Shown here piece by piece: positions 1 to 64,000 of a DNA stretch of 64,000 bases. This stretch comes from a virus. Lineage: Duplodnaviria; Caudoviricetes. The translations under genes and the position numbers were made by a program. The notes beneath the pieces were generated by a model, which worked only from the letters and a program-made list of their open reading frames with translations, searched no databases and was not told the origin of the DNA. The first letter of the stretch is position 1; the number at the start of each line of letters is the position of its first letter. The stretch covers positions 128,001-192,000 of IMG/VR virus record IMGVR_UViG_3300031420_000495. The stretch is one strand, 5' to 3'.

Positions 1-1043
1 CCACGGAACGCACGCATGATTTCCTTGAAGTTCTCATGGTCGCGGTGTGCTGCGGCCATGTCTTTTGCGGTGCGGTCGAAACCGCGGCCGAGTCCTGCCA
101 GCTCTTCGACATACGAACGCGTACGCTCGATTTCGCCGAAGATGATCTTCTCGACGTCGATGATCGGCTGGATGTCGCGGCCGGTCATGGCGAACGCTGC
201 TTTCAGGTCGTCCGACTGGTCGGCCAACACTGCGCGAGCGACGTCACGCCAACGAGTGAACGTGACCGAGTGATGCAGGTCGCAGTACCACTTCGTCTTG
301 GCCTTCCACATCTGGCCGTCGTCCGTTTGCAGGATCACACCTTCGATGCCCTCGCGAGTCAGTTGCATCTCGCGAATTTTCTCGTAGTCGACCACACCAT
401 CAGTGCTGAACTGGTCGATGATGTTCGGCACGACCGGGAACGGGCACATGTTCGATTCTTGATCCATGCCGCTTGCCGGCGTGTATGCACCGGTGATGTT
501 GTTGCGGACTTGCAACAGCGTCAGCTCGTCTTTCTCGTACAGCAGCACGATCGGGAACCGCGGCGACGTCCACTCGAAAGTCGGCGTCCAGCCGTAGCTC
601 AGCAGGTTGCGGACCCAGTTCACACGACGCTCGTTCTTGTACAAGAACTCGGTTGCAGCGATTGCTTCGGCCGAGTCGAACGTCTTCTTCGTCTTGCCAA
701 CGATCTTGCCGTTGTCATTGACGAACGTAATCATCGAGCCGTCACGCTTGTCCATAATCCGCGTGATCTTGTCCCACGGAATCAGGTGCGGCTGCGTGTC
801 TTCGTTCTCGCCGATGTTCTGGAACTTGTGCAGCGTACGCGATACGACTTTGCCGCTCGCGGTATCGAACGTGATGCCACGGCATTCCTTCCACCACTCT
901 TCGTGCTCGCCGCGGAACGTGTCCTCGTCCTGCAGCATGTAGCAGACGATGGTCGTACCGTTCGGTTGCTCTTGCACACGGAACTGCGGGTTGTCCTGAA
1001 CGAACGGTAACAGGTCGTTGATGTGTCGGATTACTGGAAACAT
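1..1043 (-). CDS. RNA ligase, T4 Rnl1 family (3' end runs off window)
   Basis: Not in ORF track; translated by hand from ATG at 1043: MFPVIRHINDLL...KECRGITFD...TLHKFQNIGE...IMDKRDGSMI. This gives ECRG, KFxN and the KxDGS adenylation motif typical of Rnl1. Confidence 0.88.
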   Translation of the reverse strand, partial: MFPVIRHINDLLPFVQDNPQFRVQEQPNGTTIVCYMLQDEDTFRGEHEEWWKECRGITFDTASGKVVSRTLHKFQNIGENEDTQPHLIPWDKITRIMDKRDGSMITFVNDNGKIVGKTKKTFDSAEAIAATEFLYKNERRVNWVRNLLSYGWTPTFEWTSPRFPIVLLYEKDELTLLQVRNNITGAYTPASGMDQESNMCPFPVVPNIIDQFSTDGVVDYEKIREMQLTREGIEGVILQTDDGQMWKAKTKWYCDLHHSVTFTRWRDVARAVLADQSDDLKAAFAMTGRDIQPIIDVEKIIFGEIERTRSYVEELAGLGRGFDRTAKDMAAAHRDHENFKEIMRAFR

Positions 1044-1044
1044 T

Positions 1045-1422
1045 TTATGCTCTCATCAAAAGGTGTGCAGGCCAGAACAGTCGACGCTTACCGTCTTCGT
1101 GCACAACTGCTGCACACCATTCCGTTTCGGTGCTTCTTGGATTCTGTGCGAACTTCTCGACTTTCCACTTGCCTTCGTAACCATACACGGTCACGGTATC
1201 GCCGATTTCGTAGAGACCGTTTTTGCCCCTGAACGCGTACATCTCGACCTTGAATCGGGAGACGATGTCGTCCGGCGAACGGTAGCCGAGTGTATGAAGC
1301 GCATGGTCGATGACCACCAGCTTTTCGTCGTCGAATGCGACGACATCATACACAAAGAACGATCCGTCATTGATGTCCGGAAAAGTTCGTACGACGTGCC
1401 CTACGGAATAATTGATACTCAT
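1045..1422 (-). CDS. hypothetical protein (125 aa)
   Basis: ORF abutting the ligase start; early promoter upstream. Confidence 0.75.
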   Translation of the reverse strand: MSINYSVGHVVRTFPDINDGSFFVYDVVAFDDEKLVVIDHALHTLGYRSPDDIVSRFKVEMYAFRGKNGLYEIGDTVTVYGYEGKWKVEKFAQNPRSTETEWCAAVVHEDGKRRLFWPAHLLMRA

Positions 1423-1451
1423 GATTTTGTCTTTGTTGGGTTGATGTAGAG

Positions 1452-1480
1452 ATTATACACGCAACCCAAACAAATGCACA
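1452..1480 (-). promoter_or_regulatory. early-type promoter TGTGCA-N17-TATAAT
   Basis: Minus strand reads tgtgca tttgtttgggttgcgtg tataat; same geometry recurs at 7 loci. Confidence 0.75.
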
Positions 1481-1483
1481 GCG

Positions 1484-1756
1484 TTATTGCGCTTCTTCGT
1501 CGTCTGCTACGACTGCCGTCGTAGGTCCAGCTTTCGTGGTTGTGGTGCTGTGTGGACAGCGAGTGACGAGCATGGTCACGCTGTCGTACGGTGGCTTGCC
1601 AGTCACGAAGAACGTCTTGCAGTCGCTGAGACCGGTCGGCATGTTCATCTTGATTTCGGACGCAGGTGCGACCGCGACTTCTTCCGATGCGTGATCTGAC
1701 TCGTCGCAGCTCGCGAGCATGAGAACTGCGAGTGCGGCAATTATGATGGATTTCAT
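1484..1756 (-). CDS. putative lipoprotein
   Basis: MKSIIIAALAVLMLAS-C signal peptide with lipobox. Confidence 0.75.
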   Translation of the reverse strand: MKSIIIAALAVLMLASCDESDHASEEVAVAPASEIKMNMPTGLSDCKTFFVTGKPPYDSVTMLVTRCPHSTTTTKAGPTTAVVADDEEAQ

Positions 1757-2031
1757 ACTTGCACCTCTGGCTTCAGCACGTAACGCTTGCCGACCTTGTT
1801 GGTGTATGCGTGGAAGAAACTGTGCTTGGGCACATAGAACCAGCCGTTGTATTTGGTGCCGCTGGTGCTGAAGACTTCGGACCAGTAGCCGCGATACTTG
1901 CGACGACCTTGATCGTCTTTCGCGTCATAATCCAGACCGTTCGACTCGACAACGAACCGTTGCAGTTCGGTGAACGTCAGGCCTTCAGGGAATTGTTTGA
2001 GGTGTTTGAGAAGTTCTTGGGTTGTCGCCAT
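1753..2031 (-). CDS. hypothetical protein (92 aa)
   Basis: ORF with 4-nt ATGA overlap into next gene; promoter upstream. Confidence 0.75.
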   Translation of the reverse strand: MATTQELLKHLKQFPEGLTFTELQRFVVESNGLDYDAKDDQGRRKYRGYWSEVFSTSGTKYNGWFYVPKHSFFHAYTNKVGKRYVLKPEVQV

Positions 2032-2060
2032 TATTTTTCTCCAGAAAGAGTATAACGCAG

Positions 2061-2089
2061 ATTATACTTCGATCCGGAGAAAATGTACA
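2061..2089 (-). promoter_or_regulatory. early-type promoter TGTACA-N17-TATAAT
   Basis: Minus strand reads tgtaca ttttctccggatcgaag tataat. Confidence 0.7.
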
Positions 2090-2254
2090 TCAATGATTTA
2101 CAGCGTATGCTCCAAGTGCAATTGCAAGAATCACAACTTCACCGATAAGCAGGCCGATGACATACTGTTTGAGTTTGTTGATCTGCTCAGTTTGTTTTGC
2201 GTCAAGTTCATTTACAGCTGTGCTGGTGACCGCTTCGTTGCTATAGATTTTCAT
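2090..2254 (-). CDS. small membrane protein (54 aa, C-terminal TM)
   Basis: Hand translation MKIYSNEAVTSTAVNELDAKQTEQINKLKQYVIGLLIGEVVILAIALGAYAVNH*; fills the gap, purine-rich RBS upstream; below ORF-track cutoff. Confidence 0.65.
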   Translation of the reverse strand: MKIYSNEAVTSTAVNELDAKQTEQINKLKQYVIGLLIGEVVILAIALGAYAVNH

Positions 2255-2263
2255 GTGTCATTC

Positions 2264-3010
2264 CTATTCGTAAACAATGTCGCCCTTAATCAGAGTGACA
2301 GGTGTTTGATGTTGTATGTTTATTGGTGTTACGTTAACTGCAGGTGATTTGTACGATGCAGATTCTTTCAGCACTTCACCGAAACGCTTTTCCGATTCAG
2401 CAGCAATATCGGCCAGCGTGATGCGAACCGGTTTTGCTGGTGAAGGCTTTGCCTTCGGAACTTTTTGTTCTTTGACAACTTTTGGTTCTACCTTCTTCTC
2501 TGGGCGATACAACTCTGTTCCGTCCTGGCTTGCTGCTTCCGCCATCAGGCTCTTTGGCCGCGATGCGATCGTTTGCTTCTGTGTAGGCTTAAGCGGATCG
2601 ATTGGGCGCGATGGAAGCGGCTGAGGTTTTTCAGGCGTCTTAGGCAATGCACCGCCTTCGCCTTCCCAAGTTTCAGTTTGCTTTGGGCGCTGTGTTGGGC
2701 GAGCCGGCTGTTGATCTTCAGCGGCAATCATCGGCTCACGTGTACCGATTTCAACAGTGCGTTTGATCGGTGTGAACAGGCGATTGTTGACGATGACTTC
2801 CACACGGAAATCATATTCACCAGCTGTCATGCTTTCAGGAATCTTTACTTCCGCGTACCAGTCTTCGTCAGTTCCACCGAGAAGTTTCTCGGCAGCAAAG
2901 CCGAGCTCGTGCTCGCGGTTACCTATGACCAGGCGAACTGTCGGCTCGGCTTTGGTGCCGTTTACACCAACCTTGAATTTGACTTCGTTTGCTTTACCAA
3001 TCTCTAACAT
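2264..3010 (-). CDS. hypothetical protein, Pro/Lys-rich linker (probably late)
   Basis: 248-aa ORF, GGAG RBS, TAAATA box at 3032-3037. Confidence 0.75.
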   Translation of the reverse strand: MLEIGKANEVKFKVGVNGTKAEPTVRLVIGNREHELGFAAEKLLGGTDEDWYAEVKIPESMTAGEYDFRVEVIVNNRLFTPIKRTVEIGTREPMIAAEDQQPARPTQRPKQTETWEGEGGALPKTPEKPQPLPSRPIDPLKPTQKQTIASRPKSLMAEAASQDGTELYRPEKKVEPKVVKEQKVPKAKPSPAKPVRITLADIAAESEKRFGEVLKESASYKSPAVNVTPINIQHQTPVTLIKGDIVYE

Positions 3011-3011
3011 T

Positions 3012-3395
3012 TCAAATCTCCATTTCCGAGATATTTACACTTATCTCCGGACCTTCATTTATTTCAAGATTGGTTACCACGACAAAGTCGAGACGCTGTG
3101 TATTTTCGATTGTCTCGCTGCCAACCATACCAAAGATTTCCGCTCGCACGGTGATGTACGGCTGATCGACTGGAGGCAGATTCTGCCTGTCCATTTGCGG
3201 CGCGATGTACGGCTTGAAGTCCATGCCAGGACGAATCGTCGATCCACCCGAATGCGGACGTGGTGTTGGCTTTGGTGGCACGACAATAACGTCGTGCCCT
3301 GCTTCATGAATCAACCGCGCAAGAACTTTCGCTCGCTGTTTTCCGCAGAAACCATCGATTCGCCCAGTTCCGATTGTGCAGTAGTTGATTGACAT
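3012..3395 (-). CDS. hypothetical virion-associated protein
   Basis: Likely start MSINYCTIG at 3395 (TAATG coupling with upstream gene); lies in the structural gene run. Confidence 0.65.
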   Translation of the reverse strand: MSINYCTIGTGRIDGFCGKQRAKVLARLIHEAGHDVIVVPPKPTPRPHSGGSTIRPGMDFKPYIAPQMDRQNLPPVDQPYITVRAEIFGMVGSETIENTQRLDFVVVTNLEINEGPEISVNISEMEI

Positions 3396-3934
3396 TATGC
3401 GGCCGGTGTTTGTTGAGCAGCAACCCACTCAAGATAAGTTTGCGGCCAACCAGTACTGAAGTCGTAGTCCATTGGCGTTTCGTCATCCAAAATCATGTGC
3501 TGACGGTGATATTCAGCTTGCGCGAAAATCTTCTGGTCTTGTGCAATCGTGCCCTGGAAAATCTGCGATGCAAGTGTTGGTGTCATTGCAACAAATGTGC
3601 CTTGCATGGTTTTCCACATGATGCCAGGAGGCATGTTCGCACCGAGCATTGTGAGTGCAATTTGTTGAATGCGTGACGTGTCATCGGAGTGGAACCAGTT
3701 GTCTCCGATATGTACACCGCCAGCTTTTCGTTTGTCACGCTCTGCTTGGATGCGAAGCCACATTTCAGTGCGTGCTACATCAAGTGCAACTGAGTCCAAA
3801 GTTTCTTTAGAAGGCAACGGTGCGCTGTCTTCTTCGATCCTGATATTCTCATAGATGCCTGGGTCACCGATAATATGGGCTTGTACAGTTGGAAACTTTG
3901 AACCCAAAATTTCCATGTAGTCTTGAACGATCAT
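3395..3934 (-). CDS. DUF4376-like tail fibre assembly-associated protein
   Basis: WFHSDDTSRIQ...WKTMQGTFVAMT pattern; directly downstream of a large fibre gene. Confidence 0.65.
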   Translation of the reverse strand: MIVQDYMEILGSKFPTVQAHIIGDPGIYENIRIEEDSAPLPSKETLDSVALDVARTEMWLRIQAERDKRKAGGVHIGDNWFHSDDTSRIQQIALTMLGANMPPGIMWKTMQGTFVAMTPTLASQIFQGTIAQDQKIFAQAEYHRQHMILDDETPMDYDFSTGWPQTYLEWVAAQQTPAA

Positions 3935-3942
3935 GATGCTCC

Positions 3943-6900
3943 TTAGATAATTTCAGTCATCGACCAGTGTGAACGGCTTACGCCGCCGATCGAAAGGCCG
4001 GATGTACGACCGAGGTACCAAGTACCTGCAGCGTTACCACCGATACGGATCGAGTAAGTTTGCGAAGTCGTAACGCCTGGAGTATCTATGATTCGTACGG
4101 AGAATGTTTCCGGCATACTAACAGTTGAGCTACCAGCTGCTGCTTGAGTTGCAGAAACCACGGCACCAATACATGTTGTACCACGGAAGAACGAGAGGAA
4201 CACACCGCCATTGAAGCTAGTGTCAATGATGCCAGAGAACTCGATGATAATGCGTGATGCTGTCGATGCAGGCGTGATAACTTGAGAAACAAGTTGCGTT
4301 CCCTGTGAAGTCGTTGGCGCAGATGTCGCTGTCAACGGGATTGTTGATGTTCCGCTCTGCGATGCAATCGAACCAGAATACATCAGGTTCATACGGTCAG
4401 TCGTTACGTCCCCACCAGTTACAATACCTTTGGTATTGACAGTGACTCGGTCGTATGTACCAGCAGCAACAACATCTGTCAAGTTGGTTGGAACCGTAAT
4501 ATCAGCAGTACCATCGAAAGCGACACCGTTGATCGTGCGAGCAGTTGCCAGTTTGGTTGCGTTTGCAGCCAGAGTAGCAGTCGATGCGTTACCGTTCAGA
4601 GCTGCTGTGATAGTACCAGCAGAGAAGTTTCCGCTTGCATCGCGGCCAACAACAGTGCTTGCGGTGTTTGCAGAAGTAACGTTCGAGACGTTCACGGCAT
4701 CGGTGATACCGTAACCAGCCAACGTGGTTGGATTTGTACCAGCAGTTACACGACCTTGCGCGTCTGTCGTAACCGAGCGGAATGTGCCTGCGGTACCAAC
4801 AGATGGAAGCGAGATTGTTGGATTGCCAGCAATACCATCACCGTTTGTAATCGTGATGCCTGTACCAGCAGTGATTGCGCGAGTTGCCCAGGTATCGGCC
4901 GCAGTGCGAACCGCGATACCGTTTGTTGCGAGACCTTCAACAGCTGCCAAGTCATTTGCAAGAGCGAACGTCAGCGTACCGGTTGATGTGATCGTGCCAC
5001 CCGTAATTGTCAGACCTGCCGTAGGTGCTGCTGCCGAAATAGACATGACGCCAGTGTTAATGTTGACTACACCAGTTTGACCGTTGACCGAAAGAACTGC
5101 GTCAGTCGGAGTCAGAAGTTCTTGCCAGTTCGCCAGGACGTTTGCACCAGGCGCACGCAGGATGAACGAGCGATTCAGGTCGGTACGTACAGCGACGTCA
5201 CCAACTTCTGCACCAGCGATCGTAAGCATCGCAGCTTGCGAAGCCACAACGAACGTATCAGTGATTGCCAGAGCTGGAAGTTGCGATGATGTCAGTTTGC
5301 CATCAGAGCCAAGAGTTGCGATACCATTGACTGCACCAACTTGTGAGCTTGAAACTGCGTCAGTGATGCCGTAACCAACGAGCGTGGTTGGGCGAGTACC
5401 CGAGACAACGCGACCAAACGTGTCGGTTGTTACGAGACCGTATGTTCCAGGTGTTCCGACAGTTGCCAGATTGATAACAGGATCAGCAGTCGAGCCAGCG
5501 CCAGTCGTGATGACGATGTTGCCAGATGCGCCGGTCAGTGTTCGTGTAGCCCAAGCGTCAGCACCAGTGCGAACAGCGAAACCAATCGTTGTCAGTGCTT
5601 CAAGTGCGGCCAAGTCTTTTTCCAGACCGATGATGACGTTGCCGCCAACACCAGTTCCGTTTGTCGTTACAAGACCGTCGTTCGGAGTTGTGATCGAACG
5701 AGTTGCCCACGTGTCTGTACCCGCGCGAACTGCGAAACCAGTCGTTGCCAGGTTTTCAACAGCTGCAAGGTCGTTGCCAAGGCTGATCGTAGGATTGCCA
5801 CCAACACCAGAACCGTTCGTGACAATTACACCGGCAGCAGGTCCAATCAGGCTGCGAGTCGTTGCAGTGCTTTCACCAGTGATGACGAAAATTCCGTTAC
5901 CGTTCAGATCGGCAAGAGTTGTCAGCAGGTCATCTTTGAACTGCGCGTCGGTAATACCGTAGCCGCTCAGGGTCGATGGCGCATTCGTGATCGATGTCCA
6001 ATCGAGTGTTGCGCTACCCGAAGTTACACGACCGAATGTATCGGTTGTAACTTGTGCGTATGTTCCTGCAGTTCCGGCTGGTGCCAGGTCAATAGTTGGA
6101 TTTCCAGCTTGTGCATCACCGTTTGTAACGTTGATACGTCCGCCTGCGCCTTGAATAGAACGTGTCAGCCAAACGTGAGTCGTTTGATCTGCACTGTGGC
6201 CATGCACAGCGAGACCCGCACCAGTGATCGCAGTCAACGCGGTGAGTTCAGCATTGACAGGCTGGAAGCCGGTAATCTGGTGGGTGTGGTCAGCACGAGC
6301 GAGGAAGTTCGTTACGCCAGTTGTATTTGCAGATGCAGCAGTCAGTGTGATAGCTGGACCAGTCGGGATCGGGTCAGCACCGTTCGGGGTGTGACGTGAA
6401 CCGTGTGCATTGAACCGGATGCCATTGATTTCATCGAGGTTCGTAATGTCGTTGCCACCGAGATTCAGGTCACCAGTCAATGCACGCTGGCCGGTAGCCA
6501 ACATATACTGCGGGTGATCGTCATCTTCAAGACCAAGCAAGTCGCCGTGGTGAAGTGTGCCGCCAGAAGTTCCCTGGATTGCACGCATGAACATCGGGCG
6601 GATGTCAAGGATTTCGATGATTGAATCCACACCTTGACGCATGACCAGTGCTGCGATAGCAGGCGTTGCATCAGGTGCAACACGTGGAACCGGGATCGGT
6701 GCAGTGCGGGCTTCGTCTTCTGTTGCGTATTCAACTTGACCGTGCGACAGATAGTAAGTCTGGAATGGACCTTCCGAAACAGTGTACAACGCGTGCTTCG
6801 TATAGTATCCAGGCGTCATCGGCACGAGGTCAGTACCATTGTCGATGGTATCGTTCGGAACCTGTTGAACGAATGTCGATGCAACTTGTCCACCTGCACG

Positions 6901-8895
6901 GTGCAGGTCGACCATGAATGGTGCAGTCTTTTCAGACGGACGTGATGGCGAAGTTCCGTAGTAGAACATACCGGCCGACACGTTGATTGCACGTGGGATG
7001 GTTGGGTTTTCAGTAACGATCGAACCAGAAACAAACACTGGGCCTACTGCATCGCGCAGATAGGTTTCAATGACGTTACCGTGATTCTTGATGTCAATTG
7101 TCAGCGCACCGATACTTACGATCGAATCAGCGCTTGCACTTGCACGACCAAGGTGGATGGTCGTGTAGTTGTCCGTCATCGTTGCCGATGTCAGAACAGC
7201 TCCATTCTTGTTGACGTACACATACGTCGATTCACCAGGTGCAAGAGTGATAGTGGTTGCTGGCCATGAAACACGAGTGACGTTACCATCCTTGCGGAGA
7301 TAACCAGCACCGGCAGTTACAGCTACAGTTCGGCCACCAGCTGGCGTAAGATCGCCGCCTTCGAGAAGACCCAGTGGTGCAGTCTCGATGATGAGGTCAG
7401 TTACGTCTGTCAACAGCGATTGTGTTGCGCCAAGATTCAGTTTACCGACGATGTTGATACCCTGGACCAGTGGGTCCAGATACATGATCGAAATTTCATC
7501 GGAAGCTGAGTATACTTTCGAAGCGGCGGCAATACCTTGGAATGCACCATGGCATTCTGGATGTTCGATGCGAAGGTCGGTTGTGTTGGATTCAAGACCG
7601 ATCGTGTAGCAGTTGAGCATCGGCGGTGCGCCGGCGTTCTCAACCCAGATTGCGGTTTCAAAACCACGGAACGTCGTGCCAACTGTACGGAATGTACCAC
7701 CGTCACGCAGGTGGATACCTGTTCCGTTTGGTGCGCCTGATGAAGTGCGGAACAACGAACCCATGATGACAGCTTCAGCACCTGTACCAGAAATGTAACC
7801 GAACTTGGTTGCATACGGTGGAAGCGATCCACGTGTCGTGCACGAACGCATCAACAGACGTGCGGTACCGCCGTTTGTCGATTCGACATAGAAACCGATG
7901 TCATACGGCTGCGATCCACCGAATTGGCAATTCGACATGTAAAGTGCGGTATAGCTGCCGGAAGATGATACTGTAACGTTGCGGGCATTGCGACCGAAGC
8001 GAACAGCTTCGACGAAGAACGAACGCGTGACCTGGTTCATCTCTGCGTTGTCGAAACGAATCGCGCTTGCGTTAGGTCCGTATGAATCGCCAAGAGCAAT
8101 GTTCTCGATCGACGAGTCGATAACGGCCAGGATCAGGTCAGCATTTGGATTCAGCGAGTGTACGATTACAGAAGTTGAATTGTCACCAACAACCGAAACG
8201 TAACGTTTCATCTGAATTGGGTTGTCTTCGTAATACGAACCGCCCGCCACTTTGATGACGTAACGATTCTCTACAGCAGCATCGGTGATGCTTGCGATTG
8301 CAGCTTTGATCGAGGCGAACTGGCCTGGACCTGGATTCTTTTGAACAATGAGAGTGTTCTTCGTGCTGAGACGAAGATCGCGTTCGCGTACGAACGATTC
8401 CCATTCTCCAGCGACAGCACCTTCAAACTGTGCTGTTTCAGAGTTGAAACGCATCTTGCCAGGGCCGGCAGTTGGACGCTGCGCAGTCGTTCCAGATGTC
8501 AGTGTGATCGCACCTGTTCCTGGCAACACAATGTTGTCAGCAAGTCCGATACTAAATTTACCTCCTGCACCGCCGTCGATTGTGACGACCTGATTTGCGG
8601 TTCCAACTACTTGACGTGAAGATGCACGAAGCGGGCCTTCATCTTCGCTGGTCAACAGAGAAATGTTGAAACGTTCGTCAGTATACGAAACAGCATCGGT
8701 GATACCGTATGCAGAGATAGTCGTTGGATTTTCGCCATGGATGACGCGACCCTGTTCATTGACAGTGACACGTGTATAAGTACCACCACCAACCCCGGTA
8801 GGATTCAATTGTTCATCAGTAACCGCGGCTGGCGCGATGTCTTCCGTCTCGATGGTGAAGTCGAGAATTTGCTTACCTGGAATGTGTGTCTTCAC
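3943..8895 (-). CDS. large tail fibre/virion fibre protein with internal beta-helix-like domain (1650 aa)
   Basis: GTG start. Repeated GTxGTYxxVTTDxxGRVxxGxxPTTLxGYGITDA and LxxDLAAxExLxTxGxAVRxxxDxWATR units; LATARTINGVAFDGTADI motif. Confidence 0.85.
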   Translation of the reverse strand: MKTHIPGKQILDFTIETEDIAPAAVTDEQLNPTGVGGGTYTRVTVNEQGRVIHGENPTTISAYGITDAVSYTDERFNISLLTSEDEGPLRASSRQVVGTANQVVTIDGGAGGKFSIGLADNIVLPGTGAITLTSGTTAQRPTAGPGKMRFNSETAQFEGAVAGEWESFVRERDLRLSTKNTLIVQKNPGPGQFASIKAAIASITDAAVENRYVIKVAGGSYYEDNPIQMKRYVSVVGDNSTSVIVHSLNPNADLILAVIDSSIENIALGDSYGPNASAIRFDNAEMNQVTRSFFVEAVRFGRNARNVTVSSSGSYTALYMSNCQFGGSQPYDIGFYVESTNGGTARLLMRSCTTRGSLPPYATKFGYISGTGAEAVIMGSLFRTSSGAPNGTGIHLRDGGTFRTVGTTFRGFETAIWVENAGAPPMLNCYTIGLESNTTDLRIEHPECHGAFQGIAAASKVYSASDEISIMYLDPLVQGINIVGKLNLGATQSLLTDVTDLIIETAPLGLLEGGDLTPAGGRTVAVTAGAGYLRKDGNVTRVSWPATTITLAPGESTYVYVNKNGAVLTSATMTDNYTTIHLGRASASADSIVSIGALTIDIKNHGNVIETYLRDAVGPVFVSGSIVTENPTIPRAINVSAGMFYYGTSPSRPSEKTAPFMVDLHRAGGQVASTFVQQVPNDTIDNGTDLVPMTPGYYTKHALYTVSEGPFQTYYLSHGQVEYATEDEARTAPIPVPRVAPDATPAIAALVMRQGVDSIIEILDIRPMFMRAIQGTSGGTLHHGDLLGLEDDDHPQYMLATGQRALTGDLNLGGNDITNLDEINGIRFNAHGSRHTPNGADPIPTGPAITLTAASANTTGVTNFLARADHTHQITGFQPVNAELTALTAITGAGLAVHGHSADQTTHVWLTRSIQGAGGRINVTNGDAQAGNPTIDLAPAGTAGTYAQVTTDTFGRVTSGSATLDWTSITNAPSTLSGYGITDAQFKDDLLTTLADLNGNGIFVITGESTATTRSLIGPAAGVIVTNGSGVGGNPTISLGNDLAAVENLATTGFAVRAGTDTWATRSITTPNDGLVTTNGTGVGGNVIIGLEKDLAALEALTTIGFAVRTGADAWATRTLTGASGNIVITTGAGSTADPVINLATVGTPGTYGLVTTDTFGRVVSGTRPTTLVGYGITDAVSSSQVGAVNGIATLGSDGKLTSSQLPALAITDTFVVASQAAMLTIAGAEVGDVAVRTDLNRSFILRAPGANVLANWQELLTPTDAVLSVNGQTGVVNINTGVMSISAAAPTAGLTITGGTITSTGTLTFALANDLAAVEGLATNGIAVRTAADTWATRAITAGTGITITNGDGIAGNPTISLPSVGTAGTFRSVTTDAQGRVTAGTNPTTLAGYGITDAVNVSNVTSANTASTVVGRDASGNFSAGTITAALNGNASTATLAANATKLATARTINGVAFDGTADITVPTNLTDVVAAGTYDRVTVNTKGIVTGGDVTTDRMNLMYSGSIASQSGTSTIPLTATSAPTTSQGTQLVSQVITPASTASRIIIEFSGIIDTSFNGGVFLSFFRGTTCIGAVVSATQAAAGSSTVSMPETFSVRIIDTPGVTTSQTYSIRIGGNAAGTWYLGRTSGLSIGGVSRSHWSMTEII

Positions 8896-8916
8896 ACTTA
8901 TGTCCTTCGTTTAAGT

Positions 8917-8939
8917 GAACGGGCCAACATGGCCCGTTC
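8917..8939. terminator. 9-bp GC-rich hairpin (terminator-like)
   Basis: gaacgggcc-aacat-ggcccgttc; T-rich tail on + strand. Confidence 0.55.
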
Positions 8940-8953
8940 TATTTTGTATTAGC

Positions 8954-8960
8954 TATTTAT
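8954..8960 (-). promoter_or_regulatory. T4-like late promoter box ATAAATA
   Basis: Box upstream of the 1650-aa fibre; the same box precedes other structural genes. Confidence 0.55.
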
Positions 8961-10339
8961 TTGAAGTAGCTTACGCGAAGTTTGTCAGTCGGTTCGAGTG
9001 GGAACAGCATGGTGATGGTATCGCCTGCGATCGTGTAGTCATTGCCTGCGCCTGGGTCTTGCAGCAGACCGTTGACGTAAACGCATTCAGTTCCTGCACG
9101 TGGGACAGCTGCCAGGGTGAACGTGTCGTTTACGCCGTCCATTGCACCAGCAGGAGTTTCACGATTGACCATGTCCGCAACGCGGACAACAGTCGCTGGG
9201 TTGATGGAAACCACACCAGCTTCGCTGATCGTTACGTCACCCGACAGAGCAACAGCGACGTTGCCTTCGGCCGTACCCATGATGATCGAACCAGGGTTAA
9301 CTGGTGCCAGCTTGTCGAGGGTTACGGAATCGTCAGCGAGTTCATTCGTGCCAACAACACCAGCGCCGATTGTGGTCGCACCGGTTGCGTCGATCGTGAT
9401 GTCGCCCGAAACAGTCGTGTAGGTTGGTGTGCCATCAGCAGCGGCAACGATGATCTGTCCTGCGCCACCATCAACGAGCTTGGTCAGAGCCAGCGAGTTG
9501 TCTTCGATGGTTGCAGCACCAACTGCACCAGCCGAGATACGTGCAACGCCACCTGCATCGATCGTGATGTCACCAGTGATCAGGCGTGGAGTTGGAACAC
9601 CATCAGCGTCACCAACGAGCATTTGTCCTGGAGCCATGTCGGCCAGTTTCAGACCGCCTTCGCCAACAGTCAGCGATGGACCGTCGAGAACGAGGTCAAC
9701 ACCACCAGCAGTTACATTGAGCGCGTCGGATGCGGAAACGACCGAAACGACGTTACCGACTTTCGCCAGACCAACACCTGCTTGGATGATACCAGCCGAC
9801 GAGAACTGTGCGAATGGAAGTGGGGTCGTGCCGAGTGTGGTTGGACCAGTCGAGGTCAGAACCCAACCAGTGCCAGCAGCTGTGTCACCTTCTTCGACGA
9901 AGGTGAACAGACCAGGTGTTACGTCAGCAGCAGTGGTTGCGTCAGGCGAACGTGTCCAGCCACCAGCCGAAACGACGTAGATACCGTTTGCCAGGTCGCC
10001 AGGTTGTGCAGTCAGCAGAACGCGGTCGCCTGCGACAAGTGCAACACCGTCGATTGTTTGAAGACCGGAAGCAGTGACAGCTTCGGTTGCAACTGCGCGA
10101 ACCGATGCCTTGACGTCCAGACCTTGGGCGGTCGAATCAACGTATGCTTTGGTTGCGAGGTCAGCCGCAGCGACTGGTGCGACACCAGTTACTGGAGCGG
10201 TGAAGCCAACGGAACCATCGCTCTTGACGAGCAGTTCGTTGTCTTGGATTTTTGCGAGCTCGATACCGGCAGCGAGTTCGGTGTTGGTTACGCTGCCTTC
10301 GAGGATTTGCGTATTACCGCGGATTTTGGTCAGTGCCAT
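8957..10339 (-). CDS. virion structural/fibre-like protein (460 aa)
   Basis: ATKAYVDS..GLDVKASVR..GLQTIDGVALVAGDRVLL..NGIYVV domain, also present in fibre 50938-54648. Confidence 0.8.
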   Translation of the reverse strand: MALTKIRGNTQILEGSVTNTELAAGIELAKIQDNELLVKSDGSVGFTAPVTGVAPVAAADLATKAYVDSTAQGLDVKASVRAVATEAVTASGLQTIDGVALVAGDRVLLTAQPGDLANGIYVVSAGGWTRSPDATTAADVTPGLFTFVEEGDTAAGTGWVLTSTGPTTLGTTPLPFAQFSSAGIIQAGVGLAKVGNVVSVVSASDALNVTAGGVDLVLDGPSLTVGEGGLKLADMAPGQMLVGDADGVPTPRLITGDITIDAGGVARISAGAVGAATIEDNSLALTKLVDGGAGQIIVAAADGTPTYTTVSGDITIDATGATTIGAGVVGTNELADDSVTLDKLAPVNPGSIIMGTAEGNVAVALSGDVTISEAGVVSINPATVVRVADMVNRETPAGAMDGVNDTFTLAAVPRAGTECVYVNGLLQDPGAGNDYTIAGDTITMLFPLEPTDKLRVSYFK

Positions 10340-10347
10340 TGAAGAGC

Positions 10348-10391
10348 CTCTTTAAATAGTTCATGGGAAGATATGTTCTATATTTATAGAG
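10348..10391 (-). promoter_or_regulatory. late promoter TATAAATA (10381-10388) inside an RBS-sequestering inverted repeat
   Basis: Minus-strand ctctataaata pairs 10/11 with tatttaaagag, which overlaps the AAGAGG RBS. Confidence 0.7.
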
Positions 10392-10399
10392 ATGTGCTC

Positions 10400-11041
10400 T
10401 TATGCCACTACGTAGTCCACCACAATATTCTGCCCTTCGTCAATTTGTTCAGACGTAAGTGCAAATTGCAAGCGGATTTCTGTTGCATTCACTTCAAAGA
10501 AGTCAACACCGCGTTTCTGCCTTGCGCCGCCCACATAGACAGCCGTTGTGCCAGGTCGGTATGCGCTCGGGGTCGTAATGACCGTCTCGTCACCTTCGAC
10601 AGCAGAAGTGATTTCAGCATCGACAGCTTGACCGCCAGATGTCGGGTTGCCTTGAAGCAAATAATCCAGGGCTTCACTGAAGTTTGTGAGTCCTGGATAG
10701 TTCGGGTTTGCAAATGTGTTTGAAAGACGGTCGAGCGTTCCAGCTGTCAGGCGATGGTCGACAAGTGTGTCGTTGCCTTGCGAAGCGGACCAAGCGCGAG
10801 CTTCAGTTCCTTCTCTTGCACGCTCGATTGTGAAGACGTCGCCATTCCGTTCGTAGACGTGGACGATTTCCTGTATCGATGCGCTTTGATCTTCGAGCGT
10901 GACAGTGAAGAATTCATTCGCTTGGGGCGTAGGGAATTGCTCGCCATGTCCAGGAAGGACGCGAAGGGTCGTGTCTGTTGGACCAATGTTACCCGCAAGA
11001 AGCGAAACAGCATTGTTTGTAAAGAGTTGCTTCAGAGCCAT
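10400..11041 (-). CDS. virion structural protein (213 aa)
   Basis: FTNNAxSxL...FPTP...FFTVTLE...EIVHV..RNGDVFTIERAREGTEARAW is a common phage structural N-terminal domain. Confidence 0.7.
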   Translation of the reverse strand: MALKQLFTNNAVSLLAGNIGPTDTTLRVLPGHGEQFPTPQANEFFTVTLEDQSASIQEIVHVYERNGDVFTIERAREGTEARAWSASQGNDTLVDHRLTAGTLDRLSNTFANPNYPGLTNFSEALDYLLQGNPTSGGQAVDAEITSAVEGDETVITTPSAYRPGTTAVYVGGARQKRGVDFFEVNATEIRLQFALTSEQIDEGQNIVVDYVVA

Positions 11042-11250
11042 TACGACCTCACTTTACCGTCAAAGCGAGATACGATTTCCAGCAGCGCTTTCTTGGATTT
11101 ATCTTCGGAGTCTGCGAACTCAACTTGGAATGCTGATGCATTCTTCAGTGGAACGAGGACTGTTAGCTTTTCGATACCGTGCTCGAACGTATATGATTGG
11201 TATGCAATCTTGCCGGCGTTGGCATCCAGCTCTTTGAGAAGCGATTTCAT
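11041..11250 (-). CDS. hypothetical protein (69 aa)
   Basis: GGAGG RBS, translational coupling. Confidence 0.65.
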   Translation of the reverse strand: MKSLLKELDANAGKIAYQSYTFEHGIEKLTVLVPLKNASAFQVEFADSEDKSKKALLEIVSRFDGKVRS

Positions 11251-11747
11251 TTCGATCCTCCGCCACGGTAATCGCTGTAATATTTGAGGAACTTGTCGCG
11301 TGAGAACAGGTCGTTACCGATGTCACGTTTCAAGTCGATGATCTGATCGAGACGAATGAGCACCTGCTCTTGGGCATCGGTGTCCATTGCGACAATGAGT
11401 AGGCCTTTGGCCAGTTCGCCTCGTTTATGGAGTTTGTAACCTTTGACGATCGCGTCAGCAGGACCGGCAGCACTGCGCCAGGTGACTACGTCGTTTGGTT
11501 GTGGAAGCTGATACTTACGAGAAAGTGGACCAAGCGATCGAAAGACCTTTGGCCCCTTGAGAAACTCAACAGTCTTGCCGTTGATCTTTGAGATGTCGAA
11601 AAAGTAGACAGCGTCGGACGGGATAGAAGGGGTGTGCTGTACGTAGACCGCAGGACCCTTATCACGATAGTTTGTGTACGATAGGACCTGAAACGAGACA
11701 CCATCTTTCGTTTCAATCGTGTCGCCTTTTAATGGAATAACGAGCAT
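11247..11747 (-). CDS. hypothetical protein (166 aa)
   Basis: ORF downstream of hairpin/late box. Confidence 0.7.
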   Translation of the reverse strand: MLVIPLKGDTIETKDGVSFQVLSYTNYRDKGPAVYVQHTPSIPSDAVYFFDISKINGKTVEFLKGPKVFRSLGPLSRKYQLPQPNDVVTWRSAAGPADAIVKGYKLHKRGELAKGLLIVAMDTDAQEQVLIRLDQIIDLKRDIGNDLFSRDKFLKYYSDYRGGGSK

Positions 11748-11762
11748 CTAAGTTTCACCAAG

Positions 11763-11791
11763 GATTGTTTCCACTATTTATGGAAACAATC
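11763..11791 (-). promoter_or_regulatory. 11-bp perfect hairpin with late-promoter box in loop
   Basis: gattgtttcca-ctattta-tggaaacaatc; ATAAATA on minus strand at 11775-11781. Confidence 0.6.
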
Positions 11792-11804
11792 GACTCGGTG
11801 ACGC

Positions 11805-11972
11805 TTACTCGTCCTGATCGTCTTCTTCCTCGTCCAGGTCTTCCAGCATTTCCTCTTCCTGGAGTTCGCGGATATAGTTCTTGAAAGTCACACGACGCTT
11901 ACGCGCCAGAATGTCCTCACTCTCTTTTGTCTTCTTGCGACGAGGACTTCTGTTATCGATGTGTTCACCCAT
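11805..11972 (-). CDS. small charged protein (55 aa)
   Basis: MGEHIDNRSPRRKK...acidic tail; start chosen to avoid overlap with upstream gene. Confidence 0.6.
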   Translation of the reverse strand: MGEHIDNRSPRRKKTKESEDILARKRRVTFKNYIRELQEEEMLEDLDEEEDDQDE

Positions 11973-11976
11973 ATTA

Positions 11977-12870
11977 CTACGTTCCCTTTGGAAGATAAAT
12001 TCTGGCCTCTGGTTGGTTACGACCAATCCGTAACAGGCCAATCATGTCAACTGATAGCTCGCCGAAGTATTCCATCTTCAGTGAGGTCGTATTCACTAAC
12101 GCGAATCTCTTGTCTTTCAGATAGTTATTGTACGCCATTTGGCGCCAACGGTACACTATCTTTTTCAGCGTAGCGATGTCATTATTTACCGCAATTTCAA
12201 TGTCAGACTGCATAAACTTCTGCAGTTGTGCTTGCCATCCACGACGCTTGAAGTTCCCGATTAGCGTGTCCTCGTAGAGGACGTCGCCATTGGACATGTG
12301 CGTCAGCTTGACATTACCACGAATCGGCCCAGCATATCGCTTCGCCTCTTTGCGCAGATCGATGCCTTCCCAATCCTTGAGAGTCGTTGTGCGAATATTG
12401 CCGGGTTCCCAACCAGTCAGGTTCGAGCCCGTGATCTTTGCGTAGGTGGAATTGAATTCTCCAAGATCGCTGCGAAGCAGGTCGACAGCCGGATCGGAAT
12501 CCTTGCTGATCTTGAAGCCGGCAACAGCGTGATGCGCTGTCTCGTATCGACCGCCCTTCATCTCGGCAAAGTCAACTCCGTCGGTGACAAGATCGATGGC
12601 CGAGTTCTTGCCGCCGAGTTGAATGTTGTCGAAAACAAACCAGACTACGAGTTCACCAGGTCCGACACCGTCTGGACGAAGTGCGCTGATAGCTTTTGCC
12701 TGAGTTGGGAAGTGGGTCACAAAGTTGTTGTACTTGGCTTGGAAAGTTCCCGGTTCAGCCTTCGCGAAGAAAGGCTGAAACTCGGAAACTGGAACAGATA
12801 CTGCATCTGCTAATTCTTCACGGCCGATAGTTTTTACATTTGGATTCTGTGGGTTAAAACCGATTGACAT
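11977..12870 (-). CDS. hypothetical protein, possible PD-(D/E)xK nuclease fold (297 aa)
   Basis: GPGE...IDLVTDGVDFAEMK spacing resembles E..D..ExK; fold call tentative. Confidence 0.55.
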   Translation of the reverse strand: MSIGFNPQNPNVKTIGREELADAVSVPVSEFQPFFAKAEPGTFQAKYNNFVTHFPTQAKAISALRPDGVGPGELVVWFVFDNIQLGGKNSAIDLVTDGVDFAEMKGGRYETAHHAVAGFKISKDSDPAVDLLRSDLGEFNSTYAKITGSNLTGWEPGNIRTTTLKDWEGIDLRKEAKRYAGPIRGNVKLTHMSNGDVLYEDTLIGNFKRRGWQAQLQKFMQSDIEIAVNNDIATLKKIVYRWRQMAYNNYLKDKRFALVNTTSLKMEYFGELSVDMIGLLRIGRNQPEARIYLPKGT

Positions 12871-12935
12871 ACGAGCATAAAATTCATCCTCGTGTGGTGC
12901 ACTTGTTGTAAACTCTTTTGGTTATTGCGAGGCTC

Positions 12936-13505
12936 TTAAACGGGAGGAAGTTCCCAGAGCTGATGAGTTATTGTACCAAGTCTATCGGAAATAATCTGGG
13001 AAACTTTCGTCCAGTCACCATTTGCAAGACCGCAGCCGATCAGCGGGTAATGCACGTCTGCTTTGTTGTTCAGCGCAAAGTTCTTCACGCTGTGGAAACC
13101 CATCTCCAACGCTTCGTATGAAGTGTAAACGCGGGAAGTATCACGACCGTAGAACTGCTGGCCGACGATGCTCGCAACCCACAGTCCAGGTTCAACCTCG
13201 GTGTAGATCACTTTCCCCATGTACTGAAAACCTTTGTCAGGCTGATTCGGCTTGACGATTGCGCTGTAGTCGTCCCAGACTTTCGGCCAGCGATCGCGAA
13301 TCTGTTTCGCGATGCCTCCGCCCATGACACCTTGCGCGTTGACTTGGTGCACGATGATGCCCTTGTCAACTTGCTCGATCAGGTCGCCGATTCGTGCACC
13401 ACGTGCTCTGGATTCAGCCATCAGCTCGCCGCGTTTGATGGCGGCTTCCAGAACTTCTTCAGTCACTGGTTGACCACCGCCTGGTTTTGCTTTTATGGTT
13501 TTCAC
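12936..13505 (-). CDS. macro domain (Appr-1-p processing / ADP-ribosylhydrolase) protein
   Basis: IIVHQVNAQGVMGGGIAKQIRDRWP and PLIGCGLANGDW macrodomain motifs. Confidence 0.85.
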   Translation of the reverse strand: MKTIKAKPGGGQPVTEEVLEAAIKRGELMAESRARGARIGDLIEQVDKGIIVHQVNAQGVMGGGIAKQIRDRWPKVWDDYSAIVKPNQPDKGFQYMGKVIYTEVEPGLWVASIVGQQFYGRDTSRVYTSYEALEMGFHSVKNFALNNKADVHYPLIGCGLANGDWTKVSQIISDRLGTITHQLWELPPV

Positions 13506-13852
13506 AGCGATTCCTTTTTCATAATCAGCTCTTGAAGCTGCACGTTGGCATCATGCACAACGCGCTGCTGCGTCTTGATCTGGGAGTTGATCACGTTGAC
13601 GCGATGCGCCAATGCTTCTTCTTTAGTTTCGAACAGCATGGCATCCATCCGCCGAGCAAATGGATTTCCAGGGAACACCATGCCATTGCTGGACCTGATG
13701 TACTTGTACTTTTGATCGAACTGAGAGACCTGCATGACTTGCAGGTCCGAAGAATCGACGAGCCACATGGCTTGAGTCGTGTCTATCCTTTCGCACCTGC
13801 ACGGAATTTTGCCGCAGCCGCTGCACGCCATTTCACTAGCGTAATGTCCCAT
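13502..13852 (-). CDS. hypothetical protein with CxxC-CxC N-terminus
   Basis: MGHYASEMACSGCGKIPCRCE; start placed after the thyA stop. Confidence 0.65.
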   Translation of the reverse strand: MGHYASEMACSGCGKIPCRCERIDTTQAMWLVDSSDLQVMQVSQFDQKYKYIRSSNGMVFPGNPFARRMDAMLFETKEEALAHRVNVINSQIKTQQRVVHDANVQLQELIMKKESL

Positions 13853-13853
13853 G

Positions 13854-14942
13854 TTACACCGCCATATCGAGTTTGATGGATTCTTGTGGATCGTAGTCAA
13901 CGAGTGCGTGGATGTCGTCCATGCGGAACCCGTCGATTTCGGTGATGCTCGTGTTCAGCGACAGCTTCGGCGGCATCGATGGAACGCGCTCGAGTTGTTG
14001 CTCTGCACCTTCCAGGTGATTCTTGTAGATGTGCGTGTCGCCCAGGTTCATGATGAGACGGCCGACAGACAGGTTGCAGACTTGCGCGAGCATGTGAGTC
14101 AGTAGAGCGTAGGACGCAATGTTGAACGGCAGACCGAGCATCGTGTCGATCGAACGCATGTACACGCTGCAGGACAGACGACCTTTCTCGACGAAGAACT
14201 GTGCCATCATATGGCAAGGTGGCAAAGCCATCTTGTCGATTTCACCGACGTTGAATGCGGTGATCAGCATCCGACGATCGGTTGGATTTTCTTTCAGTTT
14301 CTTGACCAGCTCGGCAACTTGGTCGACGGCCGAACGTTCGTAAACGTCCATGCTCATGATATTAGATTCAGCTTTGTTCAGCGTGTATTTCGGCCAGTGT
14401 CGCCATTGGAATCCGTAAATGTGACCAACGTGTCCTGGATAGTTTGCCTTTGGTTTCCAGTAGTCTGCATTCGCGTTATCGGTCCAGATTGTTTTCTTCG
14501 AATCATCGCGAGTCCCATGAAGTATTTCGCACAGGCGACGTTCATCGTCCGATCCTTCGAGGAACCAGATCAGTTCAGACTTGACGGCTTTCCACGCCAG
14601 CTTCTTCGTGGTGACTGCTGGAAAACCTTTCTGCAGGTCGATGTCCAGGTGCTTGCCGAAAATTGCACGGGTACCCACGCCGGTACGGTCGATGCGATCA
14701 TCGCCTTCTTCCAGGATTTCGCGGATGAGGTCGAGGTACTGCCATTCCCACGTATCGCTACGTGACTCGAACAGACCCGGCATTGCGGTTTCGAGCTGAT
14801 CGATCAGGCCGGCGAACATGTTGTTCAGTGCACTACCGTTGCCATGCTCACCTTCGCGAGCAGCGAAGGCAGCAGACAGTTCTTCGGCTTCTTGCATCGC
14901 AGCAATGGTTGTTTCATTCGGCACTTTGTTTTCTTCAGACAT
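13854..14942 (-). CDS. thyA: thymidylate synthase
   Basis: DRTGVGT, FPAVTTKK, ELIWFL, YGFQWR, LPPCH, RSIDTMLGLPFNIASY (Asn, dUMP-specific), GDTHIYKNH. Confidence 0.95.
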   Translation of the reverse strand: MSEENKVPNETTIAAMQEAEELSAAFAAREGEHGNGSALNNMFAGLIDQLETAMPGLFESRSDTWEWQYLDLIREILEEGDDRIDRTGVGTRAIFGKHLDIDLQKGFPAVTTKKLAWKAVKSELIWFLEGSDDERRLCEILHGTRDDSKKTIWTDNANADYWKPKANYPGHVGHIYGFQWRHWPKYTLNKAESNIMSMDVYERSAVDQVAELVKKLKENPTDRRMLITAFNVGEIDKMALPPCHMMAQFFVEKGRLSCSVYMRSIDTMLGLPFNIASYALLTHMLAQVCNLSVGRLIMNLGDTHIYKNHLEGAEQQLERVPSMPPKLSLNTSITEIDGFRMDDIHALVDYDPQESIKLDMAV

Positions 14943-14970
14943 TGTATTTCCTTGTTAAGATGACAACGTC

Positions 14971-15531
14971 TTATTCTACACTATCTGACAACATTTCTCC
15001 CGTGGAATAAAGATCGAGCAGCGCGGCTTGGATCAGCTTGAACGTCATGTGGTAATGCAGGTACGAGGCGAACTCGTCACGATTGCCAGCGACGTTCAGA
15101 ACGTTGATGTTCTTCTTGCGAATCCAGTTCGCCAGCTTCTTGGCTTCGACGAGCAGTTCTTCGTTGGTGTAGCTTTCGGTAAGGCCGATTTGCAGGCAAG
15201 GCTTCTTCAGCTTCACCGTCAGGCTGTGCGTGAGAACACTACCGGCCGATGCCATGTTCGTGCCGATGATGACAGTGCCGTCCGAGTTCTTGACGTTCAG
15301 CCGCGTGCGTGGTGGGTATGCGAACGACAGGTCTTCGACGAGACAGAGCTTCGCGAGCGAGGGATCATTGCCGCGCGATGTGCGGTATCCCAGCGGAGCG
15401 TGTCCGCCGGTTGCGACACCGAGTTCAGCAGCAGCATCGATGCCACCACGGTCGGCACCAGTTTGTCCACCGGAAATCACTTTGGATAGTCCGGCGTATT
15501 TCGGTTTGTGGAATTTCAAAACGTTAGTCAT
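14971..15531 (-). CDS. SLOG-superfamily protein (putative molybdenum carrier/YpsA-like)
   Basis: KVISGGQTGADRGGIDAA...RTRLNVKNSDGTVI...INVLNVAGNR. Confidence 0.8.
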   Translation of the reverse strand: MTNVLKFHKPKYAGLSKVISGGQTGADRGGIDAAAELGVATGGHAPLGYRTSRGNDPSLAKLCLVEDLSFAYPPRTRLNVKNSDGTVIIGTNMASAGSVLTHSLTVKLKKPCLQIGLTESYTNEELLVEAKKLANWIRKKNINVLNVAGNRDEFASYLHYHMTFKLIQAALLDLYSTGEMLSDSVE

Positions 15532-15829
15532 AATCTCTGTATCCTCGATTTTCCAAATATTCTTCTACATCAAATGTTGGGTCTCTTCGAGCCACTGCTT
15601 CGAGCAGCAGTTCGTTGTTTATTTCTATCAGTTCGCGAAGATCGTCAAGTCGTTCGCTTGTGTTTCTGGCGTGGATGAACCAGAAGAATGGGATGAGCAG
15701 TACGTACGCTGAAGTTCCCGACGGGAGAATTCCCCAGATGACTACGCACCATATCAGCGCGTAGACGACGCTCATGAGTTGGTTACCTATGCTAGTTGCT
15801 CGTTTCTCCATTTTGTTCCTCCCAGCCAC
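15524..15829 (-). CDS. membrane protein (2 TM)
   Basis: Hydrophobic segments [15 protein letters not shown] and [11 protein letters not shown]; true start may be downstream. Confidence 0.6.
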
Positions 15830-16715
15830 CGACCGTATTGTATAGATTCAAGATTTTCTTGCGATCGATCTTGTCGGGCGTATTGAAAATCGGTCGCAGC
15901 TTTATGTACATGTCGCGGCGGAAGCGAGCAACTGCCTGTTGATCTTCCAGCCAACCGAAATATCCTTTGCCGGCGACCTTCAAACGCTGGTCAGGATTGA
16001 AACCAGCTGGAACACGGACGGTGAGTCGTTCGCCATTGTAGTCTTCGACTTCGATCCATGTGCCGGTGATGAGGTCGAGTGCGTCGATGTTGACGTCGAG
16101 TTCCACGTCACCGGTCGTAATGCCAGCTTCGAAAATCGTGCCGACACTGTTCGCCAGTCCACGGATTCGGAACTTACCCGGATCGATCTTCATGATGAGA
16201 ACCTGGGTCGAACCATCCGACAACGTGTAGCGGCCGCGGTGACCATCAGGCAAACCGCCTGGGACAACGACGTCCAGATGTTCGACGAAGCCGTTTTGTT
16301 TCTGTCGGGAAATACGCCATTCGAAACCACGAGCCGCATCGCGAATCGGAACCTGCATGATGACGTCGGCATTCGGCTGAACGTAGTTTGGATTCCGCGG
16401 GATCGGTCCACCACGTCGGAATGCTTTCATCTGGTCGAGAATGTCGTCGATGGACGGATCAGGTTTGGCTTGCCACGTTCCGCTTGGTGGTTCTGGTTTT
16501 GCCCAACCAGGATTCGGACCAGGACGTGATGGTTGACGATACGGAGCGAAGCCAGTTTTCTCCAGTTCTTCGTAAGCCTCTTTCATCGACTTGAAGACTT
16601 CTTCATTGCCACCACGGTCCGGGTGATGCTTCATCGCCAGCTTGCGATAGGCTTTCTTGATTTCTTCTGCGCCAGCTGAATCGGACAAGCCGAGTATTGC
16701 TCTATAATTTTTCAT
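15792..16715 (-). CDS. DnaJ-domain co-chaperone (J domain + C-terminal DnaJ/CbpA-like region)
   Basis: YRAILGL...[19 protein letters not shown]; C-terminal [12 protein letters not shown]...DMYIKL. Confidence 0.9.
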
Positions 16716-16730
16716 GTTCTTCCAATACGA

Positions 16731-16754
16731 GAAAGGGCTCGTTGAGCCCTTTTC
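16731..16754. terminator. intrinsic terminator (bidirectional)
   Basis: gaaagggctc-gtt-gagccctttt. Confidence 0.75.
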
Positions 16755-16755
16755 C

Positions 16756-17133
16756 TTAATTCATTCCAAACGCAGAGCGTTTCACGCGGTGCCGTAGAAC
16801 CTGAAGCAGAAGAAGTGAGCCGCCGTATACAAAGCCGATATAGCTATTTACGTAAACGAATATGGCCAATGTCACAGCAATGCCCAGCACGAGATGCAAG
16901 AACGCCGACACCTGACGGCTGCGAATACGTTCACGCAGCAACAGCTGATCGGAAACGGACAGCCGAGGTTTTCTCACCCACATGATGATCGTGACCAACA
17001 CCATGATGAGGAAGAACCCAGTGCACAGCGTTCCAAGCACGTACATGTAGGCAGGAACATCGGTGTACCAGTACATGTAAATCAGAAACGGCACCAACAG
17101 ATAACTGACAAACACCGATGCTAACTTGCTCAT
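16756..17133 (-). CDS. membrane protein (about 4 TM)
   Basis: Multiple hydrophobic segments. Confidence 0.7.
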
Positions 17134-17134
17134 A

Positions 17135-18517
17135 TCATTCCTCGTATTTGAACGCTTTCAGCTCGCGCTTGTACATCGCGTCGGCCGTGTCGGCTTTCAG
17201 GCTGGCCAAGTATTCCTTCAGGTCGACCAGCTTCTTTTCCAGCTCGGCGATCTTGTCCTTGGTCAGGTTCCAGATTTGCATGGATAGCAAACGATCGTAG
17301 TCGGCGAACTTGTTCTGCAGCAGGATTTCGATCAGCTCTTTCTTCGCGGTATCGCGGAACACTTTCATGTTGGCGAGATAGTAGCGGATGAAGCGGATGA
17401 CTTCGCTCTGGAAACGAATTGCTTCGGTCGTGTCGGTAATCAACTTCTGACGACGAACTTCGTAGAAGCTGAGACGCCATGGCACGTACATTTCGATGAC
17501 GGCTTCGGCCGAGTCGTAGCGGAACAGCTTGCCTTCAGGATTCCACATCGTGAAGTTCTCGGTGTCGACCGCGACCAGCTTGAATTTCTTCAGCAGCTCT
17601 TCTTCCGGCAGGACGGTAGTCGAGCGCGGAACTTTGACGGTGAACTCGAATGCTTCTTCAGTCGATGCATCCTGGTAATCGTTGATGAACTCCTCTTCTT
17701 CGAGCTTGTTCAGATGCTCTTTGTATTGGTCGAGGAATGTGCCGATCGGCAGCTCGGTGATCTTGATCGTGGTTGTGTTGACGACCTGCAGCTTGCCGGT
17801 CATGACGACGCGGCCGGTTTCTTTCTGACGTTCAACAGTACCGTGGAAACCACGGAACCAAGGCACGAGCGTACCCGGCTTCAGTTTCTTGCCGTCGAGA
17901 ACTTTCAGCACTGCATCGCGGATTTGTTCCGGATGATAGGACTTGATTTCGCACGAGTGGCCGGTGCCGATACCAGTTGCACCGTTGATCAGCGCGATCG
18001 GAAGGATTGGCAGATAGAACTTTGGCTCGATCTGCTCGCCATCGACTTCGTGATGTTCCAGAATCGCGTCATCTTCTTTCTTGAAAAGCTGACGGAAATA
18101 CTTGGACATGTACGTGTTGATGTAACGACCTGCGCCGGCTTCTTTCGTCAGACGCGAACCGAACTGGCCTTCAGGCACGAACAGGTTCATGTTGTTCGCA
18201 CCTGGATAGCGAGTTGCAGCAAGGCCGACGATGGTCGACATCATCGATGTGGCGCCATGGTGGTAGTCGGTCTTTTGCGCGATGTACGAAGCGAGACGTT
18301 CGACTTGCAGTTCGCCGGCGTTTTCGCCGCGGTCGAGCGTACCATAGATTGCTTTACGCTGCGATGGCTTCAGACCGTCGCATGCAGGAATGGAACGCAC
18401 GTTGTCATACAGCGAGAACGTCTTGAACGCGGAGTTGAAGAAGTTGCTGACGCGGATGGACTGGCGCGTTGTGCTCCCGTAGTTCGGGACTTTGGTGACA
18501 GGTTTTTTAGTTTTCAT
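17135..18517 (-). CDS. DNA topoisomerase II medium subunit (T4 gp52/GyrA-like)
   Basis: RSIPACDGLKPSQRK, YHHG, PEGQFGSR, AGRYI (catalytic Tyr), NGATGIGTG. Confidence 0.95.
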   Translation of the reverse strand: MKTKKPVTKVPNYGSTTRQSIRVSNFFNSAFKTFSLYDNVRSIPACDGLKPSQRKAIYGTLDRGENAGELQVERLASYIAQKTDYHHGATSMMSTIVGLAATRYPGANNMNLFVPEGQFGSRLTKEAGAGRYINTYMSKYFRQLFKKEDDAILEHHEVDGEQIEPKFYLPILPIALINGATGIGTGHSCEIKSYHPEQIRDAVLKVLDGKKLKPGTLVPWFRGFHGTVERQKETGRVVMTGKLQVVNTTTIKITELPIGTFLDQYKEHLNKLEEEEFINDYQDASTEEAFEFTVKVPRSTTVLPEEELLKKFKLVAVDTENFTMWNPEGKLFRYDSAEAVIEMYVPWRLSFYEVRRQKLITDTTEAIRFQSEVIRFIRYYLANMKVFRDTAKKELIEILLQNKFADYDRLLSMQIWNLTKDKIAELEKKLVDLKEYLASLKADTADAMYKRELKAFKYEE

Positions 18518-18529
18518 GTGTCCATTTTA

Positions 18530-18694
18530 TCATTGCCCTGAGTTAGGCTCGTTTTCTTTTTCTTCGTCGAGAGACGACAGCTCGCGCTTCGGCTTCTGCT
18601 GTTCCTTCAGCTTCTTGATGTTCTTGAAGTTCAGCAAGCCCAGGACGGAAATGACGATGATGATGTAACACAATACGAGAATGAGGGCTCTCAT
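18530..18694 (-). CDS. small single-TM protein (54 aa)
   Basis: MRALILVLCYIIIVISVLGLL; ATGA coupling at 18691-18694. Confidence 0.65.
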   Translation of the reverse strand: MRALILVLCYIIIVISVLGLLNFKNIKKLKEQQKPKRELSSLDEEKENEPNSGQ

Positions 18695-19020
18695 TCGATG
18701 ACCTTTATGGTTGTCCTGAGTTCGAACTCGACGGGCTTGACGTGAATGACCTTGAAGGTTTTCTTCTGGTGGTGTTCCAGAATCCAAGCGTTCAATGCGG
18801 CTTCGTTGTCGAAGTAGATGTACGACAGGTAATTCATCGTCGAGTAGCTAGGGCCAGAACGTTCATCGCCATAGCCGTCATCGTATCGCATTGACTCGTT
18901 GCAGAGGACGGCGAAATGCGCACCCTCCGGAATTTTGGAAACTTCGCTTGCCGGATGCGTCGAATTGTAGATGAAGCGGTGACGTTCGGCTTCTGCTTTG
19001 CGCTGTTCATCAGCGTTCAT
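18691..19020 (-). CDS. hypothetical protein (109 aa)
   Basis: ORF with RBS. Confidence 0.7.
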   Translation of the reverse strand: MNADEQRKAEAERHRFIYNSTHPASEVSKIPEGAHFAVLCNESMRYDDGYGDERSGPSYSTMNYLSYIYFDNEAALNAWILEHHQKKTFKVIHVKPVEFELRTTIKVIE

Positions 19021-19037
19021 GTTCTGTCCTTATAATG

Positions 19038-19060
19038 AAGAAAGGGGCCGAAGCCCCGTT
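19038..19060 (-). terminator. intrinsic terminator with UUCG loop
   Basis: Minus strand ggggc-ttcg-gcccc-tttctt. Confidence 0.7.
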
Positions 19061-19063
19061 GCC

Positions 19064-19240
19064 TTACTTGGCCTTGCGGCGTTGTTTCGGCTTGCCGTAG
19101 CCGCGACGCTCTGCGCACTGCTTCTTGCGCTCGTCGGTGAACACATTCGTGTCCGCGTCCGTGGTCAGCCTGTTGGCGAAGACCGACTTGCCCATCGACT
19201 TGAGCAGCTTGGTTGCGTACATTTCGTTTTCGTTCGACAT
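19064..19240 (-). CDS. small basic protein (58 aa)
   Basis: Hand translation MSNENEMYATKLLKSMGKSVF...RRGYGKPKQRRKAK*, ending just before the terminator. The track's 19017-19289 ORF is a different, shadow frame. Confidence 0.7.
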   Translation of the reverse strand: MSNENEMYATKLLKSMGKSVFANRLTTDADTNVFTDERKKQCAERRGYGKPKQRRKAK

Positions 19241-19257
19241 AGTGTTCCCTTATAAAA

Positions 19258-19587
19258 TTAAAGTTGGGTGGCAATGAATGCCCAGACAAATTTACAGCTC
19301 AGGTGAATCGCTTGGTCCACGTGCAAAGAGATTTTGTTCTCGCACTTGAACCAATCAGTAATTCCGTGAATGACGGTCTCGGCTATTGCAAGCCAGAGCG
19401 AACCAGTCAAGAAGAGAACAAATCCTCCGTGAATGATCGCGTGCGCAGGCAATGCGTGCATCCAAAACATTTTGCCGACAGGGGTGTTGCGGTTCTTGGC
19501 CGTAGCCAAGAACTCACCCTGTAGCGGATAATCAGCTAACGCGTGGGCAAAGACCAGAGCGAATAGCAGTGTTGCGAAGTCCATCAT
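19258..19587 (-). CDS. DUF3307-like membrane protein
   Basis: AHALADYPLQ...HAIIH...HGITDWFK...DQAIH. Confidence 0.8.
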   Translation of the reverse strand: MMDFATLLFALVFAHALADYPLQGEFLATAKNRNTPVGKMFWMHALPAHAIIHGGFVLFLTGSLWLAIAETVIHGITDWFKCENKISLHVDQAIHLSCKFVWAFIATQL

Positions 19588-19802
19588 TTCTCTAACTCTT
19601 CCAAACGTTTCAGCGCAGCTTCAAGCTGTTCAGTCAGTATTGCATTCGCTTCACGCTCAGATGCGAGCGTGGCGATTGCTTCGTGATTGACCAGTTCAAT
19701 CGCTTTGTAGTTGTTTATCTCAGCGCGCAGATATACCATCTGCGCTTCGAGCGACTTAACCAAACTAGCGTATGCACTGCAGCGTTTGCAAGGTGAGGTC
19801 AT
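19584..19802 (-). CDS. small coiled-coil protein
   Basis: Heptad-rich ORF; start uncertain because ATG 19802 overlaps the -10 box. Confidence 0.55.
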   Translation of the reverse strand: MTSPCKRCSAYASLVKSLEAQMVYLRAEINNYKAIELVNHEAIATLASEREANAILTEQLEAALKRLEELEK

Positions 19803-19829
19803 TATACACGAGTTCCTTAGGATTGCACA
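19801..19829 (-). promoter_or_regulatory. early-type promoter TGTGCA-N17-TATAAT
   Basis: tgtgca atcctaaggaactcgtg tataat. Confidence 0.7.
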
Positions 19830-21805
19830 ATGAATTCTTCGAAGTCCGCAGCCGGAGTTTCCAGCCACGATTTGCGGTCATCAGCACGCGAGCTGTTGAA
19901 AGCCAGATCGATTGCTTGCTTGTCTTCTTCGTCTTCCATCGTGACCTTGAACAGATACTTGTCCAGGTTCTCGAGGAACGCGGCAAACTGCGGGGTCTTC
20001 CAGGACGACAGGCCTTTGTAATACTTCATCGACCATTTCAGCTTCGCGCCAGCACTGGCTTCCCATTCGCGGAATTCGCGTTCGGTGAAGAACTCGAGTT
20101 CGGTCTTGTCCTTCAGCGTGACCAGAATAACCGGCGTACGCAGAATGTGGACGAAGCCCATGTCGAACAGTTCAGGCCAGAAGTGATCGATGACGTTCAT
20201 CAACAGACCACAGATGTGGAATCCGTCGACGTCGGCGTCAGCTGCAACCGCCAGCTTACCGAAGCGCAGTTCAGACAGCGAACGAACCGGCACACCGATC
20301 TGCAGGCCGATGATCGTCAGAATCTTCTGAATCTCGTTCGGCTCAACTTTCTTGCCGACCTTATCAGCTTCTTTCTTCTTGTCAAGACCCAACACACGTG
20401 CGATGTCTTTCTCGCGAACGTTCAGCGGTTTACCCTTCAGCGCGAACGAAGCGATGTACGGATTCTTGCCACGACCACCTTGAATCGACTTCGCAGCCGA
20501 ATCACCCTCTGCGAGGAACAGCACGCACTTGTGACGCTGTACGGTTTCCATTGCATCGGAGAACTTGCTGACTTTGCGTGGGTCCGCTTTGCCGAGTTCC
20601 TTGTTGTTTTTGCGCAAGTCCTTCATCAGCTCGGCTTGCTCTTTCGCTGCCGCCCAATCCAGGATCGATTGGATAATGTCCGTCTTCAGCAGCTTGGTGA
20701 TGAACTTCTCTGGGCAACGCCAGGTAGTTTTCCATTCGCTTGCCGGCGAAATCATGTTCTCTTTCGTCTGCGAACTGAAGCGCGGACGATTGATGTTGGC
20801 GCTGATGTAGATGCGCATGTGGCCACGGATGTCACCAGGCGAAACGTCGATCTTGTGTTTCTTCTTGATGGCCGCACGAACTTCATCGACGATCTGGTTG
20901 ATGCAGTAAGTGATGTGCGTACCGCCTTGATACGTTTCAACCGAGTTCACGAAGCTGATCTGCTCGAAGCCGTCGGACTTGGACACACCAACTTTCCAGT
21001 CAGGCGTATCGTCGTAGACGTATTCGTCCGTGTACATCGCGATGTAGTCGCTGAAGTCACGGGTCATGATCCGTTCGCCATTCACATAGAACTTGACTTT
21101 CGGATTTGTTGCCGCAGCATCAACAACTTTCTTGATGATCTTCAGCTTGTGGTCTTCGTCGAGCTTGTAGTGGCCAGCACTGTTGCGATCGATTTCACCC
21201 ATCTTGAAGAACGCGTAGTCAGGTGTGAACGTGATCTTCGTGTAGTTCTTGTCGTGTGCTTTGATTTTCGGATCGCTGATTTCCCGCATGCCGTTCTTGA
21301 ATTCTTGCTTCAGCAATTTCTTGCCGTCGCATGATTCGATCTTGAACGAGGTCGAGAGAACGTTGGTCAACGTCGAACCAACACCGTTCGTGCCGATCAA
21401 CTGTTGATCTTCTTCATCGTTGAAGTTCGAACCAGCTCGCAGATTGGAGAACACCGTCTCGGCAATGTACTTACCGGTTTGCGGGTGAATCTCGACAGGG
21501 ATACCGCGGCCGTTGTCTTGCACGGAGATGGAACCGTCATCGTTGATTTCGACGCGGATCGAATCGAGAACGTCAGGTGCACGGCGGCTTTCGTCGATTG
21601 CATTGTCCAGAATCTCCGAGAAGATTTTGACGAATGCTGGGATGACGCTGATTTCACGCAGCTCCATCCGTTTCGTGTCGACGTTATAGATGTATTCTTT
21701 CTGAGTTTGCACAGACGTCGAGCCGGCGTACATGCCGGTTCGTTTGCGGATGTGCTCAATCTCGTCGAGAACTTGATATGTTTGGGAGTGTGTTTTTGTA
21801 ATCAT
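19817..21805 (-). CDS. DNA topoisomerase II large subunit (GHKL ATPase + TOPRIM; gp39+gp60 fused)
   Basis: EHIRKRTGMYAGS, EILDNAIDE, DNGRGIP, GTNGVGS, AEGDSA, LKGKPLN, DADVDG, YYKGL. Confidence 0.95.
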   Translation of the reverse strand: MITKTHSQTYQVLDEIEHIRKRTGMYAGSTSVQTQKEYIYNVDTKRMELREISVIPAFVKIFSEILDNAIDESRRAPDVLDSIRVEINDDGSISVQDNGRGIPVEIHPQTGKYIAETVFSNLRAGSNFNDEEDQQLIGTNGVGSTLTNVLSTSFKIESCDGKKLLKQEFKNGMREISDPKIKAHDKNYTKITFTPDYAFFKMGEIDRNSAGHYKLDEDHKLKIIKKVVDAAATNPKVKFYVNGERIMTRDFSDYIAMYTDEYVYDDTPDWKVGVSKSDGFEQISFVNSVETYQGGTHITYCINQIVDEVRAAIKKKHKIDVSPGDIRGHMRIYISANINRPRFSSQTKENMISPASEWKTTWRCPEKFITKLLKTDIIQSILDWAAAKEQAELMKDLRKNNKELGKADPRKVSKFSDAMETVQRHKCVLFLAEGDSAAKSIQGGRGKNPYIASFALKGKPLNVREKDIARVLGLDKKKEADKVGKKVEPNEIQKILTIIGLQIGVPVRSLSELRFGKLAVAADADVDGFHICGLLMNVIDHFWPELFDMGFVHILRTPVILVTLKDKTELEFFTEREFREWEASAGAKLKWSMKYYKGLSSWKTPQFAAFLENLDKYLFKVTMEDEEDKQAIDLAFNSSRADDRKSWLETPAADFEEFIVQS

Positions 21806-21829
21806 TTAGGGTATTATATCACAACTGAA

Positions 21830-22060
21830 TTACGGAATGCAACGATAGCTTCGACCACAATATGACATGTCATAATCGAAATCTTCGATCGGCCCATCGT
21901 AGTTATACCCATTGCCGCATGAGCGGCAGGTAGCCCGAACACGGAGATACAGTCCGTCTGGAAGTTCAACGCTGTCTGGGTCAAATGGTTCTTTAGGTTG
22001 GACTTGATTGTCCGGATGGCGGTTGCTTGTGAGTTTCATTTTCACTACCTTTGGCGTCAA
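21830..22060 (-). CDS. small protein with CxxC
   Basis: CRSCG...YCGRSYRC. Confidence 0.55.
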   Translation of the reverse strand: MTPKVVKMKLTSNRHPDNQVQPKEPFDPDSVELPDGLYLRVRATCRSCGNGYNYDGPIEDFDYDMSYCGRSYRCIP

Positions 22061-22310
22061 GTATTGCCATGTCTGCTAACTGATCTTGTGCGTTGTCAAG
22101 TTCGTTGGAATCCAAGAGGCGATACTTGATCCACTTGGTGCCGTCTTTTATGAATGTCCAACCAACGGTTTCGCTTTCGCGGCGAAGATCGATAGCGACA
22201 TCGGGATTGATCTGTAGCAACGTCAGACCATTGAGGTCAGGTCGAAGTTGCGCAAGCGGGTCAATGATGTAGTGCATTTGATTATACCAGAGTTGTTTCC
22301 GTGTGTACAT
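21993..22310 (-). CDS. hypothetical protein (105 aa)
   Basis: ORF after terminator. Confidence 0.65.
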   Translation of the reverse strand: MYTRKQLWYNQMHYIIDPLAQLRPDLNGLTLLQINPDVAIDLRRESETVGWTFIKDGTKWIKYRLLDSNELDNAQDQLADMAILDAKGSENETHKQPPSGQSSPT

Positions 22311-22314
22311 AAAA

Positions 22315-22338
22315 ATAAAGGACCCGAAGGTCCTTTAT
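22315..22338 (-). terminator. intrinsic terminator with UUCG loop
   Basis: ataaaggacc-ttcg-ggtcctttat-ttttat. Confidence 0.8.
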
Positions 22339-22360
22339 CTATTCTTCTACTGCTTCCGAA

Positions 22361-22633
22361 TTAACGGCTGCACTGGTAGTGGCTGTAACCACGGTTACGG
22401 CAGTCATCGTAACGGCGGTCACGGCGGTCGTCACGACGATCGCGGTCGGAGTTGGCTCCGATCACACCACCGATGACTGCACCAGCAGCCGTTGCTCCAG
22501 TGGAGCCGTTACCAACCACGTTACCCAACACGCCGCCAACTGCAGCGCCGGTGAGGATACGGTTGTCGTGGTCAGAAGCGCAGCCCGTCAGGGTTGCTGC
22601 TGCCAATGCTACTGCGGCGATATAGGTACGTAT
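22361..22633 (-). CDS. glycine-zipper lipoprotein; apparent ATA start
   Basis: (M)RTYIAAVALAAATLTG-C lipobox; GAAVGGVLGNVVG...GAVIGGVIGA zipper; AAGGAG RBS 7 nt before an in-frame ATA. Confidence 0.75.
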   Translation of the reverse strand: MRTYIAAVALAAATLTGCASDHDNRILTGAAVGGVLGNVVGNGSTGATAAGAVIGGVIGANSDRDRRDDRRDRRYDDCRNRGYSHYQCSR

Positions 22634-22650
22634 GTTGTTTCTCCTTGAAA

Positions 22651-23022
22651 TTACTTCTGGTCGAGTTTGTCTTTCGAATCGTCGTTGTTTGGACGAGTCG
22701 TTTTCTGGTCGCCATCGGTAGTGGCGTCTTTTGCTGCCTGTGGAACTTCAGCTGCACCGTCTTTCACCTTGTCGGCGAGATGAGCTGCGCCGTCTTTGGT
22801 TTTGTCGATGATGCTGTGTGCACCTGCGCGGCCGTCAGCTTCAACGGAACGTGGTGTGTCGTTCTTCCCGTTCAGGAAGAAGTATGCTGCGACAGCGAGC
22901 AGCACAACGATCACGATTGCGCCGATGCCGAAGCCGGCTTTCTTTTCGACGACGGTCGTGTTGGTTTCGCGGGTTACGCGGTTGCGACGCAGATCGTCGT
23001 CATCACGGTTATTGTAATCCAT
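22651..23022 (-). CDS. single-TM envelope protein (123 aa)
   Basis: DDDD.RR N-terminus, one TM, charged C-terminus. Confidence 0.75.
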   Translation of the reverse strand: MDYNNRDDDDLRRNRVTRETNTTVVEKKAGFGIGAIVIVVLLAVAAYFFLNGKNDTPRSVEADGRAGAHSIIDKTKDGAAHLADKVKDGAAEVPQAAKDATTDGDQKTTRPNNDDSKDKLDQK

Positions 23023-23033
23023 AATTACCTCTT

Positions 23034-23594
23034 TTAGTTAGTTGAAGTGCTTGTTGAAGATGAATCGCTGTTTGCCGGTGTTGCTGGCAAATCTTGACTG
23101 TCGTCAGTGTTGTGATTGCGTTCGCGAGGAATCAGCGGTGCATCTACTGGTGCCGTCGCATCCTTTGCTGCGTTGGCCGCATCACGAGCTTCTTTCGCTT
23201 CTCGTGCACGACGTTCTGCAGCGCGAGCCGCTTCACGTGCTTCATCTGCCGCGCGACGTGCTTCGTACGAAGCGGAGTCAGGCAGACTTGGCGAAGGCGT
23301 CAACACAGGTGCTGGCGCCGGAACTGTTGGAACAACTACCGTGTCGGGAACCGGTTGCTGAACAATAACAGTCGATGGTACTACTGGTTGCCCTGGAACC
23401 ATAAAACTTTGTGGTTGTTCACGGAATGCCCAGTAGAGAATTGCGAGCAGAGCTAGAACAACAATAAGAACGATTGCCACTGTTGTACCAGTTGAGCTTC
23501 GCTCAACATAGTCGCGATTCGTCGTATACCGCTCACGGCGAATTTCGCGTCGTGTAACTTCATCGAAGTTACGGTCGTCGTCATCATAATTCAT
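23034..23594 (-). CDS. single-TM envelope protein with Pro-rich and REA-repeat region
   Basis: AGGAGG RBS 5 nt before ATG 23594; one TM; related N-terminus to the neighbouring gene. Confidence 0.75.
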   Translation of the reverse strand: MNYDDDDRNFDEVTRREIRRERYTTNRDYVERSSTGTTVAIVLIVVLALLAILYWAFREQPQSFMVPGQPVVPSTVIVQQPVPDTVVVPTVPAPAPVLTPSPSLPDSASYEARRAADEAREAARAAERRAREAKEARDAANAAKDATAPVDAPLIPRERNHNTDDSQDLPATPANSDSSSTSTSTN

Positions 23595-23600
23595 GGTCAC

Positions 23601-23669
23601 CTCCTATAAGCCACACTGTTGTGACATTGACATATTTATAGGAGAGTCACCAACTCCTACGTATTTATA
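23601..23669 (-). promoter_or_regulatory. tandem TATAAATA late promoters with alternative RBS-sequestering hairpins
   Basis: Boxes at 23633-23640 and 23662-23669; ctcctataa/ttataggag 9-bp inverted repeat covering the RBS. Confidence 0.75.
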
Positions 23670-24225
23670 CCAGGCGGAACGACTTCAGGAAGGCGATGAA
23701 CTCGGCTTCGACCGAACCGTTTTCGTAGCGGGTCACTTCGCCGGATTCGCTGGTATACTCCCAACCTTTGATGGATTCGTTCTTCTTGCGACGGAAGATC
23801 GCATCGAACCAGCTTGGGGTTATGAAGTCGACGTACTGCTTCGCGTTGAAATACTTTTCAGGCACGACAACTGCAGCAGCGGTCGCAGCGTTGTTCAAAC
23901 TTTGCTCGTCTTCGTGAAAGATGGTGATCGGCAATTCGATACCAGCGTTCACGAAATACTTCAGCTTCTCGTAAACTTCTTCGACACCGGCAGAGTTCAG
24001 CGCGTTGCAGATTATGATCGTCTTGTCGCGTTTGCACCACGTATCGTAGATGACGCGTGGTTCAGTGATCGGCGGAATCTTGTACACCATTTTCTGTGCG
24101 ATCAGATCGGCATGCATCTGGCTCACAGCATGAGCAGTTTGCAATCCACTTTGCAATGGACTGATATACAAACCGGCAACAAACGAGTAGAAGCGATATG
24201 CTGGGCGAATTGGTTGTGGAGTCAT
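23665..24225 (-). CDS. peptidyl-tRNA hydrolase II (Pth2)-like protein
   Basis: SPLQSGLQTAHAV...W...KTIIICN...FHEDEQSLNNAATAAAVV resembles the QxAHA / KIVL Pth2 pattern. Confidence 0.5.
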   Translation of the reverse strand: MTPQPIRPAYRFYSFVAGLYISPLQSGLQTAHAVSQMHADLIAQKMVYKIPPITEPRVIYDTWCKRDKTIIICNALNSAGVEEVYEKLKYFVNAGIELPITIFHEDEQSLNNAATAAAVVVPEKYFNAKQYVDFITPSWFDAIFRRKKNESIKGWEYTSESGEVTRYENGSVEAEFIAFLKSFRLV

Positions 24226-24322
24226 GAATTGTCCTAACGAAAGAAAGATTGTAACATGAAAATTTTGGTGGAACAACAAGTATGTAACACGATGTTTCAG
24301 TATCACAACAACACACAAAATT

Positions 24323-24350
24323 ATAGCATTAGCTGACAAATAAGAAAAGG
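24323..24350. repeat. 28-bp element, perfect inverted copy of 55891-55918
   Basis: Reverse complement = ccttttcttatttgtcagctaatgctat, identical to 55891-55918. Confidence 0.9.
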
Positions 24351-24373
24351 CCCGAACGTGTCGGGCCTTTTCT
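24343..24373. terminator. intrinsic terminator, 13-bp stem
   Basis: agaaaaggcccga-acgtg-tcgggccttttct. Confidence 0.85.
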
Positions 24374-24394
24374 CGAGTGTATGTGCGACGAGGA

Positions 24395-24787
24395 TTATTC
24401 GCCGTCGATGAAGGCCTTGTAGTCTTCCGGGACTTCGTTCGGCACGAGCGTGCAGTGGTCCAGAACCGACTTGGTACACGTGCGGCCAATCTCGAAGTCC
24501 GTGCCGAGGTGGACTTTGCCGAAGCCGAGGACGCCGATGCTCGAACGACCGCTCTCGTCGTGAATGGACGCGTCGTGTTCGGTGAGCATCAGCTCGGAAA
24601 AGCTGCCGCCGCCTTGCTTGCAGGCCTTGATCAGGTCTTTCGCTTCTTGCGAGATTTCGACTTCATCGGTGCGGATGACGCAGCCGAGTTGTCCGCCCGC
24701 GTTCGGGTCGTTCAGGAACTTGCCGTTCTCGTGATCGATTTCGACGCCGACGTTGCCTTTGTATGCGAAGATTTTTGCAGTGCTCAT
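24395..24787 (-). CDS. hypothetical protein (130 aa)
   Basis: Start MSTAKIF via ATGA coupling. Confidence 0.7.
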   Translation of the reverse strand: MSTAKIFAYKGNVGVEIDHENGKFLNDPNAGGQLGCVIRTDEVEISQEAKDLIKACKQGGGSFSELMLTEHDASIHDESGRSSIGVLGFGKVHLGTDFEIGRTCTKSVLDHCTLVPNEVPEDYKAFIDGE

Positions 24788-25290
24788 TGTTGCTCCAGTT
24801 GTGACGGCTCTTTCTTGAGCCATCCGATTGAAAGAATGTATGTGGCGTTTCCAGTCCACAGCTGATTCAGGTGACGCATTGAATGCTTGTACAAGTCCGG
24901 TCGGAAGTACATGATCCTTCCGAACAACCACGACTTCGACGGACCTTGCACCGTCAAGTGATTGTCATACGGTTGCGTGCACCACACGAAGATGTTCACG
25001 CGATGATGGCCGTAACCTTCAACTGCAGGATCAGTGTGCTCGGGTATTGCCGAGCCGTCCATGATCTTCAGAAGATAACAGTCGAACTTGAATCGATGTG
25101 AGGTCGCCAACAGCATCTTGCTGTATCGAGCGTCTTGGCGACCTTTGTCCCATCGAAACCATTTCGGTTGCATGATGCCTTCGGCAATCATCTTGCGTTC
25201 TTCCTCTTTGTGTATGCTGCGGATCAGCAGGTGCTCACGCAAAAGCTGAACCACGCAGAATACGATGACGCCGAGAAAAATCAGGCCCAT
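24784..25290 (-). CDS. hypothetical protein with N-terminal TM
   Basis: MGLIFLGVIVFCVVQLL start; the upstream part of the track ORF is a shadow of the next gene. Confidence 0.65.
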   Translation of the reverse strand: MGLIFLGVIVFCVVQLLREHLLIRSIHKEEERKMIAEGIMQPKWFRWDKGRQDARYSKMLLATSHRFKFDCYLLKIMDGSAIPEHTDPAVEGYGHHRVNIFVWCTQPYDNHLTVQGPSKSWLFGRIMYFRPDLYKHSMRHLNQLWTGNATYILSIGWLKKEPSQLEQQ

Positions 25291-25292
25291 GA

Positions 25293-25856
25293 TTAGAACA
25301 TGATGTTCAGGCCGACCAGAAGACCGATCACGATGCAGACGAACGACGCGATCATGTAGCCAACAGCCCACTCGTTGTCGATACTGCCCGACATGACGAA
25401 TTGTCGTTGTCGCAAGCCAAACAGCACCGGCTTGTATTCGTACGTTGCATTCGTGTACTTCTTCATCCGCAGCAGTACGACAGCCATTGTGAGGAAGAAC
25501 ACGACGATGCACCCACCGACGATCATGCCGATGATGTCCTTGCCGATCACCTTGTAGATGACGACGCCCATTGTCACGCGGCCGAGTGGTGTTGCCACGA
25601 ATTCGTTCGCAGCCATGCCGAGTTCTTTTGCTGCGCCGACTGCGGCCTTGCCCATGTTGCCGCCGAGTTCGACCCACTTCTCGGTTTCAGCGCGAGCCGT
25701 TGCCGAGATATTATCTGGCTTCTTTGCTTCCAGGTCTGCGACCATTTTCTGGACTTGAGCCTTTTGCTCGTCGCTCAGCTTCGAGTCGTCGATGGTTGCG
25801 GCGGATGCTGTGGCCATCAGCAGCGTGCTGGCCAGAATCATGAGGAACTTTTTCAT
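25293..25856 (-). CDS. exported/membrane protein (signal peptide + 2 TM)
   Basis: MKKFLMILASTLLMATASA signal peptide; hydrophobic segments. Confidence 0.8.
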   Translation of the reverse strand: MKKFLMILASTLLMATASAATIDDSKLSDEQKAQVQKMVADLEAKKPDNISATARAETEKWVELGGNMGKAAVGAAKELGMAANEFVATPLGRVTMGVVIYKVIGKDIIGMIVGGCIVVFFLTMAVVLLRMKKYTNATYEYKPVLFGLRQRQFVMSGSIDNEWAVGYMIASFVCIVIGLLVGLNIMF

Positions 25857-26033
25857 TTAACCTTCCACGGTTGGGTACGTCAGTTTGTCGGAGTCGGTGG
25901 CATCACGGAGTTTGATCCAGCCGATGCCGACCCATTCTTTCAGCACACCATTGTGCACGATCATCGGATGCGTTTTCTCGCCGCCGTTGACCATGGCAAT
26001 GGTGCTGCACTTGCTCGCAGGAATCGTGTTCAT
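25857..26033 (-). CDS. hypothetical protein (58 aa)
   Basis: ATGA coupling at 26030-26033. Confidence 0.6.
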   Translation of the reverse strand: MNTIPASKCSTIAMVNGGEKTHPMIVHNGVLKEWVGIGWIKLRDATDSDKLTYPTVEG

Positions 26034-26425
26034 ACGTACAAGAAGTTCGGATTCTTGCCGTCCCACAGCGCGATCGCGGACTCGAGCGCTTGCTTCGTGT
26101 GGAAGACTTGCGGAGTGCGCTTGTCGTAGTTGTACGGCCGCACGCCCAGGTCGCCGAGGTAGATGTACGACGCTTCGTCTTCGTAGTCGTAGCTTGCAGC
26201 ATGGAACTGGCGATCTTCTTGATTGACGTACGCAACCTTGATGCGATGGTACTTCCTGTCGACGTGACTGTCCACGATAACCAGCTCGACGGGCACGTAG
26301 CCTTTGGCACTTAGCGAGTAACCCGGCGCCCAGATACGCTGGCCCTCGATCAGATCGTCACCATGAACTTGCGTGGTCGAACGGCTGGAAATTTTGTTGA
26401 TGAATTCAGTTGCGCGGTTGGTCAT
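26030..26425 (-). CDS. hypothetical protein (131 aa)
   Basis: ORF with GAGG RBS. Confidence 0.7.
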   Translation of the reverse strand: MTNRATEFINKISSRSTTQVHGDDLIEGQRIWAPGYSLSAKGYVPVELVIVDSHVDRKYHRIKVAYVNQEDRQFHAASYDYEDEASYIYLGDLGVRPYNYDKRTPQVFHTKQALESAIALWDGKNPNFLYV

Positions 26426-26436
26426 GTGTGCCTCGA

Positions 26437-26880
26437 TTAGAAAGGAGCCGGGGTTTGGATCAGCGTGCCGAAGCGGCTGTTGTTCAGCGACTGATTGGTC
26501 AGGCCGGCGCGAGCTTCGCGCGTGGTCACGATGCGCAGCGAGTTGTCGCTGGAGCGGCGGATGACCGTCTGGGTACCGGTGGTACGCGGCTTCATGCCGA
26601 CGATGATGGACTTGACGCCGCCGATCGTGGTTTCTTGCTTGTACAGGTCTTTGGTGTCGCGGTACTTGAGGATTTCCTGAACGTACTTCGGATCGAGACC
26701 TTCGAGCAGCGGGTCAGCGATGACGGCTTCGAGCGTGGCCTTGATCGACTCAGCGGTGTACTTGATGCCGCCCAGCTGGATCGTGATTCCGAATTCTTTT
26801 TCGACGTTAGCCAGTGCAGCGTCGATTGCTGCGCGAACGTTGGCCAGATTGTTTTTGTCGAAGGAGGTCAGTTTGGTCAT
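26437..26880 (-). CDS. hypothetical early protein (147 aa)
   Basis: MTKLTSFDK start after early promoter. Confidence 0.7.
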   Translation of the reverse strand: MTKLTSFDKNNLANVRAAIDAALANVEKEFGITIQLGGIKYTAESIKATLEAVIADPLLEGLDPKYVQEILKYRDTKDLYKQETTIGGVKSIIVGMKPRTTGTQTVIRRSSDNSLRIVTTREARAGLTNQSLNNSRFGTLIQTPAPF

Positions 26881-26918
26881 GGTCTGCTTTCGTGAGAGTG
26901 TTTCGTTTCGATGGATAG

Positions 26919-26947
26919 ATAATACCCGAAACACCCTCACGTGCACA
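26919..26947 (-). promoter_or_regulatory. early-type promoter TGTGCA-N17-TATTAT
   Basis: tgtgca cgtgagggtgtttcggg tattat. Confidence 0.7.
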
Positions 26948-26950
26948 CTG

Positions 26951-27400
26951 TTATTTCGCTTCTTTTGCAGCTTGTGCGTCGATTACTCGTTGACGAAGTT
27001 CGCTTGTCGAGAAATCGTGTTTGCGGCTGTTGAAGTAAAACTGCATTGGAATGTCGTGACCAGTGAATTCCTTGCCTTCATACTCGTCACCCAAAATTCG
27101 GATGTCGATTGGATAAGCCAGCAGCACGTCGCGCAAGTCTTTCTCAGTTGCGTACACGACGACTTCATCCACGTACTTGCACGCTTCAAGTTGAATGAAG
27201 CGTTCGACGACAGATTGCACTGGCTTGTTTTTGTTTGGTCGGTCGATGGTTGGATCGGTCTGCAAACCGACAATGAGGTATTCACATTGTCGCTTCGCTT
27301 CCCGAAGCATCATTACGTGCCCCGCATGAAAGAGGTCAAAACACGATGCCGTAAATCCGGTCCTAACGTGTTCGGCGGGCTTTTCCGAGAGTTTTGCCAT
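26951..27400 (-). CDS. cytidylyltransferase-like nucleotidyltransferase (TagD/RfaE-C family)
   Basis: GFTASCFDLFHAGH (HxGH), LIVGLQTD, ER...ACKYVDEV, STSELR. Confidence 0.9.
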   Translation of the reverse strand: MAKLSEKPAEHVRTGFTASCFDLFHAGHVMMLREAKRQCEYLIVGLQTDPTIDRPNKNKPVQSVVERFIQLEACKYVDEVVVYATEKDLRDVLLAYPIDIRILGDEYEGKEFTGHDIPMQFYFNSRKHDFSTSELRQRVIDAQAAKEAK

Positions 27401-28023
27401 TTGATTCCTTCCTGAATCATGTTGATTGCTTTGTTGACATCATCGCCTGGAACTACAGCTTCCCAGACTTGCTTTGATTGCCACAGCCGTTCGTCGCCGG
27501 TGATCGACATCAAGCGGTCGCTGTGCGTCTTGACGATCTTCGCAATGCTTGCGTGCAGCTCTGCGAGTGTTTGACAGTCGAGCGCCTGCAAGTCCTGGGT
27601 GGTTCGTTCGTTGAGACGGTTGATCTTCGTCTTCTCTGGAACCGTCACGAACACCTTGAAGATGTCCCAGTTCTTGTCGCGGCAGTACTTGATGTACGAC
27701 TCGAGCCCTTGCGGTTCGAGGATGATGACCGGCGGCATGTTGCTGCGGTTTACTTTGTTTTCCATTTCGTCATGGGTCACGCCATAACGGTTACCGCGGA
27801 ACTCAGCGGTTTCGGCCAGTAGGCCTTCATGCTCGAGTCGATCAGCTTCTTCACGCGAGATGAAGTAGTAGTCGACGCCATGGACTTCGCCGGCACGCGG
27901 CTCACGAGTCGTGAAGCCGACGATACGATTCAGTCCGAGTTTTTCGAGATGTTCGATCAGATACGTCTTGCCCGAACATGTCGGTGCCGTAATCGTAATC
28001 AGTGTTGGATGGTTGAAGATCAT
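27313..28023 (-). CDS. guanylate kinase-like NMP kinase
   Basis: APTCSGKT P-loop, TTREPRAGEVHGVDYYF, FRGNRYG. Confidence 0.88.
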   Translation of the reverse strand: MIFNHPTLITITAPTCSGKTYLIEHLEKLGLNRIVGFTTREPRAGEVHGVDYYFISREEADRLEHEGLLAETAEFRGNRYGVTHDEMENKVNRSNMPPVIILEPQGLESYIKYCRDKNWDIFKVFVTVPEKTKINRLNERTTQDLQALDCQTLAELHASIAKIVKTHSDRLMSITGDERLWQSKQVWEAVVPGDDVNKAINMIQEGIKWQNSRKSPPNTLGPDLRHRVLTSFMRGT

Positions 28024-28853
28024 CGTTTGCCTTTATTGAAACCGTTCTCGAGTGAAAGCACGAGGTCGGTCATGTTCGCAGCATAGAAGCCGCACGAGTT
28101 GATGGTTCCGATTTCCACGACTTTCATTCCTTCTGGAGTCTCGCAGACGTCGAGGCACCACGCTTCATGTGGCATCCAACCATCGTTGGCCATGCTCAAT
28201 GTGATCGACGTTTGGTTGTTCTTCGTCTTCAGAATCATGTTGACGAAGCGGAACACGTGGTCATCTACATGAGGAGAATATATCACACGATCGCCGCGTT
28301 TATAAAGAGATTGCGTGACGATGCGATCTTTGACGATCCAGAAACGATACTCGGCGTAAATCTTCTTCGGCTTGCAGACTTGAATCAGCGTGTCCTTCGA
28401 CAGGCTCGTGCCGTCATCTTCTTCAAGTACGCAGACTTTCTTCTGCCACTCTTCGAACTCTGACTTGTCCATCACCGTACCTGCGAAGACTTTACTGTCT
28501 TCGATTGGACGGATGAACATGACATCTTCGGTGAAGACAGCATCTTCGAAACGGGAAACAACAGCATCAGCATTGAGCATGTACTGGCCCCAATGTTGCA
28601 TTTGCTTGTTGAAGTTCTGCGGTTCAAGATCGAATACGCCAGGACGCCAACCATTCTTTCTGGCAGCGTGACGCAATGAGTATGAACCCATGCAGATGAC
28701 GTTGTCGTCTTCAAGCACGGGTTCAGGTGTGATTTCGCCGATAAACGGGATCACTTTGTGAATCGAGTGCGGTATTTTGAACCGCACCAGAGTGTCAAGC
28801 AGCGTTTGGTACGCTGCTTCATTGAACAGATTGTCTTGGAGTATCCAGTGCAT
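28020..28853 (-). CDS. ATP-grasp protein (DUF4343/R2K-like)
   Basis: FIRP..DSKVFAG, EYRFWIV, CLDV, KVVEIGTINSCGFY. Confidence 0.8.
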   Translation of the reverse strand: MHWILQDNLFNEAAYQTLLDTLVRFKIPHSIHKVIPFIGEITPEPVLEDDNVICMGSYSLRHAARKNGWRPGVFDLEPQNFNKQMQHWGQYMLNADAVVSRFEDAVFTEDVMFIRPIEDSKVFAGTVMDKSEFEEWQKKVCVLEEDDGTSLSKDTLIQVCKPKKIYAEYRFWIVKDRIVTQSLYKRGDRVIYSPHVDDHVFRFVNMILKTKNNQTSITLSMANDGWMPHEAWCLDVCETPEGMKVVEIGTINSCGFYAANMTDLVLSLENGFNKGKR

Positions 28854-29266
28854 TATGCTTTCGCAGTCGTAGCGCGCGGACGCTTCGGCAGGACAACACC
28901 AGCGTCACGCATGTGGGCGGCATACCAACGCAGGCAGCCCACAGTGGTTTTGGCCGAAGGGAACTGATCCTTGACAGCGGCCAGGATTTCGTCGTACGAC
29001 AGGCCGGTCGCGCCATCAGCCTTGACCAGCAGGGCTTCAGCAACCGAGCGGATCGAGATTTTCTTCGGGGCGGTTTCTTTCACAACGATCTTGTTGCCGT
29101 TTTCGTCGAAGGTCTTGGCCAGGTCGATCTGCTTTTCAGCGGCGATCTTCATCAGACGCGCGACAGCTTTTGCGCGGGCGTTGAAGGTCTTGTTGGTAGC
29201 GGTGCCGCCCAGTGCGTTGATCATCGAAACCAGGGTAGCCATCGTGAAGTTGGTCAGGTTCGTCAT
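28853..29266 (-). CDS. basic early protein, possible HTH DNA-binding C-terminus
   Basis: Lys/Ala-rich; GLSYDEILAAVKDQFP..TT..CLRWY. Confidence 0.7.
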   Translation of the reverse strand: MTNLTNFTMATLVSMINALGGTATNKTFNARAKAVARLMKIAAEKQIDLAKTFDENGNKIVVKETAPKKISIRSVAEALLVKADGATGLSYDEILAAVKDQFPSAKTTVGCLRWYAAHMRDAGVVLPKRPRATTAKA

Positions 29267-29336
29267 TTTCGTTTACTCCGTAGTGTTTGTCGATGGATTC
29301 ATTATACATGAAACCCATTACGGAGCACAGTACTTT
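29264..29336 (-). repeat. promoter/leader cassette copy 1 (TGTGCT-N17-TATAAT)
   Basis: Near-identical to 42493-42566; shared 20-mer ttcattatacatgaaaccca. Confidence 0.85.
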
Positions 29337-29358
29337 GTGCAGGTATTTGAAAAATTTT

Positions 29359-29664
29359 TCAGATTTTCCAAATAGGCGACATCAAAATATTATCGATGGT
29401 CCATGCCGAATAATGCTTCTCGACAGGCGTGCCATTGACCTGCGTGTGCAGTTCAACGCTGTCACGATTTGCGAAGCCTTGAACACGTACCATCTCTTCG
29501 CCATTGACTGGGAAGTTTTCCGGAACAGCAAGAACGCCGCACACCATCATCAGCTTCATGCCTTTTGGCAAGTTATCCGGACGAGTATTCGTGTCGCGGA
29601 AGAACAGTTGACCAGTGACAAGAGGCTGTTGGCCTTCCATTGCCAATTCGATTAAGCGGCTCAT
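29359..29664 (-). CDS. hypothetical protein
   Basis: ORF between terminator and promoter. Confidence 0.6.
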   Translation of the reverse strand: MSRLIELAMEGQQPLVTGQLFFRDTNTRPDNLPKGMKLMMVCGVLAVPENFPVNGEEMVRVQGFANRDSVELHTQVNGTPVEKHYSAWTIDNILMSPIWKI

Positions 29665-29682
29665 AAGATTTCCGTAGATGTG

Positions 29683-29710
29683 AAAAGAGGATCATATCAG
29701 ATCCTCTTTT
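29683..29710. terminator. intrinsic terminator (bidirectional)
   Basis: aaaagaggatc-atatca-gatcctctttt. Confidence 0.8.
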
Positions 29711-29714
29711 TGTG

Positions 29715-29924
29715 TTACTGCTTTTCCGTGCGTTCAACGTGCTTCGCTGTCTCGATCATATCATCGAGCTTCCACGCAGAGTCTGTTAGCTTCACGGCAA
29801 TGCCGATGAAGTCAGATTCGTTTCGTGGAAACTGTTTCGCGTACTCATGCATTTTGTGATGCAGCGCGTAGAGTTGATCTTGAATCTCTGTCAGTTCTGT
29901 TGACGACGGATAAACATTACTCAT
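29715..29924 (-). CDS. hypothetical protein (69 aa)
   Basis: Coupled small ORF. Confidence 0.6.
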   Translation of the reverse strand: MSNVYPSSTELTEIQDQLYALHHKMHEYAKQFPRNESDFIGIAVKLTDSAWKLDDMIETAKHVERTEKQ

Positions 29925-30111
29925 TTGCTTCTTTCAGGTTGATGACTTCAACGAAGCTGTGACCGTCCAAACATGTGCCCACTGCTGGCGGCATTGGATC
30001 ACCTTTCAGGACGTACACAACTTGAGGATGCCGGCCATCGTGCGGAGTGCGAATGATCGCGTAATCCGCATCGATGTTACGTCCTGATTGTATCATCTCT
30101 TCGCGTGTCAT
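29917..30111 (-). CDS. hypothetical protein (64 aa)
   Basis: Coupled small ORF. Confidence 0.6.
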   Translation of the reverse strand: MTREEMIQSGRNIDADYAIIRTPHDGRHPQVVYVLKGDPMPPAVGTCLDGHSFVEVINLKEANE

Positions 30112-30326
30112 AGGAAAGCTTCTTTCGGGATTGCCGAAAGGAACTCAGGCAGATAGCCGACTTCCGATGTGTACTCGTACGAGACTTCGCGGGTCTCATA
30201 GCTTTCCAGGCCGAGGAAATAATCGCGCTTGACAGTGTGGTCTTGATTCACCAGTTCACCGTCGACGTACAATGCTTCCCAGTCATCGCAGTTTGTAACC
30301 AACACAGCTTTACGAGTTGTCATCAT
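30108..30326 (-). CDS. hypothetical protein
   Basis: DDWEALYVDGELV..H pattern common in phage small proteins. Confidence 0.6.
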   Translation of the reverse strand: MMTTRKAVLVTNCDDWEALYVDGELVNQDHTVKRDYFLGLESYETREVSYEYTSEVGYLPEFLSAIPKEAFL

Positions 30327-30531
30327 TCTTCCTTTGCAGTTCAGCGATTTTGTCATGTGCGTGGTTCCGCACTTTCGGATCGGGGTGAAGCAGCCGTTCT
30401 ACGTACTGCTGCCAGCTTCGGCAGAGCATGAAAGCTTCGTGAACGTTCTTGCATTCACCCTGGAGATTGTGCAGATTGTCTTGCACAATCCAACCGCCAT
30501 CAGCGGTTGGACGGAAGTGGAAACGCTTCAT
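30310..30531 (-). CDS. hypothetical protein (73 aa)
   Basis: Coupled small ORF. Confidence 0.6.
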   Translation of the reverse strand: MKRFHFRPTADGGWIVQDNLHNLQGECKNVHEAFMLCRSWQQYVERLLHPDPKVRNHAHDKIAELQRKNDDNS

Positions 30532-30815
30532 TTGTCTCGCGCCTCGTCAAGTGCTTTGATTTCGGCAGGAGACAAGTACACGCTGCGGTCCGTGCCCTTG
30601 ACCATTATGCAACGCTGGCCTTTGCGTGGACCTGCTTTCGCTTCTCGGAAGACTGCACCAGTAACTTCCATGATGCAGCTTTCGCGGTCATCCAAGTCAC
30701 CGAGCCAGCCGAACTTGTAAAACAGAAAGTGCTCAGGAAGATTCTTCGCCTTTGCTCTGGCAGCAACTGCCACGTCCCACTTTTGGGTATCTTCGAGAAG
30801 TTTTCCCTTATCCAT
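30528..30815 (-). CDS. hypothetical protein (95 aa)
   Basis: Coupled to glf stop. Confidence 0.65.
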   Translation of the reverse strand: MDKGKLLEDTQKWDVAVAARAKAKNLPEHFLFYKFGWLGDLDDRESCIMEVTGAVFREAKAGPRKGQRCIMVKGTDRSVYLSPAEIKALDEARDK

Positions 30816-32113
30816 TATTCCTCCGGTAATTCCTCACCGGCCAGGAACTTCCGAACGTAGGTGAGAGTCGAGTTGACACACGGAATCATGTCCGTGTAAA
30901 CATATCGACCGCAGCGACCGATGAAGTGGATTCCATCTGCCTTTGCGCGATCGCGGTACTTCTTATATAGTTCGCGGTTCGGATCGACGGCATGCGACGT
31001 CTTGACTGGGTAGTAACGCTCCATGTCGTTGTCTCGGTAATCGCACGGCTCTTCGACGGTCAGCGTCGTCCAGTAAGGATTGCCGCCGTGGGCCGGAAGC
31101 GATTTCCACTCGGTGATGCGGGTGTGTGGTCCGTCGTGTGTGAAGTTGACGACAGGAGCCGGCAAAGCTTTCGGGAGTGGGACGCTGTAGACGTGGCACT
31201 TGATCGAACGCCATGGGAGTTCGCCGAGGTCGCAGTTGTAGTAGGTGTCGATTGGTTCAGCAGTGAAGATTTCATCGAAATTTCCTTTCCATTCATCCGG
31301 CACATGAGTCAAATGACCACCGATTTTCATCGGGAACGTCGGCACAGTATCTGCGTTCAGAAGTTCTTCACGCGAGATATTCAACAGCACAGTGATGTTC
31401 GGGTGATCGAAAATCTTTTCGAACATCGCGGTGTAACCTTCAGCCGGCAAACACTGGTGCTTGTCTTTCGGGAAGTAATACTTGTCGTGATCCGTCTTCG
31501 TTGGAATGCGAGCAGCAACTGACGCAGGCAGGTCCGACAGGTCCATCTCCCACATCTTCTTCGTGTACGGCGCGAAGAAGAGTTCGGTCAGTTCTTTGCC
31601 GACCGACGACTCGACGTGTTCACGCGAGTTTGTGACATCTTCGGGCTTGATCTGTTCGCGCTTCATTTCCATGAAGGCTTCATACGCACGTGGCTTGTAG
31701 TAATAGCCATCGTCCATGTCTTCGTCTTGATAGCCCCAGTATTCTTGGGTTGCGTTCTTACCGCATTGCACGAAGTTACTGAACTCTTTGCCGAACACGT
31801 CACGGATTGTTTGCGCGTTGATCGGCAGCGGAGTGTACCGGCCATCAGGCAGCAGAGCTTGTACCCAGTGTTTGTACGGAACCCATTCAGTAAACTGCGA
31901 CGCCCATTCTTGGGCCATGTCGGAATTGCCGTGCCACAGGTGCGGGCCGTACTTGTGAACACGAATGCCGTGTTCATTGATGTAGTCGTATGCGTTACCA
32001 GCGATGTGATTGCGCTTGTCGATGACCAGCACTTTCCATCCAGCTTCTGCGAGTTCACGCGCGACTACGGCACCGGCAAAACCGGCGCCTACTACGAGAG
32101 CTCGTTTAGACAC
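30815..32113 (-). CDS. glf: UDP-galactopyranose mutase
   Basis: VVGAGFAGA FAD motif, IDKRNHIAGNAYD, VHKYGPHLWH, RYYPV, GRCGRYVYTDM. Confidence 0.92.
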   Translation of the reverse strand: MSKRALVVGAGFAGAVVARELAEAGWKVLVIDKRNHIAGNAYDYINEHGIRVHKYGPHLWHGNSDMAQEWASQFTEWVPYKHWVQALLPDGRYTPLPINAQTIRDVFGKEFSNFVQCGKNATQEYWGYQDEDMDDGYYYKPRAYEAFMEMKREQIKPEDVTNSREHVESSVGKELTELFFAPYTKKMWEMDLSDLPASVAARIPTKTDHDKYYFPKDKHQCLPAEGYTAMFEKIFDHPNITVLLNISREELLNADTVPTFPMKIGGHLTHVPDEWKGNFDEIFTAEPIDTYYNCDLGELPWRSIKCHVYSVPLPKALPAPVVNFTHDGPHTRITEWKSLPAHGGNPYWTTLTVEEPCDYRDNDMERYYPVKTSHAVDPNRELYKKYRDRAKADGIHFIGRCGRYVYTDMIPCVNSTLTYVRKFLAGEELPEE

Positions 32114-32339
32114 GGTAGTATTTCCTTTCGAATTCGTAATCGGACTTGATCAGGTACAGCACAGCTTCGATCATACCGACTACGCCCGGAATGCCTGTCC
32201 AGCAGAGGAGCAGGTATACAACACCTTGGAACGTTTGCCCAAGATAAAACTTGTGAAAGCCGAAGCTTCCCAAGAAGAAAGCCAATAAGGCCGCAACCAC
32301 ACGTGGCGTCATTTTAATCCTTCGTAAGCGCTCAAGCAC
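32106..32339 (-). CDS. TM2/NINE-domain membrane protein
   Basis: ALLAFFLGSFGFHKFYLG...LLLCWTGIPGVVGMIEA. Confidence 0.88.
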   Translation of the reverse strand: MLERLRRIKMTPRVVAALLAFFLGSFGFHKFYLGQTFQGVVYLLLCWTGIPGVVGMIEAVLYLIKSDYEFERKYYRV

Positions 32340-33151
32340 ATGGCGTCGAGGTCGTGTGTGAGCGAGATGTGTTTATATTGTTCCGGGCAGATGATTGACG
32401 CGACATCGCCCGGACGACGTGGAATGATTGTAACAGGGAAATCTTGGCCCGTCACTTTTTTCATCGCGTCGAGAACTTCCTTGACAGAATAACCCGTGCC
32501 AGAGCCGAGACATTCGTAAGGCGTATTTGCTGGACCGGCTCCGATTGCGTTCACGATCGAAGTTGCCAGGTCGCGTGCATCGATGTAGTCGCGCACACAT
32601 GTTCCGTCAGGAGTTTCCCAATCGTCACCAAACACTGGCACATCGATTGCAAGTCCTTTCGCTGCTCTTGCTGCGCGGCAAATCAGGTGCCGCGAGTGAG
32701 TCTCGCCAGAAACTTCTGGGCGTCGACCAGCGACATTGTAGAAGCGGAAGATCGTGTAGCCATCATCGAGTTGGAACTTGATTTCTTCTTCGCACGACCG
32801 TTTTGATTGTGCGAAGGCAGTGATCGGATTGAATGCTTCGCCAGTGGATGCAAAGATGAAGTGGGCGTTCTTGCGATGACGCAACATGCGTTTCGTTGCC
32901 TCAACATTATCTTGACCACTGACGTATGCACCGAGGTGGATGATGACGTCATAATCTTCTCGCAGGAACTCGAGTGCACCTTGCGACAGAATGTTTCCGT
33001 CGTATGCGGTGTTTGCTTTGTTGATGACCCAGTTGTGCGATGTGCCGAGAAACTTGTCGATGAAACACAAGTCGGTATAACCACGATCCAGCAACTCGAA
33101 TACCACATGAGACCCAATATAACCGGCAGCGCCGGTCAAAAGGATTTTCAT
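32309..33151 (-). CDS. GalE-like NAD-dependent epimerase/dehydratase, degenerate (YxxxK -> FxxxK)
   Basis: LLTGAAGYIGSH, FRFYNVAG, GTCVRDYI, RRPGD retained; catalytic Tyr replaced by Phe (TTC). Confidence 0.8.
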   Translation of the reverse strand: MKILLTGAAGYIGSHVVFELLDRGYTDLCFIDKFLGTSHNWVINKANTAYDGNILSQGALEFLREDYDVIIHLGAYVSGQDNVEATKRMLRHRKNAHFIFASTGEAFNPITAFAQSKRSCEEEIKFQLDDGYTIFRFYNVAGRRPEVSGETHSRHLICRAARAAKGLAIDVPVFGDDWETPDGTCVRDYIDARDLATSIVNAIGAGPANTPYECLGSGTGYSVKEVLDAMKKVTGQDFPVTIIPRRPGDVASIICPEQYKHISLTHDLDAMCLSAYEGLK

Positions 33152-33633
33152 GTTGGTTCCCAGTCGAGGAGTGGTTGGTCGCCTTTCACATAGAGAGGGT
33201 GACGTGGGGAACCGTTCTTCGTGGTGCCTAAACATTTTAGTTTTGTTCCGTTTGCTTTGAGAACTTCAGCGGCATGTTGCACGCGGTCAGCACGAGCATT
33301 CGTGCCCCATGCGCAGACGACTTCAGGACACTTGGACGCGATCTTCGCAAGCCACATGTCGTTTTCAGGACCGACTGGATCGGTACACTTCCAGAGTTCT
33401 TCTGGCTTGGTTGCGCGCAATGCGTACAGGTTGACGACGACGATGCCGCCATACCCGAACTTCTCTGCAAAGCTGAGGCAACGGCGGATTGTTGGATCAT
33501 CGATCTTGTCATCAGCCGTGCTTGGGTTGAGCATGATGAATGGCAACTGGTTCAGTTCACCACGCAACAAGAAGTAGCGGTATGCACCGCAATCGCTGAT
33601 GACGGCAGATTTCATGGTTGGATTGAGTACCAT
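33148..33633 (-). CDS. DUF1643 family protein
   Basis: FIMLNPSTAD..DDPTIRRC, VNLYALRAT, AWG, PRHPLY. Confidence 0.88.
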   Translation of the reverse strand: MVLNPTMKSAVISDCGAYRYFLLRGELNQLPFIMLNPSTADDKIDDPTIRRCLSFAEKFGYGGIVVVNLYALRATKPEELWKCTDPVGPENDMWLAKIASKCPEVVCAWGTNARADRVQHAAEVLKANGTKLKCLGTTKNGSPRHPLYVKGDQPLLDWEPT

Positions 33634-33827
33634 GCGGTACAGTCAAGTTTCAGAAGATTTATCTTATCACGTAATTCTTCATCGTCATGGACATACAAGA
33701 ACTTGTCGCGAAGTAACTTGTGATCTGGATCAACGTGATGATAGATAAACGTCAAATACCCAAGATGCTGACAGAGCAGCAACTTGAGTTTTGCATCATC
33801 AGGCGAACTGATGGCAACGACTTTCAT
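33612..33827 (-). CDS. hypothetical protein (71 aa)
   Basis: Coupled ORF. Confidence 0.55.
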   Translation of the reverse strand: MKVVAISSPDDAKLKLLLCQHLGYLTFIYHHVDPDHKLLRDKFLYVHDDEELRDKINLLKLDCTAWYSIQP

Positions 33828-34240
33828 TCCACGAGTTTGTCGTTGAAGTAGATTTCGACGTCGAACTTGTCGCCGGAGTCATCGTAGAACACCAGGTCGA
33901 AGCCCTGCAGTGCAGCTGCAACACCGTCGCATGTGATGTCGCCTTCGTAGAAGTCGTCGGCCCAACCTTCGGCAAGCTTATAGGCATCTTCGATGCCCTG
34001 TGCTTCGTATACAGGCGCGATGGTTTCTGTGGCTTCATCGAAGTCTGCGCCGAACTTGGTCATCGTGATGATCGCGAGAATATCGTTCTTCAGCAGCTCG
34101 AGATGTTCTGGGCTGTCGTCGTATTGATGTTCTTTTGAAGTATAGCCATCAGCATCGCCGTGCATATAGTGTGCAGCCAGTACGTACTGATTGCGGATCA
34201 GCGCAGGGTCGTGCTTGAATTTGAATTGAATGTCAATCAT
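33824..34240 (-). CDS. hypothetical protein, paralog of next gene
   Basis: Shares YxLxAxYMHGDxxG and xYDxxGxKxxxxx with 34233-34673. Confidence 0.75.
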   Translation of the reverse strand: MIDIQFKFKHDPALIRNQYVLAAHYMHGDADGYTSKEHQYDDSPEHLELLKNDILAIITMTKFGADFDEATETIAPVYEAQGIEDAYKLAEGWADDFYEGDITCDGVAAALQGFDLVFYDDSGDKFDVEIYFNDKLVE

Positions 34241-34673
34241 TGATTGGTTTCCCGTTTACTTTCACGTTCATGCTGTACTTGACACCCATTTCGTCGTACA
34301 GAAACACGTTGACATCTCGCAATGTCGCTGCGTATTCGTAACTGTTGTCGGTGTCATCATCAACCACGAACTCTTCGATGAATGCTTCGACGTCGTCTTC
34401 GACCCAGTGAAAGTTGTTGTGCTCCGCGAAAAACTCGCGGACCCGTTCTTTCGCGTCTTCAGTCGTTATTCCGAACCGACCTGCTGGCAACGTCTTCATG
34501 AAGGCAAGGCCTTCAAGATCGAAGTTCAGGCTGGCGATGTCGTCGCGCAAATACGAACTGGTAACGACCGAACTTCCGTTCATGTCGCCATGCATGTACT
34601 GGGCTTCGAGTTGATACATGTTCTTGTATTCCGGAACTGCGATTCGACTTCCGTGTCTGATTTCGACTGTCAT
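34233..34673 (-). CDS. hypothetical protein, paralog of previous gene
   Basis: YQLEAQYMHGDMNG...LYDEMGVKY. Confidence 0.75.
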   Translation of the reverse strand: MTVEIRHGSRIAVPEYKNMYQLEAQYMHGDMNGSSVVTSSYLRDDIASLNFDLEGLAFMKTLPAGRFGITTEDAKERVREFFAEHNNFHWVEDDVEAFIEEFVVDDDTDNSYEYAATLRDVNVFLYDEMGVKYSMNVKVNGKPIND

Positions 34674-35257
34674 GCCAGTGCCTCTTTCAGGATGTCGGCC
34701 GCATCGCGGAACTGGCCGGTAGTCGGATCGGTTACGCAGATGATGCGCTTATCACGGATGATCGACTTGTTGAACGCGGCGATGAAGCGATCTTGTTCAG
34801 CTTCGCGCTTCGTGTCGTCGAAGCTGTCACCATCCGAAACGAAGTGCTGCGATGACGCGAAGTCTTCTGTCAGCAGAATCAGACGAACCATGCTGGTCTC
34901 GTCAATGCCGAAACGCTTTTCCAGATCGAAGACATAGTTGCCATCGTACTTGCGGTACAGCGGTGCGTATACGGCTTCACCCAAGTGCCAGCGATCGAAG
35001 ATGATGCGTGCACCGGATTGGGAAAGCTTCATCGAGTTACGGAAGCACGCTTGCTGATAGTGGAAGAGTTCGGGGTAACAGTTGTCTCGATCGTGGGCAA
35101 TGTCGTCCGGCATGATCGAGTACTTGTATTTCTCAAGACGTTGTGGTTTGCCGAAGTGGATGACCTGGAAAAAACCCAGCTCGCGCTGGATTCCTTCCAC
35201 AAGAGTAGACTTGCCTAACCGGTCAAGTCCTTCAATTGCGTAGACGAACTTGCTCAT
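34670..35257 (-). CDS. thymidylate-kinase-like dNMP kinase
   Basis: AIEGLDRLGKST P-loop, IIFDRWHLGEAVY. Confidence 0.85.
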   Translation of the reverse strand: MSKFVYAIEGLDRLGKSTLVEGIQRELGFFQVIHFGKPQRLEKYKYSIMPDDIAHDRDNCYPELFHYQQACFRNSMKLSQSGARIIFDRWHLGEAVYAPLYRKYDGNYVFDLEKRFGIDETSMVRLILLTEDFASSQHFVSDGDSFDDTKREAEQDRFIAAFNKSIIRDKRIICVTDPTTGQFRDAADILKEALA

Positions 35258-35544
35258 ACTTCGATGCAGATGTCCGAGTTGTGATACTCGGCCACTGGAT
35301 TGCCACGGTTGTCTTCGATGGTGATGCTGAAGTCGACGGCTTCGGATGCTTCTTGAATGAAGCTATCGCCGAACAAGTCGTCCATGACGCCAACGAGTTC
35401 GAATGCGGCGTCCTTGTATGTACCATCGCCGAGACGGGTGTTGTACAACATGGCGCCGATGTATTGCAGTTGCTCGAGCGTCATCTTGACGAGGAAGTCA
35501 CCTTGGCCAACTGGCATGTCTTCTGGGCGGGAGATAATTTTCAT
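35254..35544 (-). CDS. hypothetical protein (96 aa)
   Basis: Coupled ORF. Confidence 0.65.
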   Translation of the reverse strand: MKIISRPEDMPVGQGDFLVKMTLEQLQYIGAMLYNTRLGDGTYKDAAFELVGVMDDLFGDSFIQEASEAVDFSITIEDNRGNPVAEYHNSDICIEV

Positions 35545-36677
35545 GAGGTAAATCCGATCGGTCGTTTGCGACGGAAAGTGTCGCTTGGTTGTTGAGAAAA
35601 TATTTCAGCGAGGCTGATCAAAGTTTTGTTTGGGGGTATTGAACCGGCACCTGCCTCGTCGATAACTGCTTGCGCTTCGTCGACGGTCAGAGGGCGAAAT
35701 TGTACCACATCGAAGCAACGCCCCGGGCGCATCAAAGCCGCGTCGATGTCGTTGATGTTCGGAAGGTTGGTCGAGAAGATGAGCTTCTTGTCGGCCGCCG
35801 AGATGAGACCATCCGAAACGTTGAGGAACTTGTGCATCATCGTGTTGCCTTCCTCGCGCGATTGGAGGAACGCGTCAGCGTCTTCCATCACGAGGAAGCG
35901 CGTGTCATCGTCGATGAAACCGGCGAACAGCCCGTCATCGTTCATGACCTTTTCGTCGTATGCGACTTTTGCATCGCCACCGCTGCGGTGGATGATGTTC
36001 TTGATGAAGGTGGTTTTGCCGAGACCTGGTGGTCCGATGAGAATCAGAACGCTGGCGTCCGAGTTCAGATAGTTGTCGATGTAGTCATCGAGGTCGCCCT
36101 TGATCCATGGGTACGCAGCACGGATTGCTTTGCGGTAGTTCAGCGGAACGCTGATGCTGTGCCCGTTGCTGGAGTACACCCACTCGATCAGGTTCTCAGC
36201 ACGGGAGAACTGGGCATCGAGTTTCGCGATCCACGCCTTGACCCATTTCGGATCGCCGACGTGTTCGACTTCCATCTTGCCGCGACCTGCGGTCATCTTA
36301 ATGATGCCGTCTTCGCATTGGATGAGAACGCGATTTGCGCTCAGGAAAGTGAAGCTGTGATTGGTATTGTCCATCACCCATTCAGCGAGTGCGAACGATG
36401 CGGGCACGAGCCAAGTCACGTCGACTTGAACAGTGCTGATGCCTGCGAGGTGGCGAGTGCGAATGAGGTCCGCGAAAATCCAGTCTTCGGTACCATATAC
36501 ACCGAGCATCACTTCATTGCGTTGGAGACCTTCTTCGCCGGCCATCAGGTGGGTGTCATCCATAGTCGATGGGCTTTGATGCGGGTACGATTGCGGCATG
36601 CGTGATTTCCTTACTGTTTTACGGGCGAGTCTTATTTCTCGACGATATGAGTCGGTGGACAGTGGTGTCGTTGACAT
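35541..36677 (-). CDS. AAA+ ATPase
   Basis: GPPGLGKT Walker A, LVMEDAD Walker B, STN sensor, DAALMRPGRCFD; true start may be about 36563. Confidence 0.9.
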   Translation of the reverse strand: MSTTPLSTDSYRREIRLARKTVRKSRMPQSYPHQSPSTMDDTHLMAGEEGLQRNEVMLGVYGTEDWIFADLIRTRHLAGISTVQVDVTWLVPASFALAEWVMDNTNHSFTFLSANRVLIQCEDGIIKMTAGRGKMEVEHVGDPKWVKAWIAKLDAQFSRAENLIEWVYSSNGHSISVPLNYRKAIRAAYPWIKGDLDDYIDNYLNSDASVLILIGPPGLGKTTFIKNIIHRSGGDAKVAYDEKVMNDDGLFAGFIDDDTRFLVMEDADAFLQSREEGNTMMHKFLNVSDGLISAADKKLIFSTNLPNINDIDAALMRPGRCFDVVQFRPLTVDEAQAVIDEAGAGSIPPNKTLISLAEIFSQQPSDTFRRKRPIGFTS

Positions 36678-36752
36678 AGTGTTCTGTGTGATTCGATAGA
36701 GGCATTATAGCTTAAATTCATACCACTATCGAATCGAACTTCGCGTTGAAGG

Positions 36753-38498
36753 TTATTCGCTCAACTGGGATGAAAACGAAATTGCGAATTCATCTTTCCA
36801 TTCATTGTCTTTCGACGTGAATGACCGTTGCGCGGCCGTGTCCAGAATGTACGTTACTGCGTGGTCTTCTTTCGAACGCACAGAACGTCCAGCACCCTGC
36901 ACAACTTTCTGCAGAGCCATCAAGCCGTAAATGTCCGGATAGCTGTCGAGAATAACCTTGATGCGCTTGTCTCCAAGCGAAGCGAAAGGCATCTTCACAA
37001 CGATCTGATAACGGCTCAGATCACCCGGCAAGTCGACGCCTTCAAATCCCGACGGTGTCAGAAGCACAGCTGGTCCGCCGGTATACGATTTGAATCGCTC
37101 CAACCAATCAGCCAACTTCTCCCCGCGGCAGTGTTCGAACACCTTGTATCCGCCTTTCATCAGGCGGAGTGTTTCAGCAATCGATTCTACCACAGCAAAC
37201 GACGGGCACAAGATAATACCACGATCGCCGAGTTTCGTGTGGTGATCGACGATTTGGTACGTCGTCGCGCACAGCTTCTTGATGGTATCAGGATTCTGCA
37301 TGGTGCTGTAGTTCAACGCCTGCGGCTTGAAGAAGATAACCTTCTTGTTCTCCTTCGGGAACTGCGGAGCCAGACGAATGTGCTTCGTGGTTCCCGGCAA
37401 AGCCATCGTGCGCTTCGCGTACAGCTCGCTGATCGTTGCGGACATCAGCAGGTTGTGGTCGGCATTGTCCAGCGCTTCGAACATTTCTCCAATGAAGATC
37501 GGCTTGACGCTGACTTCATTTTCGTTCTGTCCTTTCTTAGGGTCCTTCGGCTTGTATTCAAACACCGATGGATATTCGAAGAGGAACAGGTCGTCGATCT
37601 TGCAACCGAGACTGTGATACTTCTTGGAAAGTTTCGACAGCTTCAGGAACTTGGCTTGCGAACGAACATTCCGCTCTGCATCTTTCTTTGCTGCTTCCGA
37701 AATCTGCATGTACGTTGCCAACAGAATTCGCAGATACTTTTGATGATTGGCTTCATTGATCCGGCCGTCAATCAAGTGGTCGCGAACGGTCTTCAGGTTT
37801 TTGAAGACGTCTGTGTTTCCGAGTGACAACTCAGCCGACACTTCTTCGGCCATTGTCTTCAATCTTTTCTCTGAGAAATAGATTGCGTTGTGTTCGGTAA
37901 ACAGATCATTCAGCAAGTGCGCTTCGTCGAATACGCAGACGGCACGCTTCGGCATCGGAGCTTGCGAATACATTCGGTCAACGAAGTAGTATGCATAGTT
38001 GGTAATCAACTGACGCGTCTTCGGTTTCATCGACCGTGCATGCTGGAACTCGCAGCCATTGCAGTGAGTCTGGATCATGTCGTCCATGCCAGACTTCTGG
38101 AAAATCCGCAGTGCACAGTGTTCTGCCGACTGCGGTTCTTCAGCTGTCGAAAGAGCGGAACACTCGTAGTTGTTCGCGCCCTTGATGACATTGAAGTTTT
38201 CGGTTGGATTCGATTCGTCAATGAACGAATCGGAATACTGATCCAGCAACGCGTTCGTTGCCGTCAGAATAAAGCTGGCTCCAGGATACTCTGTTGGATA
38301 TTTGATCGTCTGCACGACATCGGCCACGACTGCACCGATGATCGATTTACCAGTTCCGGTCGGAGCGGACAGGACCACGTTGCGATAGCCTTCGTCCAGG
38401 AAAGCCACCAACACTTGGTTGATGTGCTCGACCTGGCTATCACGCGGTTCATATCCGATTCGCTTGTACGACTCAAGGATTTGTTTTTCGTATCGCAT
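36753..38498 (-). CDS. DinG/XPD-like SF2 helicase
   Basis: APTGTGKS, DEAH, LMSAT, EGVDLPGD, IVVKMPF, QGAGRSVRS; several Cys (possible metal cluster). Confidence 0.88.
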   Translation of the reverse strand: MRYEKQILESYKRIGYEPRDSQVEHINQVLVAFLDEGYRNVVLSAPTGTGKSIIGAVVADVVQTIKYPTEYPGASFILTATNALLDQYSDSFIDESNPTENFNVIKGANNYECSALSTAEEPQSAEHCALRIFQKSGMDDMIQTHCNGCEFQHARSMKPKTRQLITNYAYYFVDRMYSQAPMPKRAVCVFDEAHLLNDLFTEHNAIYFSEKRLKTMAEEVSAELSLGNTDVFKNLKTVRDHLIDGRINEANHQKYLRILLATYMQISEAAKKDAERNVRSQAKFLKLSKLSKKYHSLGCKIDDLFLFEYPSVFEYKPKDPKKGQNENEVSVKPIFIGEMFEALDNADHNLLMSATISELYAKRTMALPGTTKHIRLAPQFPKENKKVIFFKPQALNYSTMQNPDTIKKLCATTYQIVDHHTKLGDRGIILCPSFAVVESIAETLRLMKGGYKVFEHCRGEKLADWLERFKSYTGGPAVLLTPSGFEGVDLPGDLSRYQIVVKMPFASLGDKRIKVILDSYPDIYGLMALQKVVQGAGRSVRSKEDHAVTYILDTAAQRSFTSKDNEWKDEFAISFSSQLSE

Positions 38499-38500
38499 TA

Positions 38501-39478
38501 TTATTCGTTATCAGGTACGGCAAACAGCTTGTGCATCGCGTCCTCGTCCTTCATGAACAGGGCCTTGATGAGAGTTTGCCAGTACGGAGTCAGTTCGTTG
38601 AACTCGAAGAAATCAAAGTTGAAATCTTCAGCGAAGTTCGCTTCGCGGAGTTCTTGTTCGACACAGAGGAGATGCTGACGGATTTCATCGTCGAAACGAT
38701 CCATCGGAATCATTGTCAGGTCGAAAGCATTCTCGGCCGCCATGATGTTGTTGGCCATCTCGAAGTGACGGTCATACACGTGCATCGATCCAGCATTGTG
38801 GAAGTAATGGCCGAGTTGCAGTTCCGGATAGGTTTCACGGAGCTGAAGCATCAGGCATTCTTGCAGCATTGTAAACTGGAAGACGTCATTCGTGAAACCG
38901 AGAATGATGTCGTTCGATCGCATGTTGGTAATCATGTGCAGCTTGTCTTCGCGAATGAAGAACTGCAGCGTGAGTGTGCAGGCAACGTCTTTGTTTCCGT
39001 CGTGGCGATCGCTCGGCACGTGGATATTCATGATTGCCTGACGGGAATCTCGATCCTTCTTCAGGAGTTCGATTGTCTCGGCCCACTGGTCGATTGGTTC
39101 ACCAGCTTCGTTTTTCGTGAATGCAGGTAGGCCCGAGAATCCGAAGAGACGCGTTCCATAGTTCGAATTGATTGTACCAGCTTCGTAGTTCTTGTGTGAA
39201 CCAGAATTCGTGATGTTCGCCCAGAACTTCGAGTATGGCAGGATTCCTTCAGGTTTCGATGAAGCGCTCAGGTACCAGATGAATTCGCCCAGCAAATATC
39301 GGGTGTTAACATTCCGTTCTGGGAATGTGATGACACGGTTCCGCGGATCGATCAGCGTGATGTTGTAGTTCAGCAACTCACGGGTTTCAGTGCCACGAGG
39401 TTTCGCAACCATGCCGTGGGTCATCAAATGTGCCAGGCATGTGCGAAAATCGTTATTCAGGTGTCCAGTTTGATCCAT
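38501..39478 (-). CDS. thymidylate-synthase-family enzyme, probable dCMP hydroxymethylase (T4 gp42-like)
   Basis: GEFIWYLS, SRQA, catalytic ACT, MRSNDIILGFTNDVF with Asp at the pyrimidine-specificity position, GSMHVYDRH. Confidence 0.8.
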   Translation of the reverse strand: MDQTGHLNNDFRTCLAHLMTHGMVAKPRGTETRELLNYNITLIDPRNRVITFPERNVNTRYLLGEFIWYLSASSKPEGILPYSKFWANITNSGSHKNYEAGTINSNYGTRLFGFSGLPAFTKNEAGEPIDQWAETIELLKKDRDSRQAIMNIHVPSDRHDGNKDVACTLTLQFFIREDKLHMITNMRSNDIILGFTNDVFQFTMLQECLMLQLRETYPELQLGHYFHNAGSMHVYDRHFEMANNIMAAENAFDLTMIPMDRFDDEIRQHLLCVEQELREANFAEDFNFDFFEFNELTPYWQTLIKALFMKDEDAMHKLFAVPDNE

Positions 39479-39543
39479 GTTGTCTCCGTTGCAATGTATC
39501 TCAAAGGAAACATTGTAACATGTCTACGCTTCTGTTCCAGACA

Positions 39544-39550
39544 ATAAATA
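39544..39550 (+). promoter_or_regulatory. late promoter box ATAAATA
   Basis: Upstream of plus-strand fibre gene. Confidence 0.6.
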
Positions 39551-39577
39551 GAACGTAACGTTTAACCAGGACAACAA

Positions 39578-41497
39578 ATGCTCAAAAATCTTACCGGCGG
39601 AGCCATCATCAATTACGGCTCCACGCTCCCATCAGCAAGCACTTCATTTGACGGTGCCCTGTTCTACAAGACCGGCGCGGACCAAGGTCTTTACGTATTT
39701 GGTTTCATCCAGGACGCAAATCCGGATGCCATCGGCGACCAGTCAGCACAGGGCTGGAGTATTGTTCAATCGCCGGGATTGTACGTAGACATTGCCGGCG
39801 ACACGATGACCGGAGACCTCAGGCTCGCAACCGACGGCTTGACGATCTTCTCCAACAATTTCAGTGCCACAACGTTGACGTCACCAATGACGTTCGCCAC
39901 GAACGATCAATTCAAATGGACTACGTCTGGTGTCAATGCTAAAGATTTGATGCGTCTCACGAACGCATCCGCGCTGACGCTGAATGTCAATTCCAACTGG
40001 GAAACTGTTTGGCATAGTGGAAATGACGGTGTTGGTTCCGGTCTGGATGCCGACAAACTGGACGGTCAGGATTCTACATATTTCCGCAATGCATCAAACA
40101 TCAACACTGGCACACTCGATGTTTCGCGTCTTCCATTTACCCCTGTTCAACAGGGCGGTGGAACAGGCCAACTCTCGAATAAGGTTTACATCGGCTGGGC
40201 AAACGGCGGTCAACTGTACCTGCAGATTGATTCGACAAACTTCGCCAACGTATGGCCGATCAGCATCACCGGTAATGCTGCGACCGCAAATTACGCAACA
40301 TCGACTGGTGCTTCAACCAATTCGACAAATGCGGTTTCATCCCAATACGTTCGTCAAGACGGTTCCGCAAACGGAATCAACATGGCGTTCAATACGTCAT
40401 CTGCTGGCAACGGTATGCCTGCACGTGTTTGGGGTACAAACGATACGACCAACTTCGCGACTTGGAATGCATACAACCCAGCAACGTTTGCAGTCGCAAG
40501 TGCCACGATTGCTTCGAAAGCATCGACTCTTATTCTCGGTGGTGGAACCGGTGCAGGCTCAACATTCAACTGGTCTGGACAATCTGGTCAACCAACATGG
40601 GTATGGGGCGGTAATGACGGAACAAATATGTATGTTTACAATCCGTCGAATTTCTCTGTTGCCAGCGCAGCGAGCCTTGCGAACTTCACGGTCGGTGGTC
40701 GTTCAGGAACTGACTTCAATGCTTATCGTACCAGCGGTATGTACGCGGCAGATGGTTCTCCGGCAAATGCGCCTAATGCGTACGGATCGCTGATTGTAGC
40801 TTCGAACTCTGACGTTGGTTTGCAGATTGGCGGCGGTTATAATTCTGACAACCTCTTCTTCCGCGGATGGTGGAGTTCTGGTGCTAGCTTTGGGCCATGG
40901 CGCACAGTCATTCACAATGGCAATATTGGTTCTCAGTCTGTCAGCTACGCAAACTCTGCAGGTTCGGCAGGAACAGCCGGCACAGCAAATGCGCTGATTG
41001 CAAATCCAACTCTGTCTGGAACTGTAACGGCAGGTCGATACATTGGTGGTGGCGGATCAGCAGCCGCGCCCGCATTTACACTTGCAGAATCCGCAAACGA
41101 TACTGGTCTATATTCTGGTGGCGATGGTTATCTCAACTTTGCAACCAACGGTGGTTATGCTGGTCAGATTCAGCCTGGTGGTCATCTGGTTATGGCTGGC
41201 AACGTTACAGCATATTCCGACGTTCGTTTGAAGGAAAACATCGAACTGATTCCGCAGGCTCTGCAGAAAGTTCAACAGCTGCGCGGTGTTACATTCGATC
41301 GCATCGATACGAAAGAACGCGGTACAGGTGTTATCGCGCAGGAAGTTCAAGAAATTCTACCAGAAGCAGTCGTTGAATCCGAAGGCAAGTTGTCAGTTGC
41401 CTACGGTAACATGGTTGGCTTGCTGATTGAATCGATCAAGGAGCTGAATGCAAAAGTTGAATCTTTGCAAAGCGAAATTGCTGAATTGAAGAAGTAA
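39578..41497 (+). CDS. tail fibre A with C-terminal S74 intramolecular chaperone
   Basis: SGLDADKLDG, GNVTAYSDVRLKENI...LRGVTF...GVIAQEV...VAYGNMVGLLIESIKEL. Confidence 0.9.
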   Translation: MLKNLTGGAIINYGSTLPSASTSFDGALFYKTGADQGLYVFGFIQDANPDAIGDQSAQGWSIVQSPGLYVDIAGDTMTGDLRLATDGLTIFSNNFSATTLTSPMTFATNDQFKWTTSGVNAKDLMRLTNASALTLNVNSNWETVWHSGNDGVGSGLDADKLDGQDSTYFRNASNINTGTLDVSRLPFTPVQQGGGTGQLSNKVYIGWANGGQLYLQIDSTNFANVWPISITGNAATANYATSTGASTNSTNAVSSQYVRQDGSANGINMAFNTSSAGNGMPARVWGTNDTTNFATWNAYNPATFAVASATIASKASTLILGGGTGAGSTFNWSGQSGQPTWVWGGNDGTNMYVYNPSNFSVASAASLANFTVGGRSGTDFNAYRTSGMYAADGSPANAPNAYGSLIVASNSDVGLQIGGGYNSDNLFFRGWWSSGASFGPWRTVIHNGNIGSQSVSYANSAGSAGTAGTANALIANPTLSGTVTAGRYIGGGGSAAAPAFTLAESANDTGLYSGGDGYLNFATNGGYAGQIQPGGHLVMAGNVTAYSDVRLKENIELIPQALQKVQQLRGVTFDRIDTKERGTGVIAQEVQEILPEAVVESEGKLSVAYGNMVGLLIESIKELNAKVESLQSEIAELKK

Positions 41498-41498
41498 A

Positions 41499-41526
41499 GA
41501 AAAAGGGACCTCACGGTCCCTTTTTT
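41499..41526. terminator. intrinsic terminator, identical to 55871-55896
   Basis: gaaaaagggacc-tcac-ggtcccttttt. Confidence 0.85.
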
Positions 41527-41984
41527 CTACGCCATGCGACGTAATGAACTAATGCTGCCGCGATGATCGGGAAGATGCACAAGCCATCCATGTATCCGGC
41601 ACCGCCAACTCCGAAGTAGTATGTGCTTGGACTTGCCAACCCAAGTGGTATCAGCTCCAATGCTTTCGTCATATCGACGCCCCACTCCGTCAAGAAGACA
41701 AGTGTGTATGCGGCGCCCGGCGTGATCTTCAATCCGTAGTACAGATAGAAAATCAGATACAGGAAGAACGCATCGATCATGTGCAGCGAGATGTAGTCAT
41801 CGTCGATGACCCACCACGCCAGTGTATGTGTCGCAAGCACCATGACCATCCAATGCCAGATCAATTCTTCTTGCGGCGGATTCCGTCTGGCTTCGGTGCA
41901 GAACCAGTAGATGACGAACAGCCACGGAACCGTGACCGAGTAGATGGCATACGGTTCGCTCAGATAGTGGAGAATGTTGTTCAT
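41511..41984 (-). CDS. multi-pass membrane protein
   Basis: 4-5 hydrophobic segments; ATGA coupling. Confidence 0.7.
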   Translation of the reverse strand: MNNILHYLSEPYAIYSVTVPWLFVIYWFCTEARRNPPQEELIWHWMVMVLATHTLAWWVIDDDYISLHMIDAFFLYLIFYLYYGLKITPGAAYTLVFLTEWGVDMTKALELIPLGLASPSTYYFGVGGAGYMDGLCIFPIIAAALVHYVAWRRKKGP

Positions 41985-42205
41985 TTCTTTTGCGGCAAAG
42001 CCGGTGCAGGTTGCCAATGGGTTGGATCAGCACCGGACCAAACGGTTGGCACAATCTTTCCCTCGTATTCTTCGAAGTTCAGCTCCGACATCCTCACATG
42101 TGGATAACGGCTATCCATGTCACAGATCAACACAGATTCGCTGAAGTAACGATCGCCCCACGGTTCTGGCAGACGATCTTTCACACTGATCCAGTTATCT
42201 TTCAT
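41981..42205 (-). CDS. DUF551-like protein
   Basis: WISVKDRLPE...PTHWQPAP. Confidence 0.8.
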   Translation of the reverse strand: MKDNWISVKDRLPEPWGDRYFSESVLICDMDSRYPHVRMSELNFEEYEGKIVPTVWSGADPTHWQPAPALPQKK

Positions 42206-42495
42206 TTTGCTGCGGCGATCGCCGATTCGATGGAGGTGTGTGCTTCGAAGAACTTGGCGAGACGTTCGAAACGTTCGCCATGCTTTTCACCCGGCAGTGC
42301 TTTGTTGATGAACTTGAACAGGCTTTCACCGTTGCCGACGCTCTTGGCGCCGATGGGAGCTGCGAGGCTGAACGAGTCCGAATAACGGTTCACGGCCGTT
42401 TTCAGAACGTGGCCACAGAGAAACTTGACGGTCAGCGAGATGCGATCGTGGGTGATCGAAACTTTCGCGGTCGTTTTGGTCAGTGCTTTTGCCAT
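42202..42495 (-). CDS. basic early protein (97 aa)
   Basis: First gene after promoter cassette copy 2. Confidence 0.7.
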   Translation of the reverse strand: MAKALTKTTAKVSITHDRISLTVKFLCGHVLKTAVNRYSDSFSLAAPIGAKSVGNGESLFKFINKALPGEKHGERFERLAKFFEAHTSIESAIAAAK

Positions 42496-42566
42496 TTTGT
42501 TGCTCCGTAGTGTTGTTCGTCGATGAGTTCATTATACATGAAACCCAATACGGAACACAGCACTTT
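42493..42566 (-). repeat. promoter/leader cassette copy 2 (TGTGTT-N17-TATAAT)
   Basis: Near-identical to 29264-29336. Confidence 0.85.
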
Positions 42567-43130
42567 TTACACGCGGACCAACTTTTTACCGGTCTGCCAG
42601 ATGCACGGTCCGATGATGAGCCCACGATCGACGACGCCGGACATGACGATGTCTTCGAATGTGCCGCTGGCAATTTCGAGTTCGAAACCACGCGGATCAA
42701 GAATACGCCACAGCTTGTTGCCGCGATAGCGTGCAACCATGTGCTGGATGCGGAAACCTTCAAGGACTACGTTGTCGATGATGATTGGTTGATACGGAGC
42801 AAGTTCTTCTTTGATAATCAGCTCAAAGCCGTCCTTCACTTTGTAGGCTTCATCGCGGGTCATACCGTCGCGTGGTTCCCAAGTACCGCTGATGATATAG
42901 TACTGGCCATCGATGATCTTGTGACCGCGCCCGCCGTATTCAGCTTGATAAGCCCAGTTGTCCTGGGTCTTCATTTGCTTCTCGAACGCTTTGTTCTTTG
43001 GAAGATATGGAATCGCGAAGCCGAGTGGAGGTGCTTCGGTTTTGGTGTGGGTTCCGTCATCGTGATACTCGATGTCAAACTCTTGTTTGCGAGTGATGCG
43101 GAGTTGTGCTGGAGGTTTTGGAGTGCTCAT
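42567..43130 (-). CDS. conserved-looking phage hypothetical protein
   Basis: MSTPKPP start; WRILDPRGFELEI motif. Confidence 0.7.
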   Translation of the reverse strand: MSTPKPPAQLRITRKQEFDIEYHDDGTHTKTEAPPLGFAIPYLPKNKAFEKQMKTQDNWAYQAEYGGRGHKIIDGQYYIISGTWEPRDGMTRDEAYKVKDGFELIIKEELAPYQPIIIDNVVLEGFRIQHMVARYRGNKLWRILDPRGFELEIASGTFEDIVMSGVVDRGLIIGPCIWQTGKKLVRV

Positions 43131-43261
43131 AAATTTTTCTTGTTCTTTCAAGTTCGTCTAAAGTATGTTGAAACAAATCAACAAAACGTGTATCGGCATC
43201 GTGGGCAAGATTACGCCCACGCTCCGCAATTCTTCTTAAAATTTCAAACTGCTCGTCGAGT

Positions 43262-43552
43262 TCAGAAACGGTCGTCGATCCAGTAATTCCTGAGGAAACT
43301 TTCCCAGTCATCGATGTCACCCAGTTCGTCCATTGACTTTGCAGCCCGGACTTTTGCGACTTCTTCTTCATCGCCAGATGTGTCGTCCATCCAGTCCAGC
43401 ATGTGTTTCTGAACAGCTTTGAAGAAAGCTGTTTTGTTGGTGTAGACTTCGGTCATGCCGTGCCAGTCACCGACGTCCAGCGTTTCATTCCCACCGGCTG
43501 CCATGATGAGCCCGCACTTTACGCTCGAGCCTGCTACTTCGTCTAACTTCAT
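43262..43552 (-). CDS. hypothetical acidic protein (96 aa)
   Basis: Coupled ORF. Confidence 0.65.
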   Translation of the reverse strand: MKLDEVAGSSVKCGLIMAAGGNETLDVGDWHGMTEVYTNKTAFFKAVQKHMLDWMDDTSGDEEEVAKVRAAKSMDELGDIDDWESFLRNYWIDDRF

Positions 43553-43689
43553 TGGGATTCCTTTATGAGGGTTTGGATTTCTTCGATCAGGCCGTCTTCA
43601 CCCTTGTGATGATATTCGTCCCGATGCTCTTTCAAATCGTAAAGAGCGCGCTTGAGCAGGTCAAGCATTTGTTGTTCTTTTTCAGTCAT
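43549..43689 (-). CDS. small protein (46 aa)
   Basis: Hand translation MTEKEQQMLDLLKRALYDLKEHRDEYHHKGEDGLIEEIQTLIKESQ*; ATGA coupling. Confidence 0.6.
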   Translation of the reverse strand: MTEKEQQMLDLLKRALYDLKEHRDEYHHKGEDGLIEEIQTLIKESQ

Positions 43690-44593
43690 CTGTATCTCGA
43701 TATTGTTCCAGCTCTGGTGGAACTTCAATGCCCTGCTCTTTCAAGTCGGCCATTGTGTTTTTGAATATGATGGCTGCGTCTTTCCGTTTCTTGATCCTAT
43801 TTATGATCTGCTCGACGGACATGATGTCCTTCGCTTTCACGCCAGGACCAAACATCAACGCAGCGGCTTTGTTGGGATCGCGGATTGGGTCTGGTCGCGG
43901 ATCGAACTTGTGATCCAACCCCATGCGATCGAGTTCAGCTTGAACTTCTTGAGGTGTTGCTTTGGTGAGAGACTTCGTCCGGCCTTTGCCGTCCTTCCGC
44001 ATCTTGCGGACTTTGAAGAGACGTTCAAGACCAACGTCGGCTTTGAACGAGCGACGAACGCGGATAACCGGTTCGCCATCTTCACCGTCGACTTCGAGGT
44101 CTTTGCCTTCTTCCCACACTTGCTTCATCATGTTGACGAGCAGCAATGAGCGCACAGCACCTTTGTATTTCGAACCCGGTGCAGAGTGAAACGCCCACTT
44201 CGCCCATTCAGTCGATGGGACAAGCATCAAGTCGACTTGGACTTTGTTTCCGCCTTCTACCGGAACCGCAAATGAGAAGACGCCTTTGCCGGCGCGGTGG
44301 ATTTCGTCTGTACCTGTGGCTTTGAGCATGCGTTGAACGATTGCTTCTTCGTTGTATTTCGAAGCGTCAACAGCAATGTCAATATCCCCGCTATCGGTCT
44401 TCTGACCGGCGAGGGTATGTGGTGTGGAACCAAGTAGGTTCGTTTTCAAATCATCAATGGGAATGCCGGCGTGCTTCGCCACGAAGGCGAGCGCCGATTT
44501 GATGTCGTTTGCGTTAGCCCGTGTCGTCCCCATATCCTTGGTGGATTTGCCAGACGACTTACGGGCTTCGCAGAGTAATTCTGCTACTTTCAT
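43682..44593 (-). CDS. Pol-beta superfamily nucleotidyltransferase-like protein
   Basis: LLGS...SGDIDIAVD and VQVDLM give the GS-DxD-D triad. Confidence 0.65.
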   Translation of the reverse strand: MKVAELLCEARKSSGKSTKDMGTTRANANDIKSALAFVAKHAGIPIDDLKTNLLGSTPHTLAGQKTDSGDIDIAVDASKYNEEAIVQRMLKATGTDEIHRAGKGVFSFAVPVEGGNKVQVDLMLVPSTEWAKWAFHSAPGSKYKGAVRSLLLVNMMKQVWEEGKDLEVDGEDGEPVIRVRRSFKADVGLERLFKVRKMRKDGKGRTKSLTKATPQEVQAELDRMGLDHKFDPRPDPIRDPNKAAALMFGPGVKAKDIMSVEQIINRIKKRKDAAIIFKNTMADLKEQGIEVPPELEQYRDTDD

Positions 44594-44820
44594 TGTTCCC
44601 CTAGATGCTCCTCGATTGCGTACCGGACGTTGAACGAATCTTCGTCTGCACAACCATCGTGGCGTTCGAACGCCTTGACCAGATCGAGGATCATCTTCAT
44701 CGCGTTCGGATTCAGATCATCGAGCGGTTCGCCGTCCATGATTTGTTCAAGTTGTTCTTGAACCGACCAGCCAAGTGCGGAATACATCTTGGCCAGCTTC
44801 AGAAATGCTTCGAAATCCAT
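44590..44820 (-). CDS. hypothetical protein (76 aa)
   Basis: MDFEAF start, TAATG coupling. Confidence 0.65.
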   Translation of the reverse strand: MDFEAFLKLAKMYSALGWSVQEQLEQIMDGEPLDDLNPNAMKMILDLVKAFERHDGCADEDSFNVRYAIEEHLGEQ

Positions 44821-45044
44821 TATCCCATTTCCAGTTCGCGAGTGACCAGCTCGCATTCGACTTGAAGGACCAGGTCGTCGATGTCGGCAAAGCCGTCGAC
44901 TTCGTAACCGAGCACGGCAGAACCCGCCATGGCCGTCAGCCGCTGAATGTCGAATCCTTCATAGGTATTGTTGACGATGTTCTGTGCTGCCACTGCTTCG
45001 AGGAAAGCTTGGGCAAAATCTTCCAGTTCTTGCAGGCGGCTCAT
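44820..45044 (-). CDS. hypothetical protein (74 aa)
   Basis: MSRLQELEDF start, ATGA coupling. Confidence 0.65.
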   Translation of the reverse strand: MSRLQELEDFAQAFLEAVAAQNIVNNTYEGFDIQRLTAMAGSAVLGYEVDGFADIDDLVLQVECELVTRELEMG

Positions 45045-45250
45045 GCGGTCGTGATCCCTTGAAATTCGACGTTGTTGTACATCCACAGCAGGACTTCCTG
45101 CGCGTTTTCGATCTGATAGCCACGCTGGGCACATGCGCCCAGACAGTAGTCGAGCGTGGCATTGACCAGCAGCTCTTCGCCATTGTAGATCGAAGCGTAC
45201 ACGATGCCCGGATGACGGACGCTCAATTTTGGTTTGACAGTTACCAGCAT
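45041..45250 (-). CDS. hypothetical protein (69 aa)
   Basis: YNGEELLVNATLDY pattern; coupled. Confidence 0.65.
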   Translation of the reverse strand: MLVTVKPKLSVRHPGIVYASIYNGEELLVNATLDYCLGACAQRGYQIENAQEVLLWMYNNVEFQGITTA

Positions 45251-45252
45251 GA

Positions 45253-45501
45253 TTAAAACCCCAGTCCAAGTTCTTCAGCGATGCGCACGTTCACCCAATC
45301 GATTGGGTCGCCATCCTTTGCGGTGGCGGTGCCGTACGGAATTTCGCCGGTGTTGCAGTAGTGATTAAAAAGAATTTCGTAAACTTCGTCTTCGACTTCG
45401 CAACCGAGTTCCAGCAGAGTCACGGTCTGATTGGCTTGTTCGACGGTCAGGCCGAATTCAGTCACGAGGCGGGTGATGATCTGTGCGGTAGTGTTGGTCA
45501 T
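45253..45501 (-). CDS. hypothetical early protein
   Basis: HYCNTGEIPYGTA..DGDP..WV; first gene after early promoter. Confidence 0.7.
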   Translation of the reverse strand: MTNTTAQIITRLVTEFGLTVEQANQTVTLLELGCEVEDEVYEILFNHYCNTGEIPYGTATAKDGDPIDWVNVRIAEELGLGF

Positions 45502-45532
45502 TTTGTTTGCTCTGTTCGTTTGGTATGGAAGC

Positions 45533-45561
45533 ATTATACCCAGCCATCCGAAAATAGCACA
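45533..45561 (-). promoter_or_regulatory. early-type promoter TGTGCT-N17-TATAAT
   Basis: tgtgct attttcggatggctggg tataat. Confidence 0.7.
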
Positions 45562-45590
45562 GCCTTATTTACGAAAGAGGGGCGCTTCCA

Positions 45591-45597
45591 ATAAATA
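45591..45597 (+). promoter_or_regulatory. late promoter box ATAAATA
   Basis: Upstream of fibre B, divergent from the early promoter. Confidence 0.6.
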
Positions 45598-45630
45598 CTC
45601 ATACGAATTTACCTAACTGGAGCACGCACA

Positions 45631-48600
45631 ATGCTTATTGACGGCCTTAACCTTGCCGAGGGCAGTACCCTCACCAATGCAATCATCGCTAGTGGAACTG
45701 AGTTTCCGCCAGCAACTCAAGGTGAACTCTTCTTCCGAAGCGACCTCGGAATGCTTCACGTCTTCAATGGTCAAACATGGCTTGGCATCGGCAATAGCTC
45801 TGCAATGCTCGACGATCATCCTGGTTCATATTACCTCGATCTTGGCAACGCAACAGGAATTTTGTCAGTTGCACAGGGCGGTACTGGCGTTGCTACTCTC
45901 GCAATGCTTCGCACCAACCTTGGACTGGATAACGTTCAGCCACTCGACGGCGACCTGACTGCAATCGCAGGTATTCAAACCAGTGCAGGTTTGCTGCGTA
46001 AGACTGCGGAAAATACTTGGGAACTTGACACAGCTACGTATCTGACTGACAACCAACCGATTACGGTGACGGGTGACGTTACTGGTGCAGGTGCAACCGC
46101 CATCAATACCACGCTGGCAAATGTCGGTGCAGCTGGAACGTATCGTTCGGTAACGACTGATGTAAAGGGCCGCGTAATCTCTGGCTCGAATCCAACCACG
46201 CTCGAAGGGTACGGCATCACTGACGCACAGCCGCTCGATGGCGATCTGACTTCAATCGCAGGTCTGACTGGTAGTTCTGGTCTGCCACGCAAAGTCGGTG
46301 CAAACTCCTGGGTTCTGGACACAGCATCCTACATCACTGGCAATCAAACAATCACCATTACTGGTGACGTGACCGGCTCCGGAACAACCGCGATTCCGCT
46401 GACTCTTGCTTCTGTGGGCGCACCTGGTACATACAAGTCGATTACAACCGACTCCAAAGGTCGTGTCACTGCTGGTACAAATCCAACAACACTCGCTGGT
46501 TTTGGCATCACTGATGCCCTGAAGAAAACTGACGACACGTTCACTGGCACATTGACGATGGTGGGTGACATCGTACCTGCGACAAACGTCACATACAATC
46601 TCGGTTCGCCGACGAAGATGTGGCGAGACATTTATGTCGGCCCAGGTTCGATTTACATGAACGGCAAAAAGATTCTGGAAGAAGTTGCTTCGACCGTTAT
46701 CTTCTCGTCCGATGACAATCAGAACGTTCGTATCGAAACGACTGGTACTGGTAATCTCGAACTGCAATCCGCAGTTGGTGGTGCGATCCAGATCAAGGGT
46801 ACTTTGTCGATTGCTTCTGGCAAACGCATCGTCGACTCCGCGGGTATTCAAGTTGAATTCGCAGACGACATCGCCATGAACGGCAACAAGGTTACTGGCC
46901 TTGCAGCTCCGACCGTTACGACTGACGCAGCAAACAAAGCATACGTTGACAATGCAACTCTTGCTGATACGACACTCGTTCGCACGACTGGCAATCAAAG
47001 TATTGCAGGCCAAAAGACCTTCACTGGTGACGTCATCCTCGCAGGCAATCTGACAATCTCTGGTACGACGACAACCGTCAATTCCCAGACTGTTCTGCTT
47101 GCTGACAACATTCTCGAACTGAACTCTGACTTCACCGCTGGTACGCCATCGGAAAATGCTGGTATTCAAATTCGTCGTGGCGACCTTGGCATTGCTCAGT
47201 TCCTGTGGGACGAAGCAAACGACCGCTTTACGATGATGACTGGTGCAAACGCACCTCTGCCGCTTTACACTGGGGCATCGATCACGGCTGGTTCGTTCGT
47301 TGGCCCACTGACTGGTAATGCGTCGACAGCAACTAAGCTTGCGACAGCACGCACAATCAACGGTGCATCTTTCGATGGTACGGCAAACATCAGCTACACA
47401 ACTGACGCAGTTGTGGAAGGTGCAACCAATCTGTACTTCACGAACACACGTGCTGCTGCAGCTGCTCCGGTTCAGTCGGTCTTTGGTCGCACTGGTGCTA
47501 TTGCGCTGACAAGTGCAGATGTGACTGGCGCATTGGCTTATACGCCTGCAAATAAAGCTGGTGACACGTTCACTGGTAATATCACTGCTCCGACTTTTAT
47601 CGGCGCGTTGACTGGCAACGCATCGACTGCTACGACTTTGCAAACAGCACGCACAATCAACGGTGTTTCATTCAACGGATCAGCAAACATTTCCTTCACA
47701 ACATCAGCAGTTGCTGAAGGTACAAATCTGTATCACACCACAGCTCGCGCAGCTGCCGCTGCACCTGTGCAATCCGTATTTGGACGTACAGGCGCGGTCA
47801 CAATGGCAAGTGCTGATGTGACGACTGCTCTTGGCTTTACACCAGCAAACATTGCTTCTCCGACTTTCACTGGCACGGTGACTGCACCGACGTTTGTGGG
47901 TGCACTTAGCGGTAATGCATCAACCGCAACCAAACTGGCAACTGCTCGCACGATCAATGGCGTGTCTTTTGACGGTTCAGCGAACATCACCTTGCCTGCG
48001 GCAACAAGCGCTGAAGTAATTTCGTCGCTTGGATACGCGCCTACACGTCAGGGTGGATTTACTTCGGGTGCACAACAATCCGTAAGTGCTATCACAACTC
48101 TTCGAAATGTAGCCAATCCTTCTATCGACGTTGGCTATGCAACTGGTGTTCGTTTCCGTTTTGGTTCGCAGAACGATGCCGATACAACCAACGGCTACGC
48201 AGACATCATCGACCTGTCGACCTATGTTGATTCCACAGGCGGTGGTGTCAACGCGTTGTATTTCAACAAGTCAAGCCAATTGATGACCCACAAGTTTGCA
48301 CCGGCCGGTGCAACTACATGGGTAGCTAAGACAGTTGCGTACACCGACAGTAATATCACTGGTAATGCTGCATCGGCTACCAAGCTGGCAACAGCTCGCA
48401 CGATCAACGGTGTTGCATTCGACGGTACAGCGAATATTACAGTTGCTGATGCTACGAAACTTCCGTTGACAGGCGGTACGCTCACAGGCTCGTTGACCAT
48501 GGCAAATGGTCGAGACATCATTCTTGCTGCAACTACCGGTGGCACAGATATGGGCGACATCGTTTTCCAAAATGGTGATGGCACAGAAAAGCACCGTCTG

Positions 48601-50256
48601 TACGACGGCACAACAGGTCTGTACTATCGCCTAAACGGTGGTACATCATATTTGCTCGTTCACGCAGGTAACGTCGGAACGTACAATGCTGGTTCAGCAA
48701 CGAAACTTGCAACCGCGCGTAACATCAATGGTGTTCCGTTCGACGGTTCTGCCGACATCACGATCACAGCTAGTGCGTCGACTGTACCATGGACAGGCGT
48801 CACAGGCAAGCCAACTCGCACAACGTGGAATGCTGACACTACTGCGAATGATTTCGTTGCGGGTCAACTGACATGGCGTTACTACGGCAACAGCCATACC
48901 ATCTTTGACGCAGGCGCCGGCGTTTCACCAACTGGCGCGACAATCGATAAAAACAATCCGCAGTACGCTTGGGCAACGCAATATCCTACACTGATGGGTT
49001 GGAATGGTACAGCAACCTACGGTGTCCGCGTTGACACTTCGCGTTATGCAGAAAATACCACGTGGGGTGGTGTTGCTAACAAGCCAACAACAGTTGCTGG
49101 CTATGGTATCACTGACGCAGTTGGTAGTGGCGGAACATTTGCTGCTGCGAACGTTGATACGATCGTCAACAGCGGTTACTACAATCAGCAGAACAGTGGC
49201 GACAGTCACACGGTAATTGTTCACAATGCGCAAGGCTCGACAGGTACTGTTCAACAGCGATTCCACTATATGGGTGGTTATGAATTCCGCAACCGCACGG
49301 ATAATGCTAACTGGTCTGCTTGGAAAACAGTTGTAACGAACTTGAACGTTGCGGGCTATGTGGCGGGTAACCCTGCAGCTTCTGCTCCAAAACTGACTGG
49401 CCCCGCATACACCAACGGTACTGACGGATGGTTCCGTAACACTGGGCAAACTGGTTGGTTCAATGATAGCTACTCAACTGGTTTGTATCCTGTTGGCGCG
49501 CAAGCTATTGGTACATACAACAATTCGCGTTTGCTGAGTAACCAGGGAACACCGGCATTGCCGTCGTTCTCCTTCGGTAACGACGCAGATACGGGTATCT
49601 ACTCGCCAAGCGATGGTATTCTTGGATTCAGTGTTAATGCGGTGCAGCGAGCGACGCTCACAGGCGATTTTTCCCTGACAGGCGGTGGTTTCTTCTCGAA
49701 CGGTCTCAGCTCTTTCAAGAACAATAAGGGTAGTGGCGTATATTCGGGTAACACCGCAAACTTTACCTACTTCTATTCGGATGACTCTGGCGCGGCAGGT
49801 TTCTCGTTCCACCGTGGTGGTGCGTATGCTGTCAACATGGCTCTTGATCCAGACAACGTCATCCGTATTGGCGGTTGGTCTGCTTCTGCAAACCGATTCG
49901 CGTTTGATATGGGTGGTAACTTCACTGCTGCTGGTGACGTTGCTGCGTTCTCTGACGAACGTCGTAAAACCAACTGGCGCGGCATCGACGATGACTTCGT
50001 TCAACGTTGGGCAACCGTCAAGCACGGTGTGTACGAACGTATCGACGAAGGCAATCGCGACCAACTCGGTCTCGGTGCTCAGTCGGTCCAGGCGATCCTG
50101 CCGAACGCAGTCCATGAGGACTCGGAAGGTTATCTGTCTCTGAACTACGGTGCTGCGGCTGGTGTTGCTACCGTTAAGCTGGCTCAGAAAGTTGTTGATC
50201 TTGAAGCTAAGATCGCGATGCTTGAAGCGAAACTCGAAGCACTCATGGGGAAATAA
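45631..50256 (+). CDS. tail fibre B (1541 aa) with S74 chaperone
   Basis: Multiple ATKLATARTINGVxFDGSANI repeats, PTTLxGYGITDA, GDVAAFSDERRKTNW. Confidence 0.9.
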   Translation: MLIDGLNLAEGSTLTNAIIASGTEFPPATQGELFFRSDLGMLHVFNGQTWLGIGNSSAMLDDHPGSYYLDLGNATGILSVAQGGTGVATLAMLRTNLGLDNVQPLDGDLTAIAGIQTSAGLLRKTAENTWELDTATYLTDNQPITVTGDVTGAGATAINTTLANVGAAGTYRSVTTDVKGRVISGSNPTTLEGYGITDAQPLDGDLTSIAGLTGSSGLPRKVGANSWVLDTASYITGNQTITITGDVTGSGTTAIPLTLASVGAPGTYKSITTDSKGRVTAGTNPTTLAGFGITDALKKTDDTFTGTLTMVGDIVPATNVTYNLGSPTKMWRDIYVGPGSIYMNGKKILEEVASTVIFSSDDNQNVRIETTGTGNLELQSAVGGAIQIKGTLSIASGKRIVDSAGIQVEFADDIAMNGNKVTGLAAPTVTTDAANKAYVDNATLADTTLVRTTGNQSIAGQKTFTGDVILAGNLTISGTTTTVNSQTVLLADNILELNSDFTAGTPSENAGIQIRRGDLGIAQFLWDEANDRFTMMTGANAPLPLYTGASITAGSFVGPLTGNASTATKLATARTINGASFDGTANISYTTDAVVEGATNLYFTNTRAAAAAPVQSVFGRTGAIALTSADVTGALAYTPANKAGDTFTGNITAPTFIGALTGNASTATTLQTARTINGVSFNGSANISFTTSAVAEGTNLYHTTARAAAAAPVQSVFGRTGAVTMASADVTTALGFTPANIASPTFTGTVTAPTFVGALSGNASTATKLATARTINGVSFDGSANITLPAATSAEVISSLGYAPTRQGGFTSGAQQSVSAITTLRNVANPSIDVGYATGVRFRFGSQNDADTTNGYADIIDLSTYVDSTGGGVNALYFNKSSQLMTHKFAPAGATTWVAKTVAYTDSNITGNAASATKLATARTINGVAFDGTANITVADATKLPLTGGTLTGSLTMANGRDIILAATTGGTDMGDIVFQNGDGTEKHRLYDGTTGLYYRLNGGTSYLLVHAGNVGTYNAGSATKLATARNINGVPFDGSADITITASASTVPWTGVTGKPTRTTWNADTTANDFVAGQLTWRYYGNSHTIFDAGAGVSPTGATIDKNNPQYAWATQYPTLMGWNGTATYGVRVDTSRYAENTTWGGVANKPTTVAGYGITDAVGSGGTFAAANVDTIVNSGYYNQQNSGDSHTVIVHNAQGSTGTVQQRFHYMGGYEFRNRTDNANWSAWKTVVTNLNVAGYVAGNPAASAPKLTGPAYTNGTDGWFRNTGQTGWFNDSYSTGLYPVGAQAIGTYNNSRLLSNQGTPALPSFSFGNDADTGIYSPSDGILGFSVNAVQRATLTGDFSLTGGGFFSNGLSSFKNNKGSGVYSGNTANFTYFYSDDSGAAGFSFHRGGAYAVNMALDPDNVIRIGGWSASANRFAFDMGGNFTAAGDVAAFSDERRKTNWRGIDDDFVQRWATVKHGVYERIDEGNRDQLGLGAQSVQAILPNAVHEDSEGYLSLNYGAAAGVATVKLAQKVVDLEAKIAMLEAKLEALMGK

Positions 50257-50257
50257 C

Positions 50258-50893
50258 ATGGCACTTCAATCGAGCGGCACAATTTACGTGTCGCAGATCA
50301 ACCCGTACATCGGGCTGTCTGCGACAGCGAATATCTGGTTCAGCCACCAGGCGATGAGAAATCTCGCAGGCGTTTCGAGCGGTCTTATCAAGATGTCGAA
50401 CTTCTATGGTAAGCCAGTGAGCACAGGCGGATCAACCGGCGACACCGGTGGCGGTGGCGGACAATGCGTCGCTGTATCTTCGTTCTTGCCAGATGGAAAA
50501 CTTGCTGGTGAAATTCAGGTTGGCGACACGATGATGCTTGCTGACGAGACAACTCTCGATCCAAGCACTGGCGTAGTTACAATGTCTGTTCCGAGTGTTC
50601 AACCAGGCTATCGTTTCCGTACATCATCGGGCGCAAGTCTTGTGTGCTCGGATTCTGCACCGATTCCAACAAAGAATAACGGATACAAAACGCCGATCGA
50701 TCTTCTCGGCCAATTGGTTCCTGTTCGTCATGATGCATACGACGGATACATTTTTGCTTGGGAACTCGTTGAGTCCGTCGAAAGCGTAGGCGACATCGAA
50801 GTTCAGATGATAACCGTAGGCGACAAGTGCTTCTGGGCTGGCGAGCAACCTGGCGCATTTATTCTTCACCACAATCTGAAACAAATCGCTTGA
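50258..50893 (+). CDS. fibre-tip-like protein with C-terminal Hint (intein-like) domain
   Basis: N-terminal MALQSSGTIxxSQIN...LAG.SSG.I.MSNFYGK, Gly linker, then C70 (CVAVSSFL) ... VQMITVG..CFWAG ... ILHHN. Confidence 0.8.
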   Translation: MALQSSGTIYVSQINPYIGLSATANIWFSHQAMRNLAGVSSGLIKMSNFYGKPVSTGGSTGDTGGGGGQCVAVSSFLPDGKLAGEIQVGDTMMLADETTLDPSTGVVTMSVPSVQPGYRFRTSSGASLVCSDSAPIPTKNNGYKTPIDLLGQLVPVRHDAYDGYIFAWELVESVESVGDIEVQMITVGDKCFWAGEQPGAFILHHNLKQIA

Positions 50894-50907
50894 AGCAGCA
50901 CTTGACG

Positions 50908-50913
50908 TAAATA
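50908..50913 (+). promoter_or_regulatory. late promoter box TAAATA
   Basis: Upstream of fibre C. Confidence 0.5.
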
Positions 50914-50937
50914 GCAGGTCACCTTTAGGAATAGACT

Positions 50938-53900
50938 ATGCTTATTGACCGTCCACAAGTAGTAGAAGGTAGTTCCATTCAGAACGCAACAGTTCCGAGT
51001 GGACCTACCTTTCCAACATTGCCGAATGCTGGCGAACTCTTTTATCTCACCACCGCGTCTGGTTCAAATCCAGTTGGCCTGTATTCGTACTCTGGCGGAG
51101 GATGGGAAGCATCTGCAAAGAATGCAACACTCGTTGCGCACATGGCCGATGACGATCGCCACCTCACGGCAGCGCAAAACACATTGATCGATGCTATCAC
51201 GGTCACAGCAGCGGACATCAACTCGATTCCAAGCGTCACGACTCGCGTTACGACTACCGAAACGAATCTCGCAAATCACATCGCGGATTTGACCAAACAC
51301 TTGACTCCAGCGCAGAACACGTTCTTGGATGCGCTGAATCTTCCGACACTGACTGCAGCCCACGTGAACTTCGTGACGGGCGTAACGTCGAATATTCAAA
51401 GTCAGCTTGACGCAATCAAGGCGGTTGACTCTCAGCAATCATCTGACATCAGCAATCTGCAATCGACCCAGGCATCTGGACAATCGTCGTTGCAATCCCA
51501 GTTGAATGCCCACGTCGCCGACGACACACGTCACTTGACTGCTGCACAGAATACTTTGCTTGACGGCATTACCGTTGACTTCACGCAGATCAATCGTCTC
51601 ACTGGGCTTACTTCGTATCTCGATACGTTTACAACTGGCCAAACACTTGTCACACGTTTGACTGGGCTCGATGCGACCAAGCTGAACATTGACGGCACGA
51701 AATCGATGACTGGTGACCTGAATATGGGTTCCAGGAGAATCACGAATCTTGCAACACCAACTGTAGCAAGCGATGCCGCAACCAAAGATTACGTTGACAG
51801 CTTTGTTCAGGGTCTGCACTGGGTAGGTTCTGTCTGGGTCGCAACGACTCAGAACATCGCGCTTTCTGGTTTGCAAACAATTGACAGCATTGCACTCGCT
51901 GCAGGCGATCGTGTGCTTGTCAAGAACCAAACGACTGCTTCGCAAAACGGTATCTGGGTTGTGGCTGCAGGTGCATGGACTCGTGCAAACGACTTCAACT
52001 CAGCGATCGAAATCAACAACTCAGCTGTGTTCGTTCTGCAAGGTGCAACACAGGGCAAATCAACTTGGGTTCAGCTCAGCACTGTTACGACTGTCGCAAC
52101 TGATCCGATCACTTGGTCCGCATTCTCTGGTCCAGTCATCAACAGCGCTGGTGCAGGTATCTCGCTCGGAACTGGTGGACAGGTTTCTGTTGTCGAAGGT
52201 GCAGGTCTGACATTCAGCGGAAACGCTATTGTTGCTGACGTGCATCCGTCCGGTGGTCTGATGACGACCCTGGATAACGCAACAGCTTCGACCGATGCAG
52301 CAGCCGAACTTGCACTGACAAACGTCGGTACGCCAGGAACATATCGTTCGGTAACAACCGATGCGAAAGGCCGTGTCACGTCCGGATCAAATCCAACGGT
52401 ATCGATCGCGCAAGGCGGTACTGGTGCAATAACTGGTCCAGCAGCTTTGACTTCACTCGGCGCTTTGCCAATTGCTGGCGGAACAATGACGGGTCCGTTG
52501 CAGGTCAAGAGCAACACACTCCTTGGTTCTAACTCAGTTGGAACATTTAACGGTTCCGGCTCAGCGTTGACAGTTGTGCACGTCGGATCAGGTACCGAGT
52601 ACGGTATCACGATCGCGCCGACGACGTCGACGTCAATCACGAATACAATCAATTTCCTCAGCTCTGCGTCGACACCGTCTGCACCTGTAGCAGTTGGTGC
52701 TATTCAATTGCTCGTCAACAATTCTGGTCTGAATTTGTCTGGCCCATGGTCTGTCAACGGTAGTTCGATTTATTCTACGGCCGGCGGTGAAATGACTGGC
52801 CAGCCAATCGTTCGCGCGTCAGACAGCGGAATGATTCTGCAGTCGCGTAATACTTCCCCAACGACTATACCATATCAGTTTTACATTCAGCACAATCTGG
52901 GCAATGTCGTCATCGGCAACGAACGTGGCGGCGTTCAGCTGAACGGTAATGCATCGACGGCAAGCTCTGTGCCATGGTCCGGTATCACAGCGCGTCCAAC
53001 ACGGACGAACTGGGCAGATAATGCCGGCAATGACATTATCGCTGGACAGTTGACATGGCGTAACTACAATAACAATCACACGGTCTTTGATGCGTCATCT
53101 GGCGTTAGTCCAACTGGAGCTACAATCGACAGGATCAATCCGTCTGTCGGCTGGACTGAGACGTACCCAACTCTCATGGGTTGGAATGGTCAGCAAACGT
53201 ATGGTGTGCGTGTTGACACATGCCGCGTTTCAGATATTACGAATCAGACAACTATTGGTCGCGTCGGTACTCTTGGCCCTGGTTATGGTTCATACGGTTC
53301 GATCAACGTAGCTGGCAATACAAACGGCTGGGCAGGTATTTCGTTTTCAGACTATAACGCAACGTTCATGGTCAATGGCTCACAGTCAGGTGTTTATCGA
53401 AACAACAATTCGTGGGATTGGAAGTTCGATTCAAACGGCGTGCTTTCGACTGGTACAGTACCAGGCACAAGCGTAACGGGCACGGTTGCTAGTGCAACAC
53501 TCGCTGCAAAAGCATCTACACTTGTGTTGGGCGGCGGCACAGGGAATGGCGCGGTATTCAATTGGTCCGGACAAGGTGGACAACCTACCTGGTTGTGGGG
53601 CGGTAGCGATGGCGTCAATATGTACGTTTACAATCCGTCAAACTTCTCTGTTGCAAGCGCAGGTTCGGCCGGTTCGGCAGCAAGACTTACTGGTCCAGCA
53701 AACGTCAATGGTACTGACGGATGGTTCCGTTCAACAGGTGCAGCTGGCTGGTATAACTCGGATTATGCGGTTGGTATCTACTCGTCAGAAGCTGGTAACG
53801 TTCGCACGTACAATAACTCCCGTTTCATTAGCAATCAAGGTAGTGCAACGCTTCCAGCGTTTTCATTTACAAATGATACTGACACAGGTTTTTATTCTGA

Positions 53901-54648
53901 AAGTGATGGATACCTAAACATCACAGTGAACGGCACATATCGCGGTCGTTTCGACAGTGCTGGTAATCTTGGTGTGAACGGCAACTTTTACGGCGGTGGC
54001 GCTGGACTGACTGGTACAGCTGGCAGCTTGACATCGGGTAACACCAACTCTATTGCTGGTGCTATCGGAACTGGTTACACTTGGTCTGGCATTCAAGTCT
54101 TTAAGACGAATAAGGGAAGTGGCGTATATTCGGGCAACACAAACTCGTTCACTCAGTTCTACTCGGACGACTCAGGTGCAGCAGGTTTCTCGTTCCACCG
54201 AGGTGGCGCGTATGCAGTCAACATGGCTCTTGATCCAGACAATATCATTCGCATCGGTGGATGGTCCGCATCAGGCGGTCGCTTCGCATTCGACATGGGT
54301 GGTAACTTCACAGCAGCGGGTGACGTCACTGCTTTCTCTGACGAACGTCTGAAAACGAACTGGCGCGACATCACAACCAGTTTCGTTGATAAGTGGGCAA
54401 ACGTGAAACACGGTGTGTTCGAACGTATAGATACAGGAAACACTCAGATCGGTCTCTCGGCCCAGGCAGTTCAAGCAGTCGTGCCTGAGGCAGTTGCAGA
54501 AGACAAAGATGGAATGCTGTCTGTAAACTACGGTGCTGTATCGGCAGTCGCAACGGTGAAGCTTGCCGAAGAAGTAATCGAGCTTCGTAAACAACTTCAA
54601 ATGCAGGGCGAGCTGATCAAGCTGCTCATGGAAAAACAAGGACTCTAA
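50938..54648 (+). CDS. tail fibre C (1236 aa) with S74 chaperone
   Basis: GLQTIDSIALAAGDRVLVKNQ domain; blocks shared with fibres A and B; GDVTAFSDERLKTNW. Confidence 0.9.
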   Translation: MLIDRPQVVEGSSIQNATVPSGPTFPTLPNAGELFYLTTASGSNPVGLYSYSGGGWEASAKNATLVAHMADDDRHLTAAQNTLIDAITVTAADINSIPSVTTRVTTTETNLANHIADLTKHLTPAQNTFLDALNLPTLTAAHVNFVTGVTSNIQSQLDAIKAVDSQQSSDISNLQSTQASGQSSLQSQLNAHVADDTRHLTAAQNTLLDGITVDFTQINRLTGLTSYLDTFTTGQTLVTRLTGLDATKLNIDGTKSMTGDLNMGSRRITNLATPTVASDAATKDYVDSFVQGLHWVGSVWVATTQNIALSGLQTIDSIALAAGDRVLVKNQTTASQNGIWVVAAGAWTRANDFNSAIEINNSAVFVLQGATQGKSTWVQLSTVTTVATDPITWSAFSGPVINSAGAGISLGTGGQVSVVEGAGLTFSGNAIVADVHPSGGLMTTLDNATASTDAAAELALTNVGTPGTYRSVTTDAKGRVTSGSNPTVSIAQGGTGAITGPAALTSLGALPIAGGTMTGPLQVKSNTLLGSNSVGTFNGSGSALTVVHVGSGTEYGITIAPTTSTSITNTINFLSSASTPSAPVAVGAIQLLVNNSGLNLSGPWSVNGSSIYSTAGGEMTGQPIVRASDSGMILQSRNTSPTTIPYQFYIQHNLGNVVIGNERGGVQLNGNASTASSVPWSGITARPTRTNWADNAGNDIIAGQLTWRNYNNNHTVFDASSGVSPTGATIDRINPSVGWTETYPTLMGWNGQQTYGVRVDTCRVSDITNQTTIGRVGTLGPGYGSYGSINVAGNTNGWAGISFSDYNATFMVNGSQSGVYRNNNSWDWKFDSNGVLSTGTVPGTSVTGTVASATLAAKASTLVLGGGTGNGAVFNWSGQGGQPTWLWGGSDGVNMYVYNPSNFSVASAGSAGSAARLTGPANVNGTDGWFRSTGAAGWYNSDYAVGIYSSEAGNVRTYNNSRFISNQGSATLPAFSFTNDTDTGFYSESDGYLNITVNGTYRGRFDSAGNLGVNGNFYGGGAGLTGTAGSLTSGNTNSIAGAIGTGYTWSGIQVFKTNKGSGVYSGNTNSFTQFYSDDSGAAGFSFHRGGAYAVNMALDPDNIIRIGGWSASGGRFAFDMGGNFTAAGDVTAFSDERLKTNWRDITTSFVDKWANVKHGVFERIDTGNTQIGLSAQAVQAVVPEAVAEDKDGMLSVNYGAVSAVATVKLAEEVIELRKQLQMQGELIKLLMEKQGL

Positions 54649-55314
54649 ATGAACACAATCAAGAACATTACCGTTACGCCTGATGAAACCGGTAATCTTT
54701 CCGTACTCAAATATACTGCGTCATTTACGGATGACAACGGGAAAGAGTTTACAAGGGATATGCGATTCTCAACTATTCTGCCTCCGCCAACAGGTGACGA
54801 GTATTCGCCTCAGGAACTTCAGACAGCTGCAATGAATCATGCAAACTCGAACGGTGTTTTTGACCAGTTGAGGTCCGAAGCTATCATATCAATGACACCG
54901 GTCTTCGATCCTGCATCGGTGCCTACGCCGCCACCGATGCCAGAAGATCAACGTCGCGCCAACATGATTTACAATGTGGACATGCGCGTTGCCGAAGTCA
55001 CCGGAACATTTACTCGATTCCAGATGGAATATGAGTCTCGTGAAAAAGCGGCGATGGCATACCGTGATGCTGGTTATAACGGTGACCCGACATTGTGGAT
55101 CACAGCTTTTGCAGACGCGGCTGGCATGGACTACCGTTCGGCAACTGATCTGATTCTCCAACAAGCATCCGTTCTTCGCGATGCTGTCATGCAGCTCGGT
55201 GCAGCGCGTATGAACAAGTACAAGATTCAGTCAGCGCCTGACATCGAAACAGCTCTGGCAGAATACAACTCGATCATGGCCGAAATCGAAAGAATCGCTT
55301 CGACGTTGCCATAA
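54649..55314 (+). CDS. tail fibre assembly/chaperone-like protein
   Basis: Position after the fibre; EYESREKAAMAY...WITAFADAAG pattern. Confidence 0.6.
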   Translation: MNTIKNITVTPDETGNLSVLKYTASFTDDNGKEFTRDMRFSTILPPPTGDEYSPQELQTAAMNHANSNGVFDQLRSEAIISMTPVFDPASVPTPPPMPEDQRRANMIYNVDMRVAEVTGTFTRFQMEYESREKAAMAYRDAGYNGDPTLWITAFADAAGMDYRSATDLILQQASVLRDAVMQLGAARMNKYKIQSAPDIETALAEYNSIMAEIERIASTLP

Positions 55315-55335
55315 AGAAGCTTTCGCAGGGAAATA

Positions 55336-55869
55336 ATGACGACTCCAACTGGACAAATTAGAGCATCAGATGTGAACGCTGAATTGCAGAGAACCGGCAG
55401 TCAGCGTATCAATCTGAATGACACAGTAGTAAGAACGCTTGCTGGCGTCGGCGGAAGTGGAACTACGATTAGTCTTAGCACGCTTCGTGGTAAGAGTAGC
55501 TTTTCTGGATTCAGGGTGAACTTGGTTCTTACGCAAAACCCGATATATTACGCCTATGTTCGACCGGGATATATTGGCACCACAAGTGATTCGGCAGGTA
55601 CTGGGTCACTATCGCCAGACGCTATTGGAAATATCAGGCCTACCTATATTTCATCCACCATCAGTGATGGTGGATTTGGTTTTTATCTAATGGGCATTTT
55701 ACCACAAAACGTTTTTAATTCAGTGAACATTGATGGAAAATATACGCTGTATTCATCAAACTGCTCTTTTTATCAGTTGAACTCGCCTGGACAAGAACAG
55801 ACAACGTTTTACTGGCCAACTGCCATGCTGAACCTAGGACCAGGACAACACACACTGTTGTTTGCATAA
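55336..55869 (+). CDS. fibre-tip/adhesin-like protein
   Basis: N-terminal GQIRASDVNAEL...LNDTVVRTLAG..G.ISLSTLRGKS, related to 50258; AT-rich, aromatic/Gly-rich C-terminus. Confidence 0.7.
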   Translation: MTTPTGQIRASDVNAELQRTGSQRINLNDTVVRTLAGVGGSGTTISLSTLRGKSSFSGFRVNLVLTQNPIYYAYVRPGYIGTTSDSAGTGSLSPDAIGNIRPTYISSTISDGGFGFYLMGILPQNVFNSVNIDGKYTLYSSNCSFYQLNSPGQEQTTFYWPTAMLNLGPGQHTLLFA

Positions 55870-55870
55870 T

Positions 55871-55896
55871 GAAAAAGGGACCTCACGGTCCCTTTT
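55871..55896. terminator. intrinsic terminator, identical to 41499-41524
   Basis: gaaaaagggacc-tcac-ggtccctttt. Confidence 0.85.
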
Positions 55897-55918
55897 CTTA
55901 TTTGTCAGCTAATGCTAT
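55891..55918. repeat. 28-bp element, perfect inverted copy of 24323-24350
   Basis: ccttttcttatttgtcagctaatgctat. Confidence 0.9.
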
Positions 55919-56205
55919 TATTTCTGCGTTTGCTTGATACCTGCCGGATTCAGTGTGTAATCGCTGAATGTGTAGCAGTCGTCGATGAGACGCACGAGTT
56001 GGCGAGCCTGTTCTTCCGTGAGGAAGTTCGGGTCTTCAACTTCAACTGAGCCATCGAGCGCACCGTAGTATTCCATGTCGACCAAGCGGACACGGTTGTC
56101 TCCGTCATTTACGACGAGCCATTTTTCTCCCGGCGAACCCTCAATAGTGGAACCAGCCCCAAAATTCTTGAGGCTGATGTCCGAGGGCTTTGAATTCCTG
56201 AACAT
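55918..56205 (-). CDS. hypothetical protein (95 aa)
   Basis: AAGGAG RBS; downstream of spoVR. Confidence 0.7.
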   Translation of the reverse strand: MFRNSKPSDISLKNFGAGSTIEGSPGEKWLVVNDGDNRVRLVDMEYYGALDGSVEVEDPNFLTEEQARQLVRLIDDCYTFSDYTLNPAGIKQTQK

Positions 56206-56217
56206 CAGTTCTCCTTT

Positions 56218-57720
56218 TTAGCAGTCGATTTCTACCGCGTAACCCCACAGGTAGTCGATATGATCGGTGACCAGATCAGCATCGGCCAGGTCCAGCGTAC
56301 GGCCCTTGTATGGAATGTACTCGAGTTTCAACGTACGATCGCCTTCGAGGTCGGCGGATTTCACGACGATCTGCGGCACATAGTTGATACGTTCCATGCT
56401 GCGAGCCAGCGCATTGCGAATGTTGCGATAGCCGACTTCATCGTGGATTTCGCTCACGATCGCAGTGATGTGGCCGTCGTCATCGTCGCCTTCGTCAGGT
56501 TGACCTTGATCGTACGAGATGGTGAACAACCGCAGATCACGGATGACCTTCGGCGAAAGCCACTGCGCGATGAAGCTGTCGTCGCGGTATTCGAACGCGG
56601 CTTCTTTTACAGCATCTTGCCACTTGCGGCCCATCAGATGCGGGAACCATTCACGATCTTCGTCGGTCGGATTCTCGCACATGCGCTTGACGTCCATCAG
56701 GATCGCGAATCCGAGTGCGTACGGATTCGGTCCGCTGTACCAGCGATCACGATACACCGGCTGGTAGATCACCGCACTGTGGCTTTCCAGGAAGAACAGG
56801 AAAGCGTCCGGCGAGATGAAACCCTTTTCTTCCAGGCGGGTCATGATGTAGTAGTGGCAGAACGATGCGAAGCCTTCGTTCAGGTTCTTCGTCTGGCCCT
56901 GCGGGTAGAAGTACTGGTTGACCTTGTAGACGATGCGGATGATTTCGCGTTTCCACTGCGGCAAGTTCGGCGAATACTTCATGATGAAGTACAGCAGGTT
57001 TTCTTCTTCCTCGACCGAGTCCTCGGCATCATGCTCGCTCAGGTCGACCTCGCGGAACGACGTCTTCTTGAGGATGATGTCCAGCTCTTTTTGCTTCTGG
57101 TCTTCGTCGGCCAGCAACTTGATGAGGCGTGCTTCTTCGCCCATGCGCGGTTGGTGCTTGCGCTTGAACTTGTCGACACCGTGTGGTGCCAGCGCGTGCG
57201 CAGCATCGAGAACCATCTCGACTTCTTCCTCGCCGTAACGTTCTTCGCACTGGCGAATGTAGTCGCGTGCGAAGATCATGTAGTCGATGATCGAGCCGGC
57301 GTTGGTCCACTGCTTGAAGCATTCGTTGTTCTTGAACACTGCATTGTGACCGATTGCCGCGTGTGCCATCACCATGGTTTGCATGACCATGTTGTTGTCT
57401 TCCATCAGGTAGCTGATACACGGATTCGTGTTGATCACGATTTCGTATGCCAGACCCTGACGGCCGGACTGATACGCTCGGTGGGACTTCAAGAAGTCTT
57501 TACCGAACGACCAGTGATTGTAGTGGATCGGCAGACCCACGGACGAGTATGCGTCGAGCATTTGCTCAGCCGAAATGATTTCGATCGAGTTCGGATAGAT
57601 GTCGACACCCGGCTTCAGGTGCAACTCCTCCTCGGCGATGATTTCGATTTCTTTCCAAATCCTCTCGATGAGGTTTTGGTTCCAGTCCGTATGGCTGGTG
57701 ATGTACAATGGCTCGCTCAT
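56218..57720 (-). CDS. ycgB: SpoVR/YcgB family protein
   Basis: YNHWSFGKDF, GLAYEIVIN, MAHAAIGHNAVFKNN, PQGQTKNLNEGFASFCHY, NPYALGF. Confidence 0.92.
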   Translation of the reverse strand: MSEPLYITSHTDWNQNLIERIWKEIEIIAEEELHLKPGVDIYPNSIEIISAEQMLDAYSSVGLPIHYNHWSFGKDFLKSHRAYQSGRQGLAYEIVINTNPCISYLMEDNNMVMQTMVMAHAAIGHNAVFKNNECFKQWTNAGSIIDYMIFARDYIRQCEERYGEEEVEMVLDAAHALAPHGVDKFKRKHQPRMGEEARLIKLLADEDQKQKELDIILKKTSFREVDLSEHDAEDSVEEEENLLYFIMKYSPNLPQWKREIIRIVYKVNQYFYPQGQTKNLNEGFASFCHYYIMTRLEEKGFISPDAFLFFLESHSAVIYQPVYRDRWYSGPNPYALGFAILMDVKRMCENPTDEDREWFPHLMGRKWQDAVKEAAFEYRDDSFIAQWLSPKVIRDLRLFTISYDQGQPDEGDDDDGHITAIVSEIHDEVGYRNIRNALARSMERINYVPQIVVKSADLEGDRTLKLEYIPYKGRTLDLADADLVTDHIDYLWGYAVEIDC

Positions 57721-59099
57721 TTCACTTTGCTCCCGCGTTTGCGATAAATCGTTTTGAATGCGTCGAACACTGCATGCTCGTCGGCGATCTTAATCATCGC
57801 CAGCTTCTTGTTGTTCGATGCGATGCTTTGCATCACAGACCACAACGTTTGGCTGCTGCCGAATCCGGCGCCGAATGATTGACCGACTTGCACGTAAACT
57901 GCGTGACGGAGCTTGGACAGCAAACCCGACTCGACGATTTCTTTGACGATGGCAGGATTGTCAGTGTCCCAGTTGTCGCCGTCGCCAGCATACGACACAT
58001 AGATGTTCGTCTGACTTGCGTCATAACGTTCTTTGATGATCGTGTGCAGCAGTGCCCAGGCTGGAGATACAATTGTACCACCAGACTTGCGCGTTGTGAA
58101 GAATTCTTCTTCAGTCAGCTCTTCGGCTTCGTCGGTGTGCGCGATGAAGATCAGGTCAGTTTGCGGGTACTTCTTGACGATGAACGCGTATTGCAGGGTG
58201 AAGAACTTGCGGGCCATACGTTTCTTTTCTTCGTCCATCGAACCCGAGATGTCCATCAGCATGCACAGCACCGCGTCGGATGCTTTGACTTGAACCTTCT
58301 CGGTTTTGCGGTAACGCAGGTCGACTTCTTCGTACAGGCCGATGCCGTCGATCTTTTTCTTCAGTTCAGCGATACGAGTCGAAACAGTTTGCACGCGCTT
58401 CGCCCACAGATCAGTGCTGCCCATCGCGCTTGCATCGAAGTCGTCGGCCATCAGGTATTTCAGCTCGTCTTCGAGTTCCATCAGTTCATCGCGCGAATCT
58501 TTCGTCAGCGCGAGGCGACGTGCCAGCGAATGCTTGAACGACTTGACAACGGCGAGCTGGCCTGGGTTACCAACCTTCTGGAAACCGGCACGCTTCATGA
58601 CGTGCTCAGGCAAATCCTTCTCGTGCGTTTCTTTCAGATCCGGCAGTTCGCAGTCTTCGAAGAAGACGTCGTAGAATTCCGAACGGCTGATGTTGATGAT
58701 GAAATCATCTTCACCGCTTTCGCCGGGTCCATTGCCGCGTCCGCCCTTACCGCTGCCCGAGCCAGTCGACATTGGGAACTCGTCGCCCTTCAACCAAACG
58801 TCGTTACCGATGAGCACGATTTCGTGTTCACCGGAATTGTGATCGTAGTGGAATGTGGGTTCGTTCAGAGCTTGACGCGCGACTTTGACGGGATTGGTTT
58901 GCGAGTTGGCGCCATGGCTCGATCCAGCTTTGTGGACGCCACCAGCATCGATGTCTTCCGGCTTCGCGTTGCGAATCGAATCGCGAATACGCTTCAGCAG
59001 TTTCTGTCGATTGTTTGACGATTTGCCGCGACCAGTTTTGCGGCGGTCCACGAAAATGAAGTTCGTGGTAACTGGTGCTTTTTGGCTTTCATCACTCAT
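57717..59099 (-). CDS. yeaH: YeaH/YhbH (DUF444) vWA-like protein
   Basis: FIFVDRR..GRGKSSNNRQK, VLCMLMDISGSM, FIAHT..A..EEEFF...SGGT.VS, YAGDGDNW; start MSDESQK at 59099. Confidence 0.92.
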   Translation of the reverse strand: MSDESQKAPVTTNFIFVDRRKTGRGKSSNNRQKLLKRIRDSIRNAKPEDIDAGGVHKAGSSHGANSQTNPVKVARQALNEPTFHYDHNSGEHEIVLIGNDVWLKGDEFPMSTGSGSGKGGRGNGPGESGEDDFIINISRSEFYDVFFEDCELPDLKETHEKDLPEHVMKRAGFQKVGNPGQLAVVKSFKHSLARRLALTKDSRDELMELEDELKYLMADDFDASAMGSTDLWAKRVQTVSTRIAELKKKIDGIGLYEEVDLRYRKTEKVQVKASDAVLCMLMDISGSMDEEKKRMARKFFTLQYAFIVKKYPQTDLIFIAHTDEAEELTEEEFFTTRKSGGTIVSPAWALLHTIIKERYDASQTNIYVSYAGDGDNWDTDNPAIVKEIVESGLLSKLRHAVYVQVGQSFGAGFGSSQTLWSVMQSIASNNKKLAMIKIADEHAVFDAFKTIYRKRGSKVK

Positions 59100-59316
59100 T
59101 GCATTTCTCCTTTTTCCGGAACAGCCGTTCAGCTGCAACAGAAGCTGTTGTAGGGAAATTGAATGGCGAATCATCAGACCATTCAATTTCCCGACTTTCA
59201 TGATCTACGACCGTAACAGACTGAGAAAGGCTGAATTTGATTTCATCAACCAAATCAGCCTCACTCAAACCGTCATGGTCCACCACGATCATAGTGATGC
59301 GGTGGACCCTGGCCAT
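59092..59316 (-). CDS. hypothetical protein (74 aa) inserted between prkA and yeaH
   Basis: Coupled on both sides. Confidence 0.7.
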   Translation of the reverse strand: MARVHRITMIVVDHDGLSEADLVDEIKFSLSQSVTVVDHESREIEWSDDSPFNFPTTASVAAERLFRKKEKCNE

Positions 59317-61280
59317 TACGCGCTCTTACGGTTGGCGGTGAACCAGCTCACCAGGATTTGCACCTGATGTTCGGTGTAGCCCTTGTCGATCATGCGCTGC
59401 ACGAAACCTTGATGTTTCTCTTCGGTTTCCTTGTCTTGCTTCGGACCGAACGCGATGACCGGCAGAATCTGTTCCGTAGCCGAGAACATGCGTTTCTCGA
59501 TCACGGTCTTGATCTTTTCGTACTGGTCCCAGCGCGGGCTGTTGCCTTCGTTCTTCGCTTTGTAGCGCAGCACGTAGTGCACGATTTCGTTACGGAAGTC
59601 CTTCGCGTTGGTGATCGCGGCGGCCTTCTCGATTTCTTCCAGCTTGCTGTTGAGCGCTTCGCGGTTCATCAGCGTGTGGGTTTCCGGATCGCGGCACTGC
59701 TCGTCGTTGATCCATGCTTCAGCGAACAGCACGTAGCGTTCGAACATGTTCTGGCCGAAGGAGCTGTACGACTCGAGGTAAGCCGTGCGCAGTTCTTTTT
59801 CCAGGAACTCGAAGTATTTCGGTTGCAGGAAGGACTTGATGAAGTCCATGTATTTCTGCTCGCGTTCTTCCGGCAGACCTTCCTTGCGCACCGATTCCTC
59901 GATGACGTACATCAGGTCGATCGGGTTGGCCTGGAATTCTTCCGGACGCAGGTCGAAGACCGACGACAGAATCTTGAAGGCGAAGCGAGTCGACATACCG
60001 GTCATGCCTTCGTCGATACCAGCGTTGTCGCGGTATTCTTCGTACGGCTTCGCATTCGGCATGCGGTCCTTCACGTTCTCGCCGTTGTACACGGCCAGCT
60101 TCGCGTACAGCGTGCTGTTTTCCGGTTCCTTCAGGCGGGTCAGGATCATGAATTGCGAGAGCATCTTCAGGGTGCCCGGTGCGATTGGTGCATCGCGCAG
60201 GTTCGAGCCCTTCAGCATCTTCTCGTAAATCTTGATTTCTTCGTCGACACGCAGGCAGTACGGCACATCAACGATGAACACGCGGTCCAGGAATGCTTCG
60301 TTGGTCTTGTTGTTGCGGAACGCGAACCATTCGCTTTCGTTCGAGTGCGCCACGATCACGCCCATGTACGGCATTGCCGGAATTGCTTCCGTACCGTTGT
60401 AGTTGTGTTCTTGCGTCGCCATCAGCAGCGGGTTCAGGGTCTTGATGTTCGCCTTGAACATTTCGGCGAAGTCCATCATACCTTGGTTGGTACGGTTCAG
60501 GCCGCCGCTGTACGAGTACGCGTACGGGTGATTCTGCGGATACTGTTCCAGCTTGCGCAGGTCAGTCTTGCCGATCAGCACCGAGACGTCTTGGTTGTTC
60601 TCGTCGCCCGGTTCGACTTTCATGACGCCGATCTGGCGATCTTTGTTCGGATACAGCTTGACCACGCTGAAGCGCGTGATGTCGCCTTCGAATTCCTGCA
60701 GCTTCTGCAGTGCCCAACCCGACAGCACGGTCTGGTTCAGGTAGTTGGCAGGGATGCCTGCGTCGGCGATGACTTCGGCGTGGGTCTCGTCGTTCTTGTC
60801 GAACAGAGCCAGCGGCGATTCGAAGACCGGCGAGGTTGCCAATTCCGGATTCTTCTCGTTCGCATCATGCAGAACGTAGATCGGGAACTTTTCCATCAGT
60901 GCCTTCAGGCGTTCGACGATGGACGACTTACCGCCACCGACCGGGCCTTTCAGGTACAGGATTTGTTTGCTTTCTTCCAGGCCGGCCGAAGCGTGGCGGA
61001 AGTAAGCGGCCAGACGCTCGATTGCGTCTTCGGCGCCGTAGAAGTCCTTGAAGGCTTCGTACACGCGGATTTTCTTGTTGCTGTGGATACGCGACAGACG
61101 GGAGTCTTCGCTCGTATCGACGACCTTTGGTTGGCCGATTGCAGCAACCATGCGTTCCGCTGCGGTCGCGTAGGCCATCTTGTCTTTCTTGCACAGATCG
61201 AGATACTGATCCAGCGTCATGACTTCTGGTTTGGCGAACTTCGCTGCGTAAGACGAAGAGAGTGCGGAAAGATTGCTCAT
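59316..61280 (-). CDS. prkA: PrkA/YeaG AAA+ serine protein kinase
   Basis: KQILYLKGPVGGGKSS, EPGDENNQDVS.L.GK.DLRKL, YSYSGGLNRTNQG, HSNESEW, FLDR. Confidence 0.95.
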   Translation of the reverse strand: MSNLSALSSSYAAKFAKPEVMTLDQYLDLCKKDKMAYATAAERMVAAIGQPKVVDTSEDSRLSRIHSNKKIRVYEAFKDFYGAEDAIERLAAYFRHASAGLEESKQILYLKGPVGGGKSSIVERLKALMEKFPIYVLHDANEKNPELATSPVFESPLALFDKNDETHAEVIADAGIPANYLNQTVLSGWALQKLQEFEGDITRFSVVKLYPNKDRQIGVMKVEPGDENNQDVSVLIGKTDLRKLEQYPQNHPYAYSYSGGLNRTNQGMMDFAEMFKANIKTLNPLLMATQEHNYNGTEAIPAMPYMGVIVAHSNESEWFAFRNNKTNEAFLDRVFIVDVPYCLRVDEEIKIYEKMLKGSNLRDAPIAPGTLKMLSQFMILTRLKEPENSTLYAKLAVYNGENVKDRMPNAKPYEEYRDNAGIDEGMTGMSTRFAFKILSSVFDLRPEEFQANPIDLMYVIEESVRKEGLPEEREQKYMDFIKSFLQPKYFEFLEKELRTAYLESYSSFGQNMFERYVLFAEAWINDEQCRDPETHTLMNREALNSKLEEIEKAAAITNAKDFRNEIVHYVLRYKAKNEGNSPRWDQYEKIKTVIEKRMFSATEQILPVIAFGPKQDKETEEKHQGFVQRMIDKGYTEHQVQILVSWFTANRKSA

Positions 61281-61324
61281 GTTATCACCTATAGTTTGGG
61301 TGTTGACTTTTGGAACGCGTTAAG

Positions 61325-61330
61325 TATTTA
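61325..61330 (-). promoter_or_regulatory. possible late promoter box TAAATA upstream of prkA
   Basis: Hexamer only; AT-rich intergenic context. Confidence 0.4.
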
Positions 61331-61346
61331 GCAGGTTCCGGGATTG

Positions 61347-61763
61347 TTAAACTACTTCACCTTCCGATACGTGGTCAAGATGGTTCATTCTACCATGAAC
61401 TACGGCTCCGGTTTCGATGATTAGTTCGCGATACAGAATTTTTTCAGCCAAGAGCGTTGCGCCGGCTTTTACTGCGAGGGTGCCTTCAACGCGGATCGTT
61501 TTGCAGACGACTTTGCCGGTGATGATGACATTTTGAACTTCGATGTTGAGCTGCTTGTCGATCGGTTCCAGCAGTTGGCCGCCGACGTGGAGGGTTGTCT
61601 TTGCAGAAACTTTACCGTCTACTTGTTCGCCTTGCACGGAAGACAGGTACGCACTTCCCTCGATCAGGGTCGTGGAGTTTGCAGCGATCAGCAGCTCACC
61701 GTGGATAACGGTGCCTTTGCCGATCAGTGAGTCGAAACCGCGGGAGCGAAAAAGTTTGGTCAT
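61347..61763 (-). CDS. bactofilin (polymer-forming cytoskeletal protein)
   Basis: SLIGKGTVIHGEL...IEG...ITGKV.CKTIRVEGTLAVKAGATL.A..I.Y..L.IETGAVVHG beta-solenoid pattern. Confidence 0.85.
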   Translation of the reverse strand: MTKLFRSRGFDSLIGKGTVIHGELLIAANSTTLIEGSAYLSSVQGEQVDGKVSAKTTLHVGGQLLEPIDKQLNIEVQNVIITGKVVCKTIRVEGTLAVKAGATLLAEKILYRELIIETGAVVHGRMNHLDHVSEGEVV

Positions 61764-62317
61764 GTAAAAGTTCTCTTCAAAGTTAAAAAGGTGTAGGAAA
61801 TTCCAGAGTCCGTTTGCGGAGCACTGATGTATTCAAGACTCCATTCTATCCCTATTTTCAACTGATTTAGAACAAATATTTTCCAGTTGACGAGGTCGTG
61901 CTGTAGAGTAACATCTGCGCCCGAGTTCGTATCGACAAGTGTCAAGTAGATACGATCGACAAGTTGCAGGTCAATTGCTTGATCGTAAATGCTTGCACCG
62001 CCGATGATCCAGAGTTCGCCGTCGCAACTGTCCATGAAACTGAGAACCATGTTCTCGAAGTTGTTCACTGGGCAGATGTCTTCGTGATAACCGTTCAGAT
62101 CGCTGGTCACAACGATATTGAAACGATTGGGTAAGCCTTGTGGACGTTTGAACGATTCAAACGTTTTGCGGCCCATGATGACGTCGTGTCCGGTCGTCAA
62201 CTCTTTGAACCGCTGCATGTCGCCGGGTAATTTCCACGGCAGACGTCCATCCGACCAGCCGATCGCGTTCCCACGATCGACGGCCAGAATCATATTGACT
62301 GTATTCTTTGCGCTCAT
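61760..62317 (-). CDS. folA: dihydrofolate reductase
   Basis: MILAVDRGNAIG..GRLPWKLPGDM.RFKELT.GH.VIMGRKTFES, LPNRFNIV, WIIGGASIY. Confidence 0.93.
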   Translation of the reverse strand: MSAKNTVNMILAVDRGNAIGWSDGRLPWKLPGDMQRFKELTTGHDVIMGRKTFESFKRPQGLPNRFNIVVTSDLNGYHEDICPVNNFENMVLSFMDSCDGELWIIGGASIYDQAIDLQLVDRIYLTLVDTNSGADVTLQHDLVNWKIFVLNQLKIGIEWSLEYISAPQTDSGISYTFLTLKRTFT

Positions 62318-62487
62318 TGTTTTCGAAGTTGGTCGCGTCGGTCCAGCCATTGATGAAGTTCGTCGTTGAACTTCTTCACTTCTGCTTCTGTGCAGTCTTG
62401 ACAATCTTCGCAGTCGTAAAGGTTTGCACAGAGCCGACGGATATTACGCTCGCATTCTTCAAGCGCTCGCTGGTTGTTCAGATTCAT
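62314..62487 (-). CDS. small Cys-containing protein (57 aa)
   Basis: Hand translation MNLNNQRALEECERNIRRLCANLYDCEDCQDCTEAEVKKFNDELHQWLDRRDQLRKQ*; ATGA coupling to folA. Confidence 0.6.
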   Translation of the reverse strand: MNLNNQRALEECERNIRRLCANLYDCEDCQDCTEAEVKKFNDELHQWLDRRDQLRKQ

Positions 62488-63145
62488 CATCGTCCTTGTT
62501 CATCATGTGCCTGATGAGCGTCAACTGATTGTTGATTTCGAGCTTCGCATTTTCGAAGATCGCTTCTTGGTCCGGAAAGCGGCGGCGAGCTTCTTTGATG
62601 CGCGGCATGAATTCTTCTTCCGTTTCTTTGACGTAGCGCTCGAGGCGCGCTGGCTTGAATACGCCGAACATCGTCGAGACGTTGTCGCAACGGTCTTTCG
62701 TTTTCACCGGTGCAGTGTCTTCGTCTTCGAAGATGGCATCGAGGCTGTACTCGGGATTTTTCTGTCCCAGTATTTCTTTCGACAGCTTCTTCAGCTTCAT
62801 GGCGATCTTCGCACCCCACTTCTGCTCGACTTCTTCGAGAGAAACCATTTTGCCGGTTTCTTTGTTCGGGTCTTCGACCGCGTCATGCAGGAACGTGAGG
62901 ATGTACACGATCACTGGATTGCGGATGTGTCGATGCATGGTCCGCAGTCGCATGAAGATGCCGAGCTGGTGAATGAACTCAGGGTCACCGCCATTGCGTT
63001 TCCCGTTGTGATGCTCGAGCCCGTACTCGAAGGCAGCTAGCACCTTGAAGTATTCTGGGTCTTGTTCAGCCATGCCGAGCAACCAGTAGCGGGTCGCAAT
63101 CACAAGCTTTTCGAACTTGTTAAGTTTGGTTTCCATGAGTTCCAT
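62459..63145 (-). CDS. HD-domain hydrolase, RelA/SpoT (small alarmone hydrolase/Mesh1)-like
   Basis: HHNGKRNGGDPEFIH, FLHDAVED, LSK, VKTKDRCDNV match HxxxxRxxGxPyxxH / LHDxxED / KxxDRxxN. Confidence 0.8.
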   Translation of the reverse strand: MELMETKLNKFEKLVIATRYWLLGMAEQDPEYFKVLAAFEYGLEHHNGKRNGGDPEFIHQLGIFMRLRTMHRHIRNPVIVYILTFLHDAVEDPNKETGKMVSLEEVEQKWGAKIAMKLKKLSKEILGQKNPEYSLDAIFEDEDTAPVKTKDRCDNVSTMFGVFKPARLERYVKETEEEFMPRIKEARRRFPDQEAIFENAKLEINNQLTLIRHMMNKDDDESEQPASA

Positions 63146-63213
63146 TGTACACCTTTGTGGAGTGTTCTACAATTTATTTTACATTGATGATGTAAAAAGT
63201 TGTCTAGTCAACT

Positions 63214-64000
63214 TCACGTGATGATGAAGTCGTCGATGATAACGTCGAGATAATCTCGCGCTGCTTGCCTTGCGTCTTCACGAGTCCGCCACGAAGTCGG
63301 ATCGAGTTTGGCCAGCGACGGAATGGCATACTCGAACGGCGCTTCGGAATCCGGGTTGTGATGGATTTCCACTTCGTACCCGCGGTACGAGAAGGTTCGT
63401 ACACCATCAAACTTCTGGTTATACTTCTTCTCCTTGAAGAGGAAACTTACCGGGTCCTTCAGTGTCGCGAGGTTGATGTCGTGCGACACGATTTCCGAAC
63501 GTTGCACCGGACCTTTCGGACGATGCTTCTCGGGAATCTTCGCCAACTCAGCTTCGGACAGCTCACGGTCGACCAGCAGACGACGTGCAAACGTTCCGCG
63601 CTTGAAGAAGTACGGGTACGCCTCGAAGTTGACGCCTTTGTCCAGCATCATTTGACGAAGCTGCAGACCGTTCTTTCCGTTCAGCTGCTTCTGCGAATAC
63701 AGAGCTTGCGCGCCCATCGACACCGCGTTCTTCGTCGCGTCTTGTTGACGCCACAACAGAACGTGATATGCTTCTTGCAAGTTCGGCACGACGTATGCAC
63801 GTGCATCGAAGCACGGCAACAGATGAGCCTTCTGTGGCAGGTAGCCGGCGAGGTTCTTGTTGAACACGGCCGTGGCATACGATGCCGTCAGCGTCTCGAT
63901 CTTCTGGAAGCGGCCGTCGAAAACGAGTTCCGACTTGCTGTCTGGTTCGCTGGTGAAGATCAGCGTGATTTCGTCCGACTGCGTGTAGCCGATGTCGCAA
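63214..64000 (-). CDS. tRNA(His) guanylyltransferase Thg1-like, 5' part outside window, C-terminal extension
   Basis: In-frame from 63999: GYTQSDEITL, FDGRFQK, FDARAY, LLWRQQDATKNAVS, FFKRGTF. Confidence 0.9.
   Translation of the reverse strand, partial: CDIGYTQSDEITLIFTSEPDSKSELVFDGRFQKIETLTASYATAVFNKNLAGYLPQKAHLLPCFDARAYVVPNLQEAYHVLLWRQQDATKNAVSMGAQALYSQKQLNGKNGLQLRQMMLDKGVNFEAYPYFFKRGTFARRLLVDRELSEAELAKIPEKHRPKGPVQRSEIVSHDINLATLKDPVSFLFKEKKYNQKFDGVRTFSYRGYEVEIHHNPDSEAPFEYAIPSLAKLDPTSWRTREDARQAARDYLDVIIDDFIIT

Follow-up and report, generated by a model that had tools for sequence, protein, structure and literature searches.

The locus lies on the minus strand of the 64-kb window (the whole stretch of DNA that was analysed), and its source is an uncultured giant (jumbo) T4-like phage. 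The IMG/VR record of this phage (G000) has a length of 257 kb; a 375-kb public (ENA) contig of it was deposited separately. Profile searches of this phage covered the 257-kb record; the longer contig holds ~118 kb more. Pfam, PHROG and NCBIfam searches bore out the positions, strand and families of the six genes on which the initial annotation was built, namely a thymidylate synthase (TS) homolog, a Tmk-like kinase, glf, an SDR, a cytidylyltransferase and a Gmk-like kinase (Table 1). That annotation had also reported no glycosyltransferase in the window, which is correct; the search of the rest of the genome returned two GT4-type genes (GT1 and GT2), both outside the window.

Table 1. Genes of the locus, the phage's own ThyA and the two distant glycosyltransferase genes. 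Positions are those of the window, except for GT1 and GT2, which are given in G000.
Feature	Position	Strand	Evidence
TS paralog, 325 aa, predicted 5-hydroxymethyl-dCMP synthase, T4 gp42 type	38501..39478	-	PF00303 86 bits
DinG/XPD-like helicase	36753..38498	-	Helicase_C_2, ResIII, DEAD_2
AAA ATPase	35541..36677	-	PF00004 39.5 bits, PHROG_14322
orf96, conserved 96-aa ORF of the core block	35254..35544	-	no Pfam family
Tmk-like nucleotide kinase, candidate hm-dCMP (dNMP) kinase	34670..35257	-	PF02223 21 bits (below cut-off), PHROG_761 3e-13
Two paralogous small ORFs, 138 and 146 aa	33824..34673	-	PHROG_8562
DUF1643 protein	33148..33633	-	PF07799 144 bits
GalE-like SDR epimerase	32309..33235, probable start 33151	-	PF01370 78 bits; TIGR01179 151 bits (below equivalog cut-off)
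TM2-domain small membrane ORF, 68 aa	32106..32339	-	PF05154 66 bits
glf, UDP-galactopyranose mutase homolog, 432 aa	30815..32113	-	PF03275 163 bits
Run of small orphan ORFs, 64-137 aa	28853..30815	-	no Pfam family
R2K-clade ATP-grasp protein	28020..28853	-	PF14243 56 bits
Guanylate-kinase-like P-loop kinase	27313..28023	-	PF00625 64 bits; TIGR03263 80 bits (below cut-off)
Cytidylyltransferase-like nucleotidyltransferase, 149 aa	26951..27400	-	PF01467 60.4 bits (cut-off 21)
Canonical thymidylate synthase ThyA, outside the finding	13857..14741	-	PF00303 319 bits
GT1, TuaH-like GT4	G000 203458-204609
GT2, GT4-conflict family	G000 248127-249167		PF20706, above cut-off

The TS paralog was predicted to be a 5-hydroxymethyl-dCMP synthase of the T4 gp42 type because it has Asp at E. 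coli positions 143, 169 and 177, the T4 gp42 signature (alignment A4). The catalytic Cys (E. coli C146) is kept, the DVACT motif aligns with T4 gp42 and ThyA, and the acidic Asp at position 143 stands three residues before the Cys, as in T4 gp42 and MilA. Position 177 falls in GFTND in the TS paralog and in GFRND in T4 gp42, versus PFN in the phage's own ThyA, which has Asn at 177 and Leu at 143. Asp for Asn at 177 gives cytosine specificity, an acidic residue at 143 admits water and leads to the hydroxymethyl product, and Asn169 is of the 5-hydroxy-dCMP type (PMC13326640). At position 169, the TS paralog reads MRSND versus MRSQN in RB69 gp48 and OLIVR5, both of which have Asn169. The Asp-type cytosine enzyme of the initial annotation was thus upheld and narrowed to the hydroxymethyl type by its active-site residues, and the retained Asp169 speaks against hydroxycytosine, offered there as the other product. 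A flavin-dependent 5-hydroxy-dCMP synthase of the kind found in RB69, DLP3 and RL38J1, with sugars ether-linked to 5-hydroxycytosine, is very improbable: in RL38J1 a synthase of this kind does occur together with Glf and a Tmk-like kinase, and the RB69, DLP3 and RL38J1 synthases also have MilA as their top structure-search match, but the diagnostic Asn169 is missing from the TS paralog and all its relatives, which have Asp like T4 gp42, and in sister phages the same TS stands alongside a homolog of T4 beta-GT, an enzyme specific for 5hmC. The best PDB matches of the TS paralog were MilA CMP hydroxymethylase (1e-28) and T4 dCMP hydroxymethylase (1e-17), and MilA being the top solved relative by sequence would suit an enzyme acting on CMP or another non-DNA substrate, with the locus leading to a small-molecule nucleoside product. 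We regard this as scarcely credible, since the better MilA score is due largely to a longer C-terminal alignment, the gene is part of a conserved block of replication genes in a lytic-type phage, adjoining dNMP kinases, and relatives carry a DNA beta-glucosyltransferase homolog within the same cluster.

For gene order, 20 related viral loci were compared. The TS-helicase-AAA-orf96-Tmk block is kept in almost all loci that are sufficiently long, so the gene grouping is not chance. In nearly all related loci the next gene after the TS paralog is a helicase homolog (44-88% identical), and the helicase is a conserved TS neighbour with no sign of a modification role; orf96 homologs occur at 31-63% identity in most relatives, and in the most distant one (L026) neither AAA nor orf96 homologs were detected. 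The Tmk-like kinase was found in every related locus long enough to include its position, and RB69, DLP3 and RL38J1 likewise have one next to the TS homolog. In the closest relative, gene order is identical through R2K-Gmk-cytidylyltransferase. The Gmk-like gene had been counted as a pathway part; it is core to all relatives, being common to the two classes described below whatever their sugar module, and is therefore most simply a (d)GMP kinase. Other genes of the locus are less widely shared. The DUF1643 protein has no homolog in G001-G005 and is found in this phage alone among the six genomes compared, the small orphan ORFs downstream of glf have no homologs in G001-G005, and of the two paralogous ORFs only the 146-aa one has a weak homolog in G001. 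The R2K protein is a neighbour in this phage and in the closest relative alone, lies elsewhere in G001 and is absent from the beta-GT class. Proteins of the R2K clade were predicted to be protein or peptide ligases (PMC4431377), and this one is probably unrelated to DNA modification.

Glf looks intact from its domains and motifs. The PF03275 match spans positions 2-203 of 203, the N-terminal part is an FAD/NAD-binding Rossmann domain (PF13450), the match to the D. radiodurans UGM (3HDQ) reaches 2e-67 over both halves, and the motifs GAGFAG, YGPH, RxPT, YRS-type and YYPV align with those of 3HDQ. Against TIGR00031 the protein scores 257.9 bits versus an equivalog cut-off of 303.75 and it carries an insertion of ~20 aa; its sugar nucleotide could be different from UDP-Gal. 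The SDR, whose probable start was taken from the gene call on the public contig (280 aa), is a candidate UDP-Glc/UDP-Gal 4-epimerase that would feed Glf. For the cytidylyltransferase, the 149-aa start overlapping the Gmk-like gene is required, the HxGH motif (FHAGH, aligned with ECT and TagD) being upstream of the shorter called start; its PDB matches were human ethanolamine-phosphate cytidylyltransferase (2.5e-25) and TagD (2.8e-14). All three proteins are intact and 70-80% identical to their relatives, with Glf 80% identical to that of the closest relative.

In sister phages, the slot between the Tmk-like and Gmk-like kinases holds either a T4 beta-GT homolog or glf together with an unannotated protein (X), never both. 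The beta-GT homolog occurs in eight relatives (PF09198 47-92 bits in the three scanned), is present in G003-G005 and gives a profile match to PDB 1BGT at 2e-51. X and glf occur in six loci, five of them distinct (L023 duplicates L022). Genomes with beta-GT also carry RB69-like arabinose-donor genes, which glf genomes lack; the cytidylyltransferase is in all assessable glf-class relatives and in 0/3 beta-GT-class genomes. An AlphaFold model of X (pLDDT 92) has a GT-B fold, and in a Foldseek search of the PDB its top six matches were T4 beta-GT (E 1e-7), with T4 alpha-GT also listed. Among 18 unrelated IMG/VR glf loci, X adjoins glf in 14, SDR homologs flank the pair in 13, and copies of the cytidylyltransferase (52-63% identical) occur in 10. 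Neighbours at viral glf loci were gp42-type TS (6 loci) and TET/JBP (5), and on unrelated contigs glf lies within a few kb of genes for gp42-type TS, TET/JBP, C5-methyltransferase and dCMP deaminase. The pair is also found in cultured phages (the Aeromonas phage 25 group and Erwinia FBB1) and in phage C48C1. Because of the swap with beta-GT, the fold of X and the adjacency of X-glf to TS or TET, much the best reading of the glf gene family is as part of a DNA hydroxymethylcytosine glycosylation cassette, and a DNA-directed furanose donor route is likewise much the best account of the family; X presumably attaches the furanose to the hydroxymethylcytosine of the DNA. To this extent the grouping made in the initial annotation held up, as in sister phages and many unrelated ones glf, SDR and cytidylyltransferase are linked to hmC-forming enzymes and to a transferase with the T4 beta-GT fold.

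The classical destinations of Glf products are O-antigens and cell walls, and Glf, SDR, cytidylyltransferase, GT1 and GT2 might decorate virion proteins or remodel host surface glycans and merely lie near nucleotide genes. Such a role is improbable here, as some sister genomes have, in the place of glf, a homolog of the T4 DNA beta-glucosyltransferase, and the DNA-modification neighbours of glf across unrelated contigs form a pattern that has no surface-glycan rationale.

The DNA cassette itself has been altered in this phage. The closest relative has a 64-aa ORF, X (394 aa) and a 91-aa ORF between SDR and glf, and these ~1.65 kb were exchanged for the 68-aa TM2 gene (extent set by blastn); the order SDR-TM2-glf was the same in the two deposited assemblies. 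HMM searches of the 257 kb of G000 gave no match to X and none to beta-GT, for which the HMM was built from the eight sister-phage homologs. In the helicase tree, this phage is nested inside X-glf lineages (support 97/98). Of the parts that define the cassette, a 5hmC-forming enzyme is present (the TS paralog, 6.4 kb from glf and similarly placed in relatives), as are the accessory SDR and cytidylyltransferase, and the X-glf adjacency is absent. As X is replaced by the TM2 gene, the transferase step of the cassette is missing, and the pathway looks truncated or rewired. Galactofuranose on the DNA of this phage, as had been proposed from the window, is accordingly not borne out, with X missing at the syntenic site and across the 257 kb searched.

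We consider it possible but rather unlikely that the full pathway nevertheless works, with UDP-Galf moved to hmC in DNA by GT1, GT2 or a glycosyltransferase elsewhere to give galactofuranosyl-hmC. The intact, well-conserved donor genes are in keeping with this, all three glf-class genomes carry GT1, GT2 matches a GT4 family defined for conflict systems (PF20706), and the four glycosyltransferases of the complete relative G001 suggest multi-step glycans. However, neither gene tracks glf (GT1 is also in the beta-GT-class genome G004, which lacks glf, and GT2 is in all classes), neither is near the locus, no relative of either with known DNA activity was found among solved structures or cultured phages, and wherever assessable the gene abutting glf is X.

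The suggested search of the rest of the genome for a dCTPase was negative: no T4 gp56 homolog and no MazG family (PF03819) match was found in the 257 kb of G000, and a candidate MazG-ACP ORF has an ACP domain alone in Pfam. Full dC replacement is unproven because no dCTPase was found.

The best explanation, to which we give an even chance as a whole, is that hmC is made, that X was lost, and that Glf, SDR and cytidylyltransferase are left over or have been captured by another transferase. The TS paralog would convert dCMP to 5-hydroxymethyl-dCMP, as its active-site residues suggest, and the Tmk-like and Gmk-like kinases would drive dNMPs towards triphosphates, so that hydroxymethylcytosine enters DNA at replication. 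The GalE-like epimerase would convert UDP-Glc to UDP-Gal, Glf would convert UDP-Galp to UDP-Galf, and the small cytidylyltransferase-like enzyme would make a further activated donor. The DNA of this phage would then most likely contain hydroxymethylcytosine, to which the two GT4-type enzymes may add sugars, and the three donor genes would be a recent leftover or serve another transferase. Several points count against this explanation: the intact state of all three donor genes favours continued use over decay, X or another transferase might lie in the remaining ~118 kb of the 375-kb contig, GT1, present throughout the glf-class genomes, could be a second Galf user, and the CMP enzyme MilA gives the TS paralog a better score than T4 gp42 does. 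A more specific scheme is a long shot: X-Glf would write 5-(galactofuranosyl-oxymethyl)cytosine, which is chemically undescribed, this base would carry a further CDP-activated phospho-alcohol (glycerol- or ethanolamine-phosphate) in cassettes that have the conserved cytidylyltransferase, a teichoic-acid-like decoration of DNA, and in this phage GT1 or GT2, recruited after the loss of X, would transfer the furanose.

Phage DNA with glycosylated hydroxymethylcytosine is protected against both restriction enzymes and CRISPR nucleases, and type IV restriction is directed at the modified base; each new DNA sugar therefore alters which defences a phage evades. The cassette of a T4-beta-GT-fold transferase and Glf, usually with an epimerase and often with a cytidylyltransferase, is portable on the comparative evidence, and beta-GT with arabinose-donor genes is the alternative module in sister jumbo phages. 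The Aeromonas phage 25 group and Erwinia FBB1 carry the same core genes, which makes the predicted furanosyl-hmC directly testable by mass spectrometry and NMR. The present phage offers a natural transferase-minus variant in which to ask whether the donor genes survive the absence of X or now serve a different glycosyltransferase.

T-even hmC glucosylation (T4 gp42, gp1, gp56, alpha-GT and beta-GT) has the same three Asp residues in TS, with dNMP kinase(s) close by. T4 has beta-gt next to gene 42, the sister jumbo phages have a true beta-GT homolog in the TS cluster, and T4 beta-GT is the closest solved fold to X of the glf class. Unlike the T-even phages, this phage is without alpha-GT, beta-GT or X homologs and yielded no gp56-type dCTPase (257 kb), has Tmk-like and Gmk-like kinases and not gp1-like ones, and has donor genes that point to a furanose and not to UDP-glucose. 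The initial annotation named no earlier description of such a donor route, but for galactosyl-5-hydroxycytosine of Rhizobium phage RL38J1 and the Pootjesviridae a phage Glf was already proposed to supply UDP-Galf to a DNA glycosyltransferase (PMC13326640); this 5-hydroxycytosine system (NAR 2026, PMC13326640) is the only earlier case found in which Glf was proposed to make a donor for phage DNA. RL38J1 resembles the present phage in having a TS homolog, a phage Glf and a Tmk-like kinase. Its type of synthase makes 5-hydroxycytosine and, as checked in OLIVR5, has Asn169, whereas Asp169 here predicts hydroxymethylcytosine; RL38J1, OLIVR5 and RB69 all lack the X family. The arabinofuranosyl-5-hydroxycytosine of RB69 and DLP3 is similarly a furanose on a C5-oxygenated cytosine, with Tmk-like kinase, glycosyltransferase and TS homolog clustered, but its donor comes from arabinose-5-phosphate via an isomerase and a kinase/nucleotidyltransferase and not via Glf, and homologs of those donor genes are in the beta-GT-class sister phages and not in this phage. 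Metagenomic 5hmC glycan clusters combine a C5-methyltransferase, TET and a glycosyltransferase with a partner epimerase or cytidylyltransferase; their T4 beta-GT-like GT-B enzymes act on 5hmC, some need the partner sugar epimerase, one cluster requires a cytidylyltransferase for heptosyl-5hmC, and neither a mutase nor a furanose is mentioned (bioRxiv 10.1101/2023.12.21.572611). The cytidylyltransferase described here is nearer to ethanolamine- and glycerol-phosphate cytidylyltransferases than to heptose-1-phosphate adenylyltransferase. Like the metagenomic clusters, X-Glf cassettes also adjoin TET and C5-methyltransferase genes, and the cassette joins either 5hmC route, that of a gp42-type synthase or that of a methyltransferase and TET.

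The window comprises bases 128001-192000 of a 257,406-bp IMG/VR virus record (G000) and derives from an uncultured T4-like jumbo phage. An identical Glf protein (UDP-galactopyranose mutase homolog) and the same local gene order are found in a public contig of 375,421 bp (ENA ERZ27247433, k141_1209711), and IMG/VR coordinates are converted to that contig by adding 14,622. Collinearity of G000 with a 97%-complete relative of 349,660 bp (G001) begins within the first kilobases of the record. The 'provirus' label of the record in IMG/VR is probably a trimming artefact, since the record was cut from the 375-kb contig (offset 14,622) and is collinear with a 350-kb phage genome. Genome-wide searches of this phage covered the 257 kb of the 375-kb contig that make up the IMG/VR record. 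No match to cultured phages was obtained with megablast for the 12.5-kb region.

The six genes from which the initial annotation built a furanose-sugar cytosine hypermodification pathway are all real, correctly positioned, and co-oriented on the minus strand. The region also contains a DinG-like helicase, an AAA ATPase, an R2K ATP-grasp protein, and several orphan ORFs. The DUF1643 gene, located between the Tmk-like kinase and SDR genes, was present only in this phage among six genomes compared; no solved-structure relative of its product was found. A divergently oriented 639-aa ORF directly adjoins the TS paralog and carries a C-terminal endosialidase-chaperone (Peptidase_S74) domain, which is typical of tail fibres or spikes. 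The R2K ATP-grasp protein changes position among relatives and is a predicted protein ligase (PMC4431377), for which reasons it was set aside as a pathway component.

Features of the modification locus and related genes (window coordinates unless a genome or locus is named)
Feature	Coordinates	Strand	Match or remark
TS homolog (TS paralog)	38501-39478	-	PF00303, 86 bits
Tmk-like kinase	34670-35257	-	PF02223, 21 bits (below cut-off); PHROG_761, 3e-13
DUF1643 gene	33148-33633	-	144 bits
GalE-like SDR	32309-33235	-	PF01370, 78 bits
TM2-domain mini-membrane protein (68 aa)	32106-32339	-	PF05154, 66 bits
Glf	30815-32113	-	PF03275, 163 bits
Guanylate-kinase-like protein (Gmk-like)	27313-28023	-	PF00625, 64 bits
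Cytidylyltransferase-like protein	26951-27400	-	PF01467, 60 bits
639-aa ORF	39578-41497	+	Peptidase_S74
Canonical ThyA	13857-14741		within window
GT1	G000 203458-204609		Glyco_trans_1_4, 39 bits; TuaH-like, GT4-type; outside window
GT2	G000 248127-249167		PF20706 'GT4 in conflict systems', 29.9 bits; outside window
Acyl-carrier ORF	G000:C1:117609-118448 (L147:610-1449)	-	PP-binding
GT1 match in G001	G001:C1:188810-189934		one in-frame TGA
GT2 in G003	G003:C1:44739-45787		split into two frames
Arabinose-donor gene homologs	L072:15099-17684 (G004:C1:55099-57684); G003:C1:296867-299954; G005:C1:230361-232944
gp42-type TS and C5-cytosine DNA methyltransferase, both beside glf	L130:8957-10180; L141:10185-11372; L142 from ~10137

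The best solved relatives of the TS paralog were the CMP hydroxymethylase MilA (1e-28) and T4 dCMP hydroxymethylase (1e-17). In an alignment with the phage's own ThyA, T4 gp42, and RB69 gp48 (alignment A4), the paralog retained the catalytic Cys and matched the T4 gp42 pattern of Asp at E. coli positions 143, 169, and 177. Asn at position 169 marks 5-hydroxy-dCMP synthases (Lee et al., PMC13326640) and was seen in RB69 gp48 and in Pootjesviridae phage OLIVR5. Since residue 169 is Asp as in T4 gp42, the predicted product is 5-hydroxymethyl-dCMP and not 5-hydroxy-dCMP, so that of the two bases initially considered, the hydroxymethyl form is favoured and the hydroxy form disfavoured. The nucleotide half of the pathway is well supported in this phage.

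The TS paralog was found in 20 related viral loci. The TS-helicase-Tmk order was kept in every locus of sufficient length, as were the AAA gene and orf96 except in the most distant relative (L026), with orf96 undetected in a few further loci. The Gmk-like kinase followed a few kb further on in most of the 20 loci; as a core gene of all relatives it most simply encodes a (d)GMP kinase, and its proposed membership in the pathway is not supported. The interval between the two kinases holds one gene of ~385 aa per relative, drawn from two unrelated families. In eight loci (beta-GT class), it is a full-length homolog of T4 DNA beta-glucosyltransferase (PF09198 at 47-92 bits in the three scanned; profile against PDB 1BGT, 2e-51). 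Six loci, five of them distinct (L023 duplicates L022), carry instead a family without a Pfam match, here called X, always together with glf. Whole-genome comparison of six phages gave the same division: G003, G004, and G005 have beta-GT and lack glf, X, the cytidylyltransferase, and the SDR, whereas glf, X, and the cytidylyltransferase occur without beta-GT in G001 (no SDR) and G002 (with SDR); this phage has glf, the cytidylyltransferase, and the SDR but neither beta-GT nor X. The beta-GT genomes additionally encode homologs of the RB69 arabinose-5-phosphate isomerase (48-51% identity in G003-G005) and kinase/nucleotidyltransferase, both missing from the glf genomes. Because the beta-GT/arabinose genes and X/glf swap between genomes, sugar-donor modules alternate at this DNA-modification locus. 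The arabinose kinase/UDP-arabinose pyrophosphorylase homologs of the beta-GT-class sisters, combined with a gp42-type TS and beta-GT, hint at arabinosyl-hydroxymethylcytosine in their DNA, a combination distinct from the arabinosyl-5-hydroxycytosine of RB69.

Protein X was characterized by structure prediction. An AlphaFold model built from five close sequences was unusable (pLDDT 49). A library-wide profile search yielded diverse relatives (502 representatives), and a model built from 85 diverse sequences reached pLDDT 92. In a Foldseek search of the PDB, the six best matches to this model were T4 beta-glucosyltransferase (E ~1e-7, TM 0.53-0.62), followed by other GT-B enzymes including T4 alpha-glucosyltransferase, and a protein-language-model look-up pointed in the same direction. 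The link to beta-GT comes from the fold search and not from sequence searches: hhalign of X against the beta-GT profile gave a probability below 1%, and the X profile had no match among PDB sequences. As modelled, X is a putative glycosyltransferase with the T4 beta-GT fold.

The X-Glf pair extends well beyond these relatives. An X homolog directly adjoins glf in the Aeromonas phage 25 group, Stenotrophomonas IME13, Erwinia FBB1, and phage C48C1. Besides a canonical td, the genomes of Aeromonas phage 25 and FBB1 both encode a gp42-type TS paralog (MRSND...ND). Among 18 unrelated IMG/VR contigs with Glf 36-46% identical to that of this phage, X abuts glf in 14, and 2 further contigs begin at glf. 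Within a few kb of glf, these 18 contigs carry an SDR epimerase (13), a cytidylyltransferase 52-63% identical to that of this phage (10), a gp42-type TS (6), a dCMP deaminase (6), a TET/JBP dioxygenase (5), or a C5-cytosine methyltransferase (4). In L130, L141, and L142, two cytosine-modifying routes lie within one cluster. Across the set, two independent 5hmC routes are joined to the same X-Glf cassette, a pattern difficult to account for if X-Glf does not act on 5hmC in DNA.

In this phage, neither the X nor the beta-GT HMM matched the 257 kb of G000. In the closest relative for which gene context is available (Glf 80% identical), the order is SDR, 64-aa ORF, X (394 aa), 91-aa ORF, and glf, with the same R2K-Gmk-cytidylyltransferase run after them. 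In blastn the SDR and glf flanks of the two phages align, and ~1.65 kb there corresponds to ~205 bp here. The TM2 gene sits exactly at the X position of the relatives and has no homolog among the small ORFs flanking X in the closest relative. In the 375-kb contig, a separate deposition, the SDR, 68-aa TM2 ORF, and glf follow one another in the same order. Contigs of 16,122, 6,079, and 94,310 bp recur in both the X and Glf match lists, which suggests that X has been retained in other near relatives too. The helicase tree nests this phage inside the X-glf lineages (support 97/98), and loss of X is therefore the parsimonious reading. The locus is a transferase-less form of the X-Glf cassette. Its Glf looks functional, as the FAD-binding and active-site motifs align with Deinococcus radiodurans UGM. 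The proposed furanose donor for DNA is thus supported for the gene family, while in this phage, with X absent, that half of the pathway is unproven and possibly broken.

Beyond the window, where the initial annotation had seen no glycosyltransferase, G000 (257 kb) contains two GT4-type genes (GT1 and GT2) and gave no match to X, beta-GT, or GT-A family PF00535. Across the six genomes, the beta-GT and glf classes both include GT2, and GT1 is found in one beta-GT genome as well as three glf genomes, so neither tracks glf. Neither has informative solved-structure relatives; among cultured phages, Ralstonia RSL1 and RsoM2USA were the only ones with a GT2 homolog, and the same search for GT1 returned only one unannotated gut-metagenome contig. 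The interruptions of GT2 in G003 and of GT1 in G001 may be frameshifts, sequencing errors, or GT4 gene decay. With the G001 GT-A as query, no match to a contig as long as the 375-kb one was among the best 120. The G000 record likewise contains no TET and, as to a dCTPase, no T4 gp56 homolog and no MazG Pfam match; the acyl-carrier ORF has only its PP-binding domain in Pfam, with no MazG.

The cytidylyltransferase also adjoins TS paralogs in phages without glf and is closer to ethanolamine-phosphate/glycerol-phosphate cytidylyltransferases than to heptose-1-phosphate adenylyltransferase. In another metagenomic cluster (bioRxiv 10.1101/2023.12.21.572611), heptosyl-5hmC was shown to require a cytidylyltransferase. 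In this phage the cytidylyltransferase ORF shares 88 nt with the 3' end of the Gmk-like gene; the public gene call places its start 29 codons later, at the cost of the HxGH motif. The protein has 151 aa in the closest relative, where its gene and the Gmk-like gene overlap by 43 nt.

Glycosylated 5hmC is established in T-even phages and metagenomic TET clusters, and furanosylated 5-hydroxycytosine in RB69 and DLP3. For DNA modification, a phage Glf making UDP-Galf has already been proposed in RL38J1, on 5-hydroxycytosine (PMC13326640). No link of Glf to hydroxymethylcytosine and no description of the X family were found in the literature. RL38J1 combines 5-hydroxycytosine with different transferases, whereas the system described here is predicted to be of the hydroxymethylcytosine type and belongs to the X cassette.

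What the first reader, a model, noticed from the sequence alone, without database searches (positions are those of the whole stretch)
50258..50893. Hint-domain-capped tail-fibre tip protein
Seen: directly after S74-fibre B is a 211-aa protein made of a ~52-aa tip-adaptor-like N-domain, a Gly linker (GGSTGDTGGGGGQ) and a Hint domain starting at Cys70 and ending HHN-LKQIA. The +1 residue is Leu, not C/S/T, and block B lacks its His (CSDSAP). The equivalent protein after fibre C (55336) has an ordinary AT-rich receptor-binding-like C-domain. Established: Hint domains form an N-terminal thioester at the X-Cys bond; Hedgehog and BIL domains use it for cleavage or ligation to a nucleophile, not splicing. 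Inference: the tip may self-cleave during assembly, or present a reactive thioester that attaches covalently to a lipid, a host surface amine or another virion protein. This would be an unusual adsorption or maturation mechanism.
Basis: partly seen in the sequence, partly recalled or inferred. Interest (0 to 1): 0.75.

Follow-up and report, generated by a model that had tools for sequence, protein, structure and literature searches.

The report
Self-processing Hint cap on fibre-tip protein
A small jumbo-phage protein predicted to cap the end of a tail fibre consists of little more than a docking peptide, a glycine linker and a genuine intein-like (Hint) domain from a large family that the Pfam, NCBIfam and PHROGs libraries tested here do not recognise. 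The domain probably cuts itself off, but no cleavage has been shown.

Summary
Window 50258-50893 (+) encodes a 211-aa protein that starts 1 nt after the stop of a 1541-aa S74 fibre. It has a ~55-aa adaptor, the linker GGSTGDTGGGGGQ, and a 137-aa domain from Cys70 to His-His-Asn206, followed by LKQIA.

Pfam, NCBIfam and PHROGs do not see the domain. AlphaFold2 models it at pLDDT ~97, and it superposes on mini-inteins and Hedgehog HhC (Z 18, rmsd 1.9 A). Cys70 falls on intein residue 1 and Asn206 on the terminal Asn.

The domain belongs to a family of about 986 clusters (50% identity). Members usually sit at the extreme C-terminus, behind a Gly-rich linker, of phage tail-tip or fibre proteins and of secreted bacterial proteins. 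The family signature is G|CV...CSxxAP...HHN-x-K. The block-B His is Ala family-wide and +1 is never a regular nucleophile, so it is not a splicing intein.

The same phage has four adaptor proteins, and three end in Hint domains of two different lineages. A complex model docks the adaptor, as a monomer, on the three C-termini that S74 cleavage exposes on fibre B (0.88 against 0.01 for the best control).

Self-cleavage or thioester chemistry is inferred, not shown. This scan has reported Hint caps on phage fibres before, on other DNA. New here are the cargo-less adaptor-Hint fusion and the predicted docking mode.

The parts
45631..50256 (+). Fibre B, 1541 aa. It carries a C-terminal Peptidase_S74 intramolecular chaperone. 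The expected autocleavage is after Ser1441 in ...GDVAAFS|DERRK.
   Evidence: ORF. Pfam Peptidase_S74 at aa 1441-1495 (E 1.2e-07) and BppL_N. PHROGs tail-fibre families. C-terminal sequence.
50258..50893 (+). P0001: a 211-aa adaptor-linker-Hint protein. This is the finding itself.
   Evidence: No Pfam, NCBIfam or PHROGs family matches it.
50258..50425 (+). N-terminal adaptor, aa 1-56. It holds three short segments (6-12, 23-29, 42-47) predicted to contact the three C-termini of the processed fibre trimer.
   Evidence: Alignment A2 with P0166, P0170, P0008 and P0168. Four copies in the genome. Complex model scores 0.88 against 0.01 for the best control. The same motif lies in or beside annotated tail-fibre genes in other phages.
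50426..50464 (+). Gly-rich linker GGSTGDTGGGGGQ, aa 57-69. Gln69 is the -1 residue of the predicted scissile bond.
   Evidence: Half of the family members (77 of 151) have at least 5 Gly in the 10 residues before Cys1.
50465..50875 (+). Hint-fold domain, aa 70-206. Key residues: Cys70 (50465-50467); block-B-like CSDSAP at 130-135 (50645-50662); Met184 (50807-50809) where the family mostly has His; His204-His205-Asn206 (50867-50875).
   Evidence: AF2 pLDDT about 97. Foldseek against PDB, E about 1e-6, to mini-inteins, BIL and Hedgehog. VIA-align Z 18.3, rmsd 1.9 A, 70..206 against 1..440. AFDB and ESM Atlas matches to Hint/PT-HINT. Conservation.
50876..50893 (+). C-terminal tail LKQIA plus the stop codon. 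+1 is Leu and +2 is Lys; the family consensus is HHN-[LIMVK]-K.
   Evidence: The +2 Lys is present in 123 of 149 domains.
50938..54648 (+). Fibre C, 1236 aa, with S74. Its last 80 mature residues are 72/80 identical to those of fibre B, so it offers the same docking end.
54649..55314 (+). Tail-fibre assembly protein, 221 aa.
   Evidence: phrog_8258, E 2.5e-26.
55336..55869 (+). P0166, 177 aa. It has the same adaptor followed by an unrelated, AT-richer C-terminal domain with no Hint.
   Evidence: phrog_26817.

Best explanation
P0001 is a small protein that caps the distal end of tail fibre B, and possibly also fibre C.

Proposed sequence of events:
1. Fibre B trimerises, and its S74 chaperone cuts itself off after Ser1441.
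2. One copy of P0001 docks on the three newly exposed C-termini (GDVAAFS). It uses three short segments of its ~55-aa adaptor, giving a trimer-to-monomer cap like gp38 on gp37.
3. A glycine linker holds a 137-aa Hint domain at the distal end.

The Hint domain belongs to a large uncharacterised family. It keeps the N-terminal Cys and the C-terminal His-Asn of inteins, but it has no +1 nucleophile and no block-B His.

I take the Hint domain to be a self-removing cap. Cys70 would attack the Gln69 carbonyl (N-to-S acyl shift). The thioester would then be resolved by water or a thiol, releasing the Hint domain and leaving the 69-aa adaptor on the fibre. Asn206 cyclisation may also clip off LKQIA.

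Status of each step:
- Shown: the gene, the fold, family membership and residue conservation.
- Supported in silico only: the docking.
- Inferred: the cleavage chemistry and its timing.
For: Fold:
- AF2 gives pLDDT about 97 over residues 70-206.
- VIA-align gives Z 18.3, rmsd 1.9 A and 128-131 aligned residues. Model 70..206 aligns to RecA intein 1..440, Hedgehog 258..401 and gp41-1 -1..125.
- Foldseek and ESM Atlas structure matches, TM 0.78-0.83 to PT-HINT/Intein_splicing/Hint_2 clusters, agree.

Catalytic candidates under selection (158 aligned domains):
- Cys1 97%; His-His-Asn 97-99%; Ser131, Ala134 and Pro135 98-99%. P0001 keeps all of these.
- All 32 distinct phage-borne copies keep CSxxAP and the terminal His-Asn (HHN in most).

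Cap architecture:
- The domain ends a median of 17 aa, and often 4-9 aa, before the protein's end.
- It follows a Gly-rich linker, with -1 = Gly in 54%.
- It sits on GpJ-type tail tips and other phage proteins that Pfam does not name, and on PKD and RHS proteins.

Same phage:
- P0170 is adaptor + Gly-rich ALK/gp38-type domain + G10 linker + the same Hint (63% identical).
- P0173 is adaptor + middle domain + a different Hint that keeps TxxH and ends THN.
- Two Hint lineages at the same position argue for a function of the Hint chemistry, not of one particular sequence.

Docking: ipSAE 0.88 in three runs against 0.01 for the best of three controls. The mark was reached by 51 of 78 solved complexes and 2 of 108 mismatched pairs. 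Contacts are adaptor 6-12, 23-29 and 42-47 with residues 235-241 of each fibre chain, which are the last residues before the S74 site.
Against: - No experiment bears on this protein. No paper on such caps was found in the searched library.
- The block-B His that normally activates the N-terminal scissile bond is Ala, both here and family-wide.
- P0001 has Met184 where 84% of the family have His. If that His compensates for the missing block-B His, this copy may be slow or inactive.
- The -1 residue is Gln (3 of 151 in the family) rather than Gly.
- After cleavage only a 69-aa adaptor with no recognisable binding domain would remain, which is an odd end product for a fibre tip.
- The complex test differs from its calibration (a trimer plus one chain, not pairs of single chains) and cannot say which of the four adaptor proteins binds which fibre.
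- I could not inspect model coordinates. The geometry of Cys70, Cys130 and His204/205 is therefore unverified.
Confidence: 0.5

Rival explanations
1. Reactive-thioester reading. The Hint domain is not merely discarded. The Gln69 thioester is passed to a specific nucleophile. Candidates are a lysine of the fibre or another virion protein, an amine or hydroxyl on the host surface, or the alpha-amine of its own tail after Asn206 cyclisation (BIL-type aminolytic 'splicing' that would join LKQIA to Gln69).
For: - Structural neighbours include Hedgehog HhC, which transfers to cholesterol (1at0, Z 17.9), and Tetrahymena BIL2, which conjugates to lysine (6y75, Z 16.7).
- The conserved +2 Lys (123 of 149) and the hydrophobic +1 after HHN suggest the tail has a role.
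- The Gly-rich C-terminus before Cys1 resembles ubiquitin-like donors.
- The cap sits at the very tip of host-recognition proteins, for example GpJ-type proteins.
Against: - No acceptor is identified.
- There is no sterol- or adduct-recognition region after the Hint, only 5 aa.
- Virions assemble in a thiol-rich cytoplasm, where an exposed thioester would be expected to be lost before release.
- The family also caps exported bacteriocin-like proteins with no obvious common acceptor.
Confidence: 0.15
2. Non-cleaving reading. In P0001 the Hint fold is kept on the virion as the distal domain of the tip, either as a binding or spacer module or as a bulky stopper that enforces one adaptor per trimer. 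The catalytic-looking residues would be conserved for folding or for a redox switch.
For: - P0001 has no other distal domain, so the Hint is its only candidate payload.
- Three substitutions weaken the expected N-terminal activation: Met184 in place of the usual His, Gln at -1, and Ala in place of the block-B His.
- Cys130, which is 98% conserved and lies next to block B, could lock Cys70 in a disulfide outside the cell (inference).
Against: - Cys1 and HHN are 97-99% conserved across about a thousand clusters, and always at domain boundaries. That is the signature of junction chemistry rather than of a binding surface.
- The surfaces are not hypervariable as in receptor-binding domains. P0001 and P0170 Hints are 63% identical although their adaptors are only 29% identical.
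- The paralogue P0170 already has a gp38-like binding domain upstream of its Hint.
Confidence: 0.22
3. Decaying remnant. P0001 is a deletion derivative of a P0170-like adhesin that lost its binding domain, and it has no function of its own.
For: The architecture equals P0170 minus its ~280-aa Gly-rich domain. It also has the Met184 substitution.
Against: - The ORF is intact and tightly coupled to fibre B, with a plausible RBS.
- All the most conserved family residues are retained.
- Adaptor identity to P0170 is only 29%, so any deletion is old and the gene has been maintained since.
- The adaptor is confidently predicted to dock on the fibre.
Confidence: 0.08

Closest known systems
A-type bacterial intein-like (BIL) domains (Amitai 2003; Dassa 2004, from my own knowledge; structure: C. 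thermocellum BIL, PDB 2lwy)
   Same: Mini Hint fold (Z 16.1, rmsd 2.0 A, 129 residues). N-terminal Cys, C-terminal His-Asn, and no +1 Cys/Ser/Thr. Found in secreted or variable proteins, not in conserved enzymes. Expected chemistry is N- and C-terminal cleavage rather than canonical splicing.
   Different: The block-B TxxH is SxxA here (Ala 99%). The family has its own invariant motifs (CSxxAP, QHI, CFWAG, HHN-x-K) and matches no Hint-type Pfam HMM even at E<=10. It sits at the extreme C-terminus as a cap.
Hedgehog / Hog C-terminal autoprocessing domain (PDB 1at0, 6tyy)
   Same: A Hint domain placed C-terminal to the cargo, with the scissile bond usually Gly|Cys. Cleavage leaves the N-terminal cargo as the product. 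Z 17.9-18.2, with model 70..207 against 258..401.
   Different: There is no sterol/adduct-recognition region, only 5 aa after the Hint. A terminal His-Asn is present, which Hedgehog lacks. The TxxH His is absent. No lipid acceptor is known.
Class 1 mini-inteins (Mtu RecA, Ssp/Npu DnaB, gp41-1)
   Same: These are the best structural matches (Z 17.6-18.3). Cys70 aligns with residue 1 and Asn206 with the terminal Asn.
   Different: There is no C-extein and no +1 nucleophile, no insertion into a conserved host protein, no homing endonuclease, and no block-B His. It is not an intein.
Polymorphic-toxin pre-toxin Hint (PT-HINT, PF07591)
   Same: Nearest predicted-structure clusters (TM 0.78-0.83). 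Occurs in secreted and RHS-type proteins. Presumed to act as an autoproteolytic release module.
   Different: The PF07591 HMM does not match. There is usually no toxin domain downstream; the Hint is itself the end of the protein.
Peptidase_S74 intramolecular chaperone of phage fibres and tailspikes
   Same: A functional analogue: a C-terminal module of phage fibres that removes itself after assembly. It is present on the neighbouring fibres B and C.
   Different: Unrelated fold and chemistry (a Ser-Lys dyad within a trimer).
gp38 adhesin on gp37 of phage S16/T2 (PDB 6F45; PMC6851490)
   Same: A separate small protein encoded after the fibre gene. It caps a homotrimeric fibre as a monomer through three pseudo-equivalent contacts. 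The paralogue P0170 carries a Gly-rich ALK/gp38-type domain.
   Different: No sequence similarity. The S16 attachment uses three Trp residues on helices, whereas here three short strand-like segments are predicted to bind the fibre C-termini. gp38 has no Hint domain.

Membership tests
Hint (Hedgehog/intein) fold superfamily | Compact, all-beta, pseudo-two-fold Hint fold of about 130-150 residues | tested here: met
   AF2 pLDDT about 97 for residues 70-206. Z 18.3, rmsd 1.9 A against the RecA mini-intein and Z 17.9 against Hedgehog 1at0. Foldseek E about 1e-6. AFDB and Atlas matches to Hint clusters.
Hint (Hedgehog/intein) fold superfamily | Nucleophile (Cys/Ser/Thr) as the first residue of the domain | tested here: met
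   Cys70 aligns with residue 1 of several inteins and with Cys258 of Hedgehog. It is 97% conserved in the family.
Hint (Hedgehog/intein) fold superfamily | Recognition by a curated Hint HMM (PF01079, PF07591, PF13403, PF14890, PF05203, PF14623) | tested here: not met
   No Hint family is reported for P0001 or for 24 + 37 family members, even at E<=10. There is also no NCBIfam hit.
Inteins (protein splicing) | +1 Cys/Ser/Thr on a C-extein that is ligated to the N-extein | tested here: not met
   +1 is Leu and the tail is 5 aa. The family's +1 residue is mostly L/I/K/M/V/A.
Inteins (protein splicing) | Block B TxxH | tested here: not met
   S131-D-S-A134. Ser and Ala are each 99% conserved in the family. 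The assignment to block B rests on position in the fold and on the sequence pattern; I have no residue-level superposition.
Inteins (protein splicing) | C-terminal His-Asn | tested here: met
   H205-N206 aligns with the terminal Asn of inteins. Conserved at 97%.
Inteins (protein splicing) | Insertion into a conserved site of a host protein | tested here: not met
   The domain lies at the C-terminal end of many unrelated proteins.
A-type BIL domains | Cys1 plus C-terminal His-Asn, with no +1 nucleophile, in secreted or variable proteins | tested here: met
   Contexts: C39/ABC-exported proteins, RHS, PKD and phage tail proteins.
A-type BIL domains | Sequence membership (BIL-A block motifs, including TxxH) | tested here: inconclusive
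   No BIL profile was available. TxxH is absent. Structural similarity to 2lwy is Z 16.1.
A-type BIL domains | Demonstrated auto-cleavage | not testable with these tools
   This needs protein expression and mass spectrometry.
Hedgehog/Hog autoprocessing | Hint followed by a sterol/adduct-recognition region that recruits the acceptor | tested here: not met
   Only LKQIA follows Asn206.
gp38-type fibre-tip adhesin (functional class) | A monomer that caps the C-terminal end of a homotrimeric fibre | tested here: inconclusive
   The complex model scores 0.88 against 0.01 for the best control, with three adaptor segments on the three fibre C-termini. This is a prediction only. There is no sequence relation to gp38.

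The most novel reading that the evidence does not exclude
The Hint caps on phage tip proteins are covalent-coupling devices, not throw-away pro-domains. The thioester formed at the Gly-rich end of the tip protein would survive until it meets a nucleophile. That nucleophile could be a lysine of the fibre, which would lock the monomeric cap onto the trimer, or an amine or hydroxyl of the host envelope, which would make adsorption chemically irreversible. The conserved HHN-x-Lys tail and Cys130 would act as a relay or a redox gate.
Probability: 0.12. Interest if true: 0.9.

Novelty: new variant of a known kind. Interest (0 to 1): 0.6.

Why it matters
Hint domains are known for protein splicing, Hedgehog lipidation and toxin release. 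Their use as end-caps on phage host-recognition proteins has, as far as my literature searches reach, not been described.

Here one jumbo phage puts Hint domains of two lineages on three of its four fibre-tip proteins. One of them, P0001, is reduced to docking peptide + linker + Hint. That makes P0001 a minimal, easily expressed test object for asking what these caps do.

If they simply self-cleave, they are a second self-removing maturation module of phage fibres, alongside S74. If they transfer the thioester, this would be a new mode of virion assembly or adsorption, and a natural ligation tag.

The same family caps bacteriocin-like proteins exported by C39 ABC transporters, so the answer would carry over to bacterial secreted proteins.

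The predicted adaptor contact with S74-exposed C-termini also offers a concrete rule for how small tip proteins are mounted on S74 fibres.

Tried and rejected
- Curated libraries. Pfam, NCBIfam and PHROGs scans of P0001, its halves and 61 family members gave no Hint family. Weak DUF6679, PDZ and PUA hits were treated as noise.
- PDB by sequence. No hit for P0001. The family profile gave only a PDZ-like 2kl1 match at E 0.014, judged spurious.
- Profile-profile comparison. The family against the second Hint type of this phage aligned only block A (E 0.0077, probability 5%) and block G (E 0.002, probability 14%). This is too weak to map block B.
- PF26745. This label is precomputed on two homologues but is not in the local Pfam copy, so I could not resolve it.
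- Megablast of window 44000-56000 against named phages found nothing.
- A homologue search with the adaptor alone found one extra protein. A search with the P0173 Hint found two.
- The XacN1 virion proteome paper does not mention its Hint-capped ORF231.
- Literature searches for Hint or intein-like domains on tail fibres found no relevant paper.
- In-frame fusion with fibre B was rejected. P0001 is in another frame, and all four paralogues start with Met at the adaptor.
- True intein was rejected: there is no C-extein and no +1 nucleophile.
- No adaptor-Hint fusions were found in 28 IMG/VR loci that carry the cap. There it sits on other tail proteins.

Full report
**1. Observation**

The ORF at window 50258-50893 (+) encodes 211 aa (P0001). 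Its ATG lies one base after the TAA of the 1541-aa ORF 45631-50256, with GGGGA 7 nt upstream.

That upstream ORF is a tail fibre. It matches many PHROGs tail-fibre families and has a C-terminal Peptidase_S74 chaperone at aa 1441-1495.

A second S74 fibre (50938-54648) follows. After it come a tail-fibre assembly protein (54649-55314, phrog_8258) and P0166 (55336-55869). P0166 shares the N-terminal ~55 aa with P0001 but has an unrelated, AT-richer C-terminal part.

**2. The C-terminal domain is a real Hint fold that curated libraries miss**

Pfam, NCBIfam, PHROGs and a sequence search of the PDB give nothing for P0001.

With an alignment of 24 homologues, AlphaFold2 models residues 70-206 at pLDDT about 97 as an all-beta domain. 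Residues 1-65 are not modelled with confidence.

Structure comparisons agree on the fold:
- Foldseek against the PDB returns mini-inteins, BIL domains and Hedgehog HhC at E about 1e-6.
- VIA-align gives Z 18.3, rmsd 1.9 A over 128-131 residues.
- Model 70..206 matches residues 1..440 of the Mtu RecA mini-intein (first Cys to last Asn) and 258..401 of Hedgehog; model 68..206 matches -1..125 of gp41-1.
- AFDB clusters and the ESM Atlas model agree, with TM 0.78-0.83 to PT-HINT, Intein_splicing and Hint_2 clusters.

So Cys70 occupies the position of intein residue 1 and Asn206 that of the terminal Asn.

**3. The family**

A profile search of 1.84 billion cluster representatives finds 986 clusters at E<=0.001 and 633 at E<=1e-10.

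The domain nearly always lies at or near the C-terminus:
- The median tail after HHN is 17 aa, and 61 of 149 tails are 10 aa or shorter.
- It usually follows a Gly-rich linker. The -1 residue is Gly in 54%, and 77 of 151 have at least 5 Gly in the preceding 10 residues.

Conservation over 158 domains:

| Residue | Conservation |
|---|---|
| Cys1 | 97% |
| Cys130 | 98% |
| Ser131 | 99% |
| Ala134 | 99% |
| Pro135 | 98% |
| Phe192 | 99% |
| His204 | 99% |
| His205 | 97% |
| Asn206 | 97% |
| +2 Lys | 80% |

The +1 residue is L/I/K/M/V/A and only rarely Cys, Ser or Thr. The block-B Thr-x-x-His of inteins therefore reads Ser-x-x-Ala throughout the family.

No member matches a Hint Pfam model, even at E<=10.

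P0001 keeps every top-conserved residue except His184 (84% in the family; Met here) and Gly141.

Carriers of the domain are diverse:
- A 2326-aa lambda-J-type tail-tip protein, plus PKD and InlB-repeat surface proteins and an RHS protein.
- Small bacterial proteins with double-glycine leaders, encoded beside Peptidase_C39 ABC exporters and HlyD/AprE-type partners.
- In 28 IMG/VR loci, J-like tail tips and other large phage proteins that I did not name, including tandem pairs of capped genes in jumbo phages. All 32 distinct copies keep CSxxAP and the terminal His-Asn (HHN in most).
- Named phages with more distant copies include Xanthomonas phages XacN1, LucasX, PhiXhv-12, -15 and -16 and RTH11, and Stenotrophomonas phage DLP_6. 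In PhiXhv-15 the capped gene lies in the baseplate/tail-fibre block.

**4. The same phage uses Hint caps repeatedly**

The genome record is a 257-kb virus contig. It holds four proteins with the adaptor: P0001, P0166, P0170 and P0173.

P0170 (493 aa, outside the window) is adaptor + a ~280-aa Gly-rich domain + a G10 linker + the same Hint family + the tail LKEVVDNYAN. Its Hint is 63% identical to that of P0001 and keeps His at position 184. Its Gly-rich domain is nearest to Gly_rich_2 / ALK_LTK_GRD clusters, the polyglycine type also seen in the gp38 adhesin.

P0173 (350 aa) is adaptor + a middle domain + a different Hint. That Hint starts CFAVGT, keeps a canonical T-L-S-H block B and ends THN-ISA. 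It has a weak Pfam Hint_2 match (E 0.012) and Atlas TM 0.80-0.90 to viral and PT-HINT clusters.

Two Hint lineages recruited to the same place on tip proteins argue that the Hint chemistry is what is selected.

**5. The adaptor**

The motif also occurs in or beside annotated tail-fibre genes in Rhizobium, Vibrio and Pseudomonas phages and in Rak2-like jumbo phages.

Fibres B and C share 72 of their last 80 mature residues.

A complex model of three copies of fibre B residues 1300-1441, ending at the S74 cleavage serine, plus P0001 residues 1-69 scored as follows:
- ipSAE 0.88 in all three runs, against 0.01 for the best of three controls.
- The mark was reached by 51 of 78 solved complexes and 2 of 108 mismatched pairs. 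The job is unlike the calibration, which used pairs of single chains.
- Adaptor segments 6-12, 23-29 and 42-47 contact residues 235-241 (GDVAAFS) of each of the three chains.

This predicts a monomeric cap on the termini that S74 autocleavage exposes. The logic is analogous to gp38 on the gp37 trimer of phage S16 (PMC6851490), but with no sequence relation. The model supports binding. It does not show binding, and it cannot tell which paralogue binds which fibre.

**6. Mechanism**

What is shown:
- A Hint fold.
- Retained Cys1 and His-Asn at the exact domain boundaries.
- No +1 nucleophile.
- C-terminal cap architecture behind a flexible Gly linker.

What follows from established Hint chemistry (inteins, BIL domains, Hedgehog) is an N-to-S acyl shift at Gln69-Cys70 giving a thioester, and possibly Asn206 cyclisation.

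My preferred reading (about 0.5) is a self-removing cap. It would be the counterpart, on the monomeric tip protein, of the S74 module on the trimeric fibre. For P0170 this would expose the mature gp38-like adhesin. For P0001 it would leave only the 69-aa adaptor as a blank cap.

Weak points of this reading:
- The block-B His is Ala. Inteins lacking this His are known to compensate with other residues (my own knowledge). Here His184, Arg119, Asp96 and Gln183 are candidates.
- P0001 has Met184 and Gln at -1.

Rival readings:
- Transfer of the thioester to a defined nucleophile, about 0.15. Precedents among the structural neighbours are Hedgehog and Tetrahymena BIL2, and the conserved +2 Lys tail fits.
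- A non-cleaving distal domain, about 0.22.
- A decaying remnant, about 0.08.

**7. Comparison and novelty**

The domain is not an intein. It has no C-extein, no +1 nucleophile, no TxxH and no insertion into a conserved host protein. It works most like A-type BIL domains and the Hedgehog HhC. By fold it is a member of the Hint superfamily, but it forms a separate family that the HMMs do not see.

I found no paper on Hint or intein-like caps on tail fibres or tip proteins in the searched library.

Earlier notes of this scan report 'self-cleaving Hint caps' on phage fibres, pilins and surface proteins in other genomes. The general phenomenon has therefore been seen before in this scan. Those notes are unchecked and are not independent evidence.

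New in this case:
- The minimal adaptor-linker-Hint protein.
- Three capped tip proteins from two Hint lineages in one phage.
- The predicted docking on S74-processed fibre ends.
- The link to C39-exported bacteriocin-like proteins.

**8. Verdict**

This is a new variant of a known kind. Interest is 0.6.

Noticed in passing
L004:1480-2961 (-), roughly G000:C1:209158-210639; outside the window: P0170, 493 aa. It has the same adaptor, a ~280-aa glycine-rich domain nearest to Gly_rich_2 / ALK_LTK_GRD (polyglycine, gp38-adhesin-like) clusters, a G10 linker and the same Hint family (63% identical to P0001, His kept at position 184). It looks like a gp38-like adhesin with a Hint cap.
   Followed up: partly
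L012:1501-2553 (+), G000:C1:249731-250783; outside the window: P0173, 350 aa. It has the same adaptor but a different Hint lineage at its end: it starts CFAVGT, keeps a canonical TLSH block B and ends THN-ISA. It has a weak Pfam Hint_2 match and Atlas TM 0.8-0.9 to viral Hint-capped proteins, including large Laminin_G_3 and fn3 clusters.
   Followed up: partly
L005:8001-8768 and L007:8001-8783 (bacterial contigs): The closest bacterial homologues (P0014, P0006) are 255-260-aa proteins with double-glycine leaders and Gly-rich hydrophobic segments that end in this Hint cap. They are encoded next to a Peptidase_C39 ABC exporter and a HlyD/AprE-type partner. They look like bacteriocin- or microcin-like exported proteins with a Hint cap.
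   Followed up: partly
L017, L019, L020 and L024 (IMG/VR jumbo-phage contigs of 170-350 kb), around positions 3200-6470: These contigs carry tandem pairs of Hint-capped genes (about 615 and about 460 aa). One gene of each pair has Cys-rich flanks: a CxxC-type stretch before Cys1 and a 22-26-aa Cys-rich tail after HHN (IKCCYC...PPNCC). The tail could be a released peptide or a disulfide or metal knot.
   Followed up: no
window 50011-50253 and 54400-54645 (the last ~80 mature residues of fibres B and C lie just upstream of these S74 regions): Fibres B and C are otherwise different, but their last 80 residues before the S74 cleavage site are 72/80 identical. This suggests a shared docking end for the four adaptor proteins.
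   Followed up: partly
proteins P0107, P0111, P0114, P0115, P0119 and P0122 (family members): Some members carry two Hint domains in tandem, separated by only 6-8 residues (HHN-x-K-x-G-x-CV). In four of them (P0111, P0115, P0119, P0122) the second copy lacks the terminal Asn and sits at the protein's end (HHD, HHS or HCG).
   Followed up: no
proteins P0010 and P0012: The source database labels these two homologues with Pfam PF26745.1, which is absent from the Pfam copy available here. I could not tell whether it describes the Hint cap or their N-terminal part.
   Followed up: partly
window 55500-55950: The C-terminal half of P0166 is about 40-41% GC against about 51% in the neighbouring genes. 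This is consistent with a recently acquired or swapped payload domain.
   Followed up: partly
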